Origin: a virus | Direction: 5' to 3' (one strand) | DNA: 64,000 nucleotides | IMG/VR virus record: IMGVR_UViG_3300047491_001507 | Shown: one piece after another, positions 1-64,000 of the stretch | Position numbering within the stretch: the first letter of the stretch is position 1 | Layout of the letters: each line of letters opens with the position of its first letter | Position numbers and translations under genes: made by a program | The notes under the pieces: generated by a model | Told to the model about the DNA's origin: nothing | The model's database searches: none | What the model saw: the letters and a program-made list of their open reading frames with translations, nothing else

Positions 1-1
1 T

Positions 2-268
2 TATTCTTTAACAACAATTGCAAGTCAAGTAGTAATTGCACAAGTAAAAGCCAATTTAACTTTATCTGGCACTGCCAATCACACAGTGACTCTTACTTAC
101 AATGGAGTAACCAAGGACACATTGACTGTAAAGGGAGCTAATGGCTATATTATTCCAGTTACGCTGCATTATACAGAAACACCTGGAGCAGCCACCGCAA
201 ATGTCGTCATTGCAACTTCCAATGGCACATTAGGTAACATTGTGCATATTATCCAGAAAATTTCCTAA
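2..268 (+). CDS. C-terminal fragment of a protein whose start lies upstream of the window; Thr/Val-rich, probably beta-rich
   Basis: Frame of ORF 86..268 stays open back to base 2 with no stop, so this is a 3' partial gene. Confidence 0.45.
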   Translation, partial: YSLTTIASQVVIAQVKANLTLSGTANHTVTLTYNGVTKDTLTVKGANGYIIPVTLHYTETPGAATANVVIATSNGTLGNIVHIIQKIS

Positions 269-326
269 AAACACTTTCCAAAAATTGTTTTTGTGGTACA
301 ATTTGGTATGATTTGTATTCAAAATT

Positions 327-398
327 GGGGCGTTAGTTTAACGGATAGAACAAAAGTCTTCTAAACTTTAGATAGAGGTCCGATTCCTCTACGCCCTA
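327..398 (+). tRNA. tRNA-Arg (anticodon UCU)
   Basis: Cloverleaf folded by hand: acceptor GGGGCGT/ACGCCCT, D-stem GTTT/GAAC, anticodon stem AAAGT/ACTTT with loop CTTCTAA, T-arm AGAGG-TCCGATT-CCTCT. Confidence 0.8.
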
Positions 399-404
399 TT
401 TTTC

Positions 405-479
405 GAGACCATAGCTCAAATTGGATAGAGCAACGGACTTTTAATCCGTAGGTTGCGGGTCCGAATCCCGCTGGTCTCA
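405..479 (+). tRNA. tRNA-Lys (anticodon UUU)
   Basis: Acceptor GAGACCA/TGGTCTC, D-arm GCTC..GAGC, anticodon stem ACGGA/TCCGT with loop CTTTTAA, T-arm GCGGG-TCCGAAT-CCCGC. Confidence 0.85.
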
Positions 480-492
480 TTAGGAAATTCTT

Positions 493-669
493 ATGAATAA
501 TGAATATTGGAAAAATCCTGTAAAAGTCACAATTACTACAAAATGTCCACAATGTCACGAATTGTTTAGTCGTCTTGTCTATTCTATAGAAATTGCACCA
601 TATCAAGCATTGACATTGTGTCCAAAATGCGAAATCAACCCCGTTATTATGGTCAGTAAAACATATTAA
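493..669 (+). CDS. 58-aa C4 zinc-ribbon mini-protein (CPQC...CPKC)
   Basis: ATG to TAA ORF below the track cutoff, with two CxxC pairs, in the gap between the tRNAs and the HD gene. Confidence 0.45.
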   Translation: MNNEYWKNPVKVTITTKCPQCHELFSRLVYSIEIAPYQALTLCPKCEINPVIMVSKTY

Positions 670-682
670 TGAAAGGCTCGAA

Positions 683-1654
683 ATGACCGATCAAGAAATG
701 CTAGAAATTGCTCAATTGATGGTTGAATATTACACGGACAAAATTAACACAAAGCCATTTGTACTTCAATATCGTTTTCGTTCCCAAAATGAACGTGAAG
801 CTTGGTATGATAATGGAGAATGGCTTCCTAGTTGGGATTATGAAACAATTGAATATCGCAGAAAACCAGCAAATGAGGACTTTTATCAAAAAACACTGGA
901 AAGAACATTGGAAGAAATGTTATCCGCTTCCAAATTGATGGTCGAGTACTATCAAAATAAAATTAGTGGCACTCCCATTGAAGTTCAGTGTTGTCTTCGC
1001 ACTCCTACATTTGATAACAACTGGGAAGATGTTTCTTGTTCGGGTTGGGATATAGTAAAATACAAATATCGCAAGAAGCCTAAATTTTCAGACGATTTAG
1101 AATTTGCAATAGTAGTTGACTTTGTAGCAAATGCTCACAAAGGACAATTGCGTAAAGGCAGTAAATTGCCTTTTGTAATTCATCCATGTTCTGTTCTTAA
1201 AATCATCCGTAGTTGGGAAATTTCTGACAATACAATGCTAAAAGCTGTTTTGGCTCATGATGTTATTGAGGATTGTGAAATTTCTTATGACAAAGTTGAA
1301 GAAATTATTGGAACAGAAGCAGCAATAATTGTCAAAGAATTGACTTTTATCCCCAACAAACTTCGTTTAGTATCTGTTTCAAAGCAAAAAGCAGAATATC
1401 TTAGTAGTTTTAGCAAAAGATCATTGCAAGCATTAGTCATTAAATTGGCTGATCGTATTGATAATACTATGGATTTTTATTTGGATAATGACGCATATGC
1501 TTTGAAATATTGGGAAAAAGCAGAAGTTCTTTTTTATGCTTTTTATTCCAGAAAAAAAGAAATCGTAGAAGCATTTGGAGAAAGAACATATAAATTAATT
1601 GAAGAAAGTATTAAACAGGTGGAAGATCGGATTTATGTTAAAAAAATGGCGTAG
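683..1654 (+). CDS. HD-domain phosphohydrolase, SpoT/RelA-hydrolase-like (possible (p)ppGpp or small-alarmone hydrolase), with a duplicated N-terminal domain
   Basis: Motifs AHKGQLRKGSKLPFVIHP and LAHDVIED match the HD hydrolase domain of RelA/SpoT/Mesh1; N-terminus holds two ~65-aa internal repeats (LMVEYY..KI...WD..Y.YRKKP). Confidence 0.7.
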   Translation: MTDQEMLEIAQLMVEYYTDKINTKPFVLQYRFRSQNEREAWYDNGEWLPSWDYETIEYRRKPANEDFYQKTLERTLEEMLSASKLMVEYYQNKISGTPIEVQCCLRTPTFDNNWEDVSCSGWDIVKYKYRKKPKFSDDLEFAIVVDFVANAHKGQLRKGSKLPFVIHPCSVLKIIRSWEISDNTMLKAVLAHDVIEDCEISYDKVEEIIGTEAAIIVKELTFIPNKLRLVSVSKQKAEYLSSFSKRSLQALVIKLADRIDNTMDFYLDNDAYALKYWEKAEVLFYAFYSRKKEIVEAFGERTYKLIEESIKQVEDRIYVKKMA

Positions 1655-1988
1655 AATAATTTCTGAGGCAGGAAAGCCTAAACACGAATTTAATTTAGAA
1701 ACAAATAATTCTACTTGTGAAAATTGCAAACATTGGGAAGAGTACCCCAAAGAACCTTATGGGTTTCGGGGTCGTTGTCATCGATTTCCTCCATTTTCCT
1801 CTCACGATGAAATCTCTCGCAGAGTCACAGAGTATGGGTATTTTGGATATCAGCCCATCACAAATCACAACGATTGGTGTGGCGAATTTAGAAACAAAAA
1901 TTACAAAAATTGGCTCTGGAATACACTAAATGCTCTAGGTCTTGGAATTTTCTTTTATGTGGCTTTGAGACTTTTTCTGAATGTGTAA
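1635..1988 (+). CDS. hypothetical Cys/His-rich protein with C-terminal TM helix
   Basis: ORF 1599..1988 trimmed to the internal ATG at 1635 to limit overlap with the HD gene; CENCKHW...CHRF motifs, hydrophobic C-terminus. Confidence 0.45.
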   Translation: MLKKWRRIISEAGKPKHEFNLETNNSTCENCKHWEEYPKEPYGFRGRCHRFPPFSSHDEISRRVTEYGYFGYQPITNHNDWCGEFRNKNYKNWLWNTLNALGLGIFFYVALRLFLNV

Positions 1989-2083
1989 AGTGTTACCCAG
2001 CAACCACTTACGTCAAATTTTCATAGTTATATAGTCAATGTGGGCGGTTATGGGGTATAATATAGCAGAATTAGGAGATTAAA

Positions 2084-2551
2084 ATGCATTCGCCAACAGT
2101 AAATCATGAAATGCCAGAAGGTCCGTGGATGAGACGGTTGCAAAAAGACTCGTGGATTTGGCTCTGCAAGGAACAGCAGTATGCCAAGACAGTGTTTCCT
2201 TGGCAACCACCGCCACCAGGACGTAGATGGGGAGAATTAGCGTTATCGAGGATCGATGAACAATATGATAAAATACAAATTTGGTATGTTGGTCCACGAG
2301 GCGAAGGATTTGATGGAACACAATTGATTCTTCCTTGTGAGGGACATTTGTCAGAAACATTGGCAGAGATTATTGACAAAAAAGAAACAGATCTGTTTAT
2401 AATTTTGGAACGAATTCAAAACCGTTTAGACTTACACCATATAGCTTTATCGCAAATGAACGCAGAAATGCTGTTTCTTCTTAAAAAAATAGAAGAATTG
2501 GAAGAAGTACAAAAAAAGCAAATTTTGCCGTTGCGTTTTCCTTTTAACTAA
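2084..2551 (+). CDS. hypothetical protein
   Basis: 155-aa ORF; GGAG Shine-Dalgarno 8 nt upstream. Confidence 0.5.
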   Translation: MHSPTVNHEMPEGPWMRRLQKDSWIWLCKEQQYAKTVFPWQPPPPGRRWGELALSRIDEQYDKIQIWYVGPRGEGFDGTQLILPCEGHLSETLAEIIDKKETDLFIILERIQNRLDLHHIALSQMNAEMLFLLKKIEELEEVQKKQILPLRFPFN

Positions 2552-2561
2552 GGAGAGAAAG

Positions 2562-2879
2562 ATGGAGAAAGAAGTAGCTAAATGTGGATTGTGTGGTGAG
2601 CCAATGCCACCTGGGGAAGAAATGTTCAAATACCATGGTTATAGTGGAAATTGTCCAAAACCTCCTCTGCAAAAACCGAAAGTTCCTCGTCAAAACAGCT
2701 TGGTAGAAGCTAATAAAGAATCTCCCCACGTAGAAGGAGAACAATATATTTTTCTTGGGGAAATTCCCAATGTGCCAGGACGTTGTGTTATAGCTGATTT
2801 GACGGGGCGAATTTGTACAGGTCGCACAGAACACTTTGTTGAAGTGCCAGAAAATAAAGAGGAAACTTCCAATGGGTAA
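2562..2879 (+). CDS. small zinc-ribbon protein
   Basis: AGGAG SD upstream; CGLCGE...NCP motif. Confidence 0.5.
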   Translation: MEKEVAKCGLCGEPMPPGEEMFKYHGYSGNCPKPPLQKPKVPRQNSLVEANKESPHVEGEQYIFLGEIPNVPGRCVIADLTGRICTGRTEHFVEVPENKEETSNG

Positions 2880-3069
2880 GCTTGACGAAATGTTCGGCCA
2901 GATAATGTCTGCTCCATGGCTTACTGAAAAAAACAAAAGAAGCCTTCAAAAACTACTCGATAGAGCTAAGCGAGAGGTGGAAGAATCAGGAAAAACTGAA
3001 GACGAAGTAATAGAAACGATGACAAAAATGGTATTGTACGAATCATCCCGAAGAAGGGAGTTGAATTGA
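2872..3069 (+). CDS. hypothetical small protein
   Basis: ORF 2836..3069 trimmed to the ATG at 2872 preceded by a GAGGAAAC SD. Confidence 0.4.
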   Translation: MGKLDEMFGQIMSAPWLTEKNKRSLQKLLDRAKREVEESGKTEDEVIETMTKMVLYESSRRRELN

Positions 3070-3578
3070 TGAACAAACCAATTAAAGATGATGAAATCGT
3101 TGCTAAACTTGAAGAGTTTCAGCAATTGGAACGAGATACTAAGGACTATTTTCGTCTTCATTCGCCTCTTTGGAAAGCGATTGTTAATTACATTACAGAT
3201 TCTAAGCCACATAAGTGTGTATTGGGAGATAAAAAACTTCCTGTCCGAATTTTTAAAGGAAGTGGAGCAGGAGTCCATATCAAAAAAATCTATGCAAAGC
3301 CACCTGGAGCTTTTCCTGATCACGAAACTACGTTACGATTTGTTGTTGATGTGAATTTCGTTGATGTAGACGACGATGAAAGAGATTATGCAAGCATTTG
3401 GGGAATCGATGTTCCAATTTCCCTGGTCGAGCATTTTACAAAAGAGGGATTTAATAAATGGATTGCTGAAAAGGAAGCAGAGCATCTTAAGAAAGAAAAT
3501 GAAAAAGATCTCAAGGAATTAAAGGCAATTATTAAACGAAACCCAGATATTTTAAAGCTTTTGAAGGATAAAGGATGA
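3066..3578 (+). CDS. hypothetical protein
   Basis: 170-aa ORF; GGGAG SD; ATGA overlap with the neighbouring gene. Confidence 0.5.
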   Translation: MMNKPIKDDEIVAKLEEFQQLERDTKDYFRLHSPLWKAIVNYITDSKPHKCVLGDKKLPVRIFKGSGAGVHIKKIYAKPPGAFPDHETTLRFVVDVNFVDVDDDERDYASIWGIDVPISLVEHFTKEGFNKWIAEKEAEHLKKENEKDLKELKAIIKRNPDILKLLKDKG

Positions 3579-3766
3579 AAACAGTTCCAGATGATCTATG
3601 CGTTAAATATCAAAGGATTGATGGCGTACTCACGGTAATACTTCCAAAACTTATCTCGAAACAGGATTTTTTAGATTGGTTAAATGACAAGCCAAATAAA
3701 AAGCCATTGAAAGTTAAAGAATTGCCAGACACATGGACTTCAGCGGAGGATCAAAATGACGCATAA
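3575..3766 (+). CDS. hypothetical protein
   Basis: 63-aa ORF; AAGGA SD; overlaps the previous gene's stop. Confidence 0.45.
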   Translation: MKTVPDDLCVKYQRIDGVLTVILPKLISKQDFLDWLNDKPNKKPLKVKELPDTWTSAEDQNDA

Positions 3767-3986
3767 CGAAATTATTCAAGATTTTTTAGAATGCACAAGA
3801 TCCTTAGATAAAGCAATTACCGATGCTGGCGGGAGTAAGCTGGATATAGATGATTTGGAAAGAATGACCGCATTGGAACTTATTTCTTTGATTTGTACCA
3901 ATGGGATTCGTTTTCATGTTAAGCAAACAGTGAGTGCCAAGGTATTGAAAAAAACAGATCTTATTATTGAAAGCTGTAGAACATGA
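3756..3986 (+). CDS. hypothetical protein
   Basis: 76-aa ORF; GGAGG SD. Confidence 0.45.
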   Translation: MTHNEIIQDFLECTRSLDKAITDAGGSKLDIDDLERMTALELISLICTNGIRFHVKQTVSAKVLKKTDLIIESCRT

Positions 3987-4522
3987 AAGAAGATATATTT
4001 GATATACCTGATGAAATCTCGATAGATTTGCCAAAATTTTGTAAATTAGGCGGTAAAAACTTCGCTATCAAGGTGCTTTCTCGCAAAGACGCTGCAAACT
4101 TTACATGTGAAGTGCCATGGGCTGCAATTAGTATTGCATCTTTTCCTAATGAATGGCCAAATTTATCGGAAGACAACAGAGTAAATCTGCTTCAGTTGTA
4201 CTTTTTCGATCAAACAGTGCCAGGGGAACATGCTTTTACAGAAAATCATGCTAAAGAAATTATTCGATTTGTCGGAGAAGCATGGGGAAAAATCGATTGT
4301 TTGTTAGTTCATTGCGAGGCAGGACTTTCCAGATCGCCTGGAGTAGCTGCTGCTATTGCTAGGATTTTTCAAGGTGAAGGTCAGGATGCAGCTTATTTTA
4401 AGCAGTATTATCCAAATTATCTGGTTTACAAGATTTTGTTGGAAACTTACTTTGGAAAAAATGTGAATTTACATCCACAAAATGAAGAAACATATTGGGA
4501 CGACAATGATTTTATAGGTTAG
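3983..4522 (+). CDS. Cys-based phosphatase of the dual-specificity/PTP superfamily (could be a protein or an RNA 5'-phosphatase)
   Basis: Active-site signature VHCEAGLSRSPGV, i.e. the HCx5R(S/T) P-loop of PTP/DUSP enzymes. Confidence 0.7.
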   Translation: MKEDIFDIPDEISIDLPKFCKLGGKNFAIKVLSRKDAANFTCEVPWAAISIASFPNEWPNLSEDNRVNLLQLYFFDQTVPGEHAFTENHAKEIIRFVGEAWGKIDCLLVHCEAGLSRSPGVAAAIARIFQGEGQDAAYFKQYYPNYLVYKILLETYFGKNVNLHPQNEETYWDDNDFIG

Positions 4523-4530
4523 GATGTACA

Positions 4531-4788
4531 ATGTATGATCCTGAATTAGCATTGCAAAAAGAACAAGATCTAATTAGAGATAAAGTCCTGTTGGAAAGAG
4601 TTTCCAAAAGACTTGGAAGTGATCATCCTTGGACAAAACGAATCAAGTTGATGACAGATATCTTTCAAACTTTGTCTCAAAAAGAAGATGATCTAGACAA
4701 CTGTTTTGATCCAGATGTACAATATCGTCTTGAAAACGAAATAGACGAACTAATTCGTATTGCACGAGAAGTATTAAAAAAGAGCTAA
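4531..4788 (+). CDS. hypothetical protein
   Basis: 85-aa ORF in the co-oriented gene chain. Confidence 0.5.
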   Translation: MYDPELALQKEQDLIRDKVLLERVSKRLGSDHPWTKRIKLMTDIFQTLSQKEDDLDNCFDPDVQYRLENEIDELIRIAREVLKKS

Positions 4789-4790
4789 AA

Positions 4791-5057
4791 ATGTTTACTA
4801 TAGAATGGATTACTCCTAATGAGGATATTGGCGTAAAAGGAATTGTTATTTGTGAAACGCAGTTTAAAGTAGAGACTCGTTTTTGTAATGCTGAAACCAT
4901 GAATGGATTTAAAGAAATTGGGCTTTTAATGATGCCAGAGGCAACACGGCTCAGTGTTTTGCTTGGTGATACAAGATTCATTTTGAAAGATGGAGTTGGG
5001 TTTAATTGGGAAATTTCAACTAAAAAAGAGAACTCGTTTTTCTTACAAAAGGATTAA
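4791..5057 (+). CDS. hypothetical protein, paralog of the C-terminal domain of 5060..5398
   Basis: GIVICETQFKVE...MPEATRLSV matches GIVICETPSTFKFE...LPEATRISV of the next gene. Confidence 0.5.
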   Translation: MFTIEWITPNEDIGVKGIVICETQFKVETRFCNAETMNGFKEIGLLMMPEATRLSVLLGDTRFILKDGVGFNWEISTKKENSFFLQKD

Positions 5058-5059
5058 AA

Positions 5060-5398
5060 ATGCTGACACGACGAAACGTTCTGAAATGGGCTGCTGGATT
5101 ATTTGCATCATTTCCTTTTATGAAAGGAATGACAAAGGAAGCAGTTTCTAATAAGAACTATGGCATGGCAGGAATTGTTATTTGCGAAACACCATCTACA
5201 TTTAAATTTGAGGTTCGCAAAGCTCAAACCATGAATGAGTTTACTAAAATTGGACATCAGATTTTGCCAGAAGCAACACGAATTAGTGTTGTATTTTCTG
5301 AAACAAGATATAATGCTCCTAACAGATATATTTTATACGTTTTATTGGATGGGCCTGGGACGGAATGGAAAGTTCTCAACGGAGTAGCCATATCATGA
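5060..5398 (+). CDS. putative Tat-secreted protein
   Basis: N-terminal TRRNVLKWAAGLFA resembles a twin-arginine signal; C-terminal domain paralogous to 4791..5057. Confidence 0.5.
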   Translation: MLTRRNVLKWAAGLFASFPFMKGMTKEAVSNKNYGMAGIVICETPSTFKFEVRKAQTMNEFTKIGHQILPEATRISVVFSETRYNAPNRYILYVLLDGPGTEWKVLNGVAIS

Positions 5399-6225
5399 GC
5401 AAAGACAGTTTAGGCGATAGAATGAAGTTTTTTGAACAGAGATTTTCCATCTCTGTCATGCCCAAAACCCCTATTCTTGCGAGAATAGATGGACGTTCCT
5501 TCCACAGCTTTACCAGAGGTTTGGAAAGACCTTACGACATTCGGCTTTCCAACCTAATGATAGCAACTACTAAATTTCTGGTTGCCGAAACCAATGCACG
5601 TTGTGGATATACACAAAGTGACGAGATTTCTTTGGTTTGGCTAACAGAAGACGATCATGAAGAGACGTTTTTTGGCGGAAAACTCTCTAAATTAACTTCT
5701 GTGATAGGCTCGTTAGCAACAGCATATTTCAATAAGCATTTATCTGCTTATATCCCAGAAAAGGCAGATGCGATGCCGGTTTTTGATAATCGGGTCTGGG
5801 AATTGCCTACTTACGAAGAAGTAGCAAATTATTTCATCTGGCGGGAACAGGATGCTGTAAGAAATAGCATTCAAATGTCGGCCAGATCAGTATTTAGTCA
5901 CAGTGAATGCCACAAAAAGAACACATCTCAATTACAAGAGATGTTGTTTTCTAAGGGAATTAACTGGAATGATTATCCTCGATTTTTCCGTCGAGGCACC
6001 TATATTCGTCGTAGGGTGGTGGAACGGGAATTTACTCCAGAAGAATTAGCTAATTTGCCACCGAAGCACAATGCTTTGAAAGACCCAAATCTTCCTATTC
6101 GTCGTACAGTGATTATGGAGGAGGACTTTCCGATTTTGACGAAGGTTCAGAATCGGTCTGGAGTAATTTTGTTTGGTGCTGATCCCATAGTACAAAACGA
6201 TGTATTGGTGATTGATGAAGCATGA
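5395..6225 (+). CDS. Thg1-like protein (tRNA-His guanylyltransferase family, 3'-5' nucleotidyltransferase)
   Basis: RIDGRSFHSFTRGL and GYTQSDEISLVW match conserved Thg1/TLP motifs; start set at the ATG at 5395 (ATGA overlap). Confidence 0.7.
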   Translation: MSKDSLGDRMKFFEQRFSISVMPKTPILARIDGRSFHSFTRGLERPYDIRLSNLMIATTKFLVAETNARCGYTQSDEISLVWLTEDDHEETFFGGKLSKLTSVIGSLATAYFNKHLSAYIPEKADAMPVFDNRVWELPTYEEVANYFIWREQDAVRNSIQMSARSVFSHSECHKKNTSQLQEMLFSKGINWNDYPRFFRRGTYIRRRVVEREFTPEELANLPPKHNALKDPNLPIRRTVIMEEDFPILTKVQNRSGVILFGADPIVQNDVLVIDEA

Positions 6226-6422
6226 GTAACAAAGATAGAATCGGCATGACAGAAGTCATGAAAGATTGTTTGTCTGTATTACTTGATGCTGGCTTAACAG
6301 CAAACCAACTTAAGATTGCACAAGAGTGTTTGGCTAACTATGCACTATGTGCCTGTATGGACTCTAAAGTACATGAAGAATCTTTAGAGATTCTAAATTA
6401 TAGGAAAATTAAATCATTATAG
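6222..6422 (+). CDS. hypothetical protein
   Basis: 66-aa ORF; ATGA overlap with the Thg1-like gene. Confidence 0.45.
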   Translation: MSNKDRIGMTEVMKDCLSVLLDAGLTANQLKIAQECLANYALCACMDSKVHEESLEILNYRKIKSL

Positions 6423-6443
6423 TCGAAAGTCTCTAGGTGCTCA

Positions 6444-6653
6444 ATGAATAAATGGAAAATCGTTCAATATTATGGATGGACTGAAAATGGCAAACCGCTC
6501 TTGCCCAGTATGGACAATAAGGCGATTGCCACGTTTAAGTCATATTGGCGTGCATGGATTTACAAGTTTTTCCATTACGATTTTGCAGCGGAATCTGCTT
6601 ACAAAACGTCATTTATTTGGAAGATTGAGAAAGCAAAGGAGATCAAAAGATGA
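6444..6653 (+). CDS. hypothetical Trp-rich small protein
   Basis: 69-aa ORF ending in an ATGA overlap with the next gene; preferred over the overlapping 6472..6657 frame. Confidence 0.45.
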   Translation: MNKWKIVQYYGWTENGKPLLPSMDNKAIATFKSYWRAWIYKFFHYDFAAESAYKTSFIWKIEKAKEIKR

Positions 6654-6946
6654 TTAAGTTATTTCACAACACTCTTTCTGAGGACGAATATGCTGGTTGG
6701 TACATTTGTGAGGCTAGAGATCTTTCATTTCAAGTTGAAGATAATAAGTCTTGTTACGAATTGATTCAAAAAGCCTTAGAGCAAGAAATTCTAGATGTTT
6801 GTTTGCAATTAAAATTGGATGTAGGAGAAGAAGACGGTTTTACTCCAATTCTAGATGAAGAAAACGGAAAGAAATTGACTGAAGAATTATTGCGTCGAGA
6901 TTGGAAAAAAGAGTTTATTCCTATTGAGGGCCATGAAAATGATTAA
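6650..6946 (+). CDS. hypothetical protein, tandem duplicate pair (copy 1)
   Basis: MIKLFHNTLSEDEYAGWYI...EILDVCLQLKL is almost identical to the next gene. Confidence 0.5.
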   Translation: MIKLFHNTLSEDEYAGWYICEARDLSFQVEDNKSCYELIQKALEQEILDVCLQLKLDVGEEDGFTPILDEENGKKLTEELLRRDWKKEFIPIEGHEND

Positions 6947-7238
6947 GTTATTTTACAACGCCCTTTCTTACGACGAATATGCTGGCTGGTACATTAGTGA
7001 GCCTAGAGAACTTCCGTTTAAATCAGAAGGGCTAAAAGATGATGAATTTTATGCCAAATTGGCAATCATTCGAAAACATCTAGAGCAAGAAATTTTAGAT
7101 GTTTGTTTGTATTTAAAATTAGAAGTTGAAGAGGTAGGTGGTTATACTCCAGTTTTAGATGAAGAAAACGGGAAGAAATTGACTGAAGAGTTATTGCGTC
7201 GAGGTTGGAAAAAAGAGTTTATTCCTATTGGACCATGA
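6939..7238 (+). CDS. hypothetical protein, tandem duplicate pair (copy 2)
   Basis: Starts MIKLFYNALSYDEYAGWYI; paralog of 6650..6946. Confidence 0.5.
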   Translation: MIKLFYNALSYDEYAGWYISEPRELPFKSEGLKDDEFYAKLAIIRKHLEQEILDVCLYLKLEVEEVGGYTPVLDEENGKKLTEELLRRGWKKEFIPIGP

Positions 7239-7960
7239 AAATGAAAATCTTGATCACATCTGGCGGAACAAAAGTCCCAATCGATAAGGTTAGAGACATC
7301 ACAAACATGAGTCATGGAACCTTTGGCTCCAGAATTGCTTCTGTTGCATTGGAAGAAGGGCATGAAGTTTGTTTCTTGTGTGCCAAAGGATCTCGTACTC
7401 CATTCCGAAACGACTTCGATTTCTATAATAATAGCAAAGCAATCAATAAAGCAATGGAGTACTTTTTGTTTTGCGAAGAATATTGCGAACAATATTCCGA
7501 AACAGAATTTAGAAATTATGATGATTATGAAAAATTGCTTAGATTGCATTTAGATTGGAAGCCCGATGTGGTGATTTTGGCGGCTGCTGTAAGCGATTAT
7601 GGCGTTGCCAATTATGTGGATGGCAAAATCCGTACTCAAGATAATCTCCAAATTAATCTGGAACCGTTGCCTAAAATCATCGCTACAGTTAAGGAACGTC
7701 TTCCTGATTGTTTTTTGGTGGGATTTAAACTGTTGGTTTATGCTTCAGAGACAGAATTGATTGAGGAAGCTAACAAGAGCATCATGAATAATCGTTGCGA
7801 TTTGGTGGTTGCTAATGATTTAGCGTCACTTCAAGCCGACAATCATCGGTTATTTTTGGTTCGTCCTGATCAAGTTCCAGTGAGGTTTTGCAAGAATGAT
7901 GCACTGGAAGATCCTTACTATTTGGCACGCAAAGTGATTGAAGCAGCTACAGAAAGGTAA
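7235..7960 (+). CDS. coaB: phosphopantothenate-cysteine ligase (CoaB / PPCS)
   Basis: MKILITSGGTKVPIDKVRDITNMSHGTFG at the N-terminus and LVGFKLLVYASETE...CDLVVANDL, matching the CoaB nucleotide-binding and GFxAET motifs. Confidence 0.8.
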   Translation: MKMKILITSGGTKVPIDKVRDITNMSHGTFGSRIASVALEEGHEVCFLCAKGSRTPFRNDFDFYNNSKAINKAMEYFLFCEEYCEQYSETEFRNYDDYEKLLRLHLDWKPDVVILAAAVSDYGVANYVDGKIRTQDNLQINLEPLPKIIATVKERLPDCFLVGFKLLVYASETELIEEANKSIMNNRCDLVVANDLASLQADNHRLFLVRPDQVPVRFCKNDALEDPYYLARKVIEAATER

Positions 7961-7964
7961 CGAG

Positions 7965-8798
7965 ATGATAAATATTACGCCACAACGGGCCTTTCAATGT
8001 GCATTAAATCAAGGAAAGCGTTTTCCTGAAATGGAACCAGCTATCCTTGCCGATCCATATTGCGCTTATTGTTATGTTTTACATATTTTAAATAAACGTG
8101 TACGCAAAAAACCTAAACGTTGGGCAGAAGCAGAGAAGGTAATTATTGATGAAAAAAGAGCAGAATTGGCTTTCAATTATGCCAAAGAAATAATCCAAGG
8201 TCGTTGGGAAGAAGCAGAAGAGGTAATTGCTGCCAGCCCAAGATTTGCTTATTTATATGCTAATTATATAATTCAGGGACGTTGGCCTAAAGGTGAACTG
8301 GTAATTGCACAAAGTCCACATTATGCATATTGTTATGCAAAAGATGTGCTAAAATCTCGTTGGTCTGAAGCGGAGAAAACAATTGCAAAAGATCCAGAGT
8401 ATGCTTATAAGTACGCTTACTACGTAATTAAAGGTCGCTTTTCTGAAGCGGAGAAAACAATTGCAAAAGATCCAGAGTATGCTTATAAGTACGCTTGTGA
8501 CGTAGTTTGTGGCCGCTTTCCTGAAGCAGAAGCAACACTTGCAAAAAGCGATTATTATGCTTACAGATATGCTAGTGACGTAGTTCGTGGTCGTTGGGCT
8601 AAAGGCGAAAGAGCAATAATTACTGATCGAAATTGTGCCTGTTCATATGCTAAGGATGTGCTAAAATCCCGCTGGCGTAAAGCAGAGCCATTAATTGCTC
8701 AAAATCACTATCTCGCTTATGAATATGCAAGCCATTTTAAGTTAGAAATGTTTATTACTTTTAAATCCAAGAAACAAAAAAAAGGTGTCAAAAAATGA
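7965..8798 (+). CDS. 33-aa repeat family protein (YAxxYAxxVIKGRWPEGExAIA repeats)
   Basis: About seven tandem copies of the ~33-aa repeat; paralog of 25121.., 27273.., 32708.. and the - strand copies. Confidence 0.6.
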   Translation: MINITPQRAFQCALNQGKRFPEMEPAILADPYCAYCYVLHILNKRVRKKPKRWAEAEKVIIDEKRAELAFNYAKEIIQGRWEEAEEVIAASPRFAYLYANYIIQGRWPKGELVIAQSPHYAYCYAKDVLKSRWSEAEKTIAKDPEYAYKYAYYVIKGRFSEAEKTIAKDPEYAYKYACDVVCGRFPEAEATLAKSDYYAYRYASDVVRGRWAKGERAIITDRNCACSYAKDVLKSRWRKAEPLIAQNHYLAYEYASHFKLEMFITFKSKKQKKGVKK

Positions 8799-9148
8799 TC
8801 GTTGACAGACGAGAATTTGATTTTTTTACCGTAGAGGCAAAGAAAAATACTAACCATGTAGATTTTATAATTTACGAGGGAATAGGATATCTGGAAGCTT
8901 TTGAAAAACAAATAGAACTAGGCATCGATCCAGCACTTGGTCCTAATTATGACGACGGGCCATTGGTTAAAGGCTATGTTAAATGGGATGGATGTTCAAA
9001 TTGGGACTTCCCTCATGAGGCCAATACAACTCATCCATTGCATTTTTGTGGTAAACTAGAAGCAGCATGTTTTGGCAAAATGATTGTTGAACTTTATGAG
9101 TGGGCGGCTGAATTGATGCCAGAACATAAAAGCATGATATTAGAATAA
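8795..9148 (+). CDS. hypothetical protein
   Basis: 117-aa ORF; ATGA overlap. Confidence 0.5.
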   Translation: MIVDRREFDFFTVEAKKNTNHVDFIIYEGIGYLEAFEKQIELGIDPALGPNYDDGPLVKGYVKWDGCSNWDFPHEANTTHPLHFCGKLEAACFGKMIVELYEWAAELMPEHKSMILE

Positions 9149-9156
9149 ACACACTT

Positions 9157-9471
9157 ATGAAAGGGTTGAAAATGTACGTTTTTGTATCGTTTAGCAATGT
9201 AGATACTAAGAAAAATCTTGGCTGTTGTATTGTTCGGAGCAATGAAGAAAATTGGCTTGATGATTGTGATAGATTAGGTCTAAGACCAAATGGAGCAAAT
9301 AATATTATAGGCTATCCATTAAACGAAGAAGAATTTCAAGCACAAGGAATAGAATTGAATCGTTTTTATACTCGTGAAGAAATGCTTCAAGAAGGCTTTG
9401 AAAAAATAAGTCCAAACAATGAAACGCATAGCGTTCACCGATTCGTTTGTGTCAAAGAAAGAACAACATGA
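9157..9471 (+). CDS. hypothetical protein
   Basis: 104-aa ORF in the + gene chain. Confidence 0.45.
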   Translation: MKGLKMYVFVSFSNVDTKKNLGCCIVRSNEENWLDDCDRLGLRPNGANNIIGYPLNEEEFQAQGIELNRFYTREEMLQEGFEKISPNNETHSVHRFVCVKERTT

Positions 9472-10022
9472 TTATACCAATCTGGACTGATGTGGATGGC
9501 AAAGACTGGGAAGAATGCCTGTCTGATCTAAATCTTATTGATTTACTTATCGAGGCTTATGCTAAACAATTAAAGAATGATGTTTTTCAGTATTTACAGG
9601 ATCAAGGACATCAGCCTGTTCCCGTAATGCCACAACGTATGTCAGCGGACGTTGCTCAGTTTATTGGGAATAATGAGATTTTGGCTGAAGCCATCAAAGT
9701 CTGCAAGGAAAAAATCAAGATACAAAATGAAAAGGATGCATGTGAAGCTTGGGCTAGACATGAAGCATGGATTGATGGTCCATATAAGAAAAATTGTCAA
9801 AAAGCCCGCAATCTTGGCATACAAGCCAGAAAAGATGGATTGCCAAGGATTTGTAATATTACTGATGATCCTGAACTTTGCCATAACGGTACGATTTTCA
9901 GATGTTATGCTGATGCTTGGTGTTCTGGTTGGGATGGATTTACTATTCCTAAAGAATTTCTTCAAGTAGAACAAAATTTAGCCAAATTGCCAACAAGACC
10001 AATGACCGAAGAGGATTTCTAA
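9468..10022 (+). CDS. hypothetical Cys-rich protein
   Basis: ORF 9447..10022 trimmed to the ATG at 9468; TAATG junction with coaC. Confidence 0.5.
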   Translation: MIIPIWTDVDGKDWEECLSDLNLIDLLIEAYAKQLKNDVFQYLQDQGHQPVPVMPQRMSADVAQFIGNNEILAEAIKVCKEKIKIQNEKDACEAWARHEAWIDGPYKKNCQKARNLGIQARKDGLPRICNITDDPELCHNGTIFRCYADAWCSGWDGFTIPKEFLQVEQNLAKLPTRPMTEEDF

Positions 10023-11131
10023 TGTACAACATTCTTCTAGGCGTCACAGGTAGCGTAGCTTCCACCCTGACAGTAAAAATTGTTAAAGCTTTGCAAAGCT
10101 TAGGAGAAGTACGGGTTATTGCCACTAAATGTGGGGAACAATTCCTACGTCCCGAAGACAAAATTGAAATTGGCAAAGTTTATCTGGAAGAAGATGAATG
10201 GCCTGATTTCTATTGGGAAAAAGATGATCCCGTCATGCACATTGAACTGCGTAAGTGGGCAAGTGCTTTAGTAATTGCTCCATTATCCGCCAATACAATG
10301 GCAAAAATGGTTCATGGAATTTGCGATAATTTGCTAACAAGTGTTTTTCGTGCTTGGGATCACCAAAGACCCGTAATTGTGGCTCCTGCCATGAATTCCA
10401 TTATGTGGGAGAATAATCCTACAGGAAATCAAGTAGAAATTTTGAAGAATTGGGGTATTAAGGTTGTGTCTCCACAATCTAAAGTTTTAGCCTGTGGAGA
10501 CGAGGGCATAGGTGCTATGGCAGATATTTCTAAAATAGTGGAAGTAACTGCCGCTAGTTTGGTTTGGGATTTCCCGTTAAAAACTATCTATGGAGTTCCA
10601 ACTTGCAATGGAATTCCTATCAATCATCATCCAGGGGCTTTTGGGTTTCACCGAAAACACAATTTCCATACAGGCGTTGACCTTTATACTGAAGACAAGG
10701 CTTCAGTGAGTGCGGTAGAAAATGGCAGAATAGTAAAATTGGAGCAATTTACTGGCCCAGAAGTAGGTCATGAATGGTGGGAGAAAACCTGGGGATTGAT
10801 GATTGAAGGACCGTCTGGAGTAGTAAATTATGGCGAAATCAGCATGCCGCCTTCGTGGATTAATGTAGGTGATAAAGTCATCAAAGGACAATATATTGGT
10901 AGTGTGAAACGGGTTTTGTTTCCTGATCGGTTACGTCCTGATATCCCAGGTCATTCATGCAGTATGCTACATATAGAATTGTATAAGCATGGGGTTAGGG
11001 ATTTTACAGGTTGGGAAGATCCTGCCAAAAATCCTGATTTGCTTGATCCTACGCCTTATTTGATTAAGGCAAGATATGCACCAAATAAGACATTAACTTG
11101 GGATAATCCAGAGGGAAAGGAAGTAGGATAA
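10022..11131 (+). CDS. coaC: phosphopantothenoylcysteine decarboxylase (CoaC flavoprotein) fused to a C-terminal M23 (LytM-type) peptidase domain
   Basis: N-terminal half has LLGVTGSVAS, APAMNSIMW (PxMNxxMW) and VLACGDEGIGAM (the ACGD catalytic Cys of PPC-DC); C-terminal half has HTGVDLY...NGRIV and HSCSMLHIELY (HxxxD / HxH M23 motifs). Confidence 0.75.
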   Translation: MYNILLGVTGSVASTLTVKIVKALQSLGEVRVIATKCGEQFLRPEDKIEIGKVYLEEDEWPDFYWEKDDPVMHIELRKWASALVIAPLSANTMAKMVHGICDNLLTSVFRAWDHQRPVIVAPAMNSIMWENNPTGNQVEILKNWGIKVVSPQSKVLACGDEGIGAMADISKIVEVTAASLVWDFPLKTIYGVPTCNGIPINHHPGAFGFHRKHNFHTGVDLYTEDKASVSAVENGRIVKLEQFTGPEVGHEWWEKTWGLMIEGPSGVVNYGEISMPPSWINVGDKVIKGQYIGSVKRVLFPDRLRPDIPGHSCSMLHIELYKHGVRDFTGWEDPAKNPDLLDPTPYLIKARYAPNKTLTWDNPEGKEVG

Positions 11132-11132
11132 T

Positions 11133-11324
11133 ATGCTTAAAATTACACTCAGCAATGGAGCAGAATTTACAGTTGATAAAGAACGATGGACTGAAAATGG
11201 TCTTGTAGGTCACTTTATCATGCCTGATGGCGAACTCACATGTGGAGAATGTGTGTTTTTTCATAAAAATTCTGCCAAAAGAAAATCTGATACACCATAC
11301 ATTGTAATGTTAGTGGAGAAATAA
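11133..11324 (+). CDS. hypothetical small protein
   Basis: 63-aa ORF immediately after coaC. Confidence 0.45.
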   Translation: MLKITLSNGAEFTVDKERWTENGLVGHFIMPDGELTCGECVFFHKNSAKRKSDTPYIVMLVEK

Positions 11325-11626
11325 TGACAGAAGAAAACGAAATTATCAAACAATATCTTGTGGATAATCCTTATGATCCAAACGACCCAAGTACTTTGCC
11401 GCCAGGATGGGAAGTTAGATTTAACCGAAGAGGTCGTTTTTATCAATATAAAACCATTGAAGAGGTAGAGCGAAGGAATAACTTGTCGTTTAGCGATGAG
11501 TGGGAAAAAATGAAGGCAAGTATGCAAGAAGGAGACGAGGTTTGGTTGTATGGCAATGATGTAGAAATACTTTGTTTAGTACGAAATAATGAAATCATTA
11601 AAGAAATATGTTTTACGTGTTTATAA
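11324..11626 (+). CDS. hypothetical protein
   Basis: 100-aa ORF. Confidence 0.5.
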   Translation: MTEENEIIKQYLVDNPYDPNDPSTLPPGWEVRFNRRGRFYQYKTIEEVERRNNLSFSDEWEKMKASMQEGDEVWLYGNDVEILCLVRNNEIIKEICFTCL

Positions 11627-11636
11627 GGAGATTTAC

Positions 11637-11918
11637 ATGATTACTGGAGAAGGGGGGTTTATCAGTAGGATGATGCCGCCTACTGATTGGAATCATGGTC
11701 CGATACCGGTAGAGTGTTTTGATAAGTCACTAAGTAAACAACAGATATTTGAAATGCTAAAATCTGTCTATCTTGAGCCAGATCGTGTTAGGAAATTGGC
11801 AGCAAGTGATGATGAAACAGAAATTTGGCGTACAAAATTTGCTATAGAAATTGTAGCAGAAATGGATGCTGATACGATTTGGTTTTTCAATTTGCAGAAT
11901 GAGAAGGAATCGGGATAA
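11637..11918 (+). CDS. hypothetical protein
   Basis: ORF 11589.. trimmed to the ATG at 11637 preceded by an AAGGAG SD. Confidence 0.5.
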   Translation: MITGEGGFISRMMPPTDWNHGPIPVECFDKSLSKQQIFEMLKSVYLEPDRVRKLAASDDETEIWRTKFAIEIVAEMDADTIWFFNLQNEKESG

Positions 11919-12196
11919 TGCGTATTTTTGACTGTGACCAAGACCAAGAAAAGATGAAAGGAACGCATGGTTTTGGCTATGATACAGAGTTTGGCACAGG
12001 CACAGGTTATGGCCGAGGCAATGGCGGCGGTCCTTGTGATGGAATATTGTCAGATTGCAATGGGCTTGGTGACGTATGTGGCCGTGGACATGGAAACGGC
12101 ATGTATGAAACTAATTATGGATTTCCCGAAAGTTGCAATAAAATCTTTGAAATTCCCAAATTGGCTGGAACTTTCGGTTTAGAAGTATATGATTGA
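11918..12196 (+). CDS. Gly-rich GxGxG small protein family member
   Basis: GFGYDTEFGTGTGYGRGNGGGPCDG...GHGNG low-complexity, like the 55-62 kb array. Confidence 0.5.
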   Translation: MRIFDCDQDQEKMKGTHGFGYDTEFGTGTGYGRGNGGGPCDGILSDCNGLGDVCGRGHGNGMYETNYGFPESCNKIFEIPKLAGTFGLEVYD

Positions 12197-12205
12197 GGAA
12201 AAATA

Positions 12206-12541
12206 ATGAAAGAAAAATTATTCAAAGAATGTTATGATTCTGTTGTTGCCAGAGGCAAAACAATAAAAAAATTAGAGAAACGGATTAGCAAACTTCGCCG
12301 TAAAAGTGCTAGTCAGCATCGTTATTTGAGCAAACCAAGAGTTAAAGTAACAATTGCCAATGCAGAAGAAGAAAATGTTGTTTTGCAAATGCAAATTGCA
12401 CAATTGGAAAATGCCAATAAAGTTTTGAAAAAACAGGTCGAAGAACTGAAAAGTCATCGCATGAGTAAAATGGATCTATATTTGATTAGATTCTGTATGA
12501 TATCCTTGGTTGCAGTTGCAGTATACATTTGTTGTCGATAA
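12206..12541 (+). CDS. RKSASQH-motif family protein with coiled coil and C-terminal TM
   Basis: GKTIKKLEKRISKLRRKSASQHRYL is shared with 13666.., 29587.. and 29751.. Confidence 0.5.
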   Translation: MKEKLFKECYDSVVARGKTIKKLEKRISKLRRKSASQHRYLSKPRVKVTIANAEEENVVLQMQIAQLENANKVLKKQVEELKSHRMSKMDLYLIRFCMISLVAVAVYICCR

Positions 12542-12551
12542 AGGAAAAAAT

Positions 12552-13187
12552 ATGCCTAGATTTGAATTTGATGCAACTTGGAAAATGTCTGGGAACGTCT
12601 CAGTAGAAGCAGAAAATCTAGAAGATGCTTTAGGAAAAGTAAGGACTGAAGTGCCGGTTTTTGAAAATGGCAATTTTGTTCTTGGTTCGCTAGAGCCAAA
12701 TTTAGAAATTTTGACAAATCTTTTGATTCAAAATATTAATCAAAATTTAGAAGAATTAACTCGATTAAAAGCCACCACAAAAGATGCGGTTTATAACGAA
12801 TTAAGAAAACTGCTTTTCCCTCATACGTATTTGTTATTGTGGCCTGAAATGAAAGCTGAATGTACTGTTGCAGATGCTTTTGTGGAGAAAATGAAAGCTG
12901 ACGACAAGATAGATCCAGATGAAGCTTTTTGTCAGGCAATAGATGCCATAAGAGAATATATGAGTCAAAATTACCTCTCAACATTTGAGGTTATTAAACA
13001 ATTTGGAGATTATTTTGTAGGCGATTGTACGGCAAAAACAAATTACGAATGTGGAAGTCTTTATAAAACTTGTAAGTGTGCCTTTCACAGAGCACTAAAT
13101 GCTTTTGTGAAATATATAGAAATCACTGGGAAGAAGCCATCTGAAGCCTTGGGAGAAGTTAGGGTTTTTTTGCTCAATAAGGGTTGA
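12552..13187 (+). CDS. hypothetical protein
   Basis: ORF 12510.. trimmed to the ATG at 12552 with an AAGGAAAA SD. Confidence 0.55.
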   Translation: MPRFEFDATWKMSGNVSVEAENLEDALGKVRTEVPVFENGNFVLGSLEPNLEILTNLLIQNINQNLEELTRLKATTKDAVYNELRKLLFPHTYLLLWPEMKAECTVADAFVEKMKADDKIDPDEAFCQAIDAIREYMSQNYLSTFEVIKQFGDYFVGDCTAKTNYECGSLYKTCKCAFHRALNAFVKYIEITGKKPSEALGEVRVFLLNKG

Positions 13188-13278
13188 AAAATCGCCAAAT
13201 TAGTATTGCCTTGAAAATTGCATTCTGGTATTATCTTTGAAATCGATTTTGGTTCACAATTTTTAGGAAGGAGCCATT

Positions 13279-13593
13279 ATGGCTAAAAAAGTTGCGTCGA
13301 AGAAAGTTGCGAAGCGTTATGTCATCGTCCGCACCTACTCTGCTGGAGTATTTGCAGGCATTCTAGAATCTCGTTCAGGACGAGAAGTCGTGATGACAAA
13401 TGCCAGGAGAATTTGGTACTGGGAAGGTGCTGCTTCTCTTTCTGAATTGGCCCAGAGAGGCACGAGCAAGCCTGACAAGTGTAAGTTTCCCTGTCCAGTA
13501 GACAGAGTGGAACTTCTGGAAGCAATTGAAATTCTGGATTGCACTCCTGAGGCTCGTGCTAATATTGAGAGCGTGCCAGTTTGGTCTGCATGA
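13279..13593 (+). CDS. hypothetical protein on a GC-rich island
   Basis: AGGAG SD; local GC is clearly above that of the surroundings; a hairpin follows. Confidence 0.5.
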   Translation: MAKKVASKKVAKRYVIVRTYSAGVFAGILESRSGREVVMTNARRIWYWEGAASLSELAQRGTSKPDKCKFPCPVDRVELLEAIEILDCTPEARANIESVPVWSA

Positions 13594-13609
13594 TTTTCGG
13601 TTTGTCTCT

Positions 13610-13655
13610 GGCGGATTTGTTCTTTTTTGGGGGCAAATCCGCCACTTCGTTTTTG
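13610..13655 (+). terminator. possible intrinsic terminator hairpin
   Basis: GGCGGATTT...AAATCCGCC 9-bp stem followed by a TTTTT run downstream. Confidence 0.3.
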
Positions 13656-13665
13656 GAGTGAAAAA

Positions 13666-13884
13666 ATGAGTCTTTATGAAAAATTGGAAGTGGCTCAAGC
13701 AGGCTTAGACGAATCCAAAAAAGATACAAAATCCACAGAAATAAAACGGTTAGGTAAATTAATCAATAGACTTCAGAGGAAGCTTTCAAAGAAAAACAGG
13801 AAAAGTGCATCCCAGCATCGAACTCTTGTTAAATTGCATAGAACAATTGAAGATCAAGTAGACTTTCAAGGAAAAAAATTATGA
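13666..13884 (+). CDS. RKSASQH-motif family small protein
   Basis: LINRLQRKLSKKNRKSASQHRTL; GGAGTGAAAAA SD before the ATG at 13666. Confidence 0.45.
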   Translation: MSLYEKLEVAQAGLDESKKDTKSTEIKRLGKLINRLQRKLSKKNRKSASQHRTLVKLHRTIEDQVDFQGKKL

Positions 13885-14120
13885 AAAAATGGATATTTGG
13901 CATTTTGCCGTTACTAGCGTTTGTATTAATTCCATTGACATTTACTAGTTGTGATTTTACTGAGACATCATACGAAAATAATATTGAAGTCTTGGAATTT
14001 TCCCATAATGGACATCAATATCTGAAGTTTTATTTTCCAGAACATCTTGCCGACACAGGTACAGTTCATAATCCTGATTGTCCTTGTTTTAAGGAAAAAT
14101 CAAATGGGAAAACACCATGA
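13881..14120 (+). CDS. putative lipoprotein or secreted small protein
   Basis: Signal peptide with a lipobox-like LTFTSC. Confidence 0.5.
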   Translation: MKKWIFGILPLLAFVLIPLTFTSCDFTETSYENNIEVLEFSHNGHQYLKFYFPEHLADTGTVHNPDCPCFKEKSNGKTP

Positions 14121-14359
14121 GTCAACCAATAAAATCCGATGATCCAGCAATACGATTATTAAAAGATGATTTTATTTCAATTCCTACTGTTTTTCGAAAA
14201 GGATGTTATATCTGCGAAGATCCAGAGTATGCTCGGATGGGACTGCCATTATGCAGATCTTGTCCAAAATGTGGACATCGTGGTGGTGGGCATATTCCTG
14301 CTGATGATTCTATTTGTGATGAATGTGGGTATGATGAGGAACATGAAAGTGAACAATGA
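14117..14359 (+). CDS. zinc-finger small protein
   Basis: CYIC...CRSCPKCGH...CDECGY. Confidence 0.5.
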   Translation: MSQPIKSDDPAIRLLKDDFISIPTVFRKGCYICEDPEYARMGLPLCRSCPKCGHRGGGHIPADDSICDECGYDEEHESEQ

Positions 14360-14537
14360 GCGTTCCCAGGTGGTTAAATTGACATTTCGAGTCAGAGACA
14401 CTAATCGTTGTGGGAATTGTTCTCATTATTATGTGGATTGGTCGGCACAATCGCCACGATGCAGATTATGTGATCGAATTACGCCAGATCCTCAATTCGG
14501 CATTTGTGATGAGTGGGAAATGGAATCAGGAGGTTAA
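14344..14537 (+). CDS. zinc-ribbon small protein
   Basis: C-terminal part of ORF 14166..14537 starting at the ATG at 14344; CGNC...CRLC. Confidence 0.4.
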
Positions 14538-14538
14538 C

Positions 14539-14817
14539 ATGAAATTCCCTATTCACGTTCTGAAACAGACTGATGACAATTGGGGACCTTCATTTAAAGT
14601 TGAAGGTGCCCACCTTAAATTCGTGGAAGTCAGTCTGCTTAAAGGTCCACACAAATCTGGTTTTCGAGTTTGTGCTTGGGGAGATGATGATTATGGGTTG
14701 GAAAAAGATTTTACATATGCCGAAAGAGGACATGCTGTACAACACTTTATTCAAATCATTTCTCTAGAAAAAGTGAATGTAGATATTTTGAAAAAAATGG
14801 GATTTCGTCAAGCTTGA
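14539..14817 (+). CDS. hypothetical protein
   Basis: GGAGG SD before the ATG at 14539 (ORF 14410.. trimmed). Confidence 0.5.
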   Translation: MKFPIHVLKQTDDNWGPSFKVEGAHLKFVEVSLLKGPHKSGFRVCAWGDDDYGLEKDFTYAERGHAVQHFIQIISLEKVNVDILKKMGFRQA

Positions 14818-14824
14818 GGTAAAA

Positions 14825-15178
14825 ATGAATCAGAGTATTGAACTTTTAACAAAATTTATTGAAGAAAAACAACGCAAAAAGAATGACACCAACGCTGTGT
14901 TGGATGGAATTATTAAATTTCTTGACGAAGTTAGTCATTTGCGTATAAAAAGTAAAAGAGTTAAAGATTATGTAAAGTTTTCAGCAGGCAATATAAGGAT
15001 TGATATACTTACAATAATATTAGATTTTGCTGCTGTTTGTGACGATGATGGAAACTCGTATATCGTTCAACGACATGCAAATCGTTTGCTTGATTTGGAG
15101 ACTATGGCAAAGGTCTCTGAAGAAGAAGCAATTAAATCTATTATGGAATTGCTTTATAGAAGCGGAGTTGAACTGTAA
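14825..15178 (+). CDS. hypothetical protein, paralog pair with 15178..15615
   Basis: IELLTKFIEEKQRKK...GIIKFLDEV..LRI matches IELLKQHKQRKK...GIIDFLKDVAGLRI. Confidence 0.5.
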   Translation: MNQSIELLTKFIEEKQRKKNDTNAVLDGIIKFLDEVSHLRIKSKRVKDYVKFSAGNIRIDILTIILDFAAVCDDDGNSYIVQRHANRLLDLETMAKVSEEEAIKSIMELLYRSGVEL

Positions 15179-15615
15179 TGGCCGCTTGTCTTGAATGCGG
15201 AACAAATTTGCCCCCTTTGAGGACTAGTGTTTACCATTGTCAAAAGTGTGATGATAAATTTTGGAAAGAGGATGAAAGCATGACCAACAAAAGCATTGAA
15301 CTTCTAAAACAACACAAACAAAGAAAAAAAGAAGACTTAGAAAGACAAAAGGCAGCTTTAAAAGGAATTATAGATTTTCTTAAAGATGTTGCTGGATTGC
15401 GTATACATAAAGGAACGGTGAGAGATTTTTTCTCTATCGACACAGACAGAGTTACAATTTCTGTTGATAGCATTGCAAAGCCTTTAATTTTTTATAGCAC
15501 TTGGTCTTATCCAAATCACTATCAAATTACTAATGGAAAAGGAACAGTAACCGAAGAAGAAGCTATAAAACAAATTATGGATGTACTTTTGAAGCATCAT
15601 GTAGTAATCCCTTAG
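15178..15615 (+). CDS. hypothetical protein with N-terminal zinc ribbon, paralog of 14825..15178
   Basis: CLECG...CQKC, then the shared domain. Confidence 0.5.
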   Translation: MAACLECGTNLPPLRTSVYHCQKCDDKFWKEDESMTNKSIELLKQHKQRKKEDLERQKAALKGIIDFLKDVAGLRIHKGTVRDFFSIDTDRVTISVDSIAKPLIFYSTWSYPNHYQITNGKGTVTEEEAIKQIMDVLLKHHVVIP

Positions 15616-15619
15616 AAAA

Positions 15620-15874
15620 ATGACGTACATTACTCCTCAAGATATATTTGCTCGTTTAGTTCGCCGTCATCCTCATTGGTTTGAAGGTTCGCCAAAAGTA
15701 GAATTAGTGGGCGAAAATCATGATTTTGGTACTTTGAGCTTTGATTTTGGCGACGAAATAGTTGAATATCGACTTTATATCGATGATCGAGATGAAATAC
15801 TGGCTACTGCTCAGTATTTTATAGAACATTACCAACAAATGTGTAAAGAAGAATGGAATGAATACAAGCATTGA
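15620..15874 (+). CDS. hypothetical protein
   Basis: 84-aa ORF. Confidence 0.5.
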   Translation: MTYITPQDIFARLVRRHPHWFEGSPKVELVGENHDFGTLSFDFGDEIVEYRLYIDDRDEILATAQYFIEHYQQMCKEEWNEYKH

Positions 15875-15892
15875 CCCAGGAGATGGAGCAGC

Positions 15893-16267
15893 ATGAAAAC
15901 TGCTAATCTGTTTCAAAGCGTGTGGTATATATGCCCTCAGTGTGGTGTGGAAAATACTGTTTGCTGTACAGATCCGCTTTTTAACAAAGGATTTAAATGC
16001 TCTGGCTGTCAATCGACTTGGACTTGTGATGGGCTTTTTACCTTGTGTTATGATGGCACTCCAGTTCCACCAAAAGATAAAATGGCAGTGGCTGGGATAT
16101 GGTACTGTGAATGTGGACGCAAAAATTTAATTTTACCCCGAACAGAAAAAATTGTAAAATATAGCGATAGTGACAGATGCTGCATTGAATACGTGGAAAT
16201 TCCAAAATACGGTTTGTGTGAAGACTGTTTTGCTGAATATGATTTAACTACAAGTGAGGAAAAATGA
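15893..16267 (+). CDS. Cys-rich zinc-binding protein (intact copy of a duplicated gene)
   Basis: CPQCGVENTV...GFKCSGCQSTW...YCECGRKNLILPR...GLCEDC. Confidence 0.5.
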   Translation: MKTANLFQSVWYICPQCGVENTVCCTDPLFNKGFKCSGCQSTWTCDGLFTLCYDGTPVPPKDKMAVAGIWYCECGRKNLILPRTEKIVKYSDSDRCCIEYVEIPKYGLCEDCFAEYDLTTSEEK

Positions 16268-16684
16268 AAACTACAACATCGTTTAATTGCCTATGGTATG
16301 TGTGTCCAGAATGCGGCACAGAAAACACAGTAAACATTTTAAATAATCCTGCGTTGTGCTCAGGATTTAAATGTTAGTGGTTGTGAGTCAGTTTGGACTT
16401 ATATCAAGTTGTGCCGTGAATATTTTGATGGCACTCCAGTTCCGCCAAGAGACAAATTGTTTGCAGGAGCATTGGAGTGGCATTGTGAATGTGGACGAAA
16501 AAATATCATTTTGCCAAGAATAACAAAAGTAGAGACTGTAAAAGTAGATGAAGACCTGAATCGACAAACAGAACATATAGAAGACTCAAAATTTGGTTTG
16601 TGTGAAGATTGTCATGCTGAATATGAATTAGAAAATGAACATTCTAAGATCATTTCATGTATGTTCAATTCGGAGGAAGAATGA
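16264..16684 (+). pseudogene. frameshifted tandem paralog of 15893..16267
   Basis: The N-terminal 38 codons (CPECGTEN...GFKC) run into a TAG at 16375; homology resumes in the +1 frame (SGCESVW...ECGRKNIILPR...GLCEDC = ORF 16409..16684). Confidence 0.5.
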
Positions 16685-16845
16685 GCATTGCCAAAGATCT
16701 TCTTGAAGGATTGGAAGAATTTCTGGATAAATTGAAGAGTGGCAAACCCATCAAGACCACTCGTGTCACTCGCAAAATGACACCAGACGGTCCCATGCAT
16801 GAGTTTTCCGAATCGGAAATCAAGCCAAAAGAAAAGAAGCAATAA
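16681..16845 (+). CDS. hypothetical small protein
   Basis: ORF 16657.. trimmed to the ATG at 16681 with a GGAGG SD. Confidence 0.4.
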   Translation: MSIAKDLLEGLEEFLDKLKSGKPIKTTRVTRKMTPDGPMHEFSESEIKPKEKKQ

Positions 16846-17175
16846 ATGACCAAATTAAAAATGGAAGATTTGTTGAAAAAACATGGACATGATTTTACTT
16901 GTAGATCAGGTTTTGGTTTTGGTGATGATTCTGCTTGTGGTGGCGATAAAAAGGGTACTGGTAAAGGATGTGGTTTTGCTGTAGGTGCTGGCACAATATC
17001 TGATCAAAATTCTGCCACTTTCAGAGATGATATTTATAATGGAGGAGGTTATGGAGGAGGTTATGGAGGAATTGAAGGGTTTGGAAACCACAATGGTCAA
17101 GACTCATTTGATTATTTTGGCTATGGACAGAGAACAGGACTTTTCGGAACGGAAGATGGCAGAGGCATAGGATGA
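16846..17175 (+). CDS. Gly-rich GxGxG small protein family member
   Basis: GFGFGDDSACGGDKKGTGKGCGFAVGAG...GGGYGGGYGG. Confidence 0.5.
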   Translation: MTKLKMEDLLKKHGHDFTCRSGFGFGDDSACGGDKKGTGKGCGFAVGAGTISDQNSATFRDDIYNGGGYGGGYGGIEGFGNHNGQDSFDYFGYGQRTGLFGTEDGRGIG

Positions 17176-17462
17176 TTTACAGAGATTTTGGTAGCGGCTG
17201 TCTTTCTGGTAGGGGCGATCTGGAAGGAAGAGGTTATGATGCAAGTGGGGATATAATTTCTTATGGTTATTCCCATGGTGTTCCGCTTGGAAGCGAGAAT
17301 GGACATGGGCATGGTTCAGGTGATGATTGGTTTGTAGGTAAATCTTGGTTTATAGATAAAAAAGGCATTGGCAGTGGCGAAGCTTTTGGTAGTGGAGATA
17401 ATAATGGCAGGGGAGATGGGTCGGGTGGTTTGGGTTTGTCTATAGGCACAGGTCATTCTTAA
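17172..17462 (+). CDS. Gly-rich GxGxG small protein family member
   Basis: GRGDLEGRGYDASGD...GHGHGSGDD...GSGEAFGSGDNNGRGDGSGG. Confidence 0.5.
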   Translation: MIYRDFGSGCLSGRGDLEGRGYDASGDIISYGYSHGVPLGSENGHGHGSGDDWFVGKSWFIDKKGIGSGEAFGSGDNNGRGDGSGGLGLSIGTGHS

Positions 17463-17476
17463 ACAAGGAAACAGAA

Positions 17477-17926
17477 ATGTTTTCACGAAGACAATTTTTG
17501 ACAACAACAGCGTTGGGCGTAACATCCTTAGGCACAACATCTTTAGCGTCTACACAAAATTTGGATGATAAGACTTATCTCCGTAATAGAACTGTTTGGC
17601 TTGTTGTGGAGAGTTGCCAGGACATGGTTTTCACTGGGGCAATTGTTGGATATGACATTATAGATAAAATAATTAAAGCTACTACTATGTTTAATTCTGT
17701 CTATAAGCTTATCCGTTATCCTTTTGTTACTGATATTTCAAAGATAAAGTCCGAAAATAGTCAAAATGTATATTATCTTTGGGCTATGCATGATCTTAGT
17801 CTTCGTCCTGCATTAGTGCTGATGGATATGATGTCGGGAGATTTCCAATCAGTACTTGAACATGCTTTAAAAACATATCCAAAACAATTTGTTTTGATCC
17901 GTCGCTCTTGGAAGGAAAGGGAATGA
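17477..17926 (+). CDS. putative Tat-secreted protein (paralog of 30346..30786)
   Basis: MFSRRQFLTTTALGVTSLG is a twin-arginine signal (SRRxFL); C-terminal ALKTYPKQFVLIRRSW is shared with its paralog. Confidence 0.55.
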   Translation: MFSRRQFLTTTALGVTSLGTTSLASTQNLDDKTYLRNRTVWLVVESCQDMVFTGAIVGYDIIDKIIKATTMFNSVYKLIRYPFVTDISKIKSENSQNVYYLWAMHDLSLRPALVLMDMMSGDFQSVLEHALKTYPKQFVLIRRSWKERE

Positions 17927-18360
17927 TCAACAGACCTGTTGTTGGCGTAGCATTAATCGTTCGAAAAAATTATCAGATTTTGCTCCATAAGCGAATAGGA
18001 AAACATGCTCCTGGCACTTGGTCTTGCCCAGGTGGTCATCTGGAAATGTGGGAAGAATTTGCAGAAGCCGCTTTGAGAGAATTGAAAGAAGAAGCTGGTC
18101 CCGTAGAAGTTACGGAACCAGTTTTACTTACTGTGTGTAATACCATGTTTAAGTCCGAAGACAAACATAGTATTACCATCTTTTTGGTATCTGATTGGAT
18201 AAGCGGAGAGCCAAAAGTTACTGAGCCAGATAAATGTGAGGAATGGCTATGGTTTGATTATGACAATCTTCCTGAGCCACTTATGTTGGGCATTCAGAAG
18301 ATTAAGGAGCAGAAATTATTGAAAGTGGTTATGACTAAACCATATGATTTGTTAGTTTAG
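17923..18360 (+). CDS. Nudix hydrolase
   Basis: Nudix box GGHLEMWEEFAEAALRELKEEAG (Gx5Ex7REUxEExGU). Confidence 0.75.
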   Translation: MINRPVVGVALIVRKNYQILLHKRIGKHAPGTWSCPGGHLEMWEEFAEAALRELKEEAGPVEVTEPVLLTVCNTMFKSEDKHSITIFLVSDWISGEPKVTEPDKCEEWLWFDYDNLPEPLMLGIQKIKEQKLLKVVMTKPYDLLV

Positions 18361-18383
18361 TAGATTGGATGTGGAATCAATGA

Positions 18384-18728
18384 GTGGGAACAACCATGAA
18401 CGATAGTTTTCTCAAAGAATTAGACAAATTGTTCGATTTAGTAGAATCAGGAGTGCTGCCTGAATCTGCTATACCTCGTATGTTTTATTTTGGTCATACT
18501 GCACTTCATTCAACTTATAAAAAAGTGAGAAGTTATAAATGCATAAGTTGTATGAATGTTTGGGAGTCAGAAACTTCCGATGTATGCCCAACATGTTTAA
18601 CACATGAAAATGTGTACGACATTACTGGCGATAGCCAAATGTCTTTTTGGGAATGCAAAGCTTGTAAACATCAATTTGAAGCAAAAGATGGGACTGTATG
18701 TCCAAAATGCGGAGATGTTCGTAAGTAG
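18384..18728 (+). CDS. double zinc-ribbon protein
   Basis: CISC...CPTC and CKAC...CPKC. Confidence 0.5.
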   Translation: MGTTMNDSFLKELDKLFDLVESGVLPESAIPRMFYFGHTALHSTYKKVRSYKCISCMNVWESETSDVCPTCLTHENVYDITGDSQMSFWECKACKHQFEAKDGTVCPKCGDVRK

Positions 18729-18773
18729 CTCAGGATCTGGATTAGAATTTCAATCAATTTACAGGAATGACAA

Positions 18774-19037
18774 ATGAAAATCTATGGCTGGCATGAAATG
18801 AACACCATTTCATGGTGCATTGTCTCAAAAGATGTCAAACCGAAAAATATCAATAAGATTGATGAAGAAGGCAGAGTCTTTTTGCTTTATAATAGCGAGG
18901 ATGATGAGACTGATGGCTGTTGGTGGACAACATTTAGCCAAGCTAAACGTGAAGCGATTGCATATTGGCGAGAACAGAAAGACATTGCAATAGAAGCTTT
19001 GAAGTATGTAAAACGTATAAAGAAATCACAAGTCTGA
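18774..19037 (+). CDS. hypothetical protein
   Basis: 87-aa ORF. Confidence 0.5.
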   Translation: MKIYGWHEMNTISWCIVSKDVKPKNINKIDEEGRVFLLYNSEDDETDGCWWTTFSQAKREAIAYWREQKDIAIEALKYVKRIKKSQV

Positions 19038-19041
19038 AGGA

Positions 19042-19260
19042 ATGCCAATTATGAATCCATTATGGCTACTGCTGATAATTCCAGTTGCAGTGATATTTGG
19101 GATTGCTATTGCATCAGGATTTTTTTATATTTTGTTGCTGGTAATTTCCAAAGGTGGTATAATTGCTATGTCGGAAGACACGGAGAATTGTGATTCCAAA
19201 AATTGCAAATGTGAAAAATCTCCGTGGATTAACCCATGGGAAAAAAATTCAGAAAATTGA
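19042..19260 (+). CDS. small membrane protein
   Basis: Two hydrophobic helices, Cys-rich tail. Confidence 0.45.
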   Translation: MPIMNPLWLLLIIPVAVIFGIAIASGFFYILLLVISKGGIIAMSEDTENCDSKNCKCEKSPWINPWEKNSEN

Positions 19261-19270
19261 AAGGTTTAAA

Positions 19271-20344
19271 ATGGTTAAGATGCGTAGTTTGATGTATGTC
19301 TTTTTGATGGCAAGTATGGTCTTTTTGACCGATACTCCACAAATTTTTGCAAAAGGCGGATCGGGCGGTCGATCTTTCTCCTCAGGAGGTAGTCGATCTT
19401 TCTCCTCAGGTCGATCATCGTTTTCTTCAGGAAGTAGTGGTCGATCATTTTCTTCAGGAAGTAGTGGTCGATCATCGTTTTCTTCAGGAAGTAGTGGTCG
19501 ATCATCGTTTTCTTCAGGAAGTAGTGGTCGATCATCGTTTTCTTCAGGAAGTAAGCCATCGGGTAGTAGTGGAAAATCATTTTCTTCAGGAAGTGGAAAA
19601 TCATTTTCTTCAGGTAGTTCAAGCTCGACAAAAAGTTCTGGCAGCAAGACATATTCTTCTAGTTCAGGATCATCTGCCAGCAATAGCAGAAAACCAATTA
19701 GCAGTGGATTTAATAGCTCTATGAGCAATTCTGCAAAACGTGCAGAAAGTCAGAAAATATTTAAAGCAGCGACGACGCCAAAATCCACTTATACCTCCAA
19801 AGGTTCAGACGGTAAAGTTGTTCAACAGACAATTAAACCAGACTCACCTTCGGTTCAAACGGTGCGAAAATACGTTACCCATGAGCGATATGTCACCTAT
19901 GATAACCGTGCTAGCACTTTTTATGGTGGATTTTATGGGTCGCCAGTTTATTATCACGACCCATTTTCGCCATTTTTGATGGGCTGGTTGTTTTCGGATG
20001 CCATTAATACTCACCAGCGGGCATTATGGATGTACAATCATCAGAGTGACATGGATGCAGCAAGATATAAAGAGATGCTTGCCAAGGATGCAAAACTTCA
20101 GGCAGAAATTGATCAGCTAAAAGCCAAAAATACGCCTCAAGATGCAAGCTATGTTCCACCTGAAATGGCTAGTAATCCAGATTTGATGTATAATAAAGAA
20201 TTCGTTAATGCCTCGTACAATCCTGTAGAAGTGCCAAATGATGCCCAAGAAAGAGCCAACATAGCAGGCACAATCATATTCTGGGCAATTATTCTATTTT
20301 TCTTGGGTGGTATGGCTTATCTCTTCTTTATTAAGGAATATTGA
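19271..20344 (+). CDS. secreted/membrane-anchored Ser/Gly-rich tandem-repeat protein
   Basis: Signal peptide; about 9 repeats of SGSSGRSSFSS, encoded by a ~33-bp DNA tandem repeat at 19390-19560; C-terminal TM helix. Confidence 0.6.
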   Translation: MVKMRSLMYVFLMASMVFLTDTPQIFAKGGSGGRSFSSGGSRSFSSGRSSFSSGSSGRSFSSGSSGRSSFSSGSSGRSSFSSGSSGRSSFSSGSKPSGSSGKSFSSGSGKSFSSGSSSSTKSSGSKTYSSSSGSSASNSRKPISSGFNSSMSNSAKRAESQKIFKAATTPKSTYTSKGSDGKVVQQTIKPDSPSVQTVRKYVTHERYVTYDNRASTFYGGFYGSPVYYHDPFSPFLMGWLFSDAINTHQRALWMYNHQSDMDAARYKEMLAKDAKLQAEIDQLKAKNTPQDASYVPPEMASNPDLMYNKEFVNASYNPVEVPNDAQERANIAGTIIFWAIILFFLGGMAYLFFIKEY

Positions 20345-21030
20345 AAATGAAGTTGTATGAAGTTCTTCTGAGGAAGATTGGTTTGTGGAAAGATCCTGCT
20401 GATAAACCAGAGAAACCACAAGAAGATATGATTTATAATCCAATTGGATGTAAAGTCGGGGATGTATTAAAGATAGGTGTTTTGGATCTGAGAGATTGCC
20501 GCTTCACAGTGAGAGAAATTCTGGAATATTCGATTGTCCTTTGTGGCAATAAACATCGGATGGTCGATTATATTTTGGATATAAATCATGCTGACAAGCG
20601 TAAGCTTCGTATTGCTCCCGATCCAGACAGTAAAAGTCAAGCAATTTATGGAGCTTTGTTACTATCATTATATGATGAATTTGTTTATAATGAAGATCTA
20701 CACGCTGTAGTTCAAGATGATACAAAAAAGCTCGTTATTGATGACGAGACCAACCCTGATAATGCTATTCATGAAGAATTTTGGCGAGTAAATGATGTAG
20801 GTTCTTCTTATAAAGCCGATGTTAAAAAACTTGTTGATATTGATGGCGATGGCAAAATAAGCGAAGAAGAGGTAAAAGCATCTTCAGTTGAATTTTGGGA
20901 TTATTCCCGAATGACTAACGTAGAGGGTGTGGAAATTGAAGAGTTTATGATAGTTGAGATGGATGAAACGGGATATTTTACTCTGTGGCGAGGTTCAGAA
21001 GTTAACCCTGAACGGATTAGTGTATTTTAG
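20341..21030 (+). CDS. EF-hand-containing protein
   Basis: DIDGDGKISEEE is a canonical EF-hand Ca-binding loop. Confidence 0.55.
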   Translation: MKMKLYEVLLRKIGLWKDPADKPEKPQEDMIYNPIGCKVGDVLKIGVLDLRDCRFTVREILEYSIVLCGNKHRMVDYILDINHADKRKLRIAPDPDSKSQAIYGALLLSLYDEFVYNEDLHAVVQDDTKKLVIDDETNPDNAIHEEFWRVNDVGSSYKADVKKLVDIDGDGKISEEEVKASSVEFWDYSRMTNVEGVEIEEFMIVEMDETGYFTLWRGSEVNPERISVF

Positions 21031-21054
21031 TTCTTTAACTTGAGAGAGGGAATT

Positions 21055-21804
21055 ATGTTTACGACAATTTTGATTGCTGTGGTTGTGGTGGTTTGTTTGG
21101 CTGCGATTAGTCCTCCTGCTCGTCGTTTTTTCAAGGCAATTGGACTATGGGGTGGGGCACAAGCGGATAAAGGAGCAGAGGCAGTTCTGAATGCTGATCC
21201 TCTTGGCGTCCTAAAAACCCAAATCAAAAATGCTGCTGAAAATGGCAAGCAAGCTAATGCTGTGGTAGTGGCTGCTGCTAAACAGTTGGTTTCTTTGGAA
21301 AATCAAATTGCCGATGACCTAAAGGAACAGCAACGACTTACCACTCGTATTGAATCGGTTTTGGCTAAAGGCGATCCCAATAAGAATGCCGCAAAGTACG
21401 CTGCTGATTTGGCTCGGGTTGAAGAAAATCTGAAAGCCAATGAAGAACAGAAGGCAATCGCTCAACAGCAATATGATGACAATCTGAAGTTGGTTGAACG
21501 ATTTGAACGGGAGATTCAAGAAGCCCGAAAGGATGCGGCTGCTCTTGGGGCTCAATTGCAGCAATCTGAGGCAGAAAAGAATTTGAATCAAATGTCTGCT
21601 GCCCTCAAGGATCGGCTTAATGTTGGCGATTTGGCTGCGGCACGCCAGAGAGTTAAGGACCAAATTAATGAGAATCGAGGAGCCTCCAAGGCATCTCGTG
21701 ATCTAAATCGAGTTGCTCTGGCTGAAGAAGAAGATGAGGAATTGGAGCGATCTGCTGCGGCAGAAGCTGTTCTGGCTAGGTTCCAAAAACCCGTAACAGA
21801 ATAA
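21055..21804 (+). CDS. PspA/IM30/Vipp1-family protein (ESCRT-III-like membrane remodelling) with hydrophobic N-terminus
   Basis: Long coiled-coil with PspA-like segments (...LENQIADDLKEQQRLTTRIE...); GAGGGAA SD; higher-GC codon usage than the surroundings. Confidence 0.65.
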   Translation: MFTTILIAVVVVVCLAAISPPARRFFKAIGLWGGAQADKGAEAVLNADPLGVLKTQIKNAAENGKQANAVVVAAAKQLVSLENQIADDLKEQQRLTTRIESVLAKGDPNKNAAKYAADLARVEENLKANEEQKAIAQQQYDDNLKLVERFEREIQEARKDAAALGAQLQQSEAEKNLNQMSAALKDRLNVGDLAAARQRVKDQINENRGASKASRDLNRVALAEEEDEELERSAAAEAVLARFQKPVTE

Positions 21805-21816
21805 GGTCTTTATAAA

Positions 21817-21856
21817 CCCTACCCCAGAAGTGGGGTAGGGTTTTTTTATTTTTTGG
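21817..21856 (+). terminator. rho-independent terminator
   Basis: CCCTACCCC-agaagt-GGGGTAGGG 9-bp GC stem followed by TTTTTTTATTTTTT. Confidence 0.75.
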
Positions 21857-21863
21857 TGAATAA

Positions 21864-22148
21864 ATGAGATGTTTTGATTTTTGTGCTAATATGATGCTTC
21901 GCTGGAAGAATGGTCAATTAAAATCGAGATTAGCTGTAGTAGAAGCTAAAATTGAAGATTTGCAAGCAGAAAATGTGAAATTGAAAGAACAGGTGCAAAA
22001 ATTGCAGTGGGGGGAGATCACAGGAACTATCGTTGCAACCGCTGGTGATAGAGTTCCCGCAGAAATTGAATACAAAGATTGTAAAGGTAATGTGATTGGG
22101 TATTGGGCGTATGGCTATTTTCATCCAGGCTATCCCTTCCAAGGTTGA
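21864..22148 (+). CDS. hypothetical protein
   Basis: 94-aa ORF with a coiled-coil N-terminus. Confidence 0.45.
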   Translation: MRCFDFCANMMLRWKNGQLKSRLAVVEAKIEDLQAENVKLKEQVQKLQWGEITGTIVATAGDRVPAEIEYKDCKGNVIGYWAYGYFHPGYPFQG

Positions 22149-22159
22149 AAGGCAGATCC

Positions 22160-22474
22160 ATGAATCCAGTCCGTTCAATTCTTTATAATGGCAAAACTGT
22201 TTCTATTAGAGCCATTGAAGACAGCGAGAAATTCATCCAGAGCAGGATTCGGATTTTTGGCAAAAAAGACATTTGTCCATTATGCCGACAACATATTGAT
22301 TCTGGCGATATTACTTTGATAGTCTCCAATCAAGCAAACATTCCCAACAGGATTGCACACAATGCTTGTTTTGCAGATAAGACAGACGAATATGCTTTTC
22401 GTTTAATTGCCGAAGATTATCAGCGATTTCAACAATTTGAGAAGGATTACGAAGGTTGGATGGAGATGCATTGA
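22160..22474 (+). CDS. hypothetical zinc-finger protein
   Basis: ORF 22103.. trimmed to the ATG at 22160; CPLCRQH...HNAC. Confidence 0.45.
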   Translation: MNPVRSILYNGKTVSIRAIEDSEKFIQSRIRIFGKKDICPLCRQHIDSGDITLIVSNQANIPNRIAHNACFADKTDEYAFRLIAEDYQRFQQFEKDYEGWMEMH

Positions 22475-22899
22475 TGATTGTCAAAAAGACTGAGTGGCTT
22501 GAGTTGCGAGTGCGACATAAAAACCTGTATTTTATCAATAAAAAAAATACTCTTTTAATATGTTTCGGTGGCGTTGTAGCTTTTTTTGATCTTCCCAAGG
22601 ATGTTAAGAGAATCAGGTTTATTGTTTACAATAAGCCTACCAAGATTAGTCATGAAATATATCTGGGCAGAACACAGGTGTATTCAGGCGGAAATGATGG
22701 ATATATGATTACTTCTGCCAATTATGCTGTTGAAATAGACAAATATCTGTCTGATAAGACATTGCGACAATTAGGAGGCAAAAATTATCACATTGAATGT
22801 GAGTACGAATGTTATTCTGAGCGGGAATACGAAATTTTTCAGATTTTCTTTTTAAAGCTATTTAACTCGGTTTTTGAACATGATGCTAATTCAATTTGA
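22474..22899 (+). CDS. hypothetical protein, paralog of 23121..23573
   Basis: MIVKKTEWLELRV...FINKK matches MLIKKTDWLELRD..FINKK. Confidence 0.5.
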   Translation: MIVKKTEWLELRVRHKNLYFINKKNTLLICFGGVVAFFDLPKDVKRIRFIVYNKPTKISHEIYLGRTQVYSGGNDGYMITSANYAVEIDKYLSDKTLRQLGGKNYHIECEYECYSEREYEIFQIFFLKLFNSVFEHDANSI

Positions 22900-23131
22900 C
22901 GCAGATCCTCAACAGGTTTTATTGGGAAATTTACAAACAGGAATGCAAATAGTAGCAACTGTTAACGTGGAAAATATTATTGATGGAATTGCAATAAACG
23001 GAAGAGCATTTATGGCTTCTGCTCTTGGCGAGGAATTGTTGAAATTGCTGGCCAATAAAGGAAGCTTGGTCAATACCATTGATCCATCAATACATATTGC
23101 AAATATACGGGCACACAAAAATGTTAATTAA
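22874..23131 (+). CDS. hypothetical protein
   Basis: 85-aa ORF between the two paralogs. Confidence 0.4.
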   Translation: MNMMLIQFDADPQQVLLGNLQTGMQIVATVNVENIIDGIAINGRAFMASALGEELLKLLANKGSLVNTIDPSIHIANIRAHKNVN

Positions 23132-23573
23132 AAAAACTGACTGGCTTGAATTAAGAGATATAAATTTCATCAATAAAAAAGAAAATTTCTGGGTATGTGC
23201 TGACGGTCCCAGGAAAATATTTAGACTTCCAGAAAATACTAGAAAAATTAGATTTTACATCTATGATGAGCCTACTGCAAAAAGCACAAGAATTAAAATT
23301 GTTGAAAATATAAATTTGCGTTATTGGGAAATCGCTATTGGCAATATGCGTATTTCCGCAGATCATCATTTTATGTCCCAAGAAAGATTGCAAGAATTAG
23401 CTAAAAGACAAAGATTCTATTATGCCGAATGCGAATATCAATGTTTCACAAAACATGAATATGAAGTTTGGTTGTTAAAATCTAGAATTAAAGAACTTGA
23501 GGAAAAAAATCAAGATCTGAGAGATCAATGCTATTATTTAAGAGCACATTATGTGTGGAGTAAATCATGCTAA
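23121..23573 (+). CDS. hypothetical protein, paralog of 22474..22899
   Basis: Shared N-terminal motif and ECEY...EYE segment. Confidence 0.5.
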   Translation: MLIKKTDWLELRDINFINKKENFWVCADGPRKIFRLPENTRKIRFYIYDEPTAKSTRIKIVENINLRYWEIAIGNMRISADHHFMSQERLQELAKRQRFYYAECEYQCFTKHEYEVWLLKSRIKELEEKNQDLRDQCYYLRAHYVWSKSC

Positions 23574-24148
23574 AAATTGGCTTTGATATTGGCGGTGTTT
23601 TAAGTAAATATCCCGATACATTTGAACAATTAATCTCATCTTTAAGTGCTTGTAGTATTTTTTGCATTACAGATCAACACCCTAAAGAAGAAGTCATTAA
23701 AACATTACGAGAGAATAAATTTGATCGTTGGTTTGGAGTGAATAATGTTTTCTGTGCCAATTATGAACAGCATGGAAACATGTGCAAGTCTATTTTGATC
23801 AAAGAATTAGGATTGGATATATTCATAGATGATTTTGATGGGTATTTACAATGGGATTCAAGTTTAGGCAGACAGCCAATTTTGTTGAAAGTTATGCCAG
23901 ATGCCTTTTTGCCATATTGGGCGAATAATTGGTTTTGTGAAGGTGGGGAATTTGGCCGAAGAAAATTTGACTCAAAAGAAGATATTTCGGAACAATTACG
24001 AGTACTGTCTGAATCGCTAATGGATTGTGAGTGGAATCACCCCATCACAGCCGTGGAAGATTGTTTGTCAGCGGGAATTGAGCTTAAATTGCTTAGGGAA
24101 GAAAATGTTAAATTAAAAAAAGAACTCGAAAAATTCAGGAAAGGTTGA
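23567..24148 (+). CDS. possible divergent HAD-like hydrolase
   Basis: N-terminal GFDIGGVL (a DxDG-like motif I lacking the second Asp) and DIFIDDF (motif IV-like); weak. Confidence 0.4.
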   Translation: MLKIGFDIGGVLSKYPDTFEQLISSLSACSIFCITDQHPKEEVIKTLRENKFDRWFGVNNVFCANYEQHGNMCKSILIKELGLDIFIDDFDGYLQWDSSLGRQPILLKVMPDAFLPYWANNWFCEGGEFGRRKFDSKEDISEQLRVLSESLMDCEWNHPITAVEDCLSAGIELKLLREENVKLKKELEKFRKG

Positions 24149-24154
24149 ATTTTT

Positions 24155-24355
24155 ATGTTCAAAGTTGAACATTGGGAAGATGAGGATTTTGTCGTAACTG
24201 GAAAATGTGGTATAATCCATGAAGGGGTTTTGTCCAAGTCGAACGCCAAAGCACTGTGCGATTGGCTGAATGAGTTGGTTCCCAAGTTGCAAAACATTCA
24301 ATTTGAAGAAATCAAGTCAATTGTCAAAACCCTCCTTGGAAAAAGAAAGAATTAA
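24155..24355 (+). CDS. hypothetical small protein
   Basis: 66-aa ORF. Confidence 0.45.
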   Translation: MFKVEHWEDEDFVVTGKCGIIHEGVLSKSNAKALCDWLNELVPKLQNIQFEEIKSIVKTLLGKRKN

Positions 24356-24358
24356 ATT

Positions 24359-24955
24359 ATGCATCACTTAGTATCAAAATTGTTCTGGGCTGTGGCTTCA
24401 TGTGATCGTGATCCCTATGAGGCGTTGGACTATTCTCATGATATCACTCTTGAGCCGACGACTGTGGGATCGATTCTGGAAACATTAAATGCTTATGATT
24501 TATCTTTGCATGGACTAATTAAGGTTGATCCTAAAGGCTTGAGCAAAGAAAGCATTGATGCATTGAAGGAAATGGGCTGGGTTCATCCTAGCACAGTTAA
24601 AAGCCGTAATGAACGTAAAGAATTAGAACAGCATTTTTGGCTTTTGGTTGCAAGTGGCAATTATGGTTCTTATCCGACATTTGAAAAGTTAGATTTAGAC
24701 AACATTTCTGATTATCAGATTGAAAAATTAGTAGAACGAAATGGAGATATTGTTCAAAAAGTGTCAGTAAAAAGTGTTTTGCCTGAAAAGGCATACAAGC
24801 GATATTTGGCTGCTAAAAAGAAGAAAGAGGAAAAGGATCTGAAGAAAAAATTGTCTGCGGAGAAAAAGAAAGCTGAGAAAAAAGCCAAGGAAGTAGCTCA
24901 AGCTAAACAGCTTTTAATTGAAGCAGGAGAATTGACACCGGAGGAAGAGTCATGA
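24359..24955 (+). CDS. hypothetical protein with Lys/Glu-rich C-terminus
   Basis: 198-aa ORF; KKKKEEKDLKKKLSAEKKKAEKKAKE tail. Confidence 0.5.
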   Translation: MHHLVSKLFWAVASCDRDPYEALDYSHDITLEPTTVGSILETLNAYDLSLHGLIKVDPKGLSKESIDALKEMGWVHPSTVKSRNERKELEQHFWLLVASGNYGSYPTFEKLDLDNISDYQIEKLVERNGDIVQKVSVKSVLPEKAYKRYLAAKKKKEEKDLKKKLSAEKKKAEKKAKEVAQAKQLLIEAGELTPEEES

Positions 24956-25119
24956 TGATCAGTGATATTATCGTCTTGTTAGTCGAAAGACTCGCTAACG
25001 ATGGTAATCAAGATGTTAAATTTTTGAGATTAGAAGACACAATAAGCGAAAATAATATTCCAAAGCGGGATATTATTTTTGAGTATGAGCCTAAAAAATT
25101 GACACCAAAGGGGAACTGA
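24952..25119 (+). CDS. small protein resembling the N-terminal module of repeat-family protein 46407..47009
   Basis: MMISDIIVLLVERLANDGNQDVKF matches MKISEVIALLVKRLAEDGDQDLGR; ATGA overlap upstream; immediately precedes repeat protein 25121.. Confidence 0.35.
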   Translation: MMISDIIVLLVERLANDGNQDVKFLRLEDTISENNIPKRDIIFEYEPKKLTPKGN

Positions 25120-25120
25120 A

Positions 25121-26881
25121 ATGGAATTTACAAGTGCATCTGAAGCTCTTAAGTATGTGATGAAAAATGGAACAGGCGGTCGTGATGGAACTGACGCACT
25201 CAATGAAATTGCAACAAGTGCAGAATGTTCTTATCTTTGTGCTGCGAATGATTTTAAGGGACGTTTTCCTTTGGGAGAACCAGCAATTGCCACCGATGCA
25301 TATTATGCTTATATGTATGCCAATCATGTAATTAAAGGCAGATTTCCTGAAGCCGAAGCAACAATTGCTAAAAGTCCAATCTACGCTTTTTATTATACCA
25401 GAGATATAATTAAGCGTAGATTCCCTGAATGTGAAAAAGCAATGGTGTCTAATTCGTACTATTTAGGCCAGTATGTTGATTTTTTGGGATTGGATATTGC
25501 AATTGTGGAAAAACCAACAATGACTGCCAAGGATGTAATTAAGGGCAGATTTCGAGAGGAGGTAATTGCACAGGACGCACAATATGCTTATATGTATGCC
25601 AATGAAGTAATTCATGGTCGTTTTGCTGAAGGCGAAGCAGCAATTGCCACCGATGCACAATGTGCTTATATGTATGCCAATGAAGTAATAAAAGGGCGTT
25701 TTGCTGAAGGTGAAGCAGCAATTGCTCAAATTGCCAATTATTCTTATATGTATGCTAAAAATGTAATCAAAGCTCGTTGGCCTGAGGGCGAAAAAGCAAT
25801 TGCACAGCACGGATATCTTTCTTATTTGTATGCCAAGGATGTAATAAAAGGTAGATTTCCTGCTGGAGAACCGGCAATTCTTAAAGGTGATTCAGAATGG
25901 ATAAAAGGATATATAAAAACTTTCAAATTAAATCTTGTTAGTAGTTTTCTAGAAGATGATTGTTCTTTCGAGGAACAGCAGATTGTTGCAGAAAAACCAC
26001 GTTTCACAACTGCTGAAGAAGCTTATAGTTATGCTTTGAGTAAAAACCAGCCATCTCCTGAGTGTGAAGCGGTAATTGCTCAAGATGCCAAATGGTCGCA
26101 TTTGTATGCTTATGATATTATTCATGGACGATTTCCCGCTGGAGAACCAGTAATTGCTCAAAGTGCCAGTTATTCTTACGCATATGCAATAAATGTAATA
26201 AAAGGGCGTTTTGCTGAAGGTGAACCAGCAATTGCTAAAAATACTGATCATGCTTACAAATATGCCAAATATGTAATAAAAGGGCGTTGGCCAGAAGGCG
26301 AACCAGCTATTGCTAAAAATGTATTATGTTCCTTTGAATACGCTAGAGACGTAATTCATGATCGTTTTCCTGCTGGTGAACCAATCATTATGGGAAACCT
26401 CTGGTATTCTAGGGAATATCGAAACGTTTTCAAATTAAAGCTTGGTTTTCTAGAAGACGAACAGCAGATCCCAGCCGAAGCTTTTTCATCTCCTGAAAAA
26501 GCATATAGGCATGCTCGTGAAGTAGCTAAAGTACGTTGTCCGAAATTAGAGCCAATAATCAAAGAAGATGCGGAATGGGCTTACAAATACGCCAATGAAG
26601 TAATAAAAGGGCGTTTTGCTGAAGGCGAAGCAGCAATTGCCAAAAGTCCACTATATGCATGTTATTATGCTTGCGATGTACTCAATGGACCATTTCCAGC
26701 AGGAGAGCAGGCAATTCTTGGAAGTGTGGAATACATCTACAAATATGCCTTGAATGCACTAAAGGGGCGTTGGAGAAAAGCAGAGCCAATGATTGTTAAG
26801 GATCGTTATTTTGCACTAGGCTATGCTCGATTTTTCAATTTGGAAGTTACCACTGGTTTTACAGAGAAAGAATCGAAATGA
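25121..26881 (+). CDS. 33-aa repeat family protein (about 16 repeats)
   Basis: Iterated ...AIAxDAxYAYMYANEVIKGRFAEGE... units. Confidence 0.65.
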   Translation: MEFTSASEALKYVMKNGTGGRDGTDALNEIATSAECSYLCAANDFKGRFPLGEPAIATDAYYAYMYANHVIKGRFPEAEATIAKSPIYAFYYTRDIIKRRFPECEKAMVSNSYYLGQYVDFLGLDIAIVEKPTMTAKDVIKGRFREEVIAQDAQYAYMYANEVIHGRFAEGEAAIATDAQCAYMYANEVIKGRFAEGEAAIAQIANYSYMYAKNVIKARWPEGEKAIAQHGYLSYLYAKDVIKGRFPAGEPAILKGDSEWIKGYIKTFKLNLVSSFLEDDCSFEEQQIVAEKPRFTTAEEAYSYALSKNQPSPECEAVIAQDAKWSHLYAYDIIHGRFPAGEPVIAQSASYSYAYAINVIKGRFAEGEPAIAKNTDHAYKYAKYVIKGRWPEGEPAIAKNVLCSFEYARDVIHDRFPAGEPIIMGNLWYSREYRNVFKLKLGFLEDEQQIPAEAFSSPEKAYRHAREVAKVRCPKLEPIIKEDAEWAYKYANEVIKGRFAEGEAAIAKSPLYACYYACDVLNGPFPAGEQAILGSVEYIYKYALNALKGRWRKAEPMIVKDRYFALGYARFFNLEVTTGFTEKESK

Positions 26882-27270
26882 CACTGACACTGACGCCAGC
26901 AGAAGCTTTTAGGATTGCCAAATCTAGGATGCAACCTTGTCCAGAATTAGCAGATATTATCGCTACTGATGCCTACTTTTCTTATGAATATGCCGCAGAA
27001 GTTCTTGGTGAACGTTTTCCCAAGGGCGAACCGGCAATTGCTAAGACACAATATGCTTATGATTATGCTTGTGGAATAATCAAAGGAAGATTTCCTGAAG
27101 GCGAGGAGGCTATTTCCAGTGACGCATATCTTGCCTGTTATTACGCTTTAAACGCCCTTGGGGAAAGATTTTTGGCAGGAGAACCAACGATTATTCGCAA
27201 TCCTGAATTTGCTCAGATTTATGCAGATGCGTTTGGTTTGGAAATGATTTTTATTGAGAAAGGAAAATAA
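26878..27270 (+). CDS. 33-aa repeat family protein (short, ~3 repeats)
   Basis: ATGA overlap with 25121..26881; same repeat. Confidence 0.6.
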   Translation: MTLTLTPAEAFRIAKSRMQPCPELADIIATDAYFSYEYAAEVLGERFPKGEPAIAKTQYAYDYACGIIKGRFPEGEEAISSDAYLACYYALNALGERFLAGEPTIIRNPEFAQIYADAFGLEMIFIEKGK

Positions 27271-27272
27271 AC

Positions 27273-29504
27273 ATGAACGTGAATCCTGAAATAGTACGAA
27301 AAGCTTACAATTGTGCTGTGAGTTCTGACAATCGTTGTCCTGAATGGGAAGCAATCATTGCTACTGATGCATCTCACTCTTATAAATATGCTCTTAATCA
27401 TCTTGAAGGTCGTCGTTTTCTAGAAGGCGAAGCGGTAATTGCAAAAGACGCACAATGTGCCTTTTTTTATGCTAGAGATGTGATTGGTGGACGCTGGCCT
27501 GAAGCAGAAGAGGCAATTGCTACAGATGTACAATATGCCTTTTATTATGCTCGTAATGTGATTAAGGGTAGATTTCCAGAAGGCGAAAAGGCAATTGCCA
27601 CTGATGGTCATCTTGCTTTTTTATATGCTAAATTCACAGGAATGGATATTACTTTTGTTGAAAAACTTAAGTTTGCTAATCCAGCAGATGCTTATCGTTA
27701 TGCTTTCAATCATCCAGATAAGCGTTATCCTGAAGCGGAAGAGGTAATAGTAACAAATGCATATGTATCATATCTTTATGTCTGCAATGTTCTGAAAAGG
27801 CGTTGGGCAGAAGGTGAAGCGGTAATTGCAAAAAACGCACAAAATGCCTTTTTTTATGCTAGAGATGTGATTGGCGGACGCTGGCCTGAAGCAGAAGAGG
27901 CAATTGCTACAGATGCAAAATACGCCTGTTTGTATGCTATGGATGTAATTAAAGGGCGTTTTGCTGAAGGCGAACCAGCTATTGCTCAGAGTGCAGATTG
28001 GGCTTGGCTTTATGCTAAGAGCGTAATTAAGAGAAGATTTCCTGAAGCAGAAAAAGCAATTGCTCAGGTTAAATCTATTAATAGGGAATATTGTGATAAA
28101 TTCCCGTTGAAATTTGATAGTCCATCAAGTGCTTATCGTTATGCTATTGCCCACCCAAAGCAATGTTGTCCTGAAGTAGAAGATAAAATAGCAGAAAATG
28201 CCTACATGTCATATCTTTATGCTCTTCATGTTTTAAAATCTCGATTTCTTAAGGGAGAGAAAGCAATTGCTCAAGCAGCACCAACTGCTTATATTTATGC
28301 CAAAGACATTATTAAAGGTAGGTTTCCTGAGGCAGAACCTGCTATTGCTAAAGATGCATATTATGCATTTCTTTATGCTTTGCAGATAATTAAAGGACGT
28401 TGGCCCGAAGCAGAGCCAACAATTATCAAAAATGCGGAATGGGCTTATCGTTATGCCGAAAAAATAATAAAGGCACGTTGGCCTGAGGCAGAAGCAGTAA
28501 TTGCTAAAAGCTCACCTTGGGCTTATAATTATGCCGTAGATATGATTAAGGATCGTTGGCCTGAGGCAGAATCTACGATCCTAGCATCAGCAGATGCATC
28601 CAAATATGCCAATAACTTTAAATTAACAATTACGCTGGAAAAACCGAAATTTACAACGCCAGTAGAAGCTTATGGCTATGCTAGAGATATAGTGAAAGGT
28701 CGTTGTCCTGAAGCAGAGCCGATGATTGCTCAGGATGCACAGTTTGCTGCTCTTTATGCCAAGAGCATAATTCAGGGTCGTTGGCCTGAAGGCGAAAAGG
28801 TGATTGCTCAGGATGCACATTGGGCTTGTTTTTATGCTATAAATGTAATCAAAGCTCGTTGGCCTGAGGGCGAAAAAGCAATTGCTCAGGATGCACATTA
28901 TGCTTATAGATATATTAAATATGTGATAAAAGATCGTTGGCCTGAAGCAGAGCCGATGATTGCTCAGGATGCATATTACGCTTGTTTTTATGCTATGAAT
29001 ACAATCAAAAGCCGTTGGCCTGAAGGTGAAGAGGCAATTGCTACAGATTCGTATCTTTACAAGAAATATTGCAAGGAATTTTCAATAGCAGAAGGTTATA
29101 ACCCGAAATTAATGACTCCAGTAGAAGCTTATAGTTACGCTAAAGATGTGTTAAAAGGTCGTTGTTCCGAATGCGAAGCAACAATTATTCAAAGTCCAAT
29201 TTTTGCATATCGTTATGCTCAAGATGTGTTAAAAGGTCGCTGGATTGAGGCAGAACCAGTAATCGCTACTGATCCTGGCATTGCATATCTCTATGCAGAC
29301 AAGATAATTAGAGGAAGATTTCCTGAGGCAGAAGTAGAAATTTCACGATCTGTATTTGCCTCCAAATATGCTGCTCTTTTTGGATTGGAATTTGCTGGTT
29401 TTAAACCAGAATTGACAAAAAGTAAAGAATCTGTTACTTTGGATGAAATTCTGACAAGACTTGAAAATTTGGAATCAAAATTGCACAATATGTTTTTATG
29501 CTAA
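27273..29504 (+). CDS. 33-aa repeat family protein (about 20 repeats) with C-terminal coiled coil
   Basis: Iterated VIKGRWPEAEExIA units over 743 aa. Confidence 0.65.
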   Translation: MNVNPEIVRKAYNCAVSSDNRCPEWEAIIATDASHSYKYALNHLEGRRFLEGEAVIAKDAQCAFFYARDVIGGRWPEAEEAIATDVQYAFYYARNVIKGRFPEGEKAIATDGHLAFLYAKFTGMDITFVEKLKFANPADAYRYAFNHPDKRYPEAEEVIVTNAYVSYLYVCNVLKRRWAEGEAVIAKNAQNAFFYARDVIGGRWPEAEEAIATDAKYACLYAMDVIKGRFAEGEPAIAQSADWAWLYAKSVIKRRFPEAEKAIAQVKSINREYCDKFPLKFDSPSSAYRYAIAHPKQCCPEVEDKIAENAYMSYLYALHVLKSRFLKGEKAIAQAAPTAYIYAKDIIKGRFPEAEPAIAKDAYYAFLYALQIIKGRWPEAEPTIIKNAEWAYRYAEKIIKARWPEAEAVIAKSSPWAYNYAVDMIKDRWPEAESTILASADASKYANNFKLTITLEKPKFTTPVEAYGYARDIVKGRCPEAEPMIAQDAQFAALYAKSIIQGRWPEGEKVIAQDAHWACFYAINVIKARWPEGEKAIAQDAHYAYRYIKYVIKDRWPEAEPMIAQDAYYACFYAMNTIKSRWPEGEEAIATDSYLYKKYCKEFSIAEGYNPKLMTPVEAYSYAKDVLKGRCSECEATIIQSPIFAYRYAQDVLKGRWIEAEPVIATDPGIAYLYADKIIRGRFPEAEVEISRSVFASKYAALFGLEFAGFKPELTKSKESVTLDEILTRLENLESKLHNMFLC

Positions 29505-29510
29505 ATCTTT

Positions 29511-29576
29511 AAATGAAGGTTGCAACTAGAAATGAAGGTTGCAACTAGAAATGAAGGTTGCAACTAGAAATCAAGG
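29511..29576. repeat. 19-bp direct repeat x3 (plus a degenerate fourth), each carrying the 8-bp palindrome GTTGCAAC; candidate operator or iteron
   Basis: AAATGAAGGTTGCAACTAG appears 3 times head-to-tail, then AAATCAAGG; lies between 27273..29504 and the next gene. Confidence 0.6.
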
Positions 29577-29586
29577 TAGGAGTAAA

Positions 29587-29754
29587 ATGACTTTATCTGA
29601 TCAAGAATACATCGAATGTCTGAATAAAGAAGTTAAAGGTTTGTGTGAATGGGTTACCAGTCGAGGTAAAACCATTCACAAATTAGAAAAACAGATCCGA
29701 AGAATGCGAAAAAAGATCAGAAATCTACGTCAAAATTTGAAGGATAAAACATGA
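29587..29754 (+). CDS. small RKSASQH-family-related protein
   Basis: AGGAG SD; GKTIHKLEKQIRRMRKKIRNLRQNL resembles the family N-terminal motif. Confidence 0.4.
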   Translation: MTLSDQEYIECLNKEVKGLCEWVTSRGKTIHKLEKQIRRMRKKIRNLRQNLKDKT

Positions 29755-30305
29755 AAACATTAGCACTTACTTGGCAGCAATTAAATATCGAAATTAAAAC
29801 TATCTATGCTAAATTATTAGCCAGAGGTAAAACTATCGACAAATTGGAACGGAAACTCAAAAAACTGCGAAGAAAAAGTGCTAGCCAACATCAATATCTG
29901 GGCAAATATTCAAAATTTGAAGATGAGAATTCTGAATTAAAAACCAAAAATATAAAATTGGAGGATGCATGCAGTGAATTAGTTAGACGATTAAATGAAC
30001 TGACAAACAAAAATGAAGGACTTGTGGCTGAAAATGAAGAACTAAGACGATCAAATGCGAATTTGGCGGAAATTAATTTTAAATTTGAAAGATTTGAATC
30101 CAAAACAGCATCGAAAAAAAGATGGTTGCCAGATCACTATCAGTGGAGTCTTTTCAATAGTAAATTAGATTTTTTTCTAAAAAATATAGTCGAGACCACT
30201 TTTTCCGTAGTGTGTATCTTAATTGCTTTGGCCATATTGGGTTTTAGTTTAGGCTGCTTCGGTTATGGAGTCTATTTTTGTCTTGGTTATTTAGGTTTAA
30301 GATAA
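29751..30305 (+). CDS. RKSASQH-motif family protein with coiled coil and C-terminal TM helices
   Basis: GKTIDKLERKLKKLRRKSASQHQYL; hydrophobic C-terminus. Confidence 0.55.
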   Translation: MKTLALTWQQLNIEIKTIYAKLLARGKTIDKLERKLKKLRRKSASQHQYLGKYSKFEDENSELKTKNIKLEDACSELVRRLNELTNKNEGLVAENEELRRSNANLAEINFKFERFESKTASKKRWLPDHYQWSLFNSKLDFFLKNIVETTFSVVCILIALAILGFSLGCFGYGVYFCLGYLGLR

Positions 30306-30345
30306 TATGTTATATATTCCAGGCACTACAAGGGAAAGGGCACGG

Positions 30346-30786
30346 ATGATTTCACGAAGAGAATTTTTGGTAACAACCGCTTTGGGTGCAACTTTAGGCG
30401 TAACAGGTTTAAATGCCCAAAAAACTGACAGTCGGCATGTGTGTTATGTTGTTTACAAGGGAGACTATATTGGGGCAATTGTTGGATATAATCCAAATGA
30501 AGCGTGGAAAATCGCTTTGAAGCAATTTCCAGACTTCCATTTCTTAAGTCATTGTTGTCCACTTGATTCACAAAACAATAAGGACAATGGTCAAAAAGGC
30601 GAAGAGATTTTCTATAATCTTTGGACAGAAGATGGAAGTGAATTTTTTGGATCTGTTCTTACTTCAAAGGGTTTTGTGCCAGCACTTCGACACGCTTTGA
30701 AGACTTGGCCTGATCGACAATTTGTATTTGCAGATTGGGATCAGATGAATCCTTGTAAAAAACTTTCTTGGGGAGACATTTCATGA
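30346..30786 (+). CDS. putative Tat-secreted protein (paralog of 17477..17926)
   Basis: MISRREFLVTTALGATLGVTG is a twin-arginine motif. Confidence 0.55.
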   Translation: MISRREFLVTTALGATLGVTGLNAQKTDSRHVCYVVYKGDYIGAIVGYNPNEAWKIALKQFPDFHFLSHCCPLDSQNNKDNGQKGEEIFYNLWTEDGSEFFGSVLTSKGFVPALRHALKTWPDRQFVFADWDQMNPCKKLSWGDIS

Positions 30787-31046
30787 CACCAGACGAACGA
30801 ATTGCTGAACTTGAAGCACAAGTCGAAAAGTTAACTCGTGAAAATGAGAAATACACCCTTTTCTTCAAAGACTTGAGTAAAAAATACGAAGAATGTACCG
30901 AAGGTCTGAATTTTGAAGAAGAAGATTTGCTGCAAGCACAGGCTCTATTATCTCTGGCTACACTTGGGATGGTGGATTCCGAAATGATTGCTTTGGCACT
31001 TGCTTCTGCCAGATTGAGGGAAAAGTTGAAATCAGCGGAAAGGTAA
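30783..31046 (+). CDS. hypothetical coiled-coil protein
   Basis: ATGA overlap at the ATG at 30783. Confidence 0.45.
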   Translation: MTPDERIAELEAQVEKLTRENEKYTLFFKDLSKKYEECTEGLNFEEEDLLQAQALLSLATLGMVDSEMIALALASARLREKLKSAER

Positions 31047-31049
31047 ACA

Positions 31050-31217
31050 ATGTGTTTATTTCATAAATGGGATAATAATGATTGTCGCTGGCCTAGTTTA
31101 AGCGTATCACTTGAACCAGAAAATAAAGAAAGAACCTGCTTGAAATGTGGCGAAAAACAGGAATGGATACAATATCCTCTGCATATCGGTTTTATGACTG
31201 ATCAGCCTTGGGGTGTT
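31050..31217 (+). CDS. zinc-ribbon-like N-terminal portion of the 160-codon ORF 31050..31532 (no stop before the tRNA-like element)
   Basis: CRWPS...CLKCGEKQEW; the reading frame continues through the tRNA-like sequence, so the gene boundaries are uncertain. Confidence 0.3.
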
Positions 31218-31233
31218 TGGAGAAGAAAAATAA

Positions 31234-31308
31234 GCCAGTGTAGCTCAAATGGAAGAGTCTCGTGTCATTGTGGCATGGGAGATGTTGGTTCGAATCCAAC
31301 CACTGGCT
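31234..31308 (+). tRNA. tRNA-like element (possible degenerate tRNA or tRNA remnant); anticodon arm non-canonical
   Basis: Exact 7-bp acceptor GCCAGTG/CACTGGC, D-arm TAGCTCAAATGGAAGAGT and T-arm GTTGG-TTCGAAT-CCAAC at correct tRNA spacing (75 nt), but the middle 25 nt fold into an 8-bp hairpin with a 5-nt loop. Confidence 0.45.
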
Positions 31309-31319
31309 TGGAGGAAAAA

Positions 31320-31532
31320 ATGAAAAAATTTGATTCAAAAGAGGAATTAGACTTATTTTTGAGATCTAAACATCGTCCTTATGATGTTGATACCCATTGG
31401 CAAATGGAAGATATGGAATATCAGTTTCCCATTTGGACAGAATTTTTAGGGACCACCCATCTGGGGGCTGCATTCAAAGTAAGAAATCGTGAACAAATGT
31501 TGGCTCTTAAACAAATTTTTATGGATTTATAA
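31320..31532 (+). CDS. hypothetical protein (C-terminal portion of ORF 31050..31532, or an independent gene)
   Basis: ATG at 31320 preceded by GGAGGAAAAAA; in frame with the upstream ORF. Confidence 0.4.
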   Translation: MKKFDSKEELDLFLRSKHRPYDVDTHWQMEDMEYQFPIWTEFLGTTHLGAAFKVRNREQMLALKQIFMDL

Positions 31533-31534
31533 AC

Positions 31535-31768
31535 ATGGCGGCATCCACTGGAATTGACGGCCTGATCGAGGCATTGAAAATCTTTCGAAAGTATGGGAAC
31601 CCACCGTATCCAACCGCCTGCCGATTCGATGAGTTGATCATCGTTGGCATTACGCCTGAGCAGGTTAGTGATGAGGACAAGGCTAGTCTCGATAAACTAG
31701 GGTTCATTGTCAGCAATGAGGATGACGAGTGCGAGTGTTTCAAATCGTTCAGATATGGATCGGCGTAG
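31535..31768 (+). CDS. hypothetical small protein on a GC-rich island
   Basis: 77-aa ORF with ~50% GC against ~36% background. Confidence 0.5.
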   Translation: MAASTGIDGLIEALKIFRKYGNPPYPTACRFDELIIVGITPEQVSDEDKASLDKLGFIVSNEDDECECFKSFRYGSA

Positions 31769-31769
31769 A

Positions 31770-32012
31770 ATGGCTGAAAAAGAAATTGAAATTACCATTA
31801 TAGTTGAAAAAAATCATGAAAATTATAATGGCGGTTACGACGAATATCGAAGTGTTATTAGAGATCCTAAATCTACATCTGACATTTGGCAGTCAGATTG
31901 GTGCGATTCACCTATGACGGTATTTAAAAAAGCTGCCAAGATTCTAGCGAAAATGCCCACAGATTTTCTCTATGCAGCTAAACATAATATCCAAATAAAG
32001 GACGAGGAATGA
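31770..32012 (+). CDS. hypothetical protein
   Basis: ORF 31707.. trimmed to the ATG at 31770 directly after the upstream stop. Confidence 0.45.
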   Translation: MAEKEIEITIIVEKNHENYNGGYDEYRSVIRDPKSTSDIWQSDWCDSPMTVFKKAAKILAKMPTDFLYAAKHNIQIKDEE

Positions 32013-32287
32013 TTGGCGAAAGGGTTTGTTGGTTTCAGCTTCATCTTAATTCATCAACCGACTACGGCTATACTGTTTTTTATGGCACATGTGTTGGAGA
32101 ATCTCCTTTAGAAGATGGCTATATTTGTGAGCCTGATAACGGGAAAGTCACCAGATGGGTTCCCAAGGCAGATGTAAAAATTGATCCTAAAGAACTAAAA
32201 CAAGCAGCATTAGATCGGCTTGAATGGCTGCGTAGAGAATATAATGCTGGGTTGGATAATTTATTCGACTCAATTAGTCAATGGTGA
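32009..32287 (+). CDS. hypothetical protein
   Basis: 92-aa ORF; ATGA overlap. Confidence 0.5.
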   Translation: MIGERVCWFQLHLNSSTDYGYTVFYGTCVGESPLEDGYICEPDNGKVTRWVPKADVKIDPKELKQAALDRLEWLRREYNAGLDNLFDSISQW

Positions 32288-32290
32288 TTT

Positions 32291-32512
32291 ATGAGAGAGA
32301 CTGTGCATAGAAGATGGAAAGATTTTACTGATCGATTTGTATTTAGACGAAATATTAAGCGAGATATTGCTTATCGTTTAATGAGAGAGGGAGAGGAAGC
32401 TAGACAAAAAGCCAGGGAAGAAGCGGAAGACGCTAAAAGAAGAGAGCGTATTCGTGAATATGAATACCAACAAGCATTAAGACTTTTTAGTATATATCAG
32501 GGTGGTGATTGA
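32291..32512 (+). CDS. hypothetical basic coiled-coil protein
   Basis: 73-aa ORF, Arg/Glu-rich. Confidence 0.45.
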   Translation: MRETVHRRWKDFTDRFVFRRNIKRDIAYRLMREGEEARQKAREEAEDAKRRERIREYEYQQALRLFSIYQGGD

Positions 32513-32694
32513 TGTCCAAAGAAAAGAAATGGTTGGAATACGCCCATCTTCATCCTGTAGAATGGAAATCCTACTTAGGTAGCTGTAATTGTTATGTTTG
32601 TGTGAAATATCGAGCAGATTTTGAACAGTGGCTAAAAAAACAAGACATTTCTCAAATTAATTCCATGAAATGGAAGGGAAATCGTGTCATCTAA
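32509..32694 (+). CDS. hypothetical small Cys-containing protein
   Basis: 61-aa ORF; ATGA overlap. Confidence 0.45.
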   Translation: MMSKEKKWLEYAHLHPVEWKSYLGSCNCYVCVKYRADFEQWLKKQDISQINSMKWKGNRVI

Positions 32695-32707
32695 AGGAGT
32701 TGAAGTC

Positions 32708-34048
32708 ATGAAATTTAAATCACTACAAGAAGCTTATAATCATGTTCTTGTTTATGGGCCTTCTCCTGAAGCAGAATCTGTCATTGCTACAAATTCAGCA
32801 TGGTCTTATGTTTATGCTCGTGATATAATTAAAGGCAGATTCCCTTTGGGCGAGGCAGCGATTGCCACAGATACAATCAGATCTTATGAATACGCTCTCA
32901 ATGTGCTTAAAGGTAGATTTCCTGAAGGCGAGAAAATAATTGCCACAAATCCACGGTGGTCATATGAATATGCTCTCAATGTGATTAAAGGCAGATTTCC
33001 TGAAGGCGAACCGGAAATTGCTGCAAGTAGTGTTTATGCTTGGCTTTATTCTAGAAGTGTTGGCTTGCTCAAACCGGAATTGAAATTTATGAAACCAGCA
33101 GAAGCTTACGATCATGCTAAAGATGTGGTAAAAGGTCGTTGTCCTGAAGCAGAAGTAGAAATTATTAAAAGTGCAGAATATTCTTATTATTATGCAACAA
33201 ATGTTTTGAAGTCTCGCTTTCCTGAAGGCGAAGCAACAATTGCTCAGGATGCACAATGGTCTTATCATTATGCTCTTTATGTTTTGAATGGGCGATTTCC
33301 GTTGGGCGAAGCAGTAATTATTCAAGATCCATTTTATGCATGTTACTATGCAGTAAATGTTATGAAAGATCGTTGGCCTGAAGCAGAGGCGACGATTTCA
33401 AGGTCTACTAACCTTGTCAGTAAATATGCAGATCAGTTTAAATTGGCGGTGACACTTGCTGACACACCGTTGAAATTTGCAACAATAAAAGAAGCTTATA
33501 GTTATGCTCAGAATCATCCAAGAGAACATTGTCCTGAAGCAGAAAAGATGATCGCTCAAGATGCTTCAACTTCTTATTTGTATGCTAGATATGTGATTAG
33601 AAAGCGTTTTCCAGAAGGCGAAGTAACAATTGCAAGAAACCCCTCTTCTGCTTATTATTATGCCAACGAAGTGATTGGTGGACGTTGGCCTGAATGTGAA
33701 GCAGAACTTGCTAAAAATGTACAATATGCTTATCTTTATGTTGTAAATATAATCAAGGGTCGTTGGTTTGAAGCTGAAGCAGCGATTGTTCAAAACCCAG
33801 AATATGCTTGCCTATATGCGATAAATGTTCTAAAGGCTCGTTGGCCTGAAGCAGAAGAAGGAATTTTGAAACATTCTGATCCTGTTCATGCTTATAAATA
33901 TGCTGAACATTTTAAATTGACATTCTCTAGTTTCATGCCGAAACCGAAATCCGAATTGACACTAAGTTCTGCAATTGATAAAATTGACACCATAGAAAAA
34001 CAAATAGCAAGTTTGGAAAAAAGACTTTCTAATTTGGAAGAACAATAA
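32708..34048 (+). CDS. 33-aa repeat family protein with C-terminal coiled coil
   Basis: AAGGAG SD before the ATG at 32708 (the track start at 32684 is a GTG); iterated VIKGRFPEGE units. Confidence 0.65.
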   Translation: MKFKSLQEAYNHVLVYGPSPEAESVIATNSAWSYVYARDIIKGRFPLGEAAIATDTIRSYEYALNVLKGRFPEGEKIIATNPRWSYEYALNVIKGRFPEGEPEIAASSVYAWLYSRSVGLLKPELKFMKPAEAYDHAKDVVKGRCPEAEVEIIKSAEYSYYYATNVLKSRFPEGEATIAQDAQWSYHYALYVLNGRFPLGEAVIIQDPFYACYYAVNVMKDRWPEAEATISRSTNLVSKYADQFKLAVTLADTPLKFATIKEAYSYAQNHPREHCPEAEKMIAQDASTSYLYARYVIRKRFPEGEVTIARNPSSAYYYANEVIGGRWPECEAELAKNVQYAYLYVVNIIKGRWFEAEAAIVQNPEYACLYAINVLKARWPEAEEGILKHSDPVHAYKYAEHFKLTFSSFMPKPKSELTLSSAIDKIDTIEKQIASLEKRLSNLEEQ

Positions 34049-34246
34049 ATGACGACAAAACAAGAAAATACTTTGCAATTTTTTGAAATTTTTTCAAAAC
34101 TGATAGACGAGCCAGAGGAATTTGATCTCAAACTGATGATTGAATTACTTGACGGCAAAAATCCTGATGATGATTACGCACTGATAGCAATAGAAGAACT
34201 TTCCATATATGCAGAGACTAAAAATCACGAGCTAACTGGAGACTAA
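34049..34246 (+). CDS. hypothetical acidic small protein
   Basis: 65-aa ORF; TAAATG junction. Confidence 0.45.
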   Translation: MTTKQENTLQFFEIFSKLIDEPEEFDLKLMIELLDGKNPDDDYALIAIEELSIYAETKNHELTGD

Positions 34247-34247
34247 A

Positions 34248-34499
34248 ATGTCACCTAAAGTGTTTTCAGCATTGAAGTTTCTTCATGTTGTGGATTATTG
34301 TCCTAATTGCGACAGTGCCTGGACAGGAGGCAACCCTGATCCTGCAAATCGCACTTTTTGTATGGTTTGTGGAGATAGAAAAGGTAAAATTACTGGTTGG
34401 GTCTGGGGCAAGGCAATCGATCCGTTTTGTTGGATCGGTCGATTAATTGTTGATAGAAATTTTGAATACTATCAAAGGAATAAACAAAATGCCAAATGA
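34248..34499 (+). CDS. zinc-ribbon small protein
   Basis: CPNCDSAW...CMVCGD. Confidence 0.5.
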   Translation: MSPKVFSALKFLHVVDYCPNCDSAWTGGNPDPANRTFCMVCGDRKGKITGWVWGKAIDPFCWIGRLIVDRNFEYYQRNKQNAK

Positions 34500-34782
34500 T
34501 CCAAAACGACCTTATCCCGAAGGTATAGCCTGGGATGAAGCATGGAGACAAAGACAAAGAGCAGATTTGCTGGAGAAACAATTGAAACGATTAAAACCTT
34601 TAGAGTTTGAGAATTATGTCTGTAAGTATGGACAATTGTACGAATTTTTAATCGCTGATGCACTTTCTTTCTTAGATGAAAGAGAAACAAGTTGGTGTTT
34701 GGATGAGCCCATAGATCGTGATGAATACATTGAAGGTCTTATCAAAGCAGCAAAGAAGGGAAGAGAAAATGGGAAGTGCTGA
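34489..34782 (+). CDS. hypothetical protein
   Basis: ORF 34447.. (TTG start in the track) trimmed to the ATG at 34489. Confidence 0.45.
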   Translation: MPNDPKRPYPEGIAWDEAWRQRQRADLLEKQLKRLKPLEFENYVCKYGQLYEFLIADALSFLDERETSWCLDEPIDRDEYIEGLIKAAKKGRENGKC

Positions 34783-35068
34783 GTACAAGGCTTTTAACAA
34801 TTTTATCAAAAATACTTGTGGATTGAATAAGGCTGAAATTCATGAAATGGTCAAGACAATCATCCAAAGTATGGTTGAAGAAGAAATACGAAACTATTTT
34901 AAATCTCGTTCATTTCTCGGCCAAATTACGGCAACACTTGCCAAATATCGCTCCAGTACATTTGAGGATGTAATTCGGGCTGATATCACCAAAGCAGTTG
35001 AAACAGTGATAAGAGAAAAGATGGATGAGTTGGGATTTAAGTTTGTTTTCGAAAAAAAGGAAAAATAA
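34769..35068 (+). CDS. hypothetical protein
   Basis: ORF 34718.. trimmed to the ATG at 34769 with a GAAGGGAAGAG SD. Confidence 0.45.
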   Translation: MGSAEYKAFNNFIKNTCGLNKAEIHEMVKTIIQSMVEEEIRNYFKSRSFLGQITATLAKYRSSTFEDVIRADITKAVETVIREKMDELGFKFVFEKKEK

Positions 35069-35412
35069 TGATTACTGTAAAGATTGATGTGGAACCGACT
35101 AAAAGTTATTCTTTAAGGGAATTGCTTGGGAAAAGTTCTGATAAGAATGCATTTATTGGTCGATGCGGCAATGGTCCAGCCAGTCTTTATATTATTGGAC
35201 TTACTGGAATATTTCTTGCTGAAGATCCCAGGCGTTTTTGGAACTCTCCCAATTGCTCAGTTGTTGTTACTAAATTTGTAGATCTGGTTATTACTGTCAA
35301 AGATGACTCAATACCGAGCGATGATGTGGATGTTATTCGATGTAATTTAGAGGGCATGGGGGTCGATCTTTCGGATTTTTTCGGCTGCGATTTTGTAGAA
35401 AGAAAAGAATAA
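35068..35412 (+). CDS. hypothetical protein
   Basis: 114-aa ORF; TAATG junction. Confidence 0.5.
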   Translation: MITVKIDVEPTKSYSLRELLGKSSDKNAFIGRCGNGPASLYIIGLTGIFLAEDPRRFWNSPNCSVVVTKFVDLVITVKDDSIPSDDVDVIRCNLEGMGVDLSDFFGCDFVERKE

Positions 35413-35413
35413 C

Positions 35414-35695
35414 ATGAAATACGCATCACCTTTTAAACGAGATTTGTTATGTTTGGTATTATTTGTATTGGGATTGTTATGGGGAAGTTATATAATGGCT
35501 AAAATAATACCAATAATATATTCAAAAAAACATTCAGAACAACAAAAATCAATTGCTGTTCAAGCACTTGAAGAACACATGAAAACATGTCCAGAGTGTA
35601 ATAAAGAAGTAGATAACGGTCCTCCCCCAATATGTGAAAAAGGCTTTGAATTACTTAAAAAAGCCATGAAAGAGGAAAAAGATGCTAAAACTTAA
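35414..35695 (+). CDS. small membrane protein with zinc ribbon
   Basis: N-terminal TM helix; CPECNKE...PPICEKG. Confidence 0.5.
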   Translation: MKYASPFKRDLLCLVLFVLGLLWGSYIMAKIIPIIYSKKHSEQQKSIAVQALEEHMKTCPECNKEVDNGPPPICEKGFELLKKAMKEEKDAKT

Positions 35696-35819
35696 GTGGT
35701 GGGAACGATTATGGCTTAAACATACTTGGCTGCGACCGTATTGGATTACTGGAGAACTGATTGGCCTTGTTATACTAGTAATTTTTTGTTTACTTTGTAT
35801 TTTTAGCTTTTGAAAGGAA

Positions 35820-36383
35820 ATGAAAATGGAAATGTTGAAATCTGACTTGTTGAAAGTCGTAAGTCTAATGGCCCAAAAAGGCACGGTAATGACACCAGAT
35901 GAGGTGGTGAGCATCTTGCAGGAAGTTAAACCCGATCTTGAAATTATAGAAGATATTGTGGAAGATGAGGATGATGCAAAGCCTGAATTGGTTAAGCTTT
36001 CTGATGAGCAAATTGAAACAAAGAATGAGATTGCAAAAAATCTAGAAAAAGCTTGTGGAGAATTAAGGGAATCTGTTAAAAAATTTAATGAAATTGTTGT
36101 GGAATTAGAGAGCAAACAGGAAGCTGTGAATGTATTGATTTGGGATGTTAATAATTGGTTAGATAGTGTTACAGATGAACTTAATGATTGTTATAGAAGT
36201 AGCTCAAGAACATGGAGGGGAAGTGAAGAAGGAGCAAAATACATCAATTGGATAGAAAATATTGAAAATACATTTGATGATGTGGGCATAGATGTTCCTG
36301 ATACAATTGATGATTGGGAAATCAGTGACTCTGAAGAAGCTGCTATTTTTCTAAAAAATCTGCCCGAAAGTCCCGAGGTTTAA
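35820..36383 (+). CDS. hypothetical acidic protein
   Basis: 187-aa ORF, Asp/Glu-rich. Confidence 0.5.
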   Translation: MKMEMLKSDLLKVVSLMAQKGTVMTPDEVVSILQEVKPDLEIIEDIVEDEDDAKPELVKLSDEQIETKNEIAKNLEKACGELRESVKKFNEIVVELESKQEAVNVLIWDVNNWLDSVTDELNDCYRSSSRTWRGSEEGAKYINWIENIENTFDDVGIDVPDTIDDWEISDSEEAAIFLKNLPESPEV

Positions 36384-36386
36384 ACA

Positions 36387-36713
36387 ATGCAAATTCGCTT
36401 AGGTAAAGACTGGTTTGAAACCAACATCACTTTGGAAAAAGAGGAAGTTTCTCGTGGGATGTTCTGTCCGTTAGAAGACGAACATAACAAAGAAGCGGCA
36501 ATTAAACATGAATTGTTGAAGATTATCGCAGAACTTGTTGTGCAATATGATGCACTTCTAGGGGGACATCCTGAAAATTGCTATGAAGGATTAAGTTTTT
36601 ATAAATTTGTTTGTGAAAAGCTAGATGTTGAAAATGCATTAGGTGTTATCCCAAATGACTTAGTAAACATGCACCAAAAAACCTATTCCTGGTTGTTTGG
36701 AAAAGACGAATGA
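36387..36713 (+). CDS. hypothetical protein, paralog of 37021..37326
   Basis: QYDALLGGHPENCYEGLSFYKFVCEKLD matches QYDSLGPSFPEGLCFYEFVCNVLD. Confidence 0.5.
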   Translation: MQIRLGKDWFETNITLEKEEVSRGMFCPLEDEHNKEAAIKHELLKIIAELVVQYDALLGGHPENCYEGLSFYKFVCEKLDVENALGVIPNDLVNMHQKTYSWLFGKDE

Positions 36714-36886
36714 GTGAAAATTGGAGTGTTTCTTGTAGTCCATATGCTCAAAAAGTTCTTTTGCAGATGGCTGAAGATCTGAAAAAAGAACGCACTAAAC
36801 ATCCTGAAATGAATGATCAAGAATGGGGCGAATGGGTTAAATCACAGATAGAATGGACAGAATTAAATGAAGTGCGAGAAATGTGA
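36710..36886 (+). CDS. hypothetical small protein (58 aa)
   Basis: ATGA overlap; below the track cutoff. Confidence 0.4.
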   Translation: MSENWSVSCSPYAQKVLLQMAEDLKKERTKHPEMNDQEWGEWVKSQIEWTELNEVREM

Positions 36887-37031
36887 TTTGTATGATGAAC
36901 TGTCCTATGGGATGAATTTGGGCTGGGGTGAGATATATTTGTGCAAAAATTGCCATCCAACTAAAACCCCAGAAGAAATCATAGAAGAAATATCCAATTT
37001 CATGTTTCCAGTAAAGGAAAATGATGACTAA
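36867..37031 (+). CDS. zinc-ribbon mini-protein (54 aa)
   Basis: MKCEKCDL...CKNCHP; below the track cutoff. Confidence 0.4.
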   Translation: MKCEKCDLYDELSYGMNLGWGEIYLCKNCHPTKTPEEIIEEISNFMFPVKENDD

Positions 37032-37326
37032 CACACAATTTCTGGATTTAATTAAAAAACTTGCTTTGCAATATGATTCGTTAGGGCCTTCCTTCCCAGA
37101 AGGTCTTTGTTTTTATGAGTTTGTATGTAACGTTCTAGATTTTCCGCCAGAAGATTTGCAAAACACACATAAAGAAGTTTATGATAGATTTCGTGATGTG
37201 TCAAAAGTTGTCGGAATATCTCCAGAGGAAATAAACGAACAACAGGAAAAACAGGAAAAACGTAGACGTTTATACGAACAATTTAAACAAGATTTTAAAT
37301 TAATGTTGCAGGAGCATCAAAAATGA
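37021..37326 (+). CDS. hypothetical protein, paralog of 36387..36713
   Basis: Shared QYDxL...FYxFVC motif. Confidence 0.5.
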   Translation: MMTNTQFLDLIKKLALQYDSLGPSFPEGLCFYEFVCNVLDFPPEDLQNTHKEVYDRFRDVSKVVGISPEEINEQQEKQEKRRRLYEQFKQDFKLMLQEHQK

Positions 37327-37823
37327 ATTGGAGAATTGGAAGCATTTCTGATAAATGCCATGAAGCATTTTTGGAATTGGTAGAAGTTCTTAAAAATTGG
37401 AAACCTCCTAAAGAAGAGCCCGTTCAAGAAATGAACGCAGGGCTTGAGCTTTTAAAGGAAAGCATGGAAGAAAGACAGCGAAATAAAGAAAGTACAGAAA
37501 GGGTTTTAGCTGGAATTTTTGAATTTATTAAACAGGTGGGAGATGTAACCATATATTCCAAGATGGCAGTACACCCCATGGCAACAAAGCCTGATACAGG
37601 AAAGAAATTCAAGCATTGTGTTACTTATGATCCAGATACAGCCACTATCTCTTTAAATGATGGATACTATAGCTTGCAATTTTGCGGCATGACTTTTAAT
37701 GATGGAAATACTTATATTACTCGATACCGTGTTAAAATAACAGAAAAACAAGCCATTGAAGCAATTATTGATTGGCTTATTGAACGAAAGGCTCAACTCC
37801 CTAAAGTAAAGGAAAATGTATGA
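37323..37823 (+). CDS. hypothetical protein
   Basis: 166-aa ORF; ATGA overlap. Confidence 0.5.
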   Translation: MNWRIGSISDKCHEAFLELVEVLKNWKPPKEEPVQEMNAGLELLKESMEERQRNKESTERVLAGIFEFIKQVGDVTIYSKMAVHPMATKPDTGKKFKHCVTYDPDTATISLNDGYYSLQFCGMTFNDGNTYITRYRVKITEKQAIEAIIDWLIERKAQLPKVKENV

Positions 37824-38044
37824 AACAGTTTACGGCCAAAGAAGCTAGAGAAATGGATGAAACTTTTGCTTATAAGTTCGGAAATATTATGGGACGTATT
37901 GAAAAAGCAGCAACAAAAGGGGATCGTAAAATCAAATTGGAGGATTTTGATCAAAATGCATACAGGACAATGATCAGAGAAAAACTTGAAGAACTAGGAT
38001 TCGTGGTTCAAGAAGCTTTTAGTGATGCTGAAATTTCTTGGTAG
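37820..38044 (+). CDS. hypothetical small protein
   Basis: 74-aa ORF; ATGA overlap. Confidence 0.45.
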   Translation: MKQFTAKEAREMDETFAYKFGNIMGRIEKAATKGDRKIKLEDFDQNAYRTMIREKLEELGFVVQEAFSDAEISW

Positions 38045-38053
38045 GAAAACAAT

Positions 38054-38326
38054 ATGATTACAGGAAAACAAGCCAGAGAATTGGCTCAAAGAACATTTGA
38101 CCAGATAATTAACGATATTCTTCTAGCCATTGAAGAAGAAGCAAAAAATGGCAATTTTGAACTGCAAACTGAAAGAGATTACAAAAAAGACAGAGGCTTT
38201 TGGTCCGAGACAACAAGCCGTGAATGGAAAAAAGCTCGTGATCATCTTTCAAATTTAGGTTTTGCCGTCGATTTTAACGAATGCAGCTTTGCTAATTCGA
38301 AGTCGTATACCGTAATTTACTGGTGA
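38054..38326 (+). CDS. hypothetical small protein
   Basis: 90-aa ORF; similar theme to 37820..38044 (FVVQEAF / GFAVDFNE). Confidence 0.45.
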   Translation: MITGKQARELAQRTFDQIINDILLAIEEEAKNGNFELQTERDYKKDRGFWSETTSREWKKARDHLSNLGFAVDFNECSFANSKSYTVIYW

Positions 38327-38329
38327 ACT

Positions 38330-38509
38330 ATGAGTACTGAGTTTATCGTAGGGATTCAAGTCGTTTTTGCCTTTTTTGCCACTATAGGCACTGTATGGTG
38401 TATTGGTTGTATTTTTAGAACAACCGATGAACTGAACAAATGTGCCCATGAACTGAACAAACTGAACAAACTGAACAAATACGCTGCAAAACAAAAGGAA
38501 AGCAAATAA
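38330..38509 (+). CDS. small membrane protein with ELNK heptad-like repeats (59 aa)
   Basis: TM helix then ELNKCAHELNKLNKLNK, encoded by a GAACTGAACAAA DNA repeat; TAAATG junction with the next gene. Confidence 0.4.
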   Translation: MSTEFIVGIQVVFAFFATIGTVWCIGCIFRTTDELNKCAHELNKLNKLNKYAAKQKESK

Positions 38510-38776
38510 ATGTCGCCTGTTACAAGATTGTGTGGAAAATGCAAGCAACGTATTGATGAAGATCTGGTTCAAAATACCAGACTTGGATATTTCTGCTCAT
38601 CATGTATGGCTGAACATCTAGAAAAAGCTGTTGGATTATTGGCAGATGCAGCAAATGTTATTAAGCCCACTGGATGGGTTGCGGGTTGGTATGCGATATT
38701 TACAGATGAAATTTGGAAAAATGATACTCTCACTTTCCTCAAAGAACTAGAAGCACAAGGCAAAAAGGAAAAATAA
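38510..38776 (+). CDS. zinc-ribbon protein
   Basis: CGKCKQ...CSSC. Confidence 0.5.
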   Translation: MSPVTRLCGKCKQRIDEDLVQNTRLGYFCSSCMAEHLEKAVGLLADAANVIKPTGWVAGWYAIFTDEIWKNDTLTFLKELEAQGKKEK

Positions 38777-38778
38777 AC

Positions 38779-38961
38779 ATGGGCGGTCCCTCAAAGGAAA
38801 ATCCCTTTTGGAAAGATTGTCAAGATTATTTGCCATCTAGAGAATCATTGTTAGGATATGTTATTCCTGAACCAATTGAGGAAGAAGAATGTCTATCAGA
38901 AGATGAATTGAAAATTGAAACAGAAAGGAAATTGAAGGATGATCACGAAAGAACAATTTGA
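38779..38961 (+). CDS. hypothetical small protein
   Basis: 60-aa ORF. Confidence 0.4.
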   Translation: MGGPSKENPFWKDCQDYLPSRESLLGYVIPEPIEEEECLSEDELKIETERKLKDDHERTI

Positions 38962-39418
38962 GTCACTGTACAGTGATGATATTACTAAAAAACAATATGA
39001 CGCCATCATTGAATTAATCGATGAGCGATTTGGAGAAATTTGCAGTAAATTTCTTGTAAATAAAAATGCTAATTTTTGGTTCTCTTATGGCAATGCAAGT
39101 TGGGACGATCAAGATGATGAAGGGTATTTTGATCCTGAAGAATATAGAGAAAACATTAGAATAGGTTGTGATTGTGATTGCACAAATCCTCCTGCTGGTT
39201 ATGATTATGAATTTCCCACTCGTTGGTTGTGGGAAGAAAACTGGCAAGAAGAAATGCAAAAAGTAAGCAAAGAATACACAGAAGCTCTTGAATTAAAGAA
39301 AAAGAAAGCCAAAGAAAAGAAAGAAACACGAAAAAAAGAAGTAGAAGCCTTGAAGGCCAGTATTAAGAGCAAATTAACACCAAAGGAACTTAAAATCGTT
39401 AAATTCACAGGAAAATAA
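38939..39418 (+). CDS. hypothetical protein with Lys-rich C-terminus
   Basis: 159-aa ORF. Confidence 0.5.
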   Translation: MITKEQFESLYSDDITKKQYDAIIELIDERFGEICSKFLVNKNANFWFSYGNASWDDQDDEGYFDPEEYRENIRIGCDCDCTNPPAGYDYEFPTRWLWEENWQEEMQKVSKEYTEALELKKKKAKEKKETRKKEVEALKASIKSKLTPKELKIVKFTGK

Positions 39419-39419
39419 T

Positions 39420-39668
39420 ATGAGAGAATCTGGATTTTATTGGGTGAAAATTCATGAACATTGGTCAATAGGCGAATTTTTCGATGATACAGAACATTGG
39501 CTTATTATTGGTGATGATTGTGCTTGGAGCGATCAGCACTTAGATGCTATTGGCGATAAAATAGAAGATCCTGAAACAAAAATGACATTGCCAAATACAG
39601 GATATTTCTATGAACGTGCCATGAAAAGATCTGCGGAAATTAAAGCAGGAATAAATACTGATACATAA
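39420..39668 (+). CDS. hypothetical protein
   Basis: 82-aa ORF; last gene of the + block. Confidence 0.5.
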   Translation: MRESGFYWVKIHEHWSIGEFFDDTEHWLIIGDDCAWSDQHLDAIGDKIEDPETKMTLPNTGYFYERAMKRSAEIKAGINTDT

Positions 39669-39706
39669 ATAAACTGACCTATCCGCCATGTGTGGAAAAG
39701 GATCTT

Positions 39707-39735
39707 TCGCCGTTCCTTGGAGCGGCGATTGTTAT
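39707..39735. terminator. possible bidirectional terminator at the convergent strand switch
   Basis: TCGCCG-ttccttggag-CGGCGA hairpin flanked by T-runs on both strands, between the last + gene and the first - gene. Confidence 0.35.
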
Positions 39736-41213
39736 TTTAATACCACAAATGTTACATCTTTGCCCTGCATGTCCTCTTGAGCATCCTCATAACTGTTACA
39801 AATCGGCTTTCCTGCTCGATTTAAAGAAGTGTTGATAAAACACTCATGTCCAGTTAATTTGCCGTATTCAACCAAAAGTTCATGTAGCCAAGGGTCTTTT
39901 TCTTTATAAACGACCTGTGGCCTTGATGAAAAATCACGATGCACTATGGCTGGTAAATATTGCTTGGCCATATCAGTACAAATACAACGATATTGCATGT
40001 ATTCGCCTTTGGGACCAATGAAATATTGATCAAAAGCTTCTGATGTCACTACAGGAGCCAAAGGACGATAAAACTCTCTCCCTTTTATGCCTTCTGAAAC
40101 AATTTTGAGGTTTTCTGCCTTGGCAGAAGCGAAAATAGATCTAAATCCCAAAGCTCTTGGCCCTGCTTCGCTTTTACCCCTCATTAAAGCTACAATTTTG
40201 CCCCTAGCAATGAGTTTGGCGATCTCTTGGGGTTCCTGTGCCCCTATTTGAGGCAAAGGCGTCTGAAGGGCATTAATGGCCGCAGAATTGATTTTGGGCC
40301 ACTTCTTATAAACATGGAAATAAGCAAGAGCAGCAGCACCTAAAGCAAGACCACTATCATTAATTGGCGGTCCAAAGACCAAGTCTTGAGTCATATTGTA
40401 AATCCTGGTGTTTAGCTCCAAAGCTAATGCAGTACCTCCACCAACAACCACTCCACGATTGCTGCCAAATTTTTCTATGTTTTCTTTGATATTGACCCAG
40501 ATTTGCTCAATAAGGAACTTGTAAAAACCAGCAATAAACTCCATATCGTTTGAATTTGGATTTTTGAACTCAATATAACACGGAACTATACTGTTCCAAT
40601 CATAAGAAACATTCAATAACTTCATGACATTTTTTGCATCCCACTCAATTGGGGGGATGTGTGGCAAATAACCAGCCAATCCCATGGCTTTTCCTGCCGA
40701 ATTATGTCCTAGAAGAGTGCAAATTGGAACACTTGAAGGGACAGGAAGGGCATCTTCTATTTTGTAAAAGCCTTTTTTGTTTATTACGCCTACAAGAGAA
40801 GCTTTATTGGGTTGAGTAGGATCGATGCCATATCCACAGCCATCATAGGCTAAAAAAAGCCTTTCTTTGTCATCTGGTCGATAAAGCCAAGAAGAAACAG
40901 CATGTGCTAGATGATGATCTACGACAAGATTGAATTTGGAGTCAGGAAAAAGATGGTGAGGAGATTTTAGGTATCTAATTAAAGATGGATCGTATTTAGG
41001 AGTTGGATAATTCTCTTCGCCTAAAGAAGTGATAGCAGTAACATAGTTTCCGTTTAATAAATCTGGAAAAGCGTTGAGAATGGGATCGGGGGTATGGTAA
41101 TGGTTTTTATTTCTTGGAAAGAATCTTTCAGCTTGAGCGTAAAATTCTAACTCCGAATCGTTAAAAATAGCAATGGAAACGTCATGTTTACCGTGATATC
41201 CTATAAATCTCAT
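39732..41213 (-). CDS. carbamoyltransferase of the NodU/CmcH/TobZ family
   Basis: VVDHHLAHAVSSWLY (the DHHLAHAASAF motif) and C-terminal GPRALGFRSIFAS (GPRALGNRSIL motif). Confidence 0.75.
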   Translation of the reverse strand: MRFIGYHGKHDVSIAIFNDSELEFYAQAERFFPRNKNHYHTPDPILNAFPDLLNGNYVTAITSLGEENYPTPKYDPSLIRYLKSPHHLFPDSKFNLVVDHHLAHAVSSWLYRPDDKERLFLAYDGCGYGIDPTQPNKASLVGVINKKGFYKIEDALPVPSSVPICTLLGHNSAGKAMGLAGYLPHIPPIEWDAKNVMKLLNVSYDWNSIVPCYIEFKNPNSNDMEFIAGFYKFLIEQIWVNIKENIEKFGSNRGVVVGGGTALALELNTRIYNMTQDLVFGPPINDSGLALGAAALAYFHVYKKWPKINSAAINALQTPLPQIGAQEPQEIAKLIARGKIVALMRGKSEAGPRALGFRSIFASAKAENLKIVSEGIKGREFYRPLAPVVTSEAFDQYFIGPKGEYMQYRCICTDMAKQYLPAIVHRDFSSRPQVVYKEKDPWLHELLVEYGKLTGHECFINTSLNRAGKPICNSYEDAQEDMQGKDVTFVVLK

Positions 41214-42019
41214 AGCAGTTCGTCAGCTTGTTTGTTGTCTAATGTAAATTTCTTCATTAAATGGCCTTTGATGGCTTGGTCAGATAGTCCTTGTTTTCTA
41301 AGCAATTGAATGAATTCTTGTGGTGTAAACTCTTGTTTTGGTTTAGACAGTGGTTTGCTTGCCTGTTTTTTGGCAGAATCTACAATTCTCTGAGTTGTTT
41401 GGGCGATATTTGCCTCAACATGATCTTGATGTCTTCCAGATTGATCTGCCCACATAATAATCAGAAGCAGCTTAATTCTTTGATTATTGATAATCTTTCC
41501 ATTGACAAAAAAGTCTTTAAGGAACTTTTTGGAGAAAATATTGCCACAAAGATGCATGTGGTTTTCTACTAGCCAATCAATTAGGGCTTCATGCTGGTGA
41601 TAAATTTGCTTGACCGCTGGATCAAAATCCTCTGAAACATACGCAATAAGAGGCTTGAAATGCTTAGATTCTTGATGTCCATAAGAGGTAATTTTGCCAT
41701 CTCGTTCTTCTGTACGAGTAGCTTTGGCAATATCATGCAAGAAAGCAGCCAGGGTCAATATGTCTTTTTCTTCATCAGATATATTGAAGTCTATATCTGA
41801 AATAACAGGACACAATGGATGATTGGGGTCTTTTTGAATATTTTGCAGCTTCAACCTTACTGGCTCTAAAGCAGCAACAACCATTTTGGTGTGGGTGAGT
41901 ACATCCCCTTCTTTATGGTGTTTTGCGTCTTGTTTGATATTGTCCAACAATTGGAGAAATTTACCCCCCAATTGGGAAATATCAATACTTTCTTGTAATA
42001 GCCAGTTTTTAAATTTCAT
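41210..42019 (-). CDS. HD-domain phosphohydrolase
   Basis: HHKEGDVLTHT...LAAFLHDIAKA, an H...HD metal-binding pattern. Confidence 0.6.
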   Translation of the reverse strand: MKFKNWLLQESIDISQLGGKFLQLLDNIKQDAKHHKEGDVLTHTKMVVAALEPVRLKLQNIQKDPNHPLCPVISDIDFNISDEEKDILTLAAFLHDIAKATRTEERDGKITSYGHQESKHFKPLIAYVSEDFDPAVKQIYHQHEALIDWLVENHMHLCGNIFSKKFLKDFFVNGKIINNQRIKLLLIIMWADQSGRHQDHVEANIAQTTQRIVDSAKKQASKPLSKPKQEFTPQEFIQLLRKQGLSDQAIKGHLMKKFTLDNKQADELL

Positions 42020-42035
42020 ATGTAATATATAGAGT

Positions 42036-43019
42036 ATGGAAGTTCAAAAACTCACATGTCGTTGGGTAAGAAGCGGATTGACCTTCGGAATAGATAAACT
42101 ACATGTTTGCTGTATAACTCATCATACAAATCTAGGTTTTGTTCCGATTTGCGAATATCATGGTGGAGATTTGCCAATTGACAAAATAATGCTTAAAAGA
42201 CAAGAATTATTGGTGCAAAACGTAATTGATGGATATGATTCCTGTAAGGGATGTATTTTTCAAAATGCTGAGCCATTCAAGTCAGAATATCTATTTGATC
42301 AGTTGAATTTTTCTCATTATACGCTTTGCAATCTTAGATGCAAGTACTGCTACATAGGGATTGACTGGAATAAAGGTGGAAACCTTGGGTTGAGGAAAAA
42401 CTATTACGATGTAATGCCAGCTTTAGAACAATTGACAAAAAACAACTGGTTGGACCCTCGATCTGCTATTTATTGGGGTGGTGGAGAGCCAACATTATTG
42501 CGTAGATTTGATGAGATTCTGGGTCTTCTTTTGGATTATGGAACATACAACTTCTTGAACACCAATGGAACGGTATTTTCTCAAGCAATATTTGATAAAT
42601 TAGGACAAGACAATCTGCACATAATATATGGAATTGACAGTGGACTAAATGAGACATACAAACAAATGAAAGGCAAAGACTTTCTAGATCAAGTGTTTGA
42701 GAATTTAAAAAGATATGTTAGTGTACATGGCGATTCAATCATTGTAGCGAAATATATTATAACAGATATTAATCATAGCATTCCTGAACTAGAAGAATTT
42801 TTTAGAAGAGTTTTGGAGACAGGGGTCAAAAATCTTTATATCGATTTAGATTCAACAATAAATGCAACCCAAGAGCATATAGATGCAATGGAATATTTGA
42901 GAGATTTATTTAAAGAGACAGATGTTGATGTAAAGTTTTGTGGCTGTGGAGTAAATGCTCTACACAACCAATCTATTCATTACCATGGCGACAAAATCTT
43001 ACCTAGCTTAATTGTGTAA
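42036..43019 (+). CDS. radical SAM enzyme with Cys-rich N-terminal extension
   Basis: CNLRCKYCY (CX3CX2C) and YWGGGEPTLL; the only sizeable + strand gene inside the - block. Confidence 0.7.
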   Translation: MEVQKLTCRWVRSGLTFGIDKLHVCCITHHTNLGFVPICEYHGGDLPIDKIMLKRQELLVQNVIDGYDSCKGCIFQNAEPFKSEYLFDQLNFSHYTLCNLRCKYCYIGIDWNKGGNLGLRKNYYDVMPALEQLTKNNWLDPRSAIYWGGGEPTLLRRFDEILGLLLDYGTYNFLNTNGTVFSQAIFDKLGQDNLHIIYGIDSGLNETYKQMKGKDFLDQVFENLKRYVSVHGDSIIVAKYIITDINHSIPELEEFFRRVLETGVKNLYIDLDSTINATQEHIDAMEYLRDLFKETDVDVKFCGCGVNALHNQSIHYHGDKILPSLIV

Positions 43020-43470
43020 ACAATTCTTTCAAATAGCCTTTTGCTGCTTCGTAACTGCCAGGAGCAGTTTTTTCAGAGTTTCCTGCGACATTTAGTGTTT
43101 TAATGTTGTTTTCGTTTAGCCAGTTGACCACATCTTCTACAGGTCTGGGATTTGCCAGATCTACATCAATGTAAGGTTTTTTATAGTATTTAATGGCTTC
43201 AAATGTGCAGATTTCTCCAGGGCTTGAGAAATCAAAAGCCAAACGGATTGTTCCATCACTATTTTTAACATTTAGCTTTGTTCTAGGAACATAGCTGCTG
43301 GATGTATGGGTGGTGCATCCGAATAGGTCTTTGTATTCTGGTTTACAACCATCTAAGGTTTTAAAACCATAAGGCATTAATCCTCCGGTTCTAAATCCAA
43401 ATTCTTTGGCTGTTTCTAATCCAGCAAAATCACTGCCTGTCTGACCGCCTGATATTACTTTTTTCAACAT
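43003..43470 (-). CDS. SLOG-superfamily / MoCo-carrier-like (YpsA-like) protein
   Basis: ISGGQTGSDFAGLETA...GG..P and LNVAGNSEKTAPG match the MoCo-carrier/SLOG signature. Confidence 0.55.
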   Translation of the reverse strand: MLKKVISGGQTGSDFAGLETAKEFGFRTGGLMPYGFKTLDGCKPEYKDLFGCTTHTSSSYVPRTKLNVKNSDGTIRLAFDFSSPGEICTFEAIKYYKKPYIDVDLANPRPVEDVVNWLNENNIKTLNVAGNSEKTAPGSYEAAKGYLKELFTQLS

Positions 43471-44183
43471 TATTTTTCCTCACATTTTAATAATTCATTT
43501 AGTAGCACTTTGTAAACATGTTCATTGCCAGGAGCACATTTCGGTTCTTTTGACCCATAACCATAAAATTCACAGATTGCTCTAGCAACTCCCAGCGAAA
43601 CGTTAAGGAAAGCATGAGTTATTAGCAAAACATCGATTTTTTCCCAGTTTTTGTCCAAGAATTTTTTGATTAGGGATGCATGATGTTCAGAAAACGGATT
43701 CGGTCCAGCGAATTCTCTGGCACCAGTAACACAAAACTTTAGTGTATCAAAATTATTATCTGCACTTAAATTGTAACCAAAATATATTCTTGCTACCTCG
43801 TGCGGATCTGCATCCTCATGCCAAAATCGCATATTGATGTGTGCCCAAGGTTTATCACATTTAAATTCTTTGGTTTGTTTTGGAGTCAAACACAGAGTTT
43901 TGTGAATGACAGGTGTTCCCACATATCGTTCCACTGGCACAATTATTTGATTGCCAGACTCGTCAGCAACACAAATTTGATCATGTTCTGCCATGTGTGT
44001 CAATAAATCATTTTCAAAAATTTCATCCATATTGGTCTCTTTTTTTCTTCTTTGATATTGATGATGAAAGGGACAATGATATCCGCTGACATGGTCCGAT
44101 AAAAGACAAATCGATTCATCTGGCTTAGTGGTTTTAATTGTTATTTTTTTTGGTGTTTCAGCCGACATATCATTCTTTCTCAT
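43470..44183 (-). CDS. hypothetical protein (several His/Cys clusters)
   Basis: 237-aa ORF; an alternative ATG 15 nt inside the track start. Confidence 0.5.
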   Translation of the reverse strand: MRKNDMSAETPKKITIKTTKPDESICLLSDHVSGYHCPFHHQYQRRKKETNMDEIFENDLLTHMAEHDQICVADESGNQIIVPVERYVGTPVIHKTLCLTPKQTKEFKCDKPWAHINMRFWHEDADPHEVARIYFGYNLSADNNFDTLKFCVTGAREFAGPNPFSEHHASLIKKFLDKNWEKIDVLLITHAFLNVSLGVARAICEFYGYGSKEPKCAPGNEHVYKVLLNELLKCEEK

Positions 44184-44685
44184 CCCACCAACGTTTTCCA
44201 GAGTAATATCCTGCCTCGTCCATCGCTTTTGCTACAATCTTGCACTCTTCACAACGACAAGTTTCTCCTGGCATTATACCCGATTCAAGAACCACATGAG
44301 CATTTGCATGCATATCCATCTGTGTTTTTTCAAGTTGTTCTCGCAATTGTTTATTATCCTCTGCCATTTGTTTCATAGTTGCCCGATTGCCAGCAACTAT
44401 TGACCACAATCGATGATGGGGTTGTGGTTCGGATATTTCTTCTTCGCCGTCTAGCTTTTCCGCAACTTCAATAATATGTTCTAGTTGTTTAATGTAGTCT
44501 TCGACATAAATCTTTTCTTCTCTATTGTATTTGACTGATATTACTTCTAAGTCTAGACATTTGGCTAATTTTTTAATAGCCCATCTGGCTCTGGCAAAGG
44601 AACCCTGTCCTGCATAGTCCTGATAGTCATATTCAAACCAAGCATTAAGCAAATCTAAACATTCTTTATATTCTTCAGGGTTCAC
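44170..44685 (-). CDS. hypothetical protein with C-terminal CRCEEC motif
   Basis: 171-aa ORF. Confidence 0.5.
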   Translation of the reverse strand: MNPEEYKECLDLLNAWFEYDYQDYAGQGSFARARWAIKKLAKCLDLEVISVKYNREEKIYVEDYIKQLEHIIEVAEKLDGEEEISEPQPHHRLWSIVAGNRATMKQMAEDNKQLREQLEKTQMDMHANAHVVLESGIMPGETCRCEECKIVAKAMDEAGYYSGKRWWDEKE

Positions 44686-44700
44686 TATTCCGCTCTCTTT

Positions 44701-44910
44701 CTAAGGCACAAAAACAATAAAATCGTAATAAGTCAACATACTAACAAATATAATTGTAGCCGATATAATAAAAACTGCGATTGTGTGTTTGGTTCTTGGA
44801 TGATACGGATATGCAATAACTGCTGTAACTAACATCATTACTACAAAAAGCACTACAAATAGTAGTAGCCAGAAAATGACAGAGAGAATTGGTTGAGTAT
44901 GAATAACCAT
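44701..44910 (-). CDS. small membrane protein (2-3 TM)
   Basis: Highly hydrophobic 69-aa ORF. Confidence 0.45.
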   Translation of the reverse strand: MVIHTQPILSVIFWLLLFVVLFVVMMLVTAVIAYPYHPRTKHTIAVFIISATIIFVSMLTYYDFIVFVP

Positions 44911-45002
44911 TTTTAAGAACGCTCCTTGGAACCTCTACTTTTAAATATTAACAAAAACACGATTGCCACCATCATCAAAACATTCAACTCGTTGATAACA
45001 TC

Positions 45003-45191
45003 TCAAAACCCTTCTACTCTGATCTTGAAATCGTAAACCGGTCCCAGTTGATCAGGAATATCAGTCGATTTATACACTGGCACTTCTACTGTTTTAGTTG
45101 TGCCATCTGCATTTTTAACTTCAATTTTCATAAATCTTACCGGAGCAACTGTTTTAGTTGCGTCATCTGCATTTTTAACTTCAATTTTCAT
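45003..45191 (-). CDS. small protein with an internal tandem duplication
   Basis: MKIEVKNADDATKTV...MKIEVKNADGTTKTV, from a ~57-bp DNA tandem repeat. Confidence 0.4.
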   Translation of the reverse strand: MKIEVKNADDATKTVAPVRFMKIEVKNADGTTKTVEVPVYKSTDIPDQLGPVYDFKIRVEGF

Positions 45192-45219
45192 AATTAATTC
45201 CTTTCATTTTCAAACATTC

Positions 45220-46008
45220 TCATATATCTGTTCCTGCTTCGGTTGCCAATGGCAAGCCAAGGACTGATTTGAACGATTCTTTCCATCTTATCTTAGGTTC
45301 GTCCTTGAGAATATTGTAAATCTCATGAACACGTTCGTCAGTCTGTCCCATTTCAATACGAGCAATTTCTTGAGGATCAGTGTCTGGTTGTACTCTGGTT
45401 CGAACATGGTTCATTTTGCCGATCCAGAAAGTGCCTGTAATCCATGGTTCTAGTTTGTGAAACAATTCAACGACATTCTTGCTGTCTAGCATTGGTTCCA
45501 CGCTGACACTTGTCTGAAACCCCTGCTCCCAAGCATATTTTAGACAATTGAAACGTTCAGCATAAGTAGGTGCCCCTGGCTCCCAATAGGCTAAAATATT
45601 ATCATCATAAGCTCCGATGGTGAATCGGAATTGAATTTGATCTTTTTGTTCAGCGAATTTTTCACAAATAGCTTTAATCACTTCCATGTACGGTTTAGAA
45701 ACTAACAGGATGTTATTGCCTGCTTTTGTTAATCGCTGAATGGCTTCTAGAGTTTCGGGCAGTATGTCTGGTGTAAGATCATGGGCCGTGGGAAACATTA
45801 CCACGCCATCATATTTTTTACTGAATCCAGTAAAAGGTCTTTCCTTGAGTTGATTATAAGTTGTTCCCCATGTTTCTGAATCACATTTGCCTAATCGAAC
45901 TGTACGTTCACGAGCATAGCAGTATCGACAACGATGAACGCACCCCAAATGAATGTTGAGTGAAACTTTTGCCCACTCCAAGGTGCCACTGATTTTTTTC
46001 TTTGTCAT
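45220..46008 (-). CDS. radical SAM protein, SplB/COG1533-like (spore-photoproduct-lyase-type DNA repair fold)
   Basis: GCVHRCRYCYAR (CX3CX2C followed by Y-A). Confidence 0.65.
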   Translation of the reverse strand: MTKKKISGTLEWAKVSLNIHLGCVHRCRYCYARERTVRLGKCDSETWGTTYNQLKERPFTGFSKKYDGVVMFPTAHDLTPDILPETLEAIQRLTKAGNNILLVSKPYMEVIKAICEKFAEQKDQIQFRFTIGAYDDNILAYWEPGAPTYAERFNCLKYAWEQGFQTSVSVEPMLDSKNVVELFHKLEPWITGTFWIGKMNHVRTRVQPDTDPQEIARIEMGQTDERVHEIYNILKDEPKIRWKESFKSVLGLPLATEAGTDI

Positions 46009-46163
46009 GATTGTTTCCTAAGACTTTTTTCCATTACAATGATGGTCAAAATAGCAATTATTGCTGTAATCCAGGCTAAGGTTTCGTGAAAGCGACCTTT
46101 TGATATGCTTATGCTTAAACATATTAGGCCGCATACAACACTAATATAATATAATATCATCAT
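46005..46163 (-). CDS. small membrane protein (53 aa)
   Basis: ATGA overlap with the radical SAM gene; hydrophobic; below the track cutoff. Confidence 0.35.
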   Translation of the reverse strand: MMILYYISVVCGLICLSISISKGRFHETLAWITAIIAILTIIVMEKSLRKQS

Positions 46164-46186
46164 CTTTAATCTGCAATTTCTAGTAC

Positions 46187-46384
46187 TTAATTCCTTTCCT
46201 TAAACTTTCTAATAATATCTAAGTTGAATATATCAGCATAATTTTGTGAAGGTATTGAATCCGAAAGAATCGTTGCTTCAGCTTCAAGCCAACGTCTTTT
46301 AAGTGTGTTTTTAGCATACAGATAAGCATAAGTTGGACTTGAAGCAATTATCGCTTCACCTTCAGGAAATCTGCCAAACAACAC
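46187..46384 (-). CDS. 33-aa repeat family, short or truncated copy
   Basis: Two repeats plus the family C-terminal ADIFNLDIIRKFKERN motif, downstream of the full-length copy. Confidence 0.45.
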   Translation of the reverse strand: MLFGRFPEGEAIIASSPTYAYLYAKNTLKRRWLEAEATILSDSIPSQNYADIFNLDIIRKFKERN

Positions 46385-46406
46385 ATCTCTAGCGTAAAAA
46401 ATTCTG

Positions 46407-47009
46407 TCATGTTGTTATTCTTTCCGCAAACTTCCTGATAACATCCAAGTTAAATTGCTTGGCGTAACAACGAGTACAATCATCACTTGTAAAAATTACC
46501 TTTTCTGCTTCAGGCCAACGTGCTTTAATTATTTCTTTGGCATATCTGACGGCACAATGTGGATCTTTCGCAATTGCCGCTTCGCCTTCAGGAAATCGAT
46601 CTTTTATTATCTTAATCGCATATTCACAAGCATAATATGCACTGGTGGCAATTACTGCTTCGCACTTAGGCAAACGTTCTTGAACTACTTCTTTGACGTA
46701 ATTATAACACCATTCTGGATTTTTTAGGATTGCTGGTTCGCCTGTGAGCCAACGTCCTCGCACAATATTCTTGGCATAAAAAAAAGCATATTGCGGATTT
46801 TTCGCAATAAGCTCTTCTGCTTCAATAATTTCACGAAAATGAGTGCCATTTTTGATTATGTAATTATAAGCCTCATATGCCGTTGCAAATTCAATTCTAC
46901 TGACACCGAGTATATCACCGAGTATATTATCGAACTGCCGACCCAGATCCTGATCTCCATCTTCAGCAAGCCTCTTAACCAGAAGAGCAATCACTTCGCT
47001 AATTTTCAT
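46407..47009 (-). CDS. 33-aa repeat family protein with N-terminal ISEVIALLVKRLAEDGD module
   Basis: 200-aa ORF with 4-5 repeats. Confidence 0.6.
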   Translation of the reverse strand: MKISEVIALLVKRLAEDGDQDLGRQFDNILGDILGVSRIEFATAYEAYNYIIKNGTHFREIIEAEELIAKNPQYAFFYAKNIVRGRWLTGEPAILKNPEWCYNYVKEVVQERLPKCEAVIATSAYYACEYAIKIIKDRFPEGEAAIAKDPHCAVRYAKEIIKARWPEAEKVIFTSDDCTRCYAKQFNLDVIRKFAERITT

Positions 47010-47038
47010 GTTGTTGTCCCTTTCAAGGATAAACTCAC

Positions 47039-47362
47039 TTATTTGTACAAATCGCCACTATCAATAAGATCTTGAAGTTCTTGAGATTTTTTGGATACGT
47101 ATTTTATATCGACCGCCACTAGGCAATTTTGTCTATAATCCAGAATGAATACTATGCCATTGCCATGGTTTACAATATATCCCAAACAAACTTTTGGGTA
47201 TTGCAGATCAATATAATAATAAGATAATCCTATTACATCTTCCCCATCTTCTATAAGATCCCCTAAAGAAGGCTCTTTGTATTTTTCTGCTTTTGGTGTT
47301 TTAATTGGCTTTGCTTGTTTTGCTTTAATCTTAGCCATGATTTGACTCTTTTCTAAATACAT
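47039..47362 (-). CDS. hypothetical protein
   Basis: 107-aa ORF; overlaps the radical SAM gene's stop. Confidence 0.5.
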   Translation of the reverse strand: MYLEKSQIMAKIKAKQAKPIKTPKAEKYKEPSLGDLIEDGEDVIGLSYYYIDLQYPKVCLGYIVNHGNGIVFILDYRQNCLVAVDIKYVSKKSQELQDLIDSGDLYK

Positions 47363-48351
47363 TCTTCAATAGGAATTGTGTCAAACGGACGGGTTCCAGA
47401 AAGAAGTGCATTCCCACAGGTAATTCTTCCTTCATCTTCAGCACGAGAAGCAATAAATACTAATACATCGTATCCTGCCTTTTTCAGTGCTTCCTCATGT
47501 TCTGTGTACGGATGGTATGTTGTATAATCTCCACATGTTTCAATACCCCATGAATTACATGAAAATGTCTTGTGCATGGGAGTTAATTTGCAAATAAACT
47601 TATCAGGATCAAAGTATTTCAGTAGGATATATGGATCAATTTCATAACCCGCAACTGCAAAATTCAAGGTAATCTTGCGGCCAAGAACGTCCAAATCTTC
47701 AACAATCTTGGCTATGTCTTCTAGACTACAAGCGTTTCCGTTAAACATCTCCTCTCGTTCTTTTTCATTCGTGGAATTGATGCTTAATTGCAATCCTGCA
47801 TCGCCACTCATGACAGTATTCTTAAACTGCATCCACTCGTGAATAAAAGAACTGAGGTTGCGATTGTTCTTTGGCATCATCGTAGATACCACTTGGTGAA
47901 CTACATCGAATTTGTAGCTCAACATTACATTCATATGTTTGGCTACAGCAAGCACTGATGGATTAAAGGTGGGCTCCCCCATTCTGGCATAATGAATGTT
48001 GAGCCGTTTTCCATGATTTACATCAGGATGTAAACTAAGACCAGCACTCACTTGTTCGATCATATCAGAACCAGTGGCATTTCTTCCTGGCCCGACATGT
48101 GGAACGTCACAAAATCTACAACCAATTGAGCATCCATATTGTGTGCTAATGGTCACGACCCATTTCTCTTCCAAAGGAAGCATTTGGGTGTGCAAAACAG
48201 GTTTTGGGCTACGAGTTAGGCCCATAGCGTCACACTTCAGATTGACTTCTTTGCCATAATCACCAATTGACAGGCACTCCAATAGACCATACTTTCCTTG
48301 AATGACAAGAATATCGCCAGTGGGAACACTAAATTGTTCGTGAATTTTCAC
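47353..48351 (-). CDS. radical SAM enzyme of the RlmN/Cfr family (rRNA/tRNA adenosine C-methyltransferase-like)
   Basis: STQYGCSIGCRFC (SxQxGCxxxCxFC), YARMGEPTFN (MGMGEPLxN) and C-terminal RITCGNAL (the DIDAACGQL Cys). Confidence 0.65.
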   Translation of the reverse strand: MKIHEQFSVPTGDILVIQGKYGLLECLSIGDYGKEVNLKCDAMGLTRSPKPVLHTQMLPLEEKWVVTISTQYGCSIGCRFCDVPHVGPGRNATGSDMIEQVSAGLSLHPDVNHGKRLNIHYARMGEPTFNPSVLAVAKHMNVMLSYKFDVVHQVVSTMMPKNNRNLSSFIHEWMQFKNTVMSGDAGLQLSINSTNEKEREEMFNGNACSLEDIAKIVEDLDVLGRKITLNFAVAGYEIDPYILLKYFDPDKFICKLTPMHKTFSCNSWGIETCGDYTTYHPYTEHEEALKKAGYDVLVFIASRAEDEGRITCGNALLSGTRPFDTIPIEECI

Positions 48352-48640
48352 AATTTAATCCTTGCTGTCCAAAATAATAAGTTCTTCCATGATGACTTTT
48401 CTCGTTTATTACAATCTTGTATGTTCTGGCGTAAGGATGAAGAGCAATGGCTTCTTTGTAAAATGATATAAGATCTTTTTGAACAGAATCATACACAACA
48501 GCATAATTACATAAATAAGCGGTTACTGTTGCTCTTAAAAGCGTTGCTTCTTCTAAGACCTTTGCCTGCGTAAACTTGACTGGTAGTAACAAAGATGCCA
48601 AACCGCCCAACACTGTTTTCAGAAGATTTCTACGATTCAT
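48329..48640 (-). CDS. putative Tat-secreted protein (paralog of 50354..50833)
   Basis: MNRRNLLKTVLGGLASLLLPVKFTQA is a twin-arginine signal; ORF trimmed to this Met. Confidence 0.55.
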   Translation of the reverse strand: MNRRNLLKTVLGGLASLLLPVKFTQAKVLEEATLLRATVTAYLCNYAVVYDSVQKDLISFYKEAIALHPYARTYKIVINEKSHHGRTYYFGQQGLNCENSRTI

Positions 48641-48881
48641 TTGATTTTTTTCTTTCTGAAAATTTGATGTTGATATCCAGATTGAATTCTTCAGCATAAA
48701 GACCGGCATACATGTAAGGAAGCAATAATTCGCCTTCAGGCCAACGATCTTTGATTACATGTCTGGCATACATGTATATCCATCCTCTGTCCTCTAGAAT
48801 CATCTTTTCTGCTTCCGCACAACGTCCATACTTGTAAGCATAATCATAGGCTTCCATTGCTGTTTCAAATTTTTTTGTCAT
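48630..48881 (-). CDS. 33-aa repeat family, short copy
   Basis: 83 aa with ~1.5 repeats plus the EEFNLDINIKFSERK C-terminal motif. Confidence 0.5.
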   Translation of the reverse strand: MTKKFETAMEAYDYAYKYGRCAEAEKMILEDRGWIYMYARHVIKDRWPEGELLLPYMYAGLYAEEFNLDINIKFSERKKSNES

Positions 48882-49104
48882 TACTTAATATTCTTTCTAC
48901 GGTACATTTTTGACAAATCAAGCCACGAGGTTTTCCACCAGTTAAATGGCGGATTCTCAACTTGCCTTCCTTGATCGGCTTATCTTTGGTATACCAGCCA
49001 GGAAGAGGTTCGTTTGTTGTCGTCACTTGTCCGACAAATGTTGCTTGTCCTTCAATTTTTTCTTTACAGATCAGACAAATTTCACTTACTTGTGTAACAG
49101 CCAT
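48865..49104 (-). CDS. zinc-ribbon protein (possibly a degenerate HNH-like finger)
   Basis: CLICKEK...RHLTGGKP...LICQKC. Confidence 0.45.
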   Translation of the reverse strand: MAVTQVSEICLICKEKIEGQATFVGQVTTTNEPLPGWYTKDKPIKEGKLRIRHLTGGKPRGLICQKCTVERILSNDKKI

Positions 49105-49217
49105 TGATTATTTTTTCTGCTCTTAGAAAACGACTTAGAAAACGAGCATCAAGAACATTTATAGCATACTCACAAGCATGTCTTGCATTAGTCGCAATAA
49201 CTGCTTCCCAGCAAGAG
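49105..49217 (-). pseudogene. degraded fragment of a 33-aa repeat family gene, interrupted by an inverted-repeat element
   Basis: The reverse strand translates to ...CWEAVIATNARHACEYAINVLDARFLSRFLRAEKI* with no start codon. Confidence 0.35.
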
Positions 49218-49323
49218 AATTGTATCACGAGGGAGATTTCGTTACAACTGCATCCGACAGAGGTTTCCCCGTGTACTTAGGGGGCGTGACGGCGTTCCCT
49301 AATATCTCCCTCGTGATACAATT
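49218..49323. mobile_element. MITE-like inverted-repeat element (20-bp perfect terminal inverted repeats around a 66-bp GC-rich core)
   Basis: AATTGTATCACGAGGGAGAT ... ATCTCCCTCGTGATACAATT; the core is ~58% GC in an AT-rich context and sits at the break point of the degraded repeat gene. Confidence 0.5.
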
Positions 49324-49348
49324 TTTGTATTTTCATCAGAAAATTCCT

Positions 49349-49570
49349 TTAGTAGTAATCGAAGTAATATGTTCCAAGTTCTACTCGTTCACCAAGTAAT
49401 GTAAGTTTTTTCTTGAGATTTGCTATCTCATTTTCCAGGCAGATGATTCGACATTTTTCCGATTGTGTCACCCTACCAGAAGTAGTATACCGCTTGGTTT
49501 TACATTTGTAAACACAAAATTTTTCGTTTACGAGTACAGAATTACTACCGCATTTAGGACATTTTCCCAT
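49349..49570 (-). CDS. C4 zinc-ribbon protein
   Basis: CPKCGS...CVYKC...CRIIC. Confidence 0.5.
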   Translation of the reverse strand: MGKCPKCGSNSVLVNEKFCVYKCKTKRYTTSGRVTQSEKCRIICLENEIANLKKKLTLLGERVELGTYYFDYY

Positions 49571-49850
49571 CGGATTGCCTCAATTCTGACAGTAATTGTT
49601 TGCCGCTTTCGGTTAATTTCCAGTGACATGCCCATTTGTCGTTTCTAGGATCAGGAAATTGTTCAATGAAACCATGTTTTTCTGCTTCTGTTAATTGATG
49701 TTCCTGCATGGCAAAAGCATCAATTTGGTCTTGTTCACAGAACCATACATCGTAACTGCCACGATAAATGTCTTTGCGTCCGCTACTTTTTCCTTCTAAG
49801 GATTCAATTTTTTCTAAAACCCAATACATCCAATAAAATTCAGAAGTCAT
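49554..49850 (-). CDS. hypothetical protein
   Basis: 98-aa ORF. Confidence 0.5.
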   Translation of the reverse strand: MTSEFYWMYWVLEKIESLEGKSSGRKDIYRGSYDVWFCEQDQIDAFAMQEHQLTEAEKHGFIEQFPDPRNDKWACHWKLTESGKQLLSELRQSDGKMS

Positions 49851-50353
49851 TTACTGACCCAACCCCTTAAAAGATCTACTTCTATACGAAGAGAATTTAT
49901 ATCCATAATAAGTTCCTTGGTTTTTTCATGAACCTCATTACGAATATTATTTATTTGAGTGTTTAAATCTCTATGTAATAAGAGAGTGTATCTGGCAACA
50001 AAATTAAATTGTCCATGTTTGAGAATTGCCTCCTCCCCTTCTGGCCAACGTCCTTTTATTACTTCTATTGCGTATAGACAAGAATAATCTGGATGAGTGG
50101 CAATTACTGCCTCGCCTTCAGGGAATCGGCCTTTAAGTATTTTTTTTGCATAATAATAAGCAAGCACAACATTTTGAGCAATCGCTGCTTCGCCTTCAGG
50201 GAATCGGCCTTTAAGTATTTCACCTGCATATCGAAAGGAGTATTCTGGATCAGTGGCAATTTTGGACTCAAGTTCGGGACAACATCCCTTAACTTCATTT
50301 AAAACGTATATGTAAGCTTCTTTTGCTGTTTCAAATTCAGGTACTTCGCTCAT
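49847..50353 (-). CDS. 33-aa repeat family protein with C-terminal coiled coil
   Basis: 3 repeats, then a DLNTQINNIRNEVHEK coiled coil. Confidence 0.6.
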   Translation of the reverse strand: MSEVPEFETAKEAYIYVLNEVKGCCPELESKIATDPEYSFRYAGEILKGRFPEGEAAIAQNVVLAYYYAKKILKGRFPEGEAVIATHPDYSCLYAIEVIKGRWPEGEEAILKHGQFNFVARYTLLLHRDLNTQINNIRNEVHEKTKELIMDINSLRIEVDLLRGWVSK

Positions 50354-50833
50354 TTAAATTGCCCCATTAGTTTGTTTTGGCCATTCATACATCCTGCCTG
50401 GATGTGTGAACCGTGCAGCTTCTTGAAATTCTACACGACGACAGTTTTCGTTTTTCTTTGTAAATGTGATGGACTGTTGTTGTGAAAGCTGGGCATCAAA
50501 ACAATCAGTTTTTAGATTTTTTCCTTCTTCTTTTAATCTATTCACCTGATTTAAAGGTACTTCCAGTATTACAACACGAAACGTATGGGCAAGATAGCAG
50601 TCTTCCATGGCTTTTTTAAAGAATGATGCGAGATCATTATGTGTGCAATCACTTATTACATGAAAATCTTTAGCACACCAGACTACCTCGCCGTCCTTAA
50701 GATAATGTCCTTGAGAATAATAGCATATTATTCTTCCTTTTAAAGCTACTGGTCTTGCCTGTGCGAACTTGATCGGCAACAACAAAGATGCCAAACCACC
50801 CAATACTGTTTTCAGAAGATTTCTACGATTCAT
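50354..50833 (-). CDS. putative Tat-secreted protein (paralog of 48329..48640)
   Basis: MNRRNLLKTVLGGLASLLLPIKFAQA. Confidence 0.55.
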   Translation of the reverse strand: MNRRNLLKTVLGGLASLLLPIKFAQARPVALKGRIICYYSQGHYLKDGEVVWCAKDFHVISDCTHNDLASFFKKAMEDCYLAHTFRVVILEVPLNQVNRLKEEGKNLKTDCFDAQLSQQQSITFTKKNENCRRVEFQEAARFTHPGRMYEWPKQTNGAI

Positions 50834-50835
50834 TT

Positions 50836-51390
50836 TTACCCCCATCTAACATGAACATTGTCACGAAGATAATTAATTTCTTCATGAATTCTCTCTATAT
50901 CATTTTGAAAATCGTTCATTTGATCACATAAAATCCGCAGCAAAAACAACGAATATTTAGCAGCTAAATCTGGTTCCGTATTAATTGCTGCTTCGCCTTC
51001 AGGAAAACGTCTCTTTGTAATTTCGGTCGCATATGCATAACTCTTCCCTGCATCTTTAGCAATTGCGTTTTCGCCTTCTGGGAAGTGTCCTCTCATTATT
51101 TCTATAGCATAACAGTAAGCATACCAAGCATCTTGGCCAATTGCATATTCGCCTTCATAATATCTGCCTTTAATTATGTCAACGGCATACCAATAAGCAT
51201 ATTGTGGGTCTTTAGCAATTGCCTTTTCGCCCTTAGGAAATCTACCTTTAAGTATATTCTTGGCATACTCATAAGCACTTTTAGCATCTCTAGCAATTTT
51301 TGACTCAAGTTCAGGACAACGTCCCTTGACTTCATATAAAACGTGTGTGTAAGCTTCCCATGCTGTTTTAAATTGAGACGATTTAGTCAT
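50836..51390 (-). CDS. 33-aa repeat family protein
   Basis: 4 repeats plus a C-terminal coiled coil; near-duplicate arrangement of 49847..50353. Confidence 0.6.
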   Translation of the reverse strand: MTKSSQFKTAWEAYTHVLYEVKGRCPELESKIARDAKSAYEYAKNILKGRFPKGEKAIAKDPQYAYWYAVDIIKGRYYEGEYAIGQDAWYAYCYAIEIMRGHFPEGENAIAKDAGKSYAYATEITKRRFPEGEAAINTEPDLAAKYSLFLLRILCDQMNDFQNDIERIHEEINYLRDNVHVRWG

Positions 51391-51565
51391 TTAAATTTTC
51401 CTTAGCTCTTTTCATCTCTGACAACCAAGATTTTAGACGTTCAAGAATAGTTGGATCATGTTCATACTCGCTGTGGATAAAAACACGCAAAATTGGAAAC
51501 ATGTCCTCGTCTTTATAATCTTGAAGGTACTGAAATTCAAATATTTCTTTGGAGGTTTTGCTCAT
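51383..51565 (-). CDS. hypothetical small protein
   Basis: 60-aa ORF. Confidence 0.4.
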   Translation of the reverse strand: MSKTSKEIFEFQYLQDYKDEDMFPILRVFIHSEYEHDPTILERLKSWLSEMKRAKENLND

Positions 51566-51722
51566 TTATAATTCTTCTTTTTATTTCTTTTTGCAACCTC
51601 TCATTTTGTTCCAGCAAAATTAAATTGACTTTATATTGACAGTTAATTCTGATCATATTGACCAGAAAATTGACCATGCCCATCAAAATAACGCCAGTCC
51701 ACATGCCAAACAAGTAATCCAT
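51537..51722 (-). CDS. small membrane protein
   Basis: One TM helix, then a coiled tail. Confidence 0.4.
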   Translation of the reverse strand: MDYLFGMWTGVILMGMVNFLVNMIRINCQYKVNLILLEQNERLQKEIKRRIINEQNLQRNI

Positions 51723-51731
51723 GACTACCTT

Positions 51732-51950
51732 TCAGTTGCACAATGTCTTTTGAGCTTCTTTGATCGTCTTTCTCAATTGAAAATTTTCATTTTCAAGTTT
51801 ACGCACATCGTCTCCAAGTCTGATGGTTTCGTCATAGTAATATTGCCTATTTTGTGTATGTCGAATATCTCTTTTGTGCAATATAAATGCATCAATAATT
51901 GCCATCACAGCACAACCAAGCATAAAACTTCCGCCCATAGCAATCCACAT
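51732..51950 (-). CDS. small TM-plus-coiled-coil protein, paralog of 51960..52190
   Basis: MWIAMGGSFMLGCAVMAI...EAQKTLCN matches MPVIIGGAFMLGCAITGI...EAQKTLLN. Confidence 0.45.
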   Translation of the reverse strand: MWIAMGGSFMLGCAVMAIIDAFILHKRDIRHTQNRQYYYDETIRLGDDVRKLENENFQLRKTIKEAQKTLCN

Positions 51951-51959
51951 AGCATCTCC

Positions 51960-52190
51960 TTAGTTTAATAGTGTTTTTTGAGCTTCGCTAATTTTCCGCT
52001 TTAATTTGCAGTTTTCTATTATAAATTCGCCTGCCTCACGTTGAAACCTAAAGGCTTCACAACGCTGATGCTCCAAATCACATGCATTTTGAACGGCTCT
52101 TCTGTGTATGATATACATACTCAGGGTTCCAATTGTTATTCCTGTTATGGCACACCCAAGCATGAACGCTCCACCAATAATCACTGGCAT
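51960..52190 (-). CDS. small TM-plus-coiled-coil protein, paralog of 51732..51950
   Basis: See the paralog alignment above. Confidence 0.45.
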   Translation of the reverse strand: MPVIIGGAFMLGCAITGITIGTLSMYIIHRRAVQNACDLEHQRCEAFRFQREAGEFIIENCKLKRKISEAQKTLLN

Positions 52191-52555
52191 TATTTCATTT
52201 CCTTTGACGTTCTGAGAAAATCTACTTCATCTTTCAAATCAACAACTGTTTCTGCTAATTGCCTTACCAATTCGGGAATTTTTAATCGTATTGGCGAGTC
52301 ATGTGTAAAGCCATCATCGCTTTTATATGCCTCTTCTTTTAAAACGCCAAGATTATTTGCACATTCATCGAGCAAACCCCTGTAAAAATCAGCATTTCTT
52401 TCATTTTGTGCAGCAATAGTCATCCAAGAATTGATTCTTTTAGCAATTGCTTCAGCTAAAACAGAATCCATTTCTATTTTAGAAGTTTCCTCATCACACC
52501 AACACTGTGCAGCGATTTGTCTAGCTAATTCCATCCACATAATTTTTCCTTTCAA
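52190..52555 (-). CDS. hypothetical protein
   Basis: 121-aa ORF. Confidence 0.5.
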   Translation of the reverse strand: MKGKIMWMELARQIAAQCWCDEETSKIEMDSVLAEAIAKRINSWMTIAAQNERNADFYRGLLDECANNLGVLKEEAYKSDDGFTHDSPIRLKIPELVRQLAETVVDLKDEVDFLRTSKEMK

Positions 52556-52803
52556 CAGTGATAAGTTCTATAAGATTGATCTAAGAAAATTACATTGCCA
52601 TCCTGATCCATGTATTCGCTACAAAAAGTATTATCGTCATTAGGACAAGACGGTACAAACTTCGAATAACATGTGACCGTCATTGTTTCGCTATGCCATC
52701 TATAAGGAGCATCTGGGCCTTCCCAGACCCATTTGCCAGGGAATTGTTTTCGTAATTGGTCGATTACTCGACGCATTTTGGGCTTTTTGCCATTCAATTT
52801 CAT
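52552..52803 (-). CDS. hypothetical protein
   Basis: 83-aa ORF; ATGA overlap. Confidence 0.5.
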   Translation of the reverse strand: MKLNGKKPKMRRVIDQLRKQFPGKWVWEGPDAPYRWHSETMTVTCYSKFVPSCPNDDNTFCSEYMDQDGNVIFLDQSYRTYHC

Positions 52804-53222
52804 GGCTTTTTTTCTTCCAAAGATTTGGCAATTTTATTTAAAGATTCCATTTGTATGGCAATTGCCTCCTGTTGTTTCTGAAGAGCAGAATAATCAATAG
52901 TAATTCCATGTTCGTGAATAAATGTCATTGCAGCTTCATCGTTGTCAAAAATCAAATACATAAAATCATCAGCATAAAGCAATTCAACTGTGTGATAATC
53001 ATAGACTATTTCTTTCCCAGATTTTTTTCGAATTCGTTTTTCACATGCCAAAAAATAATGTTCGTGACAACTTGGACAAAGCAATTCTTCCAATTGTGAG
53101 AAACCATTACGTCTAGCAGCCAACTTGAAAGTGCTGGCTCTTGGTAGTTCAATTCTACAATATGCCCAAGGACTTGCAGCTAAAAGTTGCTCTTCTTTAA
53201 TAATCTGGACAAATAAATCCAA
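52800..53222 (-). CDS. hypothetical protein with CPSCHEH motif
   Basis: 140-aa ORF. Confidence 0.5.
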   Translation of the reverse strand: MDLFVQIIKEEQLLAASPWAYCRIELPRASTFKLAARRNGFSQLEELLCPSCHEHYFLACEKRIRKKSGKEIVYDYHTVELLYADDFMYLIFDNDEAAMTFIHEHGITIDYSALQKQQEAIAIQMESLNKIAKSLEEKKP

Positions 53223-53469
53223 CTTTCTGACTCTTGTTTTTCCTGTTCTTTATATAATTGCTGTATTGACTTTTGTAAGTTGTCAATGCCTTTTTGGATT
53301 TTTGTTAATTGTTTACGAAGACTCATGATTTTCTCCTTCTTTCTCACAGCCTGCATTAAACATAGTTTTTAATTCACTGTAAATAGCAACCCAGGCTACA
53401 TCTGGGATTTCTACGCAATTTGATTTGCACCAATCACGAATACGCTGAAGACTTGCTGCAATGTATTTT

Positions 53470-53709
53470 TCACTCATCACAAATCCCTTTTATTAAAACT
53501 ATTTTGCCTGCTATGGGAATGCGAGTTTCGTCACACAAATTTCGTATTTCGAAAATTCGTTCTCGCAATGCGATGATATCAGAAGTTAAATCTTTTATAT
53601 TTTGATGTTGTTTGATTATTAAATCAAATTTTGATTCCAAAGAATGTATGTGGTATATCAATACGACAATCAAACCAAACAAAAAACTCAGTAAACATGG
53701 CAAAAACAT
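53470..53709 (-). CDS. small TM protein
   Basis: N-terminal TM helix and coiled region; theme similar to 53731..54072. Confidence 0.4.
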   Translation of the reverse strand: MFLPCLLSFLFGLIVVLIYHIHSLESKFDLIIKQHQNIKDLTSDIIALRERIFEIRNLCDETRIPIAGKIVLIKGICDE

Positions 53710-53730
53710 GATTATTCTTTCGTTATTTTT

Positions 53731-54072
53731 TCATTCATCATCGAAACAACCCCTGATTACTCGCCAAATTTCTTCCCTATCTCTATCACAAATTTGATCA
53801 AATTTAACATATCCTTGTAAGACCAAGGTTTGTGCTGCTTTGATACATTTTTTATCTAAATCCGAACGATGAATTGGTTGTTTGTCCAATAGTCTGATTC
53901 TTGATTCTAATGTTGTAGTTAATGCTTTGAGAGAATCTAGTTCTTGTCGAACTGTAAGGAAATGATCATTTTCCAAAAATAATTTTATAGTGCCGACATC
54001 ATTGTGCATGTACAAGAAAAACAATAACAAAAGTATAAAACCAATACTCAATAATAATACTGGAAACCACAT
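53731..54072 (-). CDS. TM protein with coiled coil
   Basis: 113-aa ORF with a hydrophobic N-terminus. Confidence 0.45.
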   Translation of the reverse strand: MWFPVLLLSIGFILLLLFFLYMHNDVGTIKLFLENDHFLTVRQELDSLKALTTTLESRIRLLDKQPIHRSDLDKKCIKAAQTLVLQGYVKFDQICDRDREEIWRVIRGCFDDE

Positions 54073-54190
54073 TAAATTATCCTTCTAAAAAGACTCTCTT
54101 TAGTATGTACAACAAGAGACACACATCAGCAAATATCAAAAAACTCACTATAATTGCCAGAGTTTTCCAAATTCGATCATGCATGTTAAA

Positions 54191-54454
54191 CTATTCCTCA
54201 AAGAATTCTATGTCAGTGACGCTTGTTTTAACTTCTGTCTTTACACATCCATCATCATCACTAAAACCACCAGCTTCAGTTAAAATTTCCGCAATATATT
54301 CTAAATTATCAATCTCCGAAGATAGCAATTGTTTAGCACTCAAGTTTTTTACGCCATAATCTGCTACTTCTGTTTCAAACCAACCAGTGATCGTTAAACT
54401 GGATTTAAATCTGACTTTCTTTGTCATTATTTTTGCCTTTTTCATCATTTCCAA
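54191..54454 (-). CDS. hypothetical acidic protein
   Basis: 87-aa ORF. Confidence 0.4.
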   Translation of the reverse strand: MEMMKKAKIMTKKVRFKSSLTITGWFETEVADYGVKNLSAKQLLSSEIDNLEYIAEILTEAGGFSDDDGCVKTEVKTSVTDIEFFEE

Positions 54455-54818
54455 TTGTGTACACCATGGCTATATAAGCACGTTTACTACTACTGGGAAT
54501 TTCCTTAATGATGTTTTCTTCATTCCTGACAAATTCAATAAATCTGTTGATGTCAGCGAATTCGGATTTCATACCGCCTCTTTTTTCGCTAACCCAATAC
54601 AAAATCCCGCACCAACCATATTTAAAGAATAAATCTCCTACCTCGCTTAATTCTTCATCAGAGACATATTCGCAATCAGCAAGTGCCCAACCCCAAGTAT
54701 CATTCATATTGAGGGTTTGCAACCACTTTGGCCCTTCATCTTCCAACAATTCTGATTCCTCATCGAAATAGAAAACTCCTGCTGCCCGTAACATCTGTCT
54801 TGCTTTTTCTGTATTCAT
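54405..54818 (-). CDS. hypothetical protein
   Basis: 137-aa ORF, Trp-rich. Confidence 0.5.
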   Translation of the reverse strand: MNTEKARQMLRAAGVFYFDEESELLEDEGPKWLQTLNMNDTWGWALADCEYVSDEELSEVGDLFFKYGWCGILYWVSEKRGGMKSEFADINRFIEFVRNEENIIKEIPSSSKRAYIAMVYTIGNDEKGKNNDKESQI

Positions 54819-55037
54819 TTACCATTCCTTTCCAATAGCATCATATACACACGTTGTTATCGCCAAAAAACCTACAGCATACAAAACAATTGCCGACCAG
54901 AAAGCCAATGTAGCTCCAGTAAATGCAGCTTTGCTTAGCCATTCTACCAAAAAAGGCCAAGCTACGAAAACTCCTACGATCTGAATTGAATTAAAAACTC
55001 TTAACATAAAAGACTCCTTTAGTATACAAAATTTCAA
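54819..55037 (-). CDS. small membrane protein (2 TM)
   Basis: 72-aa hydrophobic ORF just downstream (on the - strand) of a terminator hairpin. Confidence 0.45.
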   Translation of the reverse strand: MKFCILKESFMLRVFNSIQIVGVFVAWPFLVEWLSKAAFTGATLAFWSAIVLYAVGFLAITTCVYDAIGKEW

Positions 55038-55047
55038 CTATTTAAAA

Positions 55048-55092
55048 AAGCCCATTTCGAACAAAAACTATCGCTTGAAATGGGCTTTTTGG
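55048..55092. terminator. bidirectional rho-independent terminator
   Basis: AGCCCATTTC ... GAAATGGGCT 10-bp stem with T-runs on both strands. Confidence 0.55.
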
Positions 55093-55275
55093 AAAAATTT
55101 TTACTAAAAATCTTCTGTTTTTTCTTCTGGCTTTTCCTCTGGCTTTTCTTTAGGCTTTCCAAGCAAAAGCAAAAGGTCACGAATACTCACAACAGCAGAG
55201 CATCCAATGCCTTCTTTAGCCAAGTTTTCTTCCAAATCTTTACATCGCATGTCTTCTGGGATAGGCACATCCATT

Positions 55276-55659
55276 TCATTCCTCCAAATTCATAAAAGGG
55301 AAACCAAAAAAATCGTTTGTCATATATCCACAACCATATCCACGACCATCACCATCATAACTTCCTTGTCCTGAACCCAATTGATCAGAACTAAAATTTA
55401 ATCCATCGTGTCCAGGTATGCCACAGTATCCAGGCATGCCGCCATATCCAAACCCATGGCAATTTCCTAAACCAAACCCATTGCCACAACACACAGCGTC
55501 TTCGTTACGGCCAAGCCATTTGTCATTATATAATTTAATGCTTAGTATCTGAACATCATCATCGCCATGCCCATCTCCATTGTCAAAACCTCTCCCTGGA
55601 GTATTGCAGTTGTGATCTCCAAGCCCTTTGCCGTCACCGAAACCATCATTAGATTTCAT
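55276..55659 (-). CDS. Gly-rich GxGxG family protein
   Basis: GFGDGKGLGDHNC...GNGFGLGNCHGFGYGG...GDGRGYGCG. Confidence 0.55.
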   Translation of the reverse strand: MKSNDGFGDGKGLGDHNCNTPGRGFDNGDGHGDDDVQILSIKLYNDKWLGRNEDAVCCGNGFGLGNCHGFGYGGMPGYCGIPGHDGLNFSSDQLGSGQGSYDGDGRGYGCGYMTNDFFGFPFMNLEE

Positions 55660-55661
55660 AC

Positions 55662-55880
55662 CTAATTTACTCCAAATTTACAACCACAATTTGGACAACC
55701 TTCTATATATTCTGGGTCTTCTTTTGAAACAATCGTATCACAATGTTCATGGCAGTAAAAGCCTATTTCTCCAGCTTCTCTGTCATAAGCAATTGCTTCT
55801 ACAGGGTTTTGACAGTCATCATACTGACATCTATCTGGATATTCAAGCGGTTCATCTCGATTAACAATTTTAATTGTCAT
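55662..55880 (-). CDS. Cys-rich zinc-binding small protein
   Basis: CQYDDCQ...CHEHC...CPNCGC. Confidence 0.5.
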   Translation of the reverse strand: MTIKIVNRDEPLEYPDRCQYDDCQNPVEAIAYDREAGEIGFYCHEHCDTIVSKEDPEYIEGCPNCGCKFGVN

Positions 55881-56158
55881 ACTTTTACCTCCAAGCCATG
55901 TAATTCTGAATTTATTCCTTCGTACATGCTAGTTAGGTCATTGGCACGATGAGTGTCAATTTCATGTTGTTCAAACGGTAATGGCATGCATCTAAACCAA
56001 ACCGACACCACTTGTCCATTATAAGTTTCCACATCTAGATGTGTCGAACTATGGACTGTACCCCCATCACCGTAATATCGTGTGCCAGTTTTTGCGAATT
56101 CTTTTTGACGTTTTCTATAATTTCTGTCATGCCAGTAGTTTTTTAACCAGCCAAACAT
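55877..56158 (-). CDS. hypothetical protein
   Basis: 93-aa ORF; ATGA overlap. Confidence 0.5.
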   Translation of the reverse strand: MFGWLKNYWHDRNYRKRQKEFAKTGTRYYGDGGTVHSSTHLDVETYNGQVVSVWFRCMPLPFEQHEIDTHRANDLTSMYEGINSELHGLEVKV

Positions 56159-56418
56159 GTTAAATCACTTTCTATTTGAAGAAGAAAATAAACATAATTT
56201 ACAGCCTAATGCTACGGCTAGTCCTGTCTCTTGTATAAATTCAAAAAACGTACCGAAACTTGCAATACAAGAAATAAGAAATAAAAATGCCAAAATTAAA
56301 ATATGATTTTTATCCCAATTTAATAACATTTTTAACCTCTTGTGTAAGCTTTAAACTAGTTATGCTTGAAATGTATCAATTTTGAATACTAATTTCAATT
56401 CCAAAACGTAAATAATAC

Positions 56419-56700
56419 ATGAAATTCAAAGATTTTTTAATTGAAAGCTGCAAAGAGCCCGATTTCAACACCCTCAAGAAAAACAAAGTCAAATTAACAG
56501 ACGAAGAACGAAAAGAGGTGATGAAATCAGATGCAGTCTGGCATCATGGGTCGAATGGAGAACCGACTGCGGCTGTGTGGAAATCAGAAGTCGATGGTAA
56601 AATTTGGTACGTTACAAATACTCATCGAGCTTATAATGTTCGACCCACTCTAAAAGGTGCTATCAGCAGATATCACAAATTCATTAAAGGCACAGCTTAA
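56419..56700 (+). CDS. hypothetical protein (lone + strand gene in the - block)
   Basis: 93-aa ORF after an AT-rich gap (56160-56418) that may hold divergent promoters. Confidence 0.45.
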   Translation: MKFKDFLIESCKEPDFNTLKKNKVKLTDEERKEVMKSDAVWHHGSNGEPTAAVWKSEVDGKIWYVTNTHRAYNVRPTLKGAISRYHKFIKGTA

Positions 56701-57000
56701 TTACTTTGTTCTTACAAGTTTTGTCTCTATTAATTGGTTCTTTGGCCCTCTGACATAGAAATAATATCTAGAAACATATGTTTTATCCATATCTACATTG
56801 TGCCATTCCCCCATCCCCGTTCCACACCCTTCACCATTAATTACATCAAAAAACACATATCCGCTCCCGTCCTTGTGTCCTGAGCCATAACCACAGCCAA
56901 AACCTACTCCACTTACATCGCCACATATAATGTTTCCCTCTCCAAATCCACATCCTCTTTCGCTATCGAACTTAACACGACCGCTTAATATTGAATCCAT
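56701..57000 (-). CDS. Gly-rich GxGxG family protein
   Basis: GCGFGEGNIICGDVSGVGFGCGYGSGHKDGSGY. Confidence 0.5.
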   Translation of the reverse strand: MDSILSGRVKFDSERGCGFGEGNIICGDVSGVGFGCGYGSGHKDGSGYVFFDVINGEGCGTGMGEWHNVDMDKTYVSRYYFYVRGPKNQLIETKLVRTK

Positions 57001-57010
57001 AATTCTCCCA

Positions 57011-57286
57011 TTAATCTAAAAAAGGACATGTTCCACAACCATAAGCGTCATCCTCAATACATCCACAACCATAACCAGCTTCTAATCCACCACCTGAACC
57101 TGATCCATATCCTAGACCATGTCCGATGTCAGAATTAGGACCATATCCAGCATCCATGCCGCCACAAAATCCTGATTCGACGCCACGACCGCATCCAAAA
57201 CCAGTACTCCAGTTATTTCCCTGACCTGTAGCTGATCCACAGCCGTGACTTCCGCCAAGTAATTCATAAAGTTCAATATCATTCAT
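57011..57286 (-). CDS. Gly-rich GxGxG family protein
   Basis: ORF trimmed to MNDIELYELLGG...; ATGA overlap with the upstream gene. Confidence 0.5.
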   Translation of the reverse strand: MNDIELYELLGGSHGCGSATGQGNNWSTGFGCGRGVESGFCGGMDAGYGPNSDIGHGLGYGSGSGGGLEAGYGCGCIEDDAYGCGTCPFLD

Positions 57287-57579
57287 AAACAATCCTTTCC
57301 ATTCCCATTTCCCTCTCCAGCACCAATGCCACGCCCACACCACTCAATAGTATCTAAATCAATAATATCGTAATATTGTAATTCCTGAAGAATTCCTGCA
57401 CCAGAGCCATCTCCCCAAATATTTCCTGCACCAGAGCCATCTCCCCAATTGTATCCACAACCAGTAATACAATCGCAATAATCAAGATTTGATACACGGC
57501 CAAAAGCCCAACCATGATCTGAAGAATCTATTCCAGGGCTAATGCCATGACCCCAGCCACAACCATCAGGTTCGCTCAT
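57283..57579 (-). CDS. Gly-rich GxGxG family protein
   Basis: GCGWGHGISPG...NWGDGSGAGNIWGDGSGAG carries an internal duplication. Confidence 0.5.
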   Translation of the reverse strand: MSEPDGCGWGHGISPGIDSSDHGWAFGRVSNLDYCDCITGCGYNWGDGSGAGNIWGDGSGAGILQELQYYDIIDLDTIEWCGRGIGAGEGNGNGKDCL

Positions 57580-57851
57580 AAATCACCACCTCCAAATCCA
57601 GTTCCATCCTCATCACATCCAAATTCGCCATCTAGTCCATATTCACTTTCACTTCCACCGCCACGCCCATCATCTTGGTCACTTACATCGCTCTGATTGC
57701 CATAGCCACTACACAAAAACGTACCAGATCCATCTCCGTCTCCATAGCCATGACCTCGACCTGTTTCTGTTTCCATGTCAATACTAGGAATGCAGCCTGG
57801 ACCACTAGAAATACATTCAAGAAATGCATGGGTTTCCATTTCCGTCTCCAA
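57576..57851 (-). CDS. Gly-rich GxGxG family protein
   Basis: GRGHGYGDGDGSG...GRGGGSESEYG. Confidence 0.5.
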   Translation of the reverse strand: METEMETHAFLECISSGPGCIPSIDMETETGRGHGYGDGDGSGTFLCSGYGNQSDVSDQDDGRGGGSESEYGLDGEFGCDEDGTGFGGGDL

Positions 57852-57853
57852 AT

Positions 57854-58093
57854 CTATGGACCACTAGTTTCGTAGTTGTAATTCTGATTTCCATTTCCAG
57901 ATCCTTTTCCATAACCCCACCCGTCGCCACATCCTTCTCCATAACCTGTGCCTCTCATACTGCCAAATCCACAACAATCTTCATGGCCGCAGCCATGACC
58001 GCTTTTTGTGTAGATCCATAAATCGTCACCACCACCACAACCGGTGCCATCCTCTGAACCATGACCAGCAAAACTATTTAAACATTCTTCCAT
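57854..58093 (-). CDS. Gly-rich GxGxG family protein
   Basis: GHGSEDGTGCGGGDD...GHGCGHEDCCGFGSMRGTGYGEGCGDGWGYGKGSGNG. Confidence 0.5.
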   Translation of the reverse strand: MEECLNSFAGHGSEDGTGCGGGDDLWIYTKSGHGCGHEDCCGFGSMRGTGYGEGCGDGWGYGKGSGNGNQNYNYETSGP

Positions 58094-58404
58094 TAATATT
58101 CTCCAATTCCAATTGCAGTTTCATGACCTCTTTGGCCTAATCGAACCACTCGCTCAAGTTCAAGTCCATGTCCATAGCCATCATTATAATACGAACCAGA
58201 ACCAGTGCCTATTCCTGAGCCATGACCATCACTGCCATAACCGTACCCATCTGTACAGCCATTGCCATAGCCATTGCCGATATTATCACCTTCGCAATAT
58301 ATTCCAGCACCTTTTCCGCTGCCAATCTCTGTATCGCAACTGTGTTGGGCACATCCTGAACCATCGAGATAGCCCATTCCGCTTCCATTATTCATTAGAA
58401 TCAC
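58093..58404 (-). CDS. Gly-rich GxGxG family protein (close paralog of 61673..61966)
   Basis: GNGYGNGCTDGYGYGSDGHGSGIGTGSGSYY. Confidence 0.5.
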   Translation of the reverse strand: MILMNNGSGMGYLDGSGCAQHSCDTEIGSGKGAGIYCEGDNIGNGYGNGCTDGYGYGSDGHGSGIGTGSGSYYNDGYGHGLELERVVRLGQRGHETAIGIGEY

Positions 58405-58767
58405 CTATACAATTAATAATTCCTTTTTTCCATAACAATGATCGAAACAGTGTTCCTCTCCTGTCCCATCATGTTTACTATAAGTAAAACTGTCGCCTGA
58501 GCCATATCCTTTGCCAGAAAATACACCAGAACCAGAGCCAGGATTAATTCCAAAGCCTGTTCCACAACCTGTATAATCAAATCCAGTATGTCCTTCAGCA
58601 TTGCCTGTTCCTGCTTCAGAATCCATGTGGCCGTGAAGTCCATAGCCTGTTCCACTCACAGAACAAGAACCGCCAGCATGCCAGCCATCTCCAGAGCCCA
58701 CTCCTGCATTGAACATATAACCAAAACCTGAACTACGACCACAACCAAATTTACCATTAATCTTCAT
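58405..58767 (-). CDS. Gly-rich GxGxG family protein (close paralog of 58781..59134)
   Basis: MKINGKFGCGRSSGFGYMF...; GGTGAGGAAAAA SD. Confidence 0.55.
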   Translation of the reverse strand: MKINGKFGCGRSSGFGYMFNAGVGSGDGWHAGGSCSVSGTGYGLHGHMDSEAGTGNAEGHTGFDYTGCGTGFGINPGSGSGVFSGKGYGSGDSFTYSKHDGTGEEHCFDHCYGKKELLIV

Positions 58768-58780
58768 GATTTTTCCTCAC

Positions 58781-59134
58781 CTATACAATAAACAATTCAT
58801 TTCCATTACTATAGTCCCTTCCTGTTCCTGCTCCATCATGTTCGCTATAAAGATAACTTTCGCCATAACCATACCCATCGCCCTTACCAGTGCCAGAGCC
58901 TGTTCTTACTCCAGAACCTGTTCCACAACCTGAATAATTAAAACCAGTATGACCTACAGTATTACCTGTGCCTTTATCAGAATACCATCTGCTGGTAAGC
59001 CCATATCCTGTTCCCCTTTTAGAACAAAAACCGCTAACAAAAAACAAACCATCTCCATTGCCTGTTCCTGCCTCAGTAAACATATAGCCAGAACCCGAAC
59101 TACGACCACAACCAAATTTGCCAATATTATTCAT
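58781..59134 (-). CDS. Gly-rich GxGxG family protein
   Basis: Trimmed to MNNIGKFGCGRSSGSGYMF... Confidence 0.5.
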   Translation of the reverse strand: MNNIGKFGCGRSSGSGYMFTEAGTGNGDGLFFVSGFCSKRGTGYGLTSRWYSDKGTGNTVGHTGFNYSGCGTGSGVRTGSGTGKGDGYGYGESYLYSEHDGAGTGRDYSNGNELFIV

Positions 59135-59544
59135 GATTTTTTCACACAATAAGAAAAACTGCTGTAACTAGCTTTTTTATAAGAAACTATCCAGGTGGGT
59201 ATAATATTTCCCTCTTCAAAAATAGAATTCTCTCGATCTAATTCCATTTCAACATCTTCAAACTTCCATTCTTCAAGAAGATCTCCAATTCCATCATATA
59301 ATCTAAGAGTTGCCGTTATTGCCTGAGATGCATTGCTGAATTTATCAAATTCTTCTTTTGCTTTGTCTTTTTCTTCATACATCGTAAAATACTGTATTAT
59401 CTTGATTTTTCCGTCTAAAAACTTTAACTCGCCATTATTTTCTTCGGCAACTGGACGTTCATCCAGTCTTACAAAACTTTCTCGAAATACTATGTTGCTG
59501 TTTTTATCACTCGCTTCAAATGTCCATCGGAATTTACGCATCAA
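59131..59544 (-). CDS. hypothetical protein (not Gly-rich) embedded in the Gly-rich array
   Basis: 137-aa ORF. Confidence 0.5.
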   Translation of the reverse strand: MMRKFRWTFEASDKNSNIVFRESFVRLDERPVAEENNGELKFLDGKIKIIQYFTMYEEKDKAKEEFDKFSNASQAITATLRLYDGIGDLLEEWKFEDVEMELDRENSIFEEGNIIPTWIVSYKKASYSSFSYCVKKS

Positions 59545-59569
59545 TATTCTCCATTATTAAACAAAATTT

Positions 59570-59881
59570 TTATCCATTTCCAGTGCAATCTTGAATTACT
59601 CCCGCTCCCTCTCCACAAATTCCACGACCTAAATCAATATGTAAGCCTTCGCCATGGCCAGTGCCAGTGCCATATCCATCAGAGCATTCGCCGTAGCTAC
59701 AACTATGACCTACTCCTTCTTTTCGCCCAAAACCGCTTACTAAAAAAGATTCTCCAAAACCCTTGCCATCTTTATGTCCAAAACCACTTGCTATGCCAGA
59801 ACTAGCGGCAAGCATCTTCGGCAACGATGGTACAAATGCTAATTTTTCTTCCAACTGTTTCAGGTCAATTGTGTGTTTCAT
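59570..59881 (-). CDS. Gly-rich GxGxG family protein
   Basis: SGFGHKDGKGFGE...GYGTGTGHGEG. Confidence 0.5.
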   Translation of the reverse strand: MKHTIDLKQLEEKLAFVPSLPKMLAASSGIASGFGHKDGKGFGESFLVSGFGRKEGVGHSCSYGECSDGYGTGTGHGEGLHIDLGRGICGEGAGVIQDCTGNG

Positions 59882-60188
59882 TAATTAAATTCCTCTTGTG
59901 TAGAAGTCCATAGCCTGTTCCAATCATAGAACAAGTGAATCTTGGAGTGTCATAATGTAAATCTTGTACAAGATGTTTTTCATCATCATCACCATAACCA
60001 GACCCATCCTCTAAACCATGACTTGAAACATAGTCGCAAAAATTTCCACTTGACCCGCCACAATCTTCGCTCCCAAATCCATTGCCAATACCATATCCAA
60101 ATCCAAATTCATATTCTGATCCAAATCCACTACTAAAATCATCAATATCACTTAAACCACAACCAAATCCATTACTATCACTGTTCAT
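59865..60188 (-). CDS. Gly-rich GxGxG family protein (paralog of 60938..61222)
   Basis: Trimmed to MNSDSNGFGCGLSDIDDFSSGFGSEYEFGFGYGIGNGFGSED. Confidence 0.5.
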   Translation of the reverse strand: MNSDSNGFGCGLSDIDDFSSGFGSEYEFGFGYGIGNGFGSEDCGGSSGNFCDYVSSHGLEDGSGYGDDDEKHLVQDLHYDTPRFTCSMIGTGYGLLHKRNLINETHN

Positions 60189-60466
60189 GTATAATCTCCA
60201 TGACCACAACATTTATCTTTAGTACTTTCGCCACCAGAACCTGAAGGAATACCAAATCCATAACCATGATTTAGCAGGAAGTCTGCATATTCATCTCCTT
60301 CTCCATAACCTATGCCTAAATCGTAATTTTGTACATAATGAAGTCCATGGCCCGTTCCGTCTTTATAACCATAACCGTTTGCGAAAACGCCAATTCCATA
60401 GCCATATCCATTTCTATGACCGCTTTCTAGACCAACACTTTCAGGATAACCACAATTTTTCGTCAT
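60185..60466 (-). CDS. Gly-rich GxGxG family protein (paralog of 60463..60741)
   Basis: SGHRNGYGYGIGVFANGYGYKDGTGHG...HGYGFGIPSGSGGESTKDKCCGHGDY. Confidence 0.5.
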   Translation of the reverse strand: MTKNCGYPESVGLESGHRNGYGYGIGVFANGYGYKDGTGHGLHYVQNYDLGIGYGEGDEYADFLLNHGYGFGIPSGSGGESTKDKCCGHGDYT

Positions 60467-60741
60467 TCAATACTCCTTGTGCATTCATATTCATTATAAT
60501 CTCCATGACCACAACATTTATTTTTAGTACTTTCTAGACCAGAACCTTCAGGGTTACCAAATCCATAACCATGATTTAGCATTGATGCATCTGCATCTTC
60601 CTCTCCATGACCTATGGTTCCGTCATAATCCTCGATATTTCCATAACCTGACCCATCTCTATAACCATGACCATTTGCGAAAATGCCATTCCCATGACCA
60701 TTTCCATTTCTGTGACCACTTTCTAAATCAGAATAACTCAT
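60463..60741 (-). CDS. Gly-rich GxGxG family protein
   Basis: SGHRNGNGHGNGIFANGHGYRDGSGYG...KNKCCGHGDY. Confidence 0.5.
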   Translation of the reverse strand: MSYSDLESGHRNGNGHGNGIFANGHGYRDGSGYGNIEDYDGTIGHGEEDADASMLNHGYGFGNPEGSGLESTKNKCCGHGDYNEYECTRSIE

Positions 60742-60922
60742 GTGTGTATTCCTTATTTGAATTGTAAACTTCTACATGGCCTTCTTCGGTATACTTCCCA
60801 ATACTATATGATTTGCATAAACCTGATTCTTGCAAAGAAATAGCACAATTCTTAGCGTCTGCCAAACTTTTAAAAGAAGTTCCATAGCACGCAATTTGAG
60901 TAGTATCTGTTAAAGTAAACAT
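60728..60922 (-). CDS. hypothetical small protein
   Basis: 64-aa ORF. Confidence 0.45.
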   Translation of the reverse strand: MFTLTDTTQIACYGTSFKSLADAKNCAISLQESGLCKSYSIGKYTEEGHVEVYNSNKEYTHELF

Positions 60923-60937
60923 TGTAAATAATTCCTT

Positions 60938-61222
60938 TCATACCCACATATACTTTTTGGTGCTTCCATGACATCTACCACCGCATGGGGCACCTTGCCC
61001 CTGTGCCCATCCTTCATCACTACCATAACCAGACCCATTTTCTGAACCATTAGTAGAATGGTATTTATAAAAGTTTTCACTCGATCCATTGTAATTGTCA
61101 TTGCCATATCCTGAAGCAATGCCATACCCGAATCCGCAGCCACATTTTGATCCAAATCCACCACTAAAATCGTCAATATCTCCTAAACCACAACCAAATC
61201 CATCCACCTCAATTTCAGACAT
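60938..61222 (-). CDS. Gly-rich GxGxG family protein
   Basis: Trimmed to MSEIEVDGFGCGLGDIDDFSGGFGSKCGCGFGYGIASGYG with an AAGGTGG SD. Confidence 0.5.
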   Translation of the reverse strand: MSEIEVDGFGCGLGDIDDFSGGFGSKCGCGFGYGIASGYGNDNYNGSSENFYKYHSTNGSENGSGYGSDEGWAQGQGAPCGGRCHGSTKKYMWV

Positions 61223-61306
61223 AAATTTTTCCACCTTTACTCTATTATAACATAAAAAGCAATGAAAAAAGCTGAAGAACTCATGGAAAAACACAAAGGA
61301 GAAGGT

Positions 61307-61522
61307 TTAGATTTTTGATTTTTTAACCAAATCTAAACCAATTTTCACCACAGAAGTCATTGCACAACTTCTGTCAATGTAATGCCTGTTTCTTAATATA
61401 TTTCGCTCTGCACCTCCTTTGCTTATCCACCCCTCATTGCCACAAATGTCACAACGCATTTTAATCTTGTGTTGTGAACTGACTTTTTTGTGTTTTTCTC
61501 TAAATTCTTTAATGTTCATCAC
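61307..61522 (-). CDS. small Cys-containing protein
   Basis: CDICGNEGW...RSC. Confidence 0.45.
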   Translation of the reverse strand: MMNIKEFREKHKKVSSQHKIKMRCDICGNEGWISKGGAERNILRNRHYIDRSCAMTSVVKIGLDLVKKSKI

Positions 61523-61672
61523 TTCCTCTTAAACTTGGAAACGGTTTGTTCAATTCGGGCAAACATATCCTTTTAAGTATGTTCTGGCGACGAAAAATCA
61601 CTTCTTGCATTGAAAGAGTTGAAAACTTCTGCCTTCTTTGAACGCAAATCGAACACTGACATGGTTTGTATT

Positions 61673-61966
61673 TCATCGATATTTCCCCTCTCCATTTGGA
61701 GTTTCAAAACCATCTACTACGATGCCATTTGCATAATCACCACAGTAATAATACGAACCAGCACCGCTCCCGTCTCCTGAACCATGGCCACTAACACCAT
61801 AACCATAACCTTCCGCAGAACCATTGCCATAGCCGGTACAGAATTGATCTCCACAATATGTTCCACCGCCTTTTCCACGACCAGTATCTAATCCTGCTCC
61901 ATTGCAACATCCCTCTCCATGTCCATTGCCATATTCACCACATCCAGAACTGTATGTCCAACTCAT
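61673..61966 (-). CDS. Gly-rich GxGxG family protein
   Basis: SGCGEYGNGHGEGCCNGAGL...GYGNGSAEGYGYGVSGHGSGDGSGAGSYYY. Confidence 0.5.
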   Translation of the reverse strand: MSWTYSSGCGEYGNGHGEGCCNGAGLDTGRGKGGGTYCGDQFCTGYGNGSAEGYGYGVSGHGSGDGSGAGSYYYCGDYANGIVVDGFETPNGEGKYR

Positions 61967-62242
61967 TTAAATACTCCTAGCTAATCTGCCGCTCCCATCA
62001 CCATATTCTTGTGCCTCTATACAATAAAATGGCTCATCAAAAATTACTTTAACACCATCGTATCTTGTTACTTCAGTAACCAAATAAGTAGGAACGGTCA
62101 AAATCTTTGTTCTGTGGACATCCCATCCATTTTCTTTAATTATCTGTATTGCTTCATATTGTCCGTATCGTACTCGCTCCTCATGACCATCAGTATAGAT
62201 GTGAGTGCATGTCGTAGGTTTAGAAAATGTCAATTGTTTCAT
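61967..62242 (-). CDS. hypothetical protein
   Basis: 91-aa ORF contiguous with the upstream gene. Confidence 0.5.
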   Translation of the reverse strand: MKQLTFSKPTTCTHIYTDGHEERVRYGQYEAIQIIKENGWDVHRTKILTVPTYLVTEVTRYDGVKVIFDEPFYCIEAQEYGDGSGRLARSI

Positions 62243-62803
62243 TTACGCTCCACAATACTCTGATAAATGCTTAGGTTGTGGCAACATCTTCTGAAGAACT
62301 TTCCTCAATCTAAATCGATAAGGCTTTTCTTCAACATGTACTATTTCGCCATTTTCTATGCTTTCTTCCTGTACATTATCACATGTAAATCTGATAACTG
62401 CCCAACATAGACTGTCCCAAGGATTAGTGTGTTCTTTAGATAACCATTTCACTCCGCTATATTTAGTTTTTTTCTTTAATTGCCATTTATGATCATCATT
62501 ACAATCCAATTCCCAAGTTTCTGTTTCAAATTCCTCAGGAATTGTTGGAAATTGTACAATTGCCATATTGCCAGTAGAAGCCTCTCTTTCAGTAACAACA
62601 TGATCCAAAACTTGTTTGCCTTCAGTAAATGAAATCAAATCATTACATTGAAACAAATCGCTATTCATTGTGTAATAATCTGGATCATTATAAATGGTTA
62701 CGCCAAGAATTACATTGACATCAATTGGACCACCATGGAGTAACCCCGTCACAAAACTAAAATGTTCCACTTTTGCTCTTAAAAATGTAGCTGTAGTTTC
62801 CAT
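62243..62803 (-). CDS. hypothetical protein
   Basis: 186-aa ORF. Confidence 0.5.
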   Translation of the reverse strand: METTATFLRAKVEHFSFVTGLLHGGPIDVNVILGVTIYNDPDYYTMNSDLFQCNDLISFTEGKQVLDHVVTEREASTGNMAIVQFPTIPEEFETETWELDCNDDHKWQLKKKTKYSGVKWLSKEHTNPWDSLCWAVIRFTCDNVQEESIENGEIVHVEEKPYRFRLRKVLQKMLPQPKHLSEYCGA

Positions 62804-62804
62804 C

Positions 62805-63356
62805 TCAAAATCCCTCCTCTTTTTTTTGAGTTATACTCTTAATACCCCATCCAGCATAATCTCGTTCCTCAACCTTCACCACTATATCCCCTGAATTTTG
62901 TAAGATTTCAATCGCCTCTAACTTGGCCTCTTCAAGAGAATTAGCACAAATGTTCATCTCGACTTCCCGCACAACACCACGATTAATTTCGTCTTTAATT
63001 TTATCTATTTGTTCTTGTGAAAGCGGAGAATGCGTTATTTTACCATTCTCAATTTTTATGTTTTGCATACATGCAAGTGTAGCTGTTGTTTGTTTATAAT
63101 GAATCAACAAGTAGTATTCATTTTTTCTTGGTTCACGCCATGCTAAATATTGTTCGCCACTGTCGCTAATTTCAATCGGCAATCCAGTGCCTTCGCAACA
63201 ACGGCATGGCTCTCCAGCAATCGTTCTGTCACCACCACAAATTTTACAATTTTTCATAACTAACAAATCAGGGTTTTGAATAATAACTTGTAATTTAACA
63301 TCTTCCATAAACTGCTCACGACTAATGCCAAACAATATATCAAACATATCTTCCAT
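62805..63356 (-). CDS. protein with DnaJ-type CxxCxGxG zinc finger
   Basis: CKICGGDRTIAGEPCRCCEGTG. Confidence 0.5.
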   Translation of the reverse strand: MEDMFDILFGISREQFMEDVKLQVIIQNPDLLVMKNCKICGGDRTIAGEPCRCCEGTGLPIEISDSGEQYLAWREPRKNEYYLLIHYKQTTATLACMQNIKIENGKITHSPLSQEQIDKIKDEINRGVVREVEMNICANSLEEAKLEAIEILQNSGDIVVKVEERDYAGWGIKSITQKKEEGF

Positions 63357-63926
63357 TCAAAATCCCTCCTGATTAGCAAACATCACAGCCCAATGCCAAC
63401 CATTTTCAGTAGGCTCATATCGAGCAACAGGCGATCCCTCTTCCCCAAAATGAGGCTTAATTCTGGTATATGGCTCCTGAGGTGCAACATCATTACTAAA
63501 AACCATAATCTTGCTGCCTCTCGGACAATTTGGAAACAAAACCCAAAAGGCTGTAAAATAATGCCCTTTATATACCTTCAAAACCTCAAATACCTCTTCG
63601 TTATGCTCAATCATCTGTTCGTGACCCATAACAAGCTTTCCTTTAATTTTTAAAAAATTCATGTACATACGATAATAGAAAAAATTGCCCCGCATAATTG
63701 CTGGCTCTCCAAATGGAAATCGTGCCTTAAGCACATTAATGGCATACCAGCAAGAATATTGGTCATTCTGTGCAATTACCTTTTCGCCTTCATACCAACG
63801 ACCTTTAATTATATCCTTGGCATAATAATACGAAAGCCTTGCATCTTGAGCAATTTTCTCCTCTCCATCTAACCAACGACCTTTAACTACGTCTTTTGCA
63901 TGGAAATAAGCCTCTTCTGGAGTCAT
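63357..63926 (-). CDS. 33-aa repeat family protein (2-3 repeats) fused to an unrelated C-terminal domain
   Basis: MTPEEAYFHAKDVVKGRWLDGEEKIAQDARLSYYYAKDIIKGRWYEGEKVIAQ. Confidence 0.55.
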   Translation of the reverse strand: MTPEEAYFHAKDVVKGRWLDGEEKIAQDARLSYYYAKDIIKGRWYEGEKVIAQNDQYSCWYAINVLKARFPFGEPAIMRGNFFYYRMYMNFLKIKGKLVMGHEQMIEHNEEVFEVLKVYKGHYFTAFWVLFPNCPRGSKIMVFSNDVAPQEPYTRIKPHFGEEGSPVARYEPTENGWHWAVMFANQEGF

Positions 63927-63936
63927 AAATTCTCCT

Positions 63937-64000
63937 TCAATCCAAATAACGATCTATATCGTCTTCGCCTTGATTTCCATCCCCACAACCATCGCCATAT
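63937..64000 (-). CDS. C-terminal end of another Gly-rich family gene extending beyond the window
   Basis: The reverse strand reads ...YGDGCGDGNQGEDDIDRYLD*. Confidence 0.4.
   Translation of the reverse strand, partial: YGDGCGDGNQGEDDIDRYLD

Follow-up and report, generated by a model that had tools for sequence, protein, structure and literature searches.

The question raised by this locus is whether a radical SAM gene of putative phage origin, which resembles RlmN and Cfr, also does what those enzymes do. The gene lies in a stretch of 64 kb (the window, by which we mean the whole of the DNA analysed), and the earlier note on this DNA had taken it for an RlmN/Cfr-like methyltransferase that might redirect ribosome or tRNA methylation during infection or serve as a vehicle for resistance. 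The ORF listing of the window gives a single ORF at this place, and the listing together with direct translation of the DNA confirmed both the ORF and the three motifs to which that note had drawn attention. The features of the gene are as follows.

47353 to 48351, minus strand: gene for the radical SAM enzyme, 332 aa, starting with GTG; the protein belongs to PHROG 24834, a family derived from the RlmN fold
48190 to 48351, minus strand: N-terminal beta-rich region (residues 1-54), in the place of the helical RNA-binding domain and beta extension of RlmN
48151 to 48153, minus strand: Thr67, aligned with C118, the resolving cysteine in RlmN
48109 to 48147, minus strand: STQYGCSIGCRFC, the CxxxCxxC [4Fe-4S]/SAM cluster motif (Cys74, Cys78 and Cys81)
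47971 to 47982, minus strand: MGEP, the "GGE-like" SAM-binding motif common to RlmN/Cfr
47404 to 47427, minus strand: RITCGNAL, the C-terminal loop, with Cys312 (47416-47418) aligned with C355 of RlmN

The GTG start is supported by the homologue alignments, which begin at residue 1, and throughout the family the three cluster cysteines and M124-P127 are invariant. Judged by its sequence, the gene is a real one, well above chance.

The protein matches PHROG 24834, a family listed in the database as of unknown function, over its full length (E=1.4e-105, 354 bits; residues 1-323 aligned to positions 1-328 of a 336-position profile). A search of a large protein collection returned 6,444 homologues at E<=0.001, the nearest of them 89% identical, and members from very different phages are still about 63-67% identical. 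Family matches were confirmed in IMG/VR viral contigs (483 in all) and a homologue with 50% identity is encoded by the cultured Bacteroides phage Versailles, while an exhaustive search over 1.84 billion representative sequences yielded 708 clusters. Pairwise scoring separated these proteins into clades: clade A, the phage clade that holds the query; clade B, from prophages of gut Firmicutes, whose members share 44-48% of their residues with the query; clade F, at 37% identity to the query (E about 1e-48) and 46% to clade B; and clade C3, a large cellular clade of environmental origin at about 30% identity. Additional small clades are present, and clade B appears as an intermediate that links the phage clade to clade F. 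On these alignments PHROG 24834 stands out as a distinct, very large and uncharacterised family of stand-alone radical SAM enzymes.

By sequence and predicted fold, the closest characterised family is RlmN/Cfr. A phmmer search of PDB sequences matched only RlmN and Cfr (best E=9e-6), and hhalign aligned the family profile with E. coli RlmN (sequence from NC_000913.3) at 97.9% probability, pairing query residues 55-316 with RlmN residues 106-359. An AlphaFold2 model built from 71 input sequences reached a pLDDT of 92.5 and a pTM of 0.91, and the solved structures most similar to it were those of RlmN (TM 0.62-0.64, 15% identity), followed by Cfr. RlmN is a class A enzyme, a dual-specificity C2-methyltransferase of 23S rRNA A2503 and tRNA A37. 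The phage protein has in common with it the radical SAM core fold, the xSxQxGCxxxCxFC and MGEP motifs, a beta extension preceding the core, and a flexible C-terminal loop with a CG(N/Q) cysteine aligned to C355, the hhalign pairing being ritCGNal in the phage protein with daaCGQla in RlmN. Sequence and model together indicate that the RlmN/Cfr (class A) fold is ancestral to the PHROG 24834 family. The two nevertheless differ in that the phage protein is only about 15-20% identical to RlmN, is encoded by a lone accessory gene, and is acidic (pI 5.6 and net charge -10, vs pI 8.5 for the E. coli RlmN core).

Nearest kin is one thing and membership another, and here the earlier designation as RlmN/Cfr-like stands in the first sense but not in the second. 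The protein scores 42.1 bits with NCBIfam TIGR00048 (RlmN), whose cutoff is 290, and 28.7-29.6 bits with the Cfr models, including TIGR04432, whose cutoffs are 468-550; the match to the RlmN/Cfr family models covers residues 53-157 only. A closer match to another subfamily, an outcome that the earlier note had itself considered, was found in PHROG 24834, with its 354 bits vs 42 for TIGR00048. The helical (HhH-type) RNA-binding domain at the N-terminus of RlmN is absent from the phage protein: the profile alignment starts at RlmN residue 106, leaving the first 105 unmatched, and residues 1-40 of the phage protein, unlike that helical domain, are modelled as beta strands (predicted at residues 3-9, 12-18 and 23-29).

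The class A methylases are characterised by two conserved cysteines, of which C118 (C105 in Cfr) is reported to be indispensable for the resolution of the covalent protein-RNA crosslink (PMC9692996). When the equivalents of this pair were aligned, C355 (C338 in Cfr), the cysteine that carries the methyl group, was matched by Cys312, whereas at the C118 position, seven residues before the cluster, the phage protein carries Thr67. This position is Thr in all 121 clade A sequences and in 111 of the 112 of clade B, and in the cellular clade it is I, T, L, V or M, never Cys. The C-terminal CG[NQ] motif with Cys312, in turn, is kept in 121/121 clade A sequences; all major clades have a cysteine in the CG(N/Q) motif and never one at the C118 position. 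The C-terminal cysteine that the earlier note regarded as characteristic of RlmN/Cfr is thus there, but as part of an incomplete pair: across the family, one half of the RlmN catalytic apparatus is conserved and the other lost. Because the family retains this half, its chemistry is probably an undescribed one, new to the class A fold.

We infer that the phage enzyme does not perform the two-cysteine methyl transfer onto rRNA known from RlmN and Cfr. Cfr requires both C105 and C338 (PMC9692996), and the phage protein, which has in common with Cfr and MrmA the superfamily, the cluster motif and carriage on mobile elements, lacks the first of these cysteines. MrmA shows that a divergent RlmN-type gene borne on a mobile element can give resistance, but it is classified inside IPR004383 (PMC11983580), unlike the phage protein. 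With the first cysteine and a family-level match both missing, there is no basis on which to predict resistance, and ribosome methylation or antibiotic resistance from this gene is unlikely. Both of the proposed roles, the retargeting of A2503/A37 methylation and the carriage of a Cfr-type resistance gene, are unsupported, since the cysteine pair is incomplete, another subfamily is closer and the N-terminal domain is missing. The earlier interpretation is therefore partly supported, being correct on ancestry and not on function.

For the genomic context of the phage members we took 80 IMG/VR loci with 10-kb flanks, on contigs of 6-459 kb and with 51-66% identity to the query, and clustered all ORFs within 10 kb of the radical SAM gene at these loci, in the window and at three other phage loci. 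The radical SAM gene was present in 83/83 loci and the next commonest family in 10, so that no conserved partner gene emerged across the 83 phage loci. Its typical neighbours are early or replication-module genes, such as those for DNA methyltransferases, a DnaB-like helicase, NinB and a resolvase. In the window itself, two small ORFs overlap the ends of the gene.

48329 to 48709, minus strand: upstream small ORF, 126 aa, with a TAT-like signal; overlaps the start of the radical SAM gene by 23 nt
47039 to 47362, minus strand: downstream small ORF, 107 aa; overlaps the stop of the radical SAM gene by 10 nt

The upstream ORF is probably not a functional partner, because its adjacency to the radical SAM gene is not conserved in other phages. 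The downstream ORF gave no family match and is not conserved at other loci.

Clade F proteins, found in eight species of gut Firmicutes in ordinary chromosomal contexts, are single polypeptides of 810-828 aa that consist, in this order, of an N-terminal QueT-type ECF S-component, the radical SAM domain and a C-terminal PNP_UDP_1 domain. The transporter part is a six-helix membrane domain. Its assignment to QueT (Pfam PF06177) exceeds the gathering score in two of four fused proteins, with modest scores of 37-40 bits, and for most of the fused proteins QueT either outscores the other transporter models or is the sole one above threshold; one of them also matches riboflavin and generic ECF S-component models. 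The PNP_UDP_1 domain is most like MTA/SAH nucleosidase. In one species, at locus L006, queA-tgt is followed 3.5 kb downstream by the fused gene. A possible QueL was seen in the TIGR01212-type radical SAM gene beside another fused gene (L005), but this gene corresponds to MnmL/YtqA and was rejected. Clade C3, for its part, includes operons of Chloroflexi and Brocadiia in which the radical SAM gene is accompanied by genes for an isochorismatase-like hydrolase and a thioredoxin-reductase-like flavoprotein, and fusions of the radical SAM domain to each of these operon partners exist.

A small-molecule substrate is suggested by three features, namely that relatives are tethered to the membrane, that the RNA-binding domain has been lost and that the protein is acidic, the last of these being a weak sign; ribosomes are an unlikely target for an enzyme anchored in the membrane. 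The reading that we favour, with a probability of roughly 0.4, is by analogy that of a single-cysteine radical SAM enzyme whose substrate is a base or nucleoside of the queuosine type, on which it acts in the manner of a queuine lyase. In Clostridioides difficile, the queK-qrtT-queL operon encodes the hydrolase QueK, the transporter QrtT and QueL, a radical SAM queuine lyase (PMC11477304, PMC11570991). QueL converts queuine to preQ1. It is because the transporter of clade F is best matched by QueT and its third domain is a nucleosidase, mirroring the C. difficile trio, that a queuine-lyase-like role is favoured: the fusions join to the radical SAM domain a queuosine-precursor S-component and a nucleosidase, that is, the other two activities of the QueL operon.

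Such an enzyme would apply 5'-deoxyadenosyl radical chemistry to a small nucleobase or nucleoside, the candidate substrate being a 7-deazaguanine of the queuosine family. The radical would initiate side-chain cleavage in queuine or in a related 7-deazaguanine, with Cys312 acting as a hydrogen-atom donor or as a transient covalent handle, and the product, from queuine or from a queuosine-derived base, would be preQ1, as with queuine lyase. The tRNA-guanine transglycosylase of the host could then insert preQ1, and Q would thereby be kept at the wobble position of host and phage tRNAs during infection. Were the substrate and the downstream enzymes supplied by the host in this way, the gene could move between phages singly. 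It may also be observed that a queuine-lyase-like role fits both the stand-alone distribution of the gene and its loose association with tRNA repair, which is described below.

Several observations bear on how far the likeness to QueL extends. In contrast to the QueL operon, neither a transporter, nucleosidase or tgt gene nor a preQ1 riboswitch accompanies the phage genes: genes for Tgt, QueA, QueT, a nucleosidase, an isochorismatase-like hydrolase or a TrxR-like protein were found neither in the 64-kb window nor near the radical SAM gene in the 80 phage loci, and in the loci of 22 relatives nothing scored as high as the Rfam gathering threshold for a preQ1 riboswitch. QueL (CD630_16840, Q186P0) is listed under InterPro IPR006638, the Elp3-type radical SAM domain, and not under an RlmN-type one, which argues weakly against homology. 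The homologue lists from the protein-collection searches and the genome-collection scan contain no protein from C. difficile, and a tblastn search of plasmids gave no match. Orthology with QueL is therefore doubtful. If it is not homologous to QueL, the family could be the non-orthologous replacement of this queuine lyase that has already been anticipated (PMC12632869). Two further observations count against queuosine. The clade F nucleosidase could merely remove 5'-deoxyadenosine, an inhibitory by-product, and the pairing of clade C3 with isochorismatase-like and TrxR-like proteins has no obvious link to queuosine.

The main alternative to the queuosine reading is that tRNA or another RNA is the direct substrate of the enzyme in phage RNA repair or counter-defence, where it would install, remove or convert an anticodon-loop modification by non-RlmN chemistry so that phage tRNAs, or tRNAs that have been repaired, escape host anticodon nucleases. 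We regard this explanation as doubtful, though several findings speak for it. The ancestor was an RNA-modifying enzyme, and a lone enzyme working on a macromolecule would account for the stand-alone distribution. Genes for RNA repair and tRNA maturation recur near the radical SAM gene: in raw counts, RtcB, a Thg1-like protein, a CCA-adding enzyme, an RlaP-like nucleotidyltransferase or an RNA ligase is encoded within 10 kb at 19/80 viral loci (RtcB at seven, Thg1-like at five, CCA-adding enzyme at four and RNA ligase at one). An RNA ligase (Rnl) and Pnkp are encoded immediately 3' of the radical SAM gene at two loci, L002 and L169, RNA ligase or RlaP genes occur near other clade relatives, and the window encodes a Thg1-like protein together with three tRNAs. 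The two Rnl-Pnkp loci are a 406-kb phage contig and a Lachnospiraceae prophage. Against direct action on RNA stand the missing RNA-binding domain and the acidic character of the protein, as well as the fusion of close relatives to a six-helix transporter, which fits a small-molecule substrate. An association with clusters of tRNA genes was considered and set aside as weak, a tRNA gene lying within 10 kb at only 11/60 phage loci.

A related proposal takes the family for a hitherto unrecognised class of radical SAM enzymes, derived from RlmN and with a single cysteine, and concerns its phage members: they may convert or strip the wobble 7-deazaguanine, or another anticodon-loop base, directly on tRNA and, together with RtcB, Rnl/Pnkp, the Thg1-like protein and the CCA-adding enzyme, would repair or mask tRNAs hit by host anticodon nucleases. 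This we consider unlikely.

If the substrate is indeed a small molecule, it need not be one of the queuosine family. Adenosine, MTA, a nucleoside of the 5'-deoxyadenosine type or a vitamin precursor could take its place, with a different ECF substrate in the fused proteins. The resemblance of the fused nucleosidase to MTA/SAH nucleosidases, the matches of one fused protein to riboflavin and generic ECF models, and the isochorismatase and TrxR-like operon branch, which indicates other chemistry, are consistent with such a substrate. The predominance of QueT among the above-threshold transporter models and the queA-tgt neighbourhood at L006, however, point to queuosine, and we hold a different small molecule to be decidedly unlikely.

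Still less probable is a role in DNA or nucleotide modification, that is, in hypermodification of the phage genome or in remodelling of the nucleotide pool. The gene does sit mostly within replication or nucleotide-metabolism modules, where its neighbours include DNA methyltransferases (10 loci), a DnaB-like helicase (10 loci), thymidylate synthase and a Holliday-junction resolvase. To our knowledge, however, the known pathways of phage DNA hypermodification are multi-gene, and the 83 loci revealed no conserved DpdA, glycosylase, kinase or transferase partner, which makes this role very unlikely. Phage 7-deazaguanine DNA modification was likewise rejected as the main reading, since the window contains no DpdA or Que genes and neither queuosine nor DpdA genes are annotated in phage Versailles, whose genome is complete.

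A functional adenine C-methyltransferase of the RlmN, Cfr or MrmA type, acting on 23S rRNA A2503 or tRNA A37 and possibly conferring resistance, is highly improbable: the cluster motif, MGEP, the C355-like cysteine, the top PDB and profile matches to RlmN and the precedent of resistance through MrmA (PMC11983580) speak for it, but the bit scores (42 vs 290 for RlmN, 28-30 vs 468-550 for Cfr) come from residues 53-157 only, an invariant Thr replaces the cysteine essential for turnover (PMC9692996), the N-terminal domain is absent and the protein falls outside IPR004383.

The distinction matters beyond this locus. Thousands of family members from phages and metagenomes carry the automatic annotation "23S rRNA (adenine2503-C2)-methyltransferase", a label that is probably wrong for the family and that could cause it to be taken for a reservoir of resistance genes in viromes. 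The fusions to a transporter and a nucleosidase yield a concrete hypothesis in its place, the salvage of queuosine precursors. If this were true, the family would represent a new branch of queuine lyases or their predicted non-orthologous substitute, and phages would alter the wobble-Q status of tRNAs by means of a single gene. A function established for one member could extend to thousands of proteins, and phage Versailles, whose host is Bacteroides caecimuris, offers a cultured carrier for genetics.

As regards the origin of the window, megablast of 15 kb of it against known phages gave no match, and no structural phage genes were detected among the window ORFs scanned. Several window genes match phage families, and a phage origin is plausible, though not proven from the window alone. 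The identical radical SAM protein is also encoded on a 19-kb assembly contig, with its neighbours unchanged.

At 1.3 kb downstream from the rSAM gene (47353-48351) there is a second radical SAM gene, whose product is kin to spore-photoproduct-lyase, Rv2578c and the "radical SAM mobile pair B" proteins.

45220-46008, minus strand: second radical SAM protein, 262 aa (PHROG 13321, E=5e-16)

The rSAM region is flanked by two of the genes that carry a 26-aa (78-nt) repeat, for which at least 50 occurrences were counted across 10 ORFs of the window. The consensus is approximately A.YA..VIKGRFPEGE.AIA.D, and three proteins, of 743, 586 and 454 aa, consist nearly wholly of this unit. Its sole match was Pfam Phage_FRD3, which fell below threshold (27.6 bits versus a cutoff of 28.1).

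7938-8798, 25121-29504, 32684-34048, 46187-47009, 49847-51390 and 63357-63926, both strands: 26-aa repeat

Twin-arginine-like N-terminal signals (RRxFL and then a hydrophobic segment) were found on five small proteins of the window, and the two encoded closest to rSAM, by the ORFs at 48329 and 50354, have a near-identical signal peptide in common.

5060-5398, 17477-17926, 30307-30786, 48329-48709 and 50354-50845: twin-arginine-like signal proteins

Fifteen small ORFs (79-127 aa) are 18-32% glycine, with abundant G-aromatic and Cys motifs. A third radical SAM gene of the window gave a weak match (E=2.5e-4) to GrrM/OscB, the maturase of glycine-rich-repeat peptides, and together these genes may constitute a RiPP-like precursor/maturase set.

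55276-61966, minus strand, and 16846-17462, plus strand: glycine-rich small ORFs
42036-43019, plus strand: third radical SAM gene

The window also has accessory genes for translation and tRNA repair of the kind that large phages typically carry: tRNA-Arg(tct), tRNA-Lys(ttt) and tRNA-Gln(ttg), a SpoT-type HD hydrolase and a Thg1-like tRNA-His guanylyltransferase (PHROG 4717, E=4e-82). A cluster at 39732-44183 combines genes for a NodU-like carbamoyltransferase, a circularly permuted YpsA SLOG-family protein and an HD-domain protein with a radical SAM gene that runs in the opposite direction, and may represent a nucleotide- or nucleoside-modifying module.

326-479, 31233-31309, 5365-6225 and 683-1654 (given jointly): tRNA genes, Thg1-like gene and SpoT-type gene
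7205-7960: CoaB
10022-11131: CoaC-peptidase M23 fusion

Among other phage and prophage loci encoding members of the rSAM family, two IMG/VR phage contigs (L123 and L124) carry a permuted tmRNA gene about 0.6 kb 3' of the rSAM homologue. A prophage copy has a RAGATH-14 RNA together with a large tRNA array beside it (L047, 3968-4174), and in a 406-kb phage contig the copy is followed 4.5 kb downstream by an anti-Pycsar Apyc1 homologue (L002, 15462-16379).

L123 9376-9757 and L124 11585-11966: permuted tmRNA gene

In distant cellular relatives, rSAM belongs to a conserved three-gene operon with an isochorismatase-like hydrolase and a thioredoxin-reductase-like flavoprotein, an uncharacterised system of Chloroflexi, Brocadiia and others. 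Each pair of these partners also occurs as a fusion protein.

L084 3517-5948 and L085 3516-5933: hydrolase, flavoprotein and rSAM operon

Follow-up and report, generated by a model that had tools for sequence, protein, structure and literature searches.

The question raised by this locus is how a 106-bp palindromic element came to lie directly beside a fragment of a repeat-family gene, and whether it represents, as an earlier note had proposed, a small MITE-like element that inactivated a member of that family. The window analysed here is the whole 64,000-nucleotide stretch of viral DNA, and its sequence marks it as phage-like, with three tRNA genes, a Thg1-type gene and densely packed small genes. 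Three proteins adjoining the element are listed for a 306,208-bp JGI/IMG contig, from which the window corresponds to about one fifth (21%) of a huge phage genome of at least 306 kb. The element has the following parts.

49218 to 49323, no strand assigned: whole palindromic element, 106 bp
49218 to 49237, no strand assigned: left arm AATTGTATCACGAGGGAGAT, 20 nt, 40% G+C
49238 to 49303, no strand assigned: core, 66 nt, 54.5% G+C
49304 to 49323, no strand assigned: right arm ATCTCCCTCGTGATACAATT, perfect reverse complement of the left arm
49222 to 49319: 98-bp element in the transposon reading, flanked by AATT at 49218-49221 and 49320-49323

The 106-bp element with perfect 20-bp inverted ends was located exactly where it had first been reported, with arms complementary at 20 of 20 positions (100%) and a spacing of 66 nt. 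When up to three mismatches were allowed the arm occurred at only these two sites in the window, compared with none expected (100 shuffles), while in mononucleotide-shuffled versions of the window (n = 60) the longest perfect inverted repeat with a loop of at most 200 nt measured 11–16 nt. The perfect 20-bp arms set against these shuffles place the inverted repeat beyond chance, and it is the longest in the window (loop of at most 200 nt), the runner-up being 14 bp at 55045-55090. The base composition of the element is foreign, as its core has 54.5% G+C in comparison to 37.5% for the window and falls within the top 0.5% of 66-nt stretches. The value of about 58% previously given for the core was too high for 49238-49303, and 59% was reached only in the G+C-richest 66-nt stretch (49250-49315), which extends into the right arm. 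Over the whole region the sequence was identical to that of an independent short-read contig (L001; Logan SRR27007106, recorded in three samples), indicating that the element sequence is real and not an assembly artefact, and the element-bearing allele was the sole allele recorded in samples containing the phage.

Folding predictions were strong on both strands. The minus strand of the element gave -48.1 kcal/mol (z = -5.9 versus shuffled controls) and the plus strand -54.2 kcal/mol (z = -7.7), and the core on the plus strand includes an inner 11-bp hairpin (UUAGGGGGCGU/GCGUUCCCUAA), three of whose pairs are G-U and correspond to A-C mismatches on the minus strand. The earlier note had also allowed for a processed structured RNA, for which no positive evidence emerged: Rfam covariance models gave nothing at gathering score over the element and, at E values up to 10, only a meaningless miRNA-hairpin match (18 bits versus a threshold of 70), and ARAGORN likewise reported nothing over the element. 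Other structured-RNA and intron-like readings were examined and rejected. No reverse transcriptase lies nearby, as a retron or DGR would require, the stem lacks the bulges of a BHB intron, and an upstream CUGAUGA is not followed by the GAAA core of a hammerhead. An intrinsic terminator, with its short G+C-rich stem, loop of 3–8 nt and U tract, was also rejected, since the loop of the element is 66 nt and a U-rich tail occurs on the antisense strand only; a scan of 48000-50500 found no such terminator.

With respect to features expected of MITEs, open frames in the element extend over only 20–36 codons and lack homologues, which is in keeping with a small noncoding element (50–800 bp), and terminal inverted repeats of 20 bp, or of 16 bp if AATT is counted as target duplication, lie above the expected minimum (10–15 bp). 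The bases immediately outside the 20-bp arms are AAA and CTC and form no direct repeat. At the arm tips AATT (or AT) is a possible target-site duplication within the MITE range of 2–10 bp, and an alternative parse gives 16-bp terminal inverted repeats GTATCACGAGGGAGAT flanked by duplicated AATT. As AATT is palindromic, this candidate duplication is indistinguishable from four further inverted-repeat bases.

The sequence adjoining the element belongs to a repeat family that is much expanded in the window.

49082 to 49217, minus strand: repeat-family fragment, one 26-aa repeat and the start of a second, ending in FSCWEAVIATNARHACEYAINVLDARFLSRFLRAEKIINGCYTSK and a stop codon
49122 to 49145, no strand assigned: tandem duplication, CTTAGAAAACGA twice, perfect, 12 nt, in frame, inside the fragment
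7938-8798, 25121-26881, 27273-29504 and 32684-34048, plus strand: family members
46407-47009, 48630-48881, 49847-50353, 50836-51390 and 63357-63926, minus strand: family members

Membership of the fragment in this family was confirmed by tblastn (E = 4e-8 to 27327-27440, in addition to dozens of weaker repeat matches), and the repeat length of 33 aa proposed beforehand gave way to a period of 78 nt, or 26 aa. The family repeat has a consensus of roughly E-x-x-I-A-x-D-x-x-Y-A-Y-x-Y-A-x-x-V-I-K-G-R-F-P-E-G and reaches up to about 28 units in a 743-aa member. Neither a stop nor a frameshift interrupts the fragment itself, which overlaps the start of a 79-aa gene (ATG 49104), and its 12-nt tandem duplication produces RFLS-RFLR, the duplicated residues also being written LSRF/LRAE. 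Pfam matches of the family were weak only (Phage_FRD3 and HTH_35), and homologues of the family (P0003-P0017) were found in other metagenomic phage-like contigs.

The relationship between the element and the reading frame of this fragment involves four further features.

49334 to 49349, minus strand: SD-like AAGGA (49349-49345), 8-nt spacer and ATG start (49336-49334)
49277 to 49279, minus strand: in-frame TAA inside the element, ending the frame from ATG 49336 after 19 aa (MKIQKLYHEGDIRERRHAP and stop)
49219 to 49247, minus strand: promoter-like site, TTGTAA, 17 nt, TG-n-TACAAT, reading outward into the fragment and the downstream genes
49324 to 49336, plus strand: T-rich run TTTGTATTTTCAT directly after the stem, resembling a terminator tail and also the complement of the first codons of the small frame

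The frame had been thought to break off at the edge of the element, which did not prove to be the case, as the frame of the fragment stays open for 17 codons into the element, up to the TAA at 49279-49277, and an in-frame ATG lies at 49336, 13 nt upstream of the element on the same strand. AAGGA and this ATG are found directly downstream of the TAA stop of a 73-aa gene on the minus strand. SD-like 4-mers precede 77 of the 129 ORF starts (60%) in comparison to 11% of all ATGs in the window, an enrichment that makes ATG 49336 probably a genuine start, and its context suggests that it is likely the start of a small ORF that the element interrupts. The beginning reads ATG AAA ATA CAA A|AA TTG TAT, with the element entered after 13 nt, and the single TAA is the only stop between ATG 49336 and the repeat fragment in the shared frame. 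After that stop the same frame continues via the right arm (in the reading direction) into the family repeat, as VHGETSVGCSCNEISLVIQF|SCWEAVIATNARHACEYAINVLDARFLSRFLRAEKIINGCYTSK up to the stop. In-silico removal of all 106 nt shifted the frame, and removal of 102 nt with one AATT kept yielded an intact 50-aa ORF beginning MKIQKFSCWEAVIATN; these 102 nt correspond to one copy of AATT and the 98 bp of the element in its parse with 16-bp inverted ends. Agreement of frame between the ATG and the fragment would arise at random in one case out of three. The promoter-like site at 49247-49219 has 9 of 12 matches and an extended -10, which is a weak consensus match, and 12 sites of such quality occurred in 2.5 kb compared with 6.3 expected.

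Searches for further copies were performed across several collections, the scans of which relied on exact words, and in the phage itself they covered the 64-kb window (about 21% of a genome of about 306 kb). Word-7 blastn with the element gave only chance matches of at most 12–14 nt in the window, and about 180 kb of related phage loci showed neither similarity to the arms or core nor a comparable long inverted repeat. No match was obtained in IMG/VR with exact and gapped arm/core patterns, in GTDB genomes or JGI metagenomes with the gapped arm pattern, or in INPHARED and PLSDB by blastn. Several candidates were followed up and discarded. The single match to a relaxed 10+10 pattern in IMG/VR (L051) is a pair of divergent ribosome-binding sites matched by chance; a core 20-mer found in GTDB in three G+C-rich MAGs has matches that end at 20–21 nt; and a 17-mer of the arm in JGI metagenomes gave 35 isolated matches, approximately the chance number, with no true partner arm or core similarity. 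None of three loci with an apparent partner arm at the right spacing was element-like, two of these (L034 and L039) being the same sequence. At the protein level, concatenated translations of the element's open frames had no real match among 5.8 billion proteins, and a 73-aa plus-strand ORF spanning the element gave, among 1.84 billion representatives, one chance match to an unrelated repeat protein that lies mostly outside the element. The earlier note had also named a transposase target or a homing site as possible. No transposase or IS carrying the ends of the element is present in the window, so that a cognate transposase expected of a MITE was not found there, and the neighbouring zinc-ribbon ORFs matched no transposase family; the 73-aa zinc-ribbon ORF was considered as an IS1595-type transposase N-terminus and discarded, as Pfam returned generic zinc-ribbon noise only. 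The multi-copy test suggested in the earlier note (BLAST against this and related genomes) thus gave the outcome that the note had named as refuting: the element is single-copy in the window, in the roughly 180 kb of related loci and in every collection searched, the window being about 21% of the genome. For this reason the element is labelled MITE-like and not a demonstrated MITE.

The element is situated inside a block of tightly packed minus-strand genes, which are arranged in the order of transcription as follows.

Before the element, minus strand: 184-aa family protein, 163-aa TAT-signal protein, 168-aa family protein, 98-aa protein, 73-aa zinc-ribbon protein
After the element, minus strand: repeat fragment, 79-aa zinc-ribbon protein, 83-aa family protein, 126-aa TAT-signal protein, radical SAM protein

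On either side of a 2.2-kb mosaic segment with the element lies one copy of a direct repeat of 81 bp (48562-48642 and 50755-50835, 88% identical). The repeat codes for the twin-arginine signal peptides in the 126-aa and 163-aa proteins, and short-read contigs are interrupted close to each of its copies. The only close relative found (L010/L011) has 87–92% nucleotide identity in the flanking genes, and there an unrelated module of 158 bp replaces the 325-bp module of the window that includes the element (49429-49105).

L010 897-1054 (Logan SRR29543822): replacing module of the relative, 158 bp, with a 47-aa ORF MVLDIEITLNRFGFYKPAENKLQIGFVRLSFWRGMKKWAISYEINWKR

In the window, the slot of this 158-bp module contains the last part of the 73-aa gene together with the element and the fragment; the 163-aa and 168-aa genes are also missing from the relative, as is most of the 98-aa gene. 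More distant IMG/VR relatives have only the radical SAM gene in common. A clean empty site was not available, because the closest relative carries an unrelated module at this position and the whole 325-bp surround is missing from it; in IMG/VR neither the predicted empty junction ATGAAAATACAAAAATTCTCTTGCTGG nor a 20-mer of the fragment was found. Just downstream of the element lies a cluster of modification-type enzymes (39732-48351).

39732-41213: carbamoyltransferase
42036-43019, plus strand: radical SAM protein
43003-43470: cpYpsA-domain protein
45220-46008, minus strand: radical SAM protein
47353-48351, minus strand: radical SAM protein

The last of these is 50% identical to a radical SAM protein of Bacteroides phage Versailles.

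Taken together, the anatomy of the element, the signs of a recent event and the documented occurrence of rare single MITE copies in phages (PMC11602168) make a solitary, probably dead, non-autonomous MITE-like insertion, recently acquired in a hypervariable gene-cassette region of a huge phage, the best explanation, which we put forward as a tentative one. A recent event is indicated by the undecayed fragment and the perfect arms, and since neither the window nor about 180 kb of related loci holds a comparable inverted repeat, the hairpin is not of the usual regulatory type of this lineage. We propose that a small family gene (50 aa, beginning MKIQKFSCWEAVIATN, with one 26-aa repeat) was struck at an AATT site, where the 98-bp element would have inserted with duplication of AATT. 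The insertion would have added 102 nt, or 34 codons in frame including the one TAA, and translation from the ATG would now end after 19 aa, a truncation at codon 20. The downstream repeat unit is probably no longer made, as GTG 49228 lacks a ribosome-binding motif. Once transcribed, the 20-bp stem would fold in the mRNA into a hairpin of very high stability, possibly a target of RNase III, and the 3' end of the element may supply an outward promoter (49247-49219). This copy is probably immobile, as no partner transposase is encoded nearby. We infer the transposition itself, the AATT duplication and any RNA effect from this arrangement. Accordingly, the earlier proposal that a MITE-like element inactivated a family member is partly supported: the in-frame ATG with its SD-like motif and the ORF regained on removal of 102 nt strengthen the view of an insertion into a gene, and the mobile, multi-copy part of the proposal is unsupported by any available data.

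Known families offer partial parallels to such an insertion. Correia elements of Neisseria (104–158 bp, with 26-bp inverted ends and a TA duplication) and the RUP element of Streptococcus pneumoniae (107 bp) belong to families whose members number from tens to hundreds per genome and whose transposase is known or inferred. The present element resembles them in its size of about 100 bp, its long terminal inverted repeats, its noncoding nature and the stable hairpin predicted when it is co-transcribed, and also in that its ends may carry outward promoter-like sequence and that a short palindromic target duplication is possible; it differs in its lack of sequence similarity to them and in its occurrence in a phage, where it is a single copy for which the collections searched contained no relative. 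Rickettsia palindromic elements are multi-copy, contain no stop codons and are translated within the host protein. These are likewise palindromic elements of about 100–150 bp inserted in frame within protein-coding genes, whereas the element described here is single-copy in the sequences searched and carries a TAA. A further parallel is given by the MITEs of phage genomes (vMITEs), which are rare, often single copies and presumed to be host-derived (Nadal-Molero et al., NAR 2024, PMC11602168). Single copies in phage genomes are documented but rare, with the families living in the host, and vMITEs are defined by their match to multi-copy host MITE clusters (PMC11602168). The element is likewise a rare single copy in a phage genome, but no host or other match for it was found in the genomes and metagenomes searched, and among known kinds of element it would rank at most as a new, orphan representative.

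Other interpretations of the palindrome can be considered against this reading. An unlikely one is that it constitutes a cis-acting regulatory cassette native to the phage, at the RNA or DNA level, in which a hairpin would direct RNase III processing or stability of the polycistronic minus-strand mRNA and the genes for the 79-aa, 83-aa, 126-aa and radical SAM proteins would be transcribed anew from the promoter-like sequence of the 3' arm. The fold is very stable, the element lies in the one stretch of some size in the packed minus-strand block that has no convincing gene, and TTGTAA-17-TGnTACAAT reads outward from it; the minimal RNase III substrate is a perfect duplex of at least 20 bp, which the predicted 20-bp duplex would satisfy. 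T4-type phages provide a model in the PeSL (promoter-early stem-loop) cassettes of their hyperplastic regions, which are present many times per genome and conserved among relatives, and the likeness consists in a stem-loop that is accompanied by promoter-like sequence and placed between small genes where the genome is mosaic and changes fast. Such cassettes recur, however, whereas this element is single-copy in the window and is not conserved, since neither the closest relative nor any related locus has it. Its architecture, a 20-bp stem around a multi-branched loop of 66 nt, differs from that of the phage's own terminator hairpin, the promoter match is weak, and a start 13 nt after an SD-preceded ATG, in frame with a gene fragment, would be unexpected for an intergenic signal. 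We think it likewise unlikely that the element is instead a rearrangement scar, formed when illegitimate or microhomology recombination or template switching captured foreign G+C-rich DNA with an inverted duplication, having neither mobility nor function. Uniqueness is what such a scar would predict, and the surroundings are suited to it: the 2.2 kb bounded by the 81-bp direct repeat is a recombination mosaic, modules are swapped at the same position in the relative, the 12-nt tandem duplication lies 75 nt away, and ATACAA occurs three times near the left end (direct at 49330-49325, inverted in the left arm and direct in the right arm). Against this, a template switch that places perfect 20-bp repeats exactly around 66 nt of unrelated DNA appears contrived, the core matched nothing in any collection searched that would trace its source, and a neat multiple-of-three insertion with symmetric ends is what a transposase would more typically produce.

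A small antisense RNA gene on the plus strand, of about 110 nt and ending in the 20-bp stem and a U-rich tail in the manner of an intrinsic terminator, is very improbable. The plus strand does fold better than the minus strand (-54.2 versus -48.1 kcal/mol), the three G-U pairs of the inner 11-bp hairpin work on the plus strand only and the stem is followed there by UUUGUAUUUU, but no promoter-like site occurs within 700 nt upstream on that strand, the terminator scan gave no canonical site, Rfam gave no match even at E = 10 and there is no conservation, while the U-rich tail is the mere complement of the A-rich start codons. Least credible, and in our view extremely so, is recoding, whereby ribosomes would skip the 102-nt insertion by hopping from CAA 49327-49325 to CAA 49222-49220, or the mRNA hairpin would be excised and the ends rejoined, and a protein of 49–50 aa would still be made. 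The bypass gap of T4 gene 60 is 50 nt and those of mitochondrial 'byp' elements are 27–55 nt. The locus shares with these a noncoding insertion within an ORF, a hairpin at the take-off site and matched bounding codons, as both CAA codons are in the same frame and follow AUA. These in-frame AUA-CAA hexamers lie 105 nt apart, one just ahead of the stem and the other at its 3' end; the fragment is undecayed, and a tRNA-Gln(UUG) is encoded by the phage. The matched hexamers are nevertheless an automatic result of the arm sequence and the A-rich flank. The gap of 102 nt is twice that of gene 60, the take-off codon is followed by AAA and not by a stop, only four codons precede the take-off site so that no upstream nascent-peptide signal is possible, and relatives offer no comparable case. 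If skipping did occur, it would exceed every known programmed translational bypass in length and be the second case in a phage.

Should the MITE-like insertion derive from the host, its ends and core would serve as a sequence tag that could link an uncultured huge phage to that host when a genome sequence of the latter becomes available, and it would add to the few transposon insertions known in phage genomes. The element would also exemplify how gene cassettes of hypervariable regions are knocked out or rewired, and it would be of little importance if it were unique junk or an ordinary hairpin.

Several further features of the window were recorded during this analysis.

326-479 and 31233-31309: tRNA-Arg(TCT), tRNA-Lys(TTT) and tRNA-Gln(TTG)
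683-1654: HD phosphohydrolase
5365-6225: Thg1-like tRNA-His guanylyltransferase
55045-55090: canonical bidirectional terminator-type hairpin, AAAAAGCCCATTTC, 18 nt, GAAATGGGCTTTTT, with a 14-bp stem and short loop

The hairpin at 55045-55090 is the only other inverted repeat of at least 14 bp in the window and is also present in a contig (L012) from another sample. The Thg1-like tRNA-His guanylyltransferase had its best matches in uncultured phages of 485–635 kb. A 369-aa protein (10022-11131) showed an unusual pairing of a flavoprotein domain (PF02441, E = 2.5e-30) with a below-threshold match to M23 peptidase (E = 5.6e-5).

What the first reader, a model, noticed from the sequence alone, without database searches (positions are those of the whole stretch)
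55276..61966. Tandem array of about 16 small Gly/Asp/Cys/His-rich GxGxG proteins, part of a ~20-member paralog family
Roughly 6.7 kb of - strand is filled by 80-125-aa genes, mostly with their own SD and often ATGA-coupled. Their products are built from irregular G-x-G-x-G stretches where x is Y, S, D, N, H or C. Examples are GYGYGSDGHGSGIGTGSGS, GHGCGHEDCCGFG and GDGSGAGNIWGDGSGAG. Close paralog pairs are 58405/58781, 60185/60463, 59865/60938 and 58093/61673. Three more members sit on the + strand (11918, 16846, 17172) and another runs off the window end at 63937. There is no signal peptide and no obvious enzymatic motif. I do not recognise this as a known phage protein family. The composition suggests several possibilities: metal-binding, RTX-like or antifreeze-like polyglycine folds, microcin-like peptides, or a rapidly diversifying structural or decoy family. 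The many tandem copies point to strong, recent selection for copy number or diversity.
Basis: seen in the sequence. Interest (0 to 1): 0.85.

Follow-up and report, generated by a model that had tools for sequence, protein, structure and literature searches.

The report
Orphan phage family of alternating-glycine proteins
A roughly 306-kb phage carries at least 19 genes for small acidic proteins in which every second residue tends to be glycine; the genes are real and under selection, have no relatives outside this contig in the databases searched, and their function is unknown.

Summary
The window has 18 complete and one truncated small ORF (79-127 aa) with 18-32% Gly in a strict period-2 (GxG) pattern. 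Fifteen lie on the - strand at 55276-61966, one runs off the window end, and three are on the + strand. No other ORF in any of the six frames has this signature.

They are real genes. An independent gene caller finds the same ORFs, codon usage matches other window genes, most have SD-like motifs, and dN/dS in paralog pairs is 0.36-0.67.

The other members share only Gly periodicity, composition, size, and an N-terminal xGCG motif in about two thirds. The duplications are old (dS 0.5-1.1), not recent.

Pfam, NCBIfam, PHROGs, PDB, GenBank phages, IMG/VR, the metagenome and genome contig scans, and an exhaustive HMMER search of 1.84 billion proteins gave no relative outside this contig. The one meaningful non-self hit matches only the repeat region of an abundant, uncharacterised gut-phage family.

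RTX, collagen/polyglycine-II, metallothionein and RiPP-precursor readings all fail their defining tests.

Best guess, at low confidence: non-enzymatic, beta-prone binding or self-assembling proteins with a conserved Gly scaffold and variable exposed residues.

The parts
55276..55659 (-). GX-repeat protein, 127 aa, pI 4.4, 18 GxG, 6 Cys
   Evidence: (independent gene call)
56701..57000 (-). GX-repeat protein, 99 aa; its non-Gly C-terminal third is unique to this member
57011..57286 (-). GX-repeat protein, 91 aa (start as called by JGI/Logan), 7 Cys
57283..57579 (-). GX-repeat protein, 98 aa, ATGA-coupled; internal 30-nt duplication (GDGSGAGNIW x2)
57576..57839 (-). GX-repeat protein, 87 aa (ATG start as called; TTG at 57851 is also possible), net charge -19
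57854..58093 (-). GX-repeat protein, 79 aa, 30% Gly, GHGCGHEDCCGFG
58093..58395 (-). GX-repeat protein, 100 aa; paralog of 61673-61966 (55% identity)
58405..58767 (-). GX-repeat protein, 120 aa; paralog of 58781-59134 (58% identity); AF2 pLDDT 37.7
58781..59134 (-). GX-repeat protein, 117 aa; paralog of 58405-58767
59570..59881 (-). GX-repeat protein, 103 aa, with a non-Gly N-terminal 28 aa
59865..60188 (-). GX-repeat protein, 107 aa; paralog of 60938-61222 (49% identity)
60185..60466 (-). GX-repeat protein, 93 aa; paralog of 60463-60741 (66% identity), ATGA-coupled
60463..60741 (-). GX-repeat protein, 92 aa; paralog of 60185-60466
60938..61222 (-). GX-repeat protein, 94 aa; paralog of 59865-60188
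61673..61966 (-). GX-repeat protein, 97 aa, 32% Gly; paralog of 58093-58395
63937..64000 (-). C-terminal end of a further GX-repeat protein that runs off the window (...YGDGCGDGNQGEDDIDRYLD*)
   Evidence: L005 adds 45 nt
11918..12196 (+). Dispersed GX-repeat protein, 92 aa; assigned by composition and periodicity only
16846..17175 (+). Dispersed GX-repeat protein, 109 aa; assigned by composition and periodicity only
17172..17462 (+). Dispersed GX-repeat protein, 96 aa, ATGA-coupled to 16846-17175

Best explanation
Shown: a lineage-specific set of at least 19 real genes for small (79-127 aa), acidic proteins with no signal peptide or TM segment, so presumably cytoplasmic. They sit in blocks of small accessory genes of a roughly 306-kb phage. 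Each protein has 3-6 short alternating-glycine segments (GxGxG(xG), 5-13 residues) joined by short linkers. Selection holds the Gly positions far more tightly than the residues between them.

Inferred mechanism: the period-2 Gly segments adopt extended, beta-like conformations. One face is all glycine. The other displays Tyr, Phe, Thr, Cys and His, and the acidic residues sit in the connecting loops. The proteins are not enzymes. They act by binding: either by self-association into a silk-, lamprin- or matrix-like assembly, or as a repertoire of small binders or decoys against host targets. In that second case the Gly scaffold is conserved and the exposed residues diverge between copies. The choice of target and the stage of infection are not known.
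For: Real genes:
- The same ORFs are called independently on an identical Logan contig.
- Synonymous codon usage matches 18 reference genes of the window.
- SD-like motifs and ATGA overlaps are present.
- dN/dS is 0.36-0.67 in the four pairs, and Gly is retained through synonymous changes.

Scaffold versus surface:
- Omega is 0.23 for Gly columns and 0.59 for non-Gly columns, rising to 0.9-1.2 in two pairs.
- Conservation in pairs is G 87%, Y 64%, F 57%, C 48%, H 36%.

Beta-like periodicity:
- Even lags are enriched out to 12, and GG is depleted 4.5x.
- Y, F, T, C and H are enriched at x inside GxG, while D, E and N are depleted there relative to all non-Gly residues.
- The low-confidence AF2 strands (E23-26, 38-42, 68-73, 78-80, 89-93) coincide with the GxGxG blocks of 58405-58767.

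Other properties:
- Acidic, with no TM or signal segment.
- No enzymatic or other domain in Pfam, NCBIfam, PHROGs or PDB.

Analogy: a gut-phage protein with a (G[YSD])n repeat was auto-named 'Lamprin', after a self-aggregating Gly/Tyr matrix protein.
Against: - AF2 gives no confident fold (pLDDT 37.7 with 18 paralogs).
- In the gut-phage family, a deep alignment still leaves the G[YSD] repeat at pLDDT 21-33 between confidently folded domains. That favours plain disorder.
- The Uversky charge-hydropathy plot is borderline, with 9 of 18 on the disordered side.
- No orthologues exist, so conservation across genomes could not be tested.
- There are no expression or proteomic data.
- Homology among most members is not demonstrable.
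- dN/dS rests on 53-114 codons per pair with an approximate method.
Confidence: 0.35

Rival explanations
1. Purely disordered low-complexity 'sticker-spacer' proteins. Aromatic residues act as stickers and Gly/Ser as spacers. They would drive or enter condensates in the infected cell, or act as flexible acidic decoys, without adopting beta structure.
For: - AF2 pLDDT is 37.7 for a window member.
- The analogous (G[YSD])n region of the gut-phage family is predicted disordered (pLDDT 21-33) even with 120 sequences, while its flanking domains reach above 90.
- Tyr and Phe are the best conserved non-Gly residues.
- The proteins are acidic and lack hydrophobic cores. Ala, Val, Leu and Ile are depleted 0.27-0.59x relative to reference genes.
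Against: Disordered linkers do not need strict register. GG depletion of 4.5x, and even-lag enrichment persisting to lag 12, indicate a structural constraint. Half the members fall on the folded side of the charge-hydropathy boundary.
Confidence: 0.25
2. Small metal-binding (Zn, Cu or Ca) proteins that fold around metal ions using Cys, His and Asp side chains held in Gly-rich loops. They would buffer or sequester metals during infection.
For: - Cys is the most enriched non-Gly residue (3.1x on a non-Gly basis). Asp is 1.95x and His 1.86x.
- CC, CxC and CGHG motifs occur, for example KCCGHGDY conserved in 60185/60463, GHGCGHEDCCGFG and GEGCCNG.
- An N-terminal xGCG motif is present in about two thirds of members.
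Against: - Cys makes up only 1-8% of residues, and one member has a single Cys.
- In paralog pairs Cys (48%) and His (36%) are no better conserved than the non-Gly average, and less than Tyr and Phe.
- There is no metallothionein, RTX, EF-hand or zinc-finger profile hit.
- GG and lag-9 depletion exclude the RTX nonapeptide.
Confidence: 0.12
3. Virion-associated structural or packaged proteins: a decoration or matrix layer, or acidic internal proteins ejected with the DNA.
For: Gly/Tyr/Cys-rich small proteins in tandem gene arrays are typically matrix or structural components in eukaryotes (keratin-associated proteins, chorion, lamprin; own knowledge). The acidic charge resembles packaged internal peptides of T4 (own knowledge).
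Against: The array lies among dozens of small ORFan genes, with no capsid, tail or portal gene detected in the 64-kb window. There is no PHROGs structural hit and no collagen-like lag-3 periodicity.
Confidence: 0.1
4. Precursor peptides of ribosomally synthesised, post-translationally modified peptides. Candidates are microcin B17-like azole peptides or radical-SAM cyclophane peptides, matured by enzymes encoded elsewhere in the phage.
For: The Gly/Ser/Cys/aromatic-rich composition resembles McbA and Gly-rich rSAM substrates (own knowledge). Three radical-SAM genes are in the window at 42036-43019, 45220-46008 and 47353-48351. The first gives weak generic hits (19-32 bits) to cyclophane and SPASM maturases.
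Against: - There is no conserved leader. N-termini are unrelated outside the pairs.
- The proteins are 79-127 aa.
- The nearest radical-SAM gene is more than 7 kb away, and those hits are far below cut-offs and equal to the MoaA, viperin or RlmN hits.
- The 327-aa rSAM has no room for a SPASM domain after residue ~290.
- No YcaO was found among the 19 ORFs of 200 aa or more.
- No NCBIfam family, which would include any Gly-rich rSAM-substrate model in that library, matched the eight family members scanned.
Confidence: 0.05
5. Not genes at all: the ORFs are a by-product of a DNA-level 6-nt periodic repeat (NCCNNN on the + strand).
For: Only a 6-nt periodicity is found at the DNA level. There are no homologues elsewhere.
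Against: - Codon usage matches the genome.
- dN/dS is below 1, with Gly kept through synonymous changes.
- The genes are tightly packed, share one strand, and have SD motifs and start/stop overlaps.
- Alternative frames carry only short overlapping ORFs.
- An independent gene caller agrees.
Confidence: 0.02

Closest known systems
Uncharacterised gut Bacteroides-(pro)phage proteins of about 240 aa with a (G[YSD])n repeat (P0010, P0018 and more than 2,400 clusters; no Pfam family; downstream of DUF6948 genes)
   Same: - Phage-encoded, with long runs of strictly alternating Gly in which Tyr, Ser and Asp fill the other positions.
- Encoded among early or accessory genes.
- P0010 is the only meaningful non-self hit of the family profile in 1.84 billion proteins (E 1.6e-4, repeat region only).
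- The repeat is predicted without a confident fold.
   Different: - The gut proteins have an N-terminal helix and a conserved ~150-aa globular C-domain. That domain is absent from all six frames of the window.
- Their repeat is regular, 70-90 aa long, and varies in length between near-identical proteins.
- The window proteins are stand-alone and irregular, richer in Cys, His, Phe and Asn, and amplified to at least 19 copies.
- The similarity is compositional, and homology is not shown.
Silk fibroin-type GX dipeptide repeats and other self-assembling Gly/Tyr matrix proteins (lamprin, high-Gly/Tyr keratin-associated proteins, insect chorion)
   Same: - Period-2 glycine as in fibroin.
- Small, Gly/Tyr/Cys-rich proteins in tandem multigene arrays, as in keratin-associated proteins and chorion (own knowledge).
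- A gut-phage relative was auto-named 'Lamprin'.
   Different: - There is no sequence homology.
- Runs are only 3-7 Gly long, with bulky or polar x residues instead of Ala and Ser.
- The proteins are acidic and have no signal peptide (presumably cytoplasmic), and GG is avoided whereas KAPs and lamprin are GG-rich.
- Self-assembly has not been tested.
RTX beta-roll (GGxGxDxUx) calcium-binding repeats
   Same: Gly/Asp-rich and acidic, with GxGxD-like strings.
   Different: - No PF00353 hit at E<=1.
- GG is depleted 4.5x, and there is no lag-9 periodicity (ratio 0.64).
- There is no secretion signal or T1SS context.
Polyglycine-II / collagen-like Gly-rich folds (snow-flea antifreeze, phage S16/T2 gp38 adhesin glycine-rich motifs, collagen-like tail fibres)
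   Same: Glycine-rich phage or small proteins.
   Different: Those folds need Gly every third residue or in runs. Here lag-3 (0.32) and lag-1 (0.22) are strongly depleted. There is no Collagen or adhesin profile hit.
FUS-like low-complexity [G/S]Y[G/S] domains
   Same: Aromatic residues flanked by Gly/Ser, predicted without a stable fold, and Tyr/Phe the best-conserved non-Gly residues.
   Different: - Eukaryotic and Gln/Ser-rich, typically over 150 aa and nearly uncharged.
- The window proteins are short and acidic, contain Cys and His, and keep a strict period-2 register.

Membership tests
RTX / HemolysinCabind beta-roll | Tandem nonapeptides GGxGxDxUx (GG doublets, 9-residue period) matching PF00353 | tested here: not met
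   No Pfam hit at E<=1 for 10 members. GG 27 observed vs 122 expected; lag-9 ratio 0.64.
Collagen-like / polyglycine-II proteins (including gp38-type adhesins and snow-flea AFP) | Gly every third residue or in poly-Gly runs | tested here: not met
   Lag-3 ratio 0.32 and lag-1 ratio 0.22. No Pfam or PHROGs hit.
Silk-like GX dipeptide repeat proteins | Gly at every second position | tested here: met
   Lag-2 ratio 2.18, with even lags enriched to lag 12. GxG z 2.7-5.7 in all 18.
Silk-like GX dipeptide repeat proteins | Long uninterrupted (GA/GS)n blocks that form beta-crystallites; secreted fibre protein | tested here: not met
   Runs of only 3-7 Gly (one of 11). x is mainly Y, S, F, T, C or H. 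Ala is depleted to 0.27x. No signal peptide.
RiPP precursors (microcin B17/LAP type or rSAM Gly-rich-repeat/cyclophane type) | Conserved leader peptide shared by the precursors | tested here: not met
   N-terminal regions align only within the four pairs. Residue similarity outside the pairs is z of about 0.
RiPP precursors (microcin B17/LAP type or rSAM Gly-rich-repeat/cyclophane type) | Adjacent maturase (YcaO/McbBCD or radical-SAM/SPASM) and a match to a precursor model | tested here: not met
   No YcaO among the 19 ORFs of 200 aa or more. The three rSAM ORFs are 7-13 kb away and score 19-39 bits against cut-offs of 170-650. No NCBIfam hit for the eight family members scanned. The rest of the 306-kb contig was not available.
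Metallothioneins | High Cys content (about 15-30%) in conserved CxC/CC clusters | tested here: not met
   Cys 1-8% (1-7 per protein). Cys is conserved at 48% in pairs, no better than the non-Gly average.
Gut-phage (G[YSD])n family (P0018 type) | Conserved ~150-aa C-terminal domain (IKxxNG..VYxIDxxPTII...FAHGETL...WHHVLTGSC) | tested here: not met
   An HMM of the C-domain against all six-frame segments of the window gives a best E of 4.4.
Gut-phage (G[YSD])n family (P0018 type) | Alternating-Gly repeat region | tested here: inconclusive
   The family profile hits the P0010 repeat at E 1.6e-4 (38 bits). The match is low-complexity only, so homology is not established.
Secreted or membrane proteins | Signal peptide or TM helix | tested here: not met
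   The maximum 19-residue Kyte-Doolittle mean is <=1.12 in all 18.

The most novel reading that the evidence does not exclude
The phage encodes a repertoire of miniature 'scaffold-and-display' proteins. Short Gly-alternating beta segments form an invariant backbone. The exposed Tyr, Phe, His, Cys and Thr residues and the acidic loops diversify between copies. Each copy would therefore bind a different host target, or together they would co-assemble into a silk- or lamprin-like intracellular matrix or compartment during infection. This would be a previously undescribed fold or assembly principle in viruses of bacteria. It may be related to the very abundant, equally uncharacterised (G[YSD])n proteins of gut phages.
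Probability: 0.15. Interest if true: 0.8.

Novelty: new variant of a known kind. Interest (0 to 1): 0.5.

Why it matters
If these proteins self-assemble or act as a diversified binder set, they would represent a new structural principle in phage biology. They would also give a handle on the far more abundant (G[YSD])n proteins of human-gut Bacteroides phages, which have no Pfam family and which the literature searches here did not find described. The strict period-2 register, with selection on the Gly scaffold only, makes a simple and testable biophysical hypothesis. As it stands, this is an orphan family in one metagenomic phage with no functional evidence, so its importance is potential rather than demonstrated.

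Tried and rejected
Family and structure libraries:
- Pfam, NCBIfam and PHROGs scans of members gave no hits.
- PDB sequence searches with the family profile and three single members gave only GS linkers or noise.

Searches for relatives:
- Megablast and tblastn against 50,697 GenBank phages found nothing.
- The word-indexed search of 5.8 billion proteins with the family alignment returned only self hits.
- The exhaustive HMMER search of 1.84 billion representatives returned self hits, three spurious repeat proteins and P0010.
- IMG/VR scans with single proteins and three pair alignments found nothing. The 18-member alignment was too variable to scan.
- The first JGI metagenome scan found nothing, not even the source contig. 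The second gave one spurious T9SS protein.
- Two GTDB genome scans found nothing.
- Homologues of 59131-59544, which is embedded in the array, were sought to find syntenic phages. Only self was found.
- I tried to read beyond the window end, but only a Logan contig identical to the window was retrievable.

Structure prediction:
- AF2 of 58405-58767 gave pLDDT 37.7, too low for a fold search.
- AF2 plus Foldseek of the gut-phage protein showed a disordered repeat and a C-domain with no PDB match.

Other:
- Promoter and terminator scans were at chance level.
- Rfam found only the three tRNAs.
- Literature searches for DUF6948, the peptide motifs, huge phages plus glycine-rich, and GrrA/GrrM found nothing relevant.

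Rejected readings: RTX, collagen/PGII, metallothionein, RiPP precursor and spurious ORFs. Reasons are in the membership tests.

Full report
**What is there**

Between 55276 and 61966 the - strand carries 15 ORFs of 79-127 aa with 18-32% glycine and 11-19 overlapping GxG triplets each.
- Three further ORFs of the same kind lie on the + strand: 11918-12196, 16846-17175 and 17172-17462.
- A 19th ends at 63937 and runs off the window end.
- The - strand array is not continuous. Eight unrelated small ORFs are interspersed. One of them, 56419-56700, is on the opposite strand and splits the array into at least two transcription units.
- A scan of every stop-to-stop segment of 35 aa or more, in all six frames, with loose thresholds recovers exactly the 18 complete members and nothing else. 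The signature has no background in this 64-kb window.

**Is it more than chance, and are these genes?**

The glycine pattern is far from random.
- In every member GxG exceeds composition-preserving shuffles by 2.7-5.7 SD.
- Pooled Gly autocorrelation is 2.18x at lag 2 and stays above 1.3x at every even lag to 12.
- Odd lags are depleted: lag 1 at 0.22x (27 GG against 122 expected) and lag 3 at 0.32x.

Several lines show the ORFs are genes.
- They are called identically by an independent gene caller on a Logan contig that is 100% identical to window 50806-64000.
- Most have a GGAG/AGGA-type motif 6-12 nt upstream, and several overlap by ATGA or TAATG.
- Their synonymous codon usage matches 18 longer genes of the window. 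Gly codons GGA/GGT/GGC/GGG run 35/34/23/7% against 37/26/27/10%. T-ending two-fold codons run 77-87% against 75-81%.
- In the four alignable pairs dN/dS is 0.36-0.67. Between 4/19 and 14/30 conserved Gly columns use different codons.

The spurious-ORF reading is rejected.

**How far is it a family?**

For the other comparisons the similarity is in the glycine pattern only. When Gly positions are fixed and the remaining residues permuted, the mean z is 0.93, and only the four pairs stand out clearly (z 7-19).

What unites all members is:
- size;
- acidity (pI 4.05-6.7, net charge 0 to -19);
- the period-2 register;
- the same skewed composition (Gly 4.6x, Cys 2.4x, Asp 1.5x and His 1.5x the reference genes; Ala, Pro, Val, Gln and Lys at 0.27-0.44x);
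- an xGC[G/x] motif at residue 7-20 in about two thirds of the members.

Descent from one ancestor by duplication and fast divergence is the economical reading, but it is inferred. The duplications are not recent. dS is 0.47-1.09, DNA identity is 64-78%, and there are no long DNA repeats, only 6-nt periodicity.

**Anatomy**

Each protein contains 3-6 short alternating segments (3-7 Gly, one of 11), which cover 26% of residues. Linkers mostly preserve the register.
- Inside GxG, the x position is enriched for Tyr (15%), Phe, Thr, Cys and His.
- The x position is depleted for Asp, Glu and Asn, which sit in the linkers.
- In the pairs, Gly is 87% conserved, Tyr 64%, Phe 57%, Cys 48% and His 36%.
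- Omega is 0.23 for Gly columns and 0.59 for the rest. It reaches about 0.9-1.2 in two pairs (small samples, Nei-Gojobori).
- There is no hydrophobic segment.

**Searches for relatives**

Nothing was found in Pfam, NCBIfam or PHROGs, or in PDB sequences. GenBank phages were also negative. So were IMG/VR, the JGI metagenome contigs and the GTDB genomes.

The family profile was then searched against 5.8 billion clustered proteins and, exhaustively, against 1.84 billion representatives.
- It returned only the window's own proteins, three obviously spurious repeat proteins, and P0010.
- That profile recovers only about 11 of its own 18 members at E<=1e-3. Distant relatives could therefore be missed.
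- Even the non-Gly ORF embedded in the array (59131-59544) has no homologue.

The within-genome evidence above has to stand in for it.

**The one lead**

P0010 matches only through its repeat region (E 1.6e-4). It belongs to a very large family, with more than 2,400 clusters among the 8,000 candidates scored, of ~240-aa proteins from human-gut Bacteroides (pro)phages.
- The architecture is a short N-terminal helix, 70-90 residues of regular (G[YSD])n, and a conserved ~150-aa C-domain.
- There is no Pfam family. In the two contigs inspected the gene sits just downstream of a DUF6948 gene; in the Bacteroides-prophage contig the neighbours include antirepressor (Bro-N/ANT), HTH, AAA_24 and HNH genes.
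- The repeat differs in length and order between proteins whose C-domains are nearly identical.
- AF2 with 120 sequences folds the helix (pLDDT 81) and the C-domain (above 90). It leaves the repeat at pLDDT 21-33.
- The C-domain has no PDB match.
- Related viral entries carry automatic names such as 'Lamprin' and 'ribonuclease inhibitor'.
- The C-domain is absent from all six frames of the window.

The window proteins are therefore not members of that family. The resemblance is compositional.

- RTX requires GG doublets and a 9-residue period. Both are depleted and PF00353 does not hit.
- Polyglycine-II, collagen-like and antifreeze-like folds require Gly every third residue or in runs. Lags 3 and 1 are the most depleted.
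- Metallothionein-like binding requires many conserved Cys. Here Cys is 1-8% and no better conserved than average.
- Microcin or RiPP precursors need a shared leader and a nearby maturase.
  - There is no shared leader.
  - There is no YcaO among the 19 ORFs of 200 aa or more.
  - The three radical-SAM genes at 42-48 kb give only generic, far sub-threshold hits equal to the MoaA, viperin or RlmN hits, and they are not adjacent.
- The 'rapidly diversifying' idea is compatible with the omega contrast between the Gly scaffold and the other positions.

**Most likely mechanism**

This part is inferred, not shown. Strict period-2 glycine with GG avoidance is what an extended beta-type segment with two different faces would produce.
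- The beta-forming residues Tyr, Phe, Thr and Cys sit on the non-Gly face.
- The acidic and Asn residues sit in the linkers.
- The low-confidence AF2 strands fall on the GxGxG blocks.

I therefore favour small non-enzymatic proteins that act by association. They would either self-assemble through Gly-face packing, as silk, lamprin or matrix proteins do, or serve as a set of binders or decoys with a conserved scaffold and variable surface.

The main rival is plain disorder, as a condensate scaffold or flexible acidic decoy. The AF2 results favour it. GG avoidance and the long-range register count against it. Metal binding, a virion role and RiPP precursors rank lower.

**Genome context**

The source is a 306,208-bp metagenomic contig.
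- The window carries three tRNAs and CoaB plus a CoaC-M23 fusion.
- It also carries PspA, three radical-SAM proteins, a NodU-like carbamoyltransferase and HD proteins.
- Its Thg1-like gene has its best matches in 485-635-kb uncultured huge phages and phiKZ-like jumbo phages.
- No capsid, tail or replication gene was identified in the window, so the timing of expression is unknown.

**Verdict**

This is a real and statistically unambiguous feature: an orphan, amplified set of alternating-glycine small proteins. It is new as a protein family. As a kind of sequence it belongs with glycine-rich GX-repeat low-complexity proteins, and phages of the human gut carry an abundant, equally uncharacterised analogue.

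Function is open, and the mechanistic proposal carries low confidence (0.35). Interest is moderate (0.5). It is unusual and cleanly testable, but it comes from a single uncultured phage with no comparative or expression data.

Noticed in passing
P0018/P0020/P0049/P0050 etc.; L004 10001-10720; L002 969-1472: A very abundant family (more than 2,400 clusters) of ~240-aa proteins from human-gut Bacteroides (pro)phages. Each has an N-terminal helix, a (G[YSD])n repeat that differs in length and order between proteins with near-identical C-domains, and a confidently folded C-domain with no PDB match. In both contigs inspected the gene is downstream of a DUF6948 gene. There is no Pfam family, and the literature searches run here (DUF6948, repeat motifs) found nothing on it.
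   Followed up: partly
window 7205-7960 and 10022-11131: Phage-encoded coenzyme-A pathway genes: a CoaB-like DFP C-domain protein, and a CoaC flavoprotein fused to an M23 peptidase-like domain.
   Followed up: partly
window 5365-6225: A Thg1-like tRNA-His guanylyltransferase. Its best tblastn matches are uncultured huge phages of 485-635 kb (LR745206.1 at 54%) and 201phi2-1-like jumbo phages.
   Followed up: partly
window 39732-48351: A cluster containing a NodU-like carbamoyltransferase, an HD protein and three divergent radical-SAM proteins (42036-43019, 45220-46008, 47353-48351). All are far below family cut-offs. It may be a nucleotide or nucleic-acid modification module.
   Followed up: partly
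window 25121-26881, 27273-29504, 32684-34048, 7938-8798: Several large proteins give weak hits to T4 Frd3 (PF05798) and/or HTH_35. They look like an expanded family of multi-repeat proteins.
   Followed up: no
window 15893-16267 and 16409-16684: Another small paralog pair: Cys-rich, zinc-ribbon-like, 51% identical over 75 aa. The ORFs 14825-15178 and 15178-15615 also look related by eye.
   Followed up: partly
window 63357-63926: A 189-aa protein in which DNA repeat D17 (63764-63908) marks an internal ~26-aa repeat (YAKD[VI][VI]KGRWxEGExxIAQ); a third copy is visible by eye.
   Followed up: no
window 62805-63356: A 183-aa protein carrying CKICGGDRTIAGEPCRCCEGTG, which resembles the DnaJ-type CxxCxGxG zinc-finger motif. 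It has no Pfam hit.
   Followed up: no
window 56419-56700 (+): A single opposite-strand 93-aa gene sits inside the - strand array. It abuts the stop of 56701-57000 with no gap. It has no Pfam hit and no phage tblastn match.
   Followed up: partly
window 21040-21804 and 17477-17926: A PspA/IM30-like protein, and a 149-aa protein with a twin-arginine-like N-terminus (MFSRRQFLTTTALGV...).
   Followed up: no
window 54000-64000: GC skew reaches -0.32 to -0.40 across the array, against -0.12 to -0.16 in the neighbouring - strand block. The excess of GGN codons explains this.
   Followed up: yes
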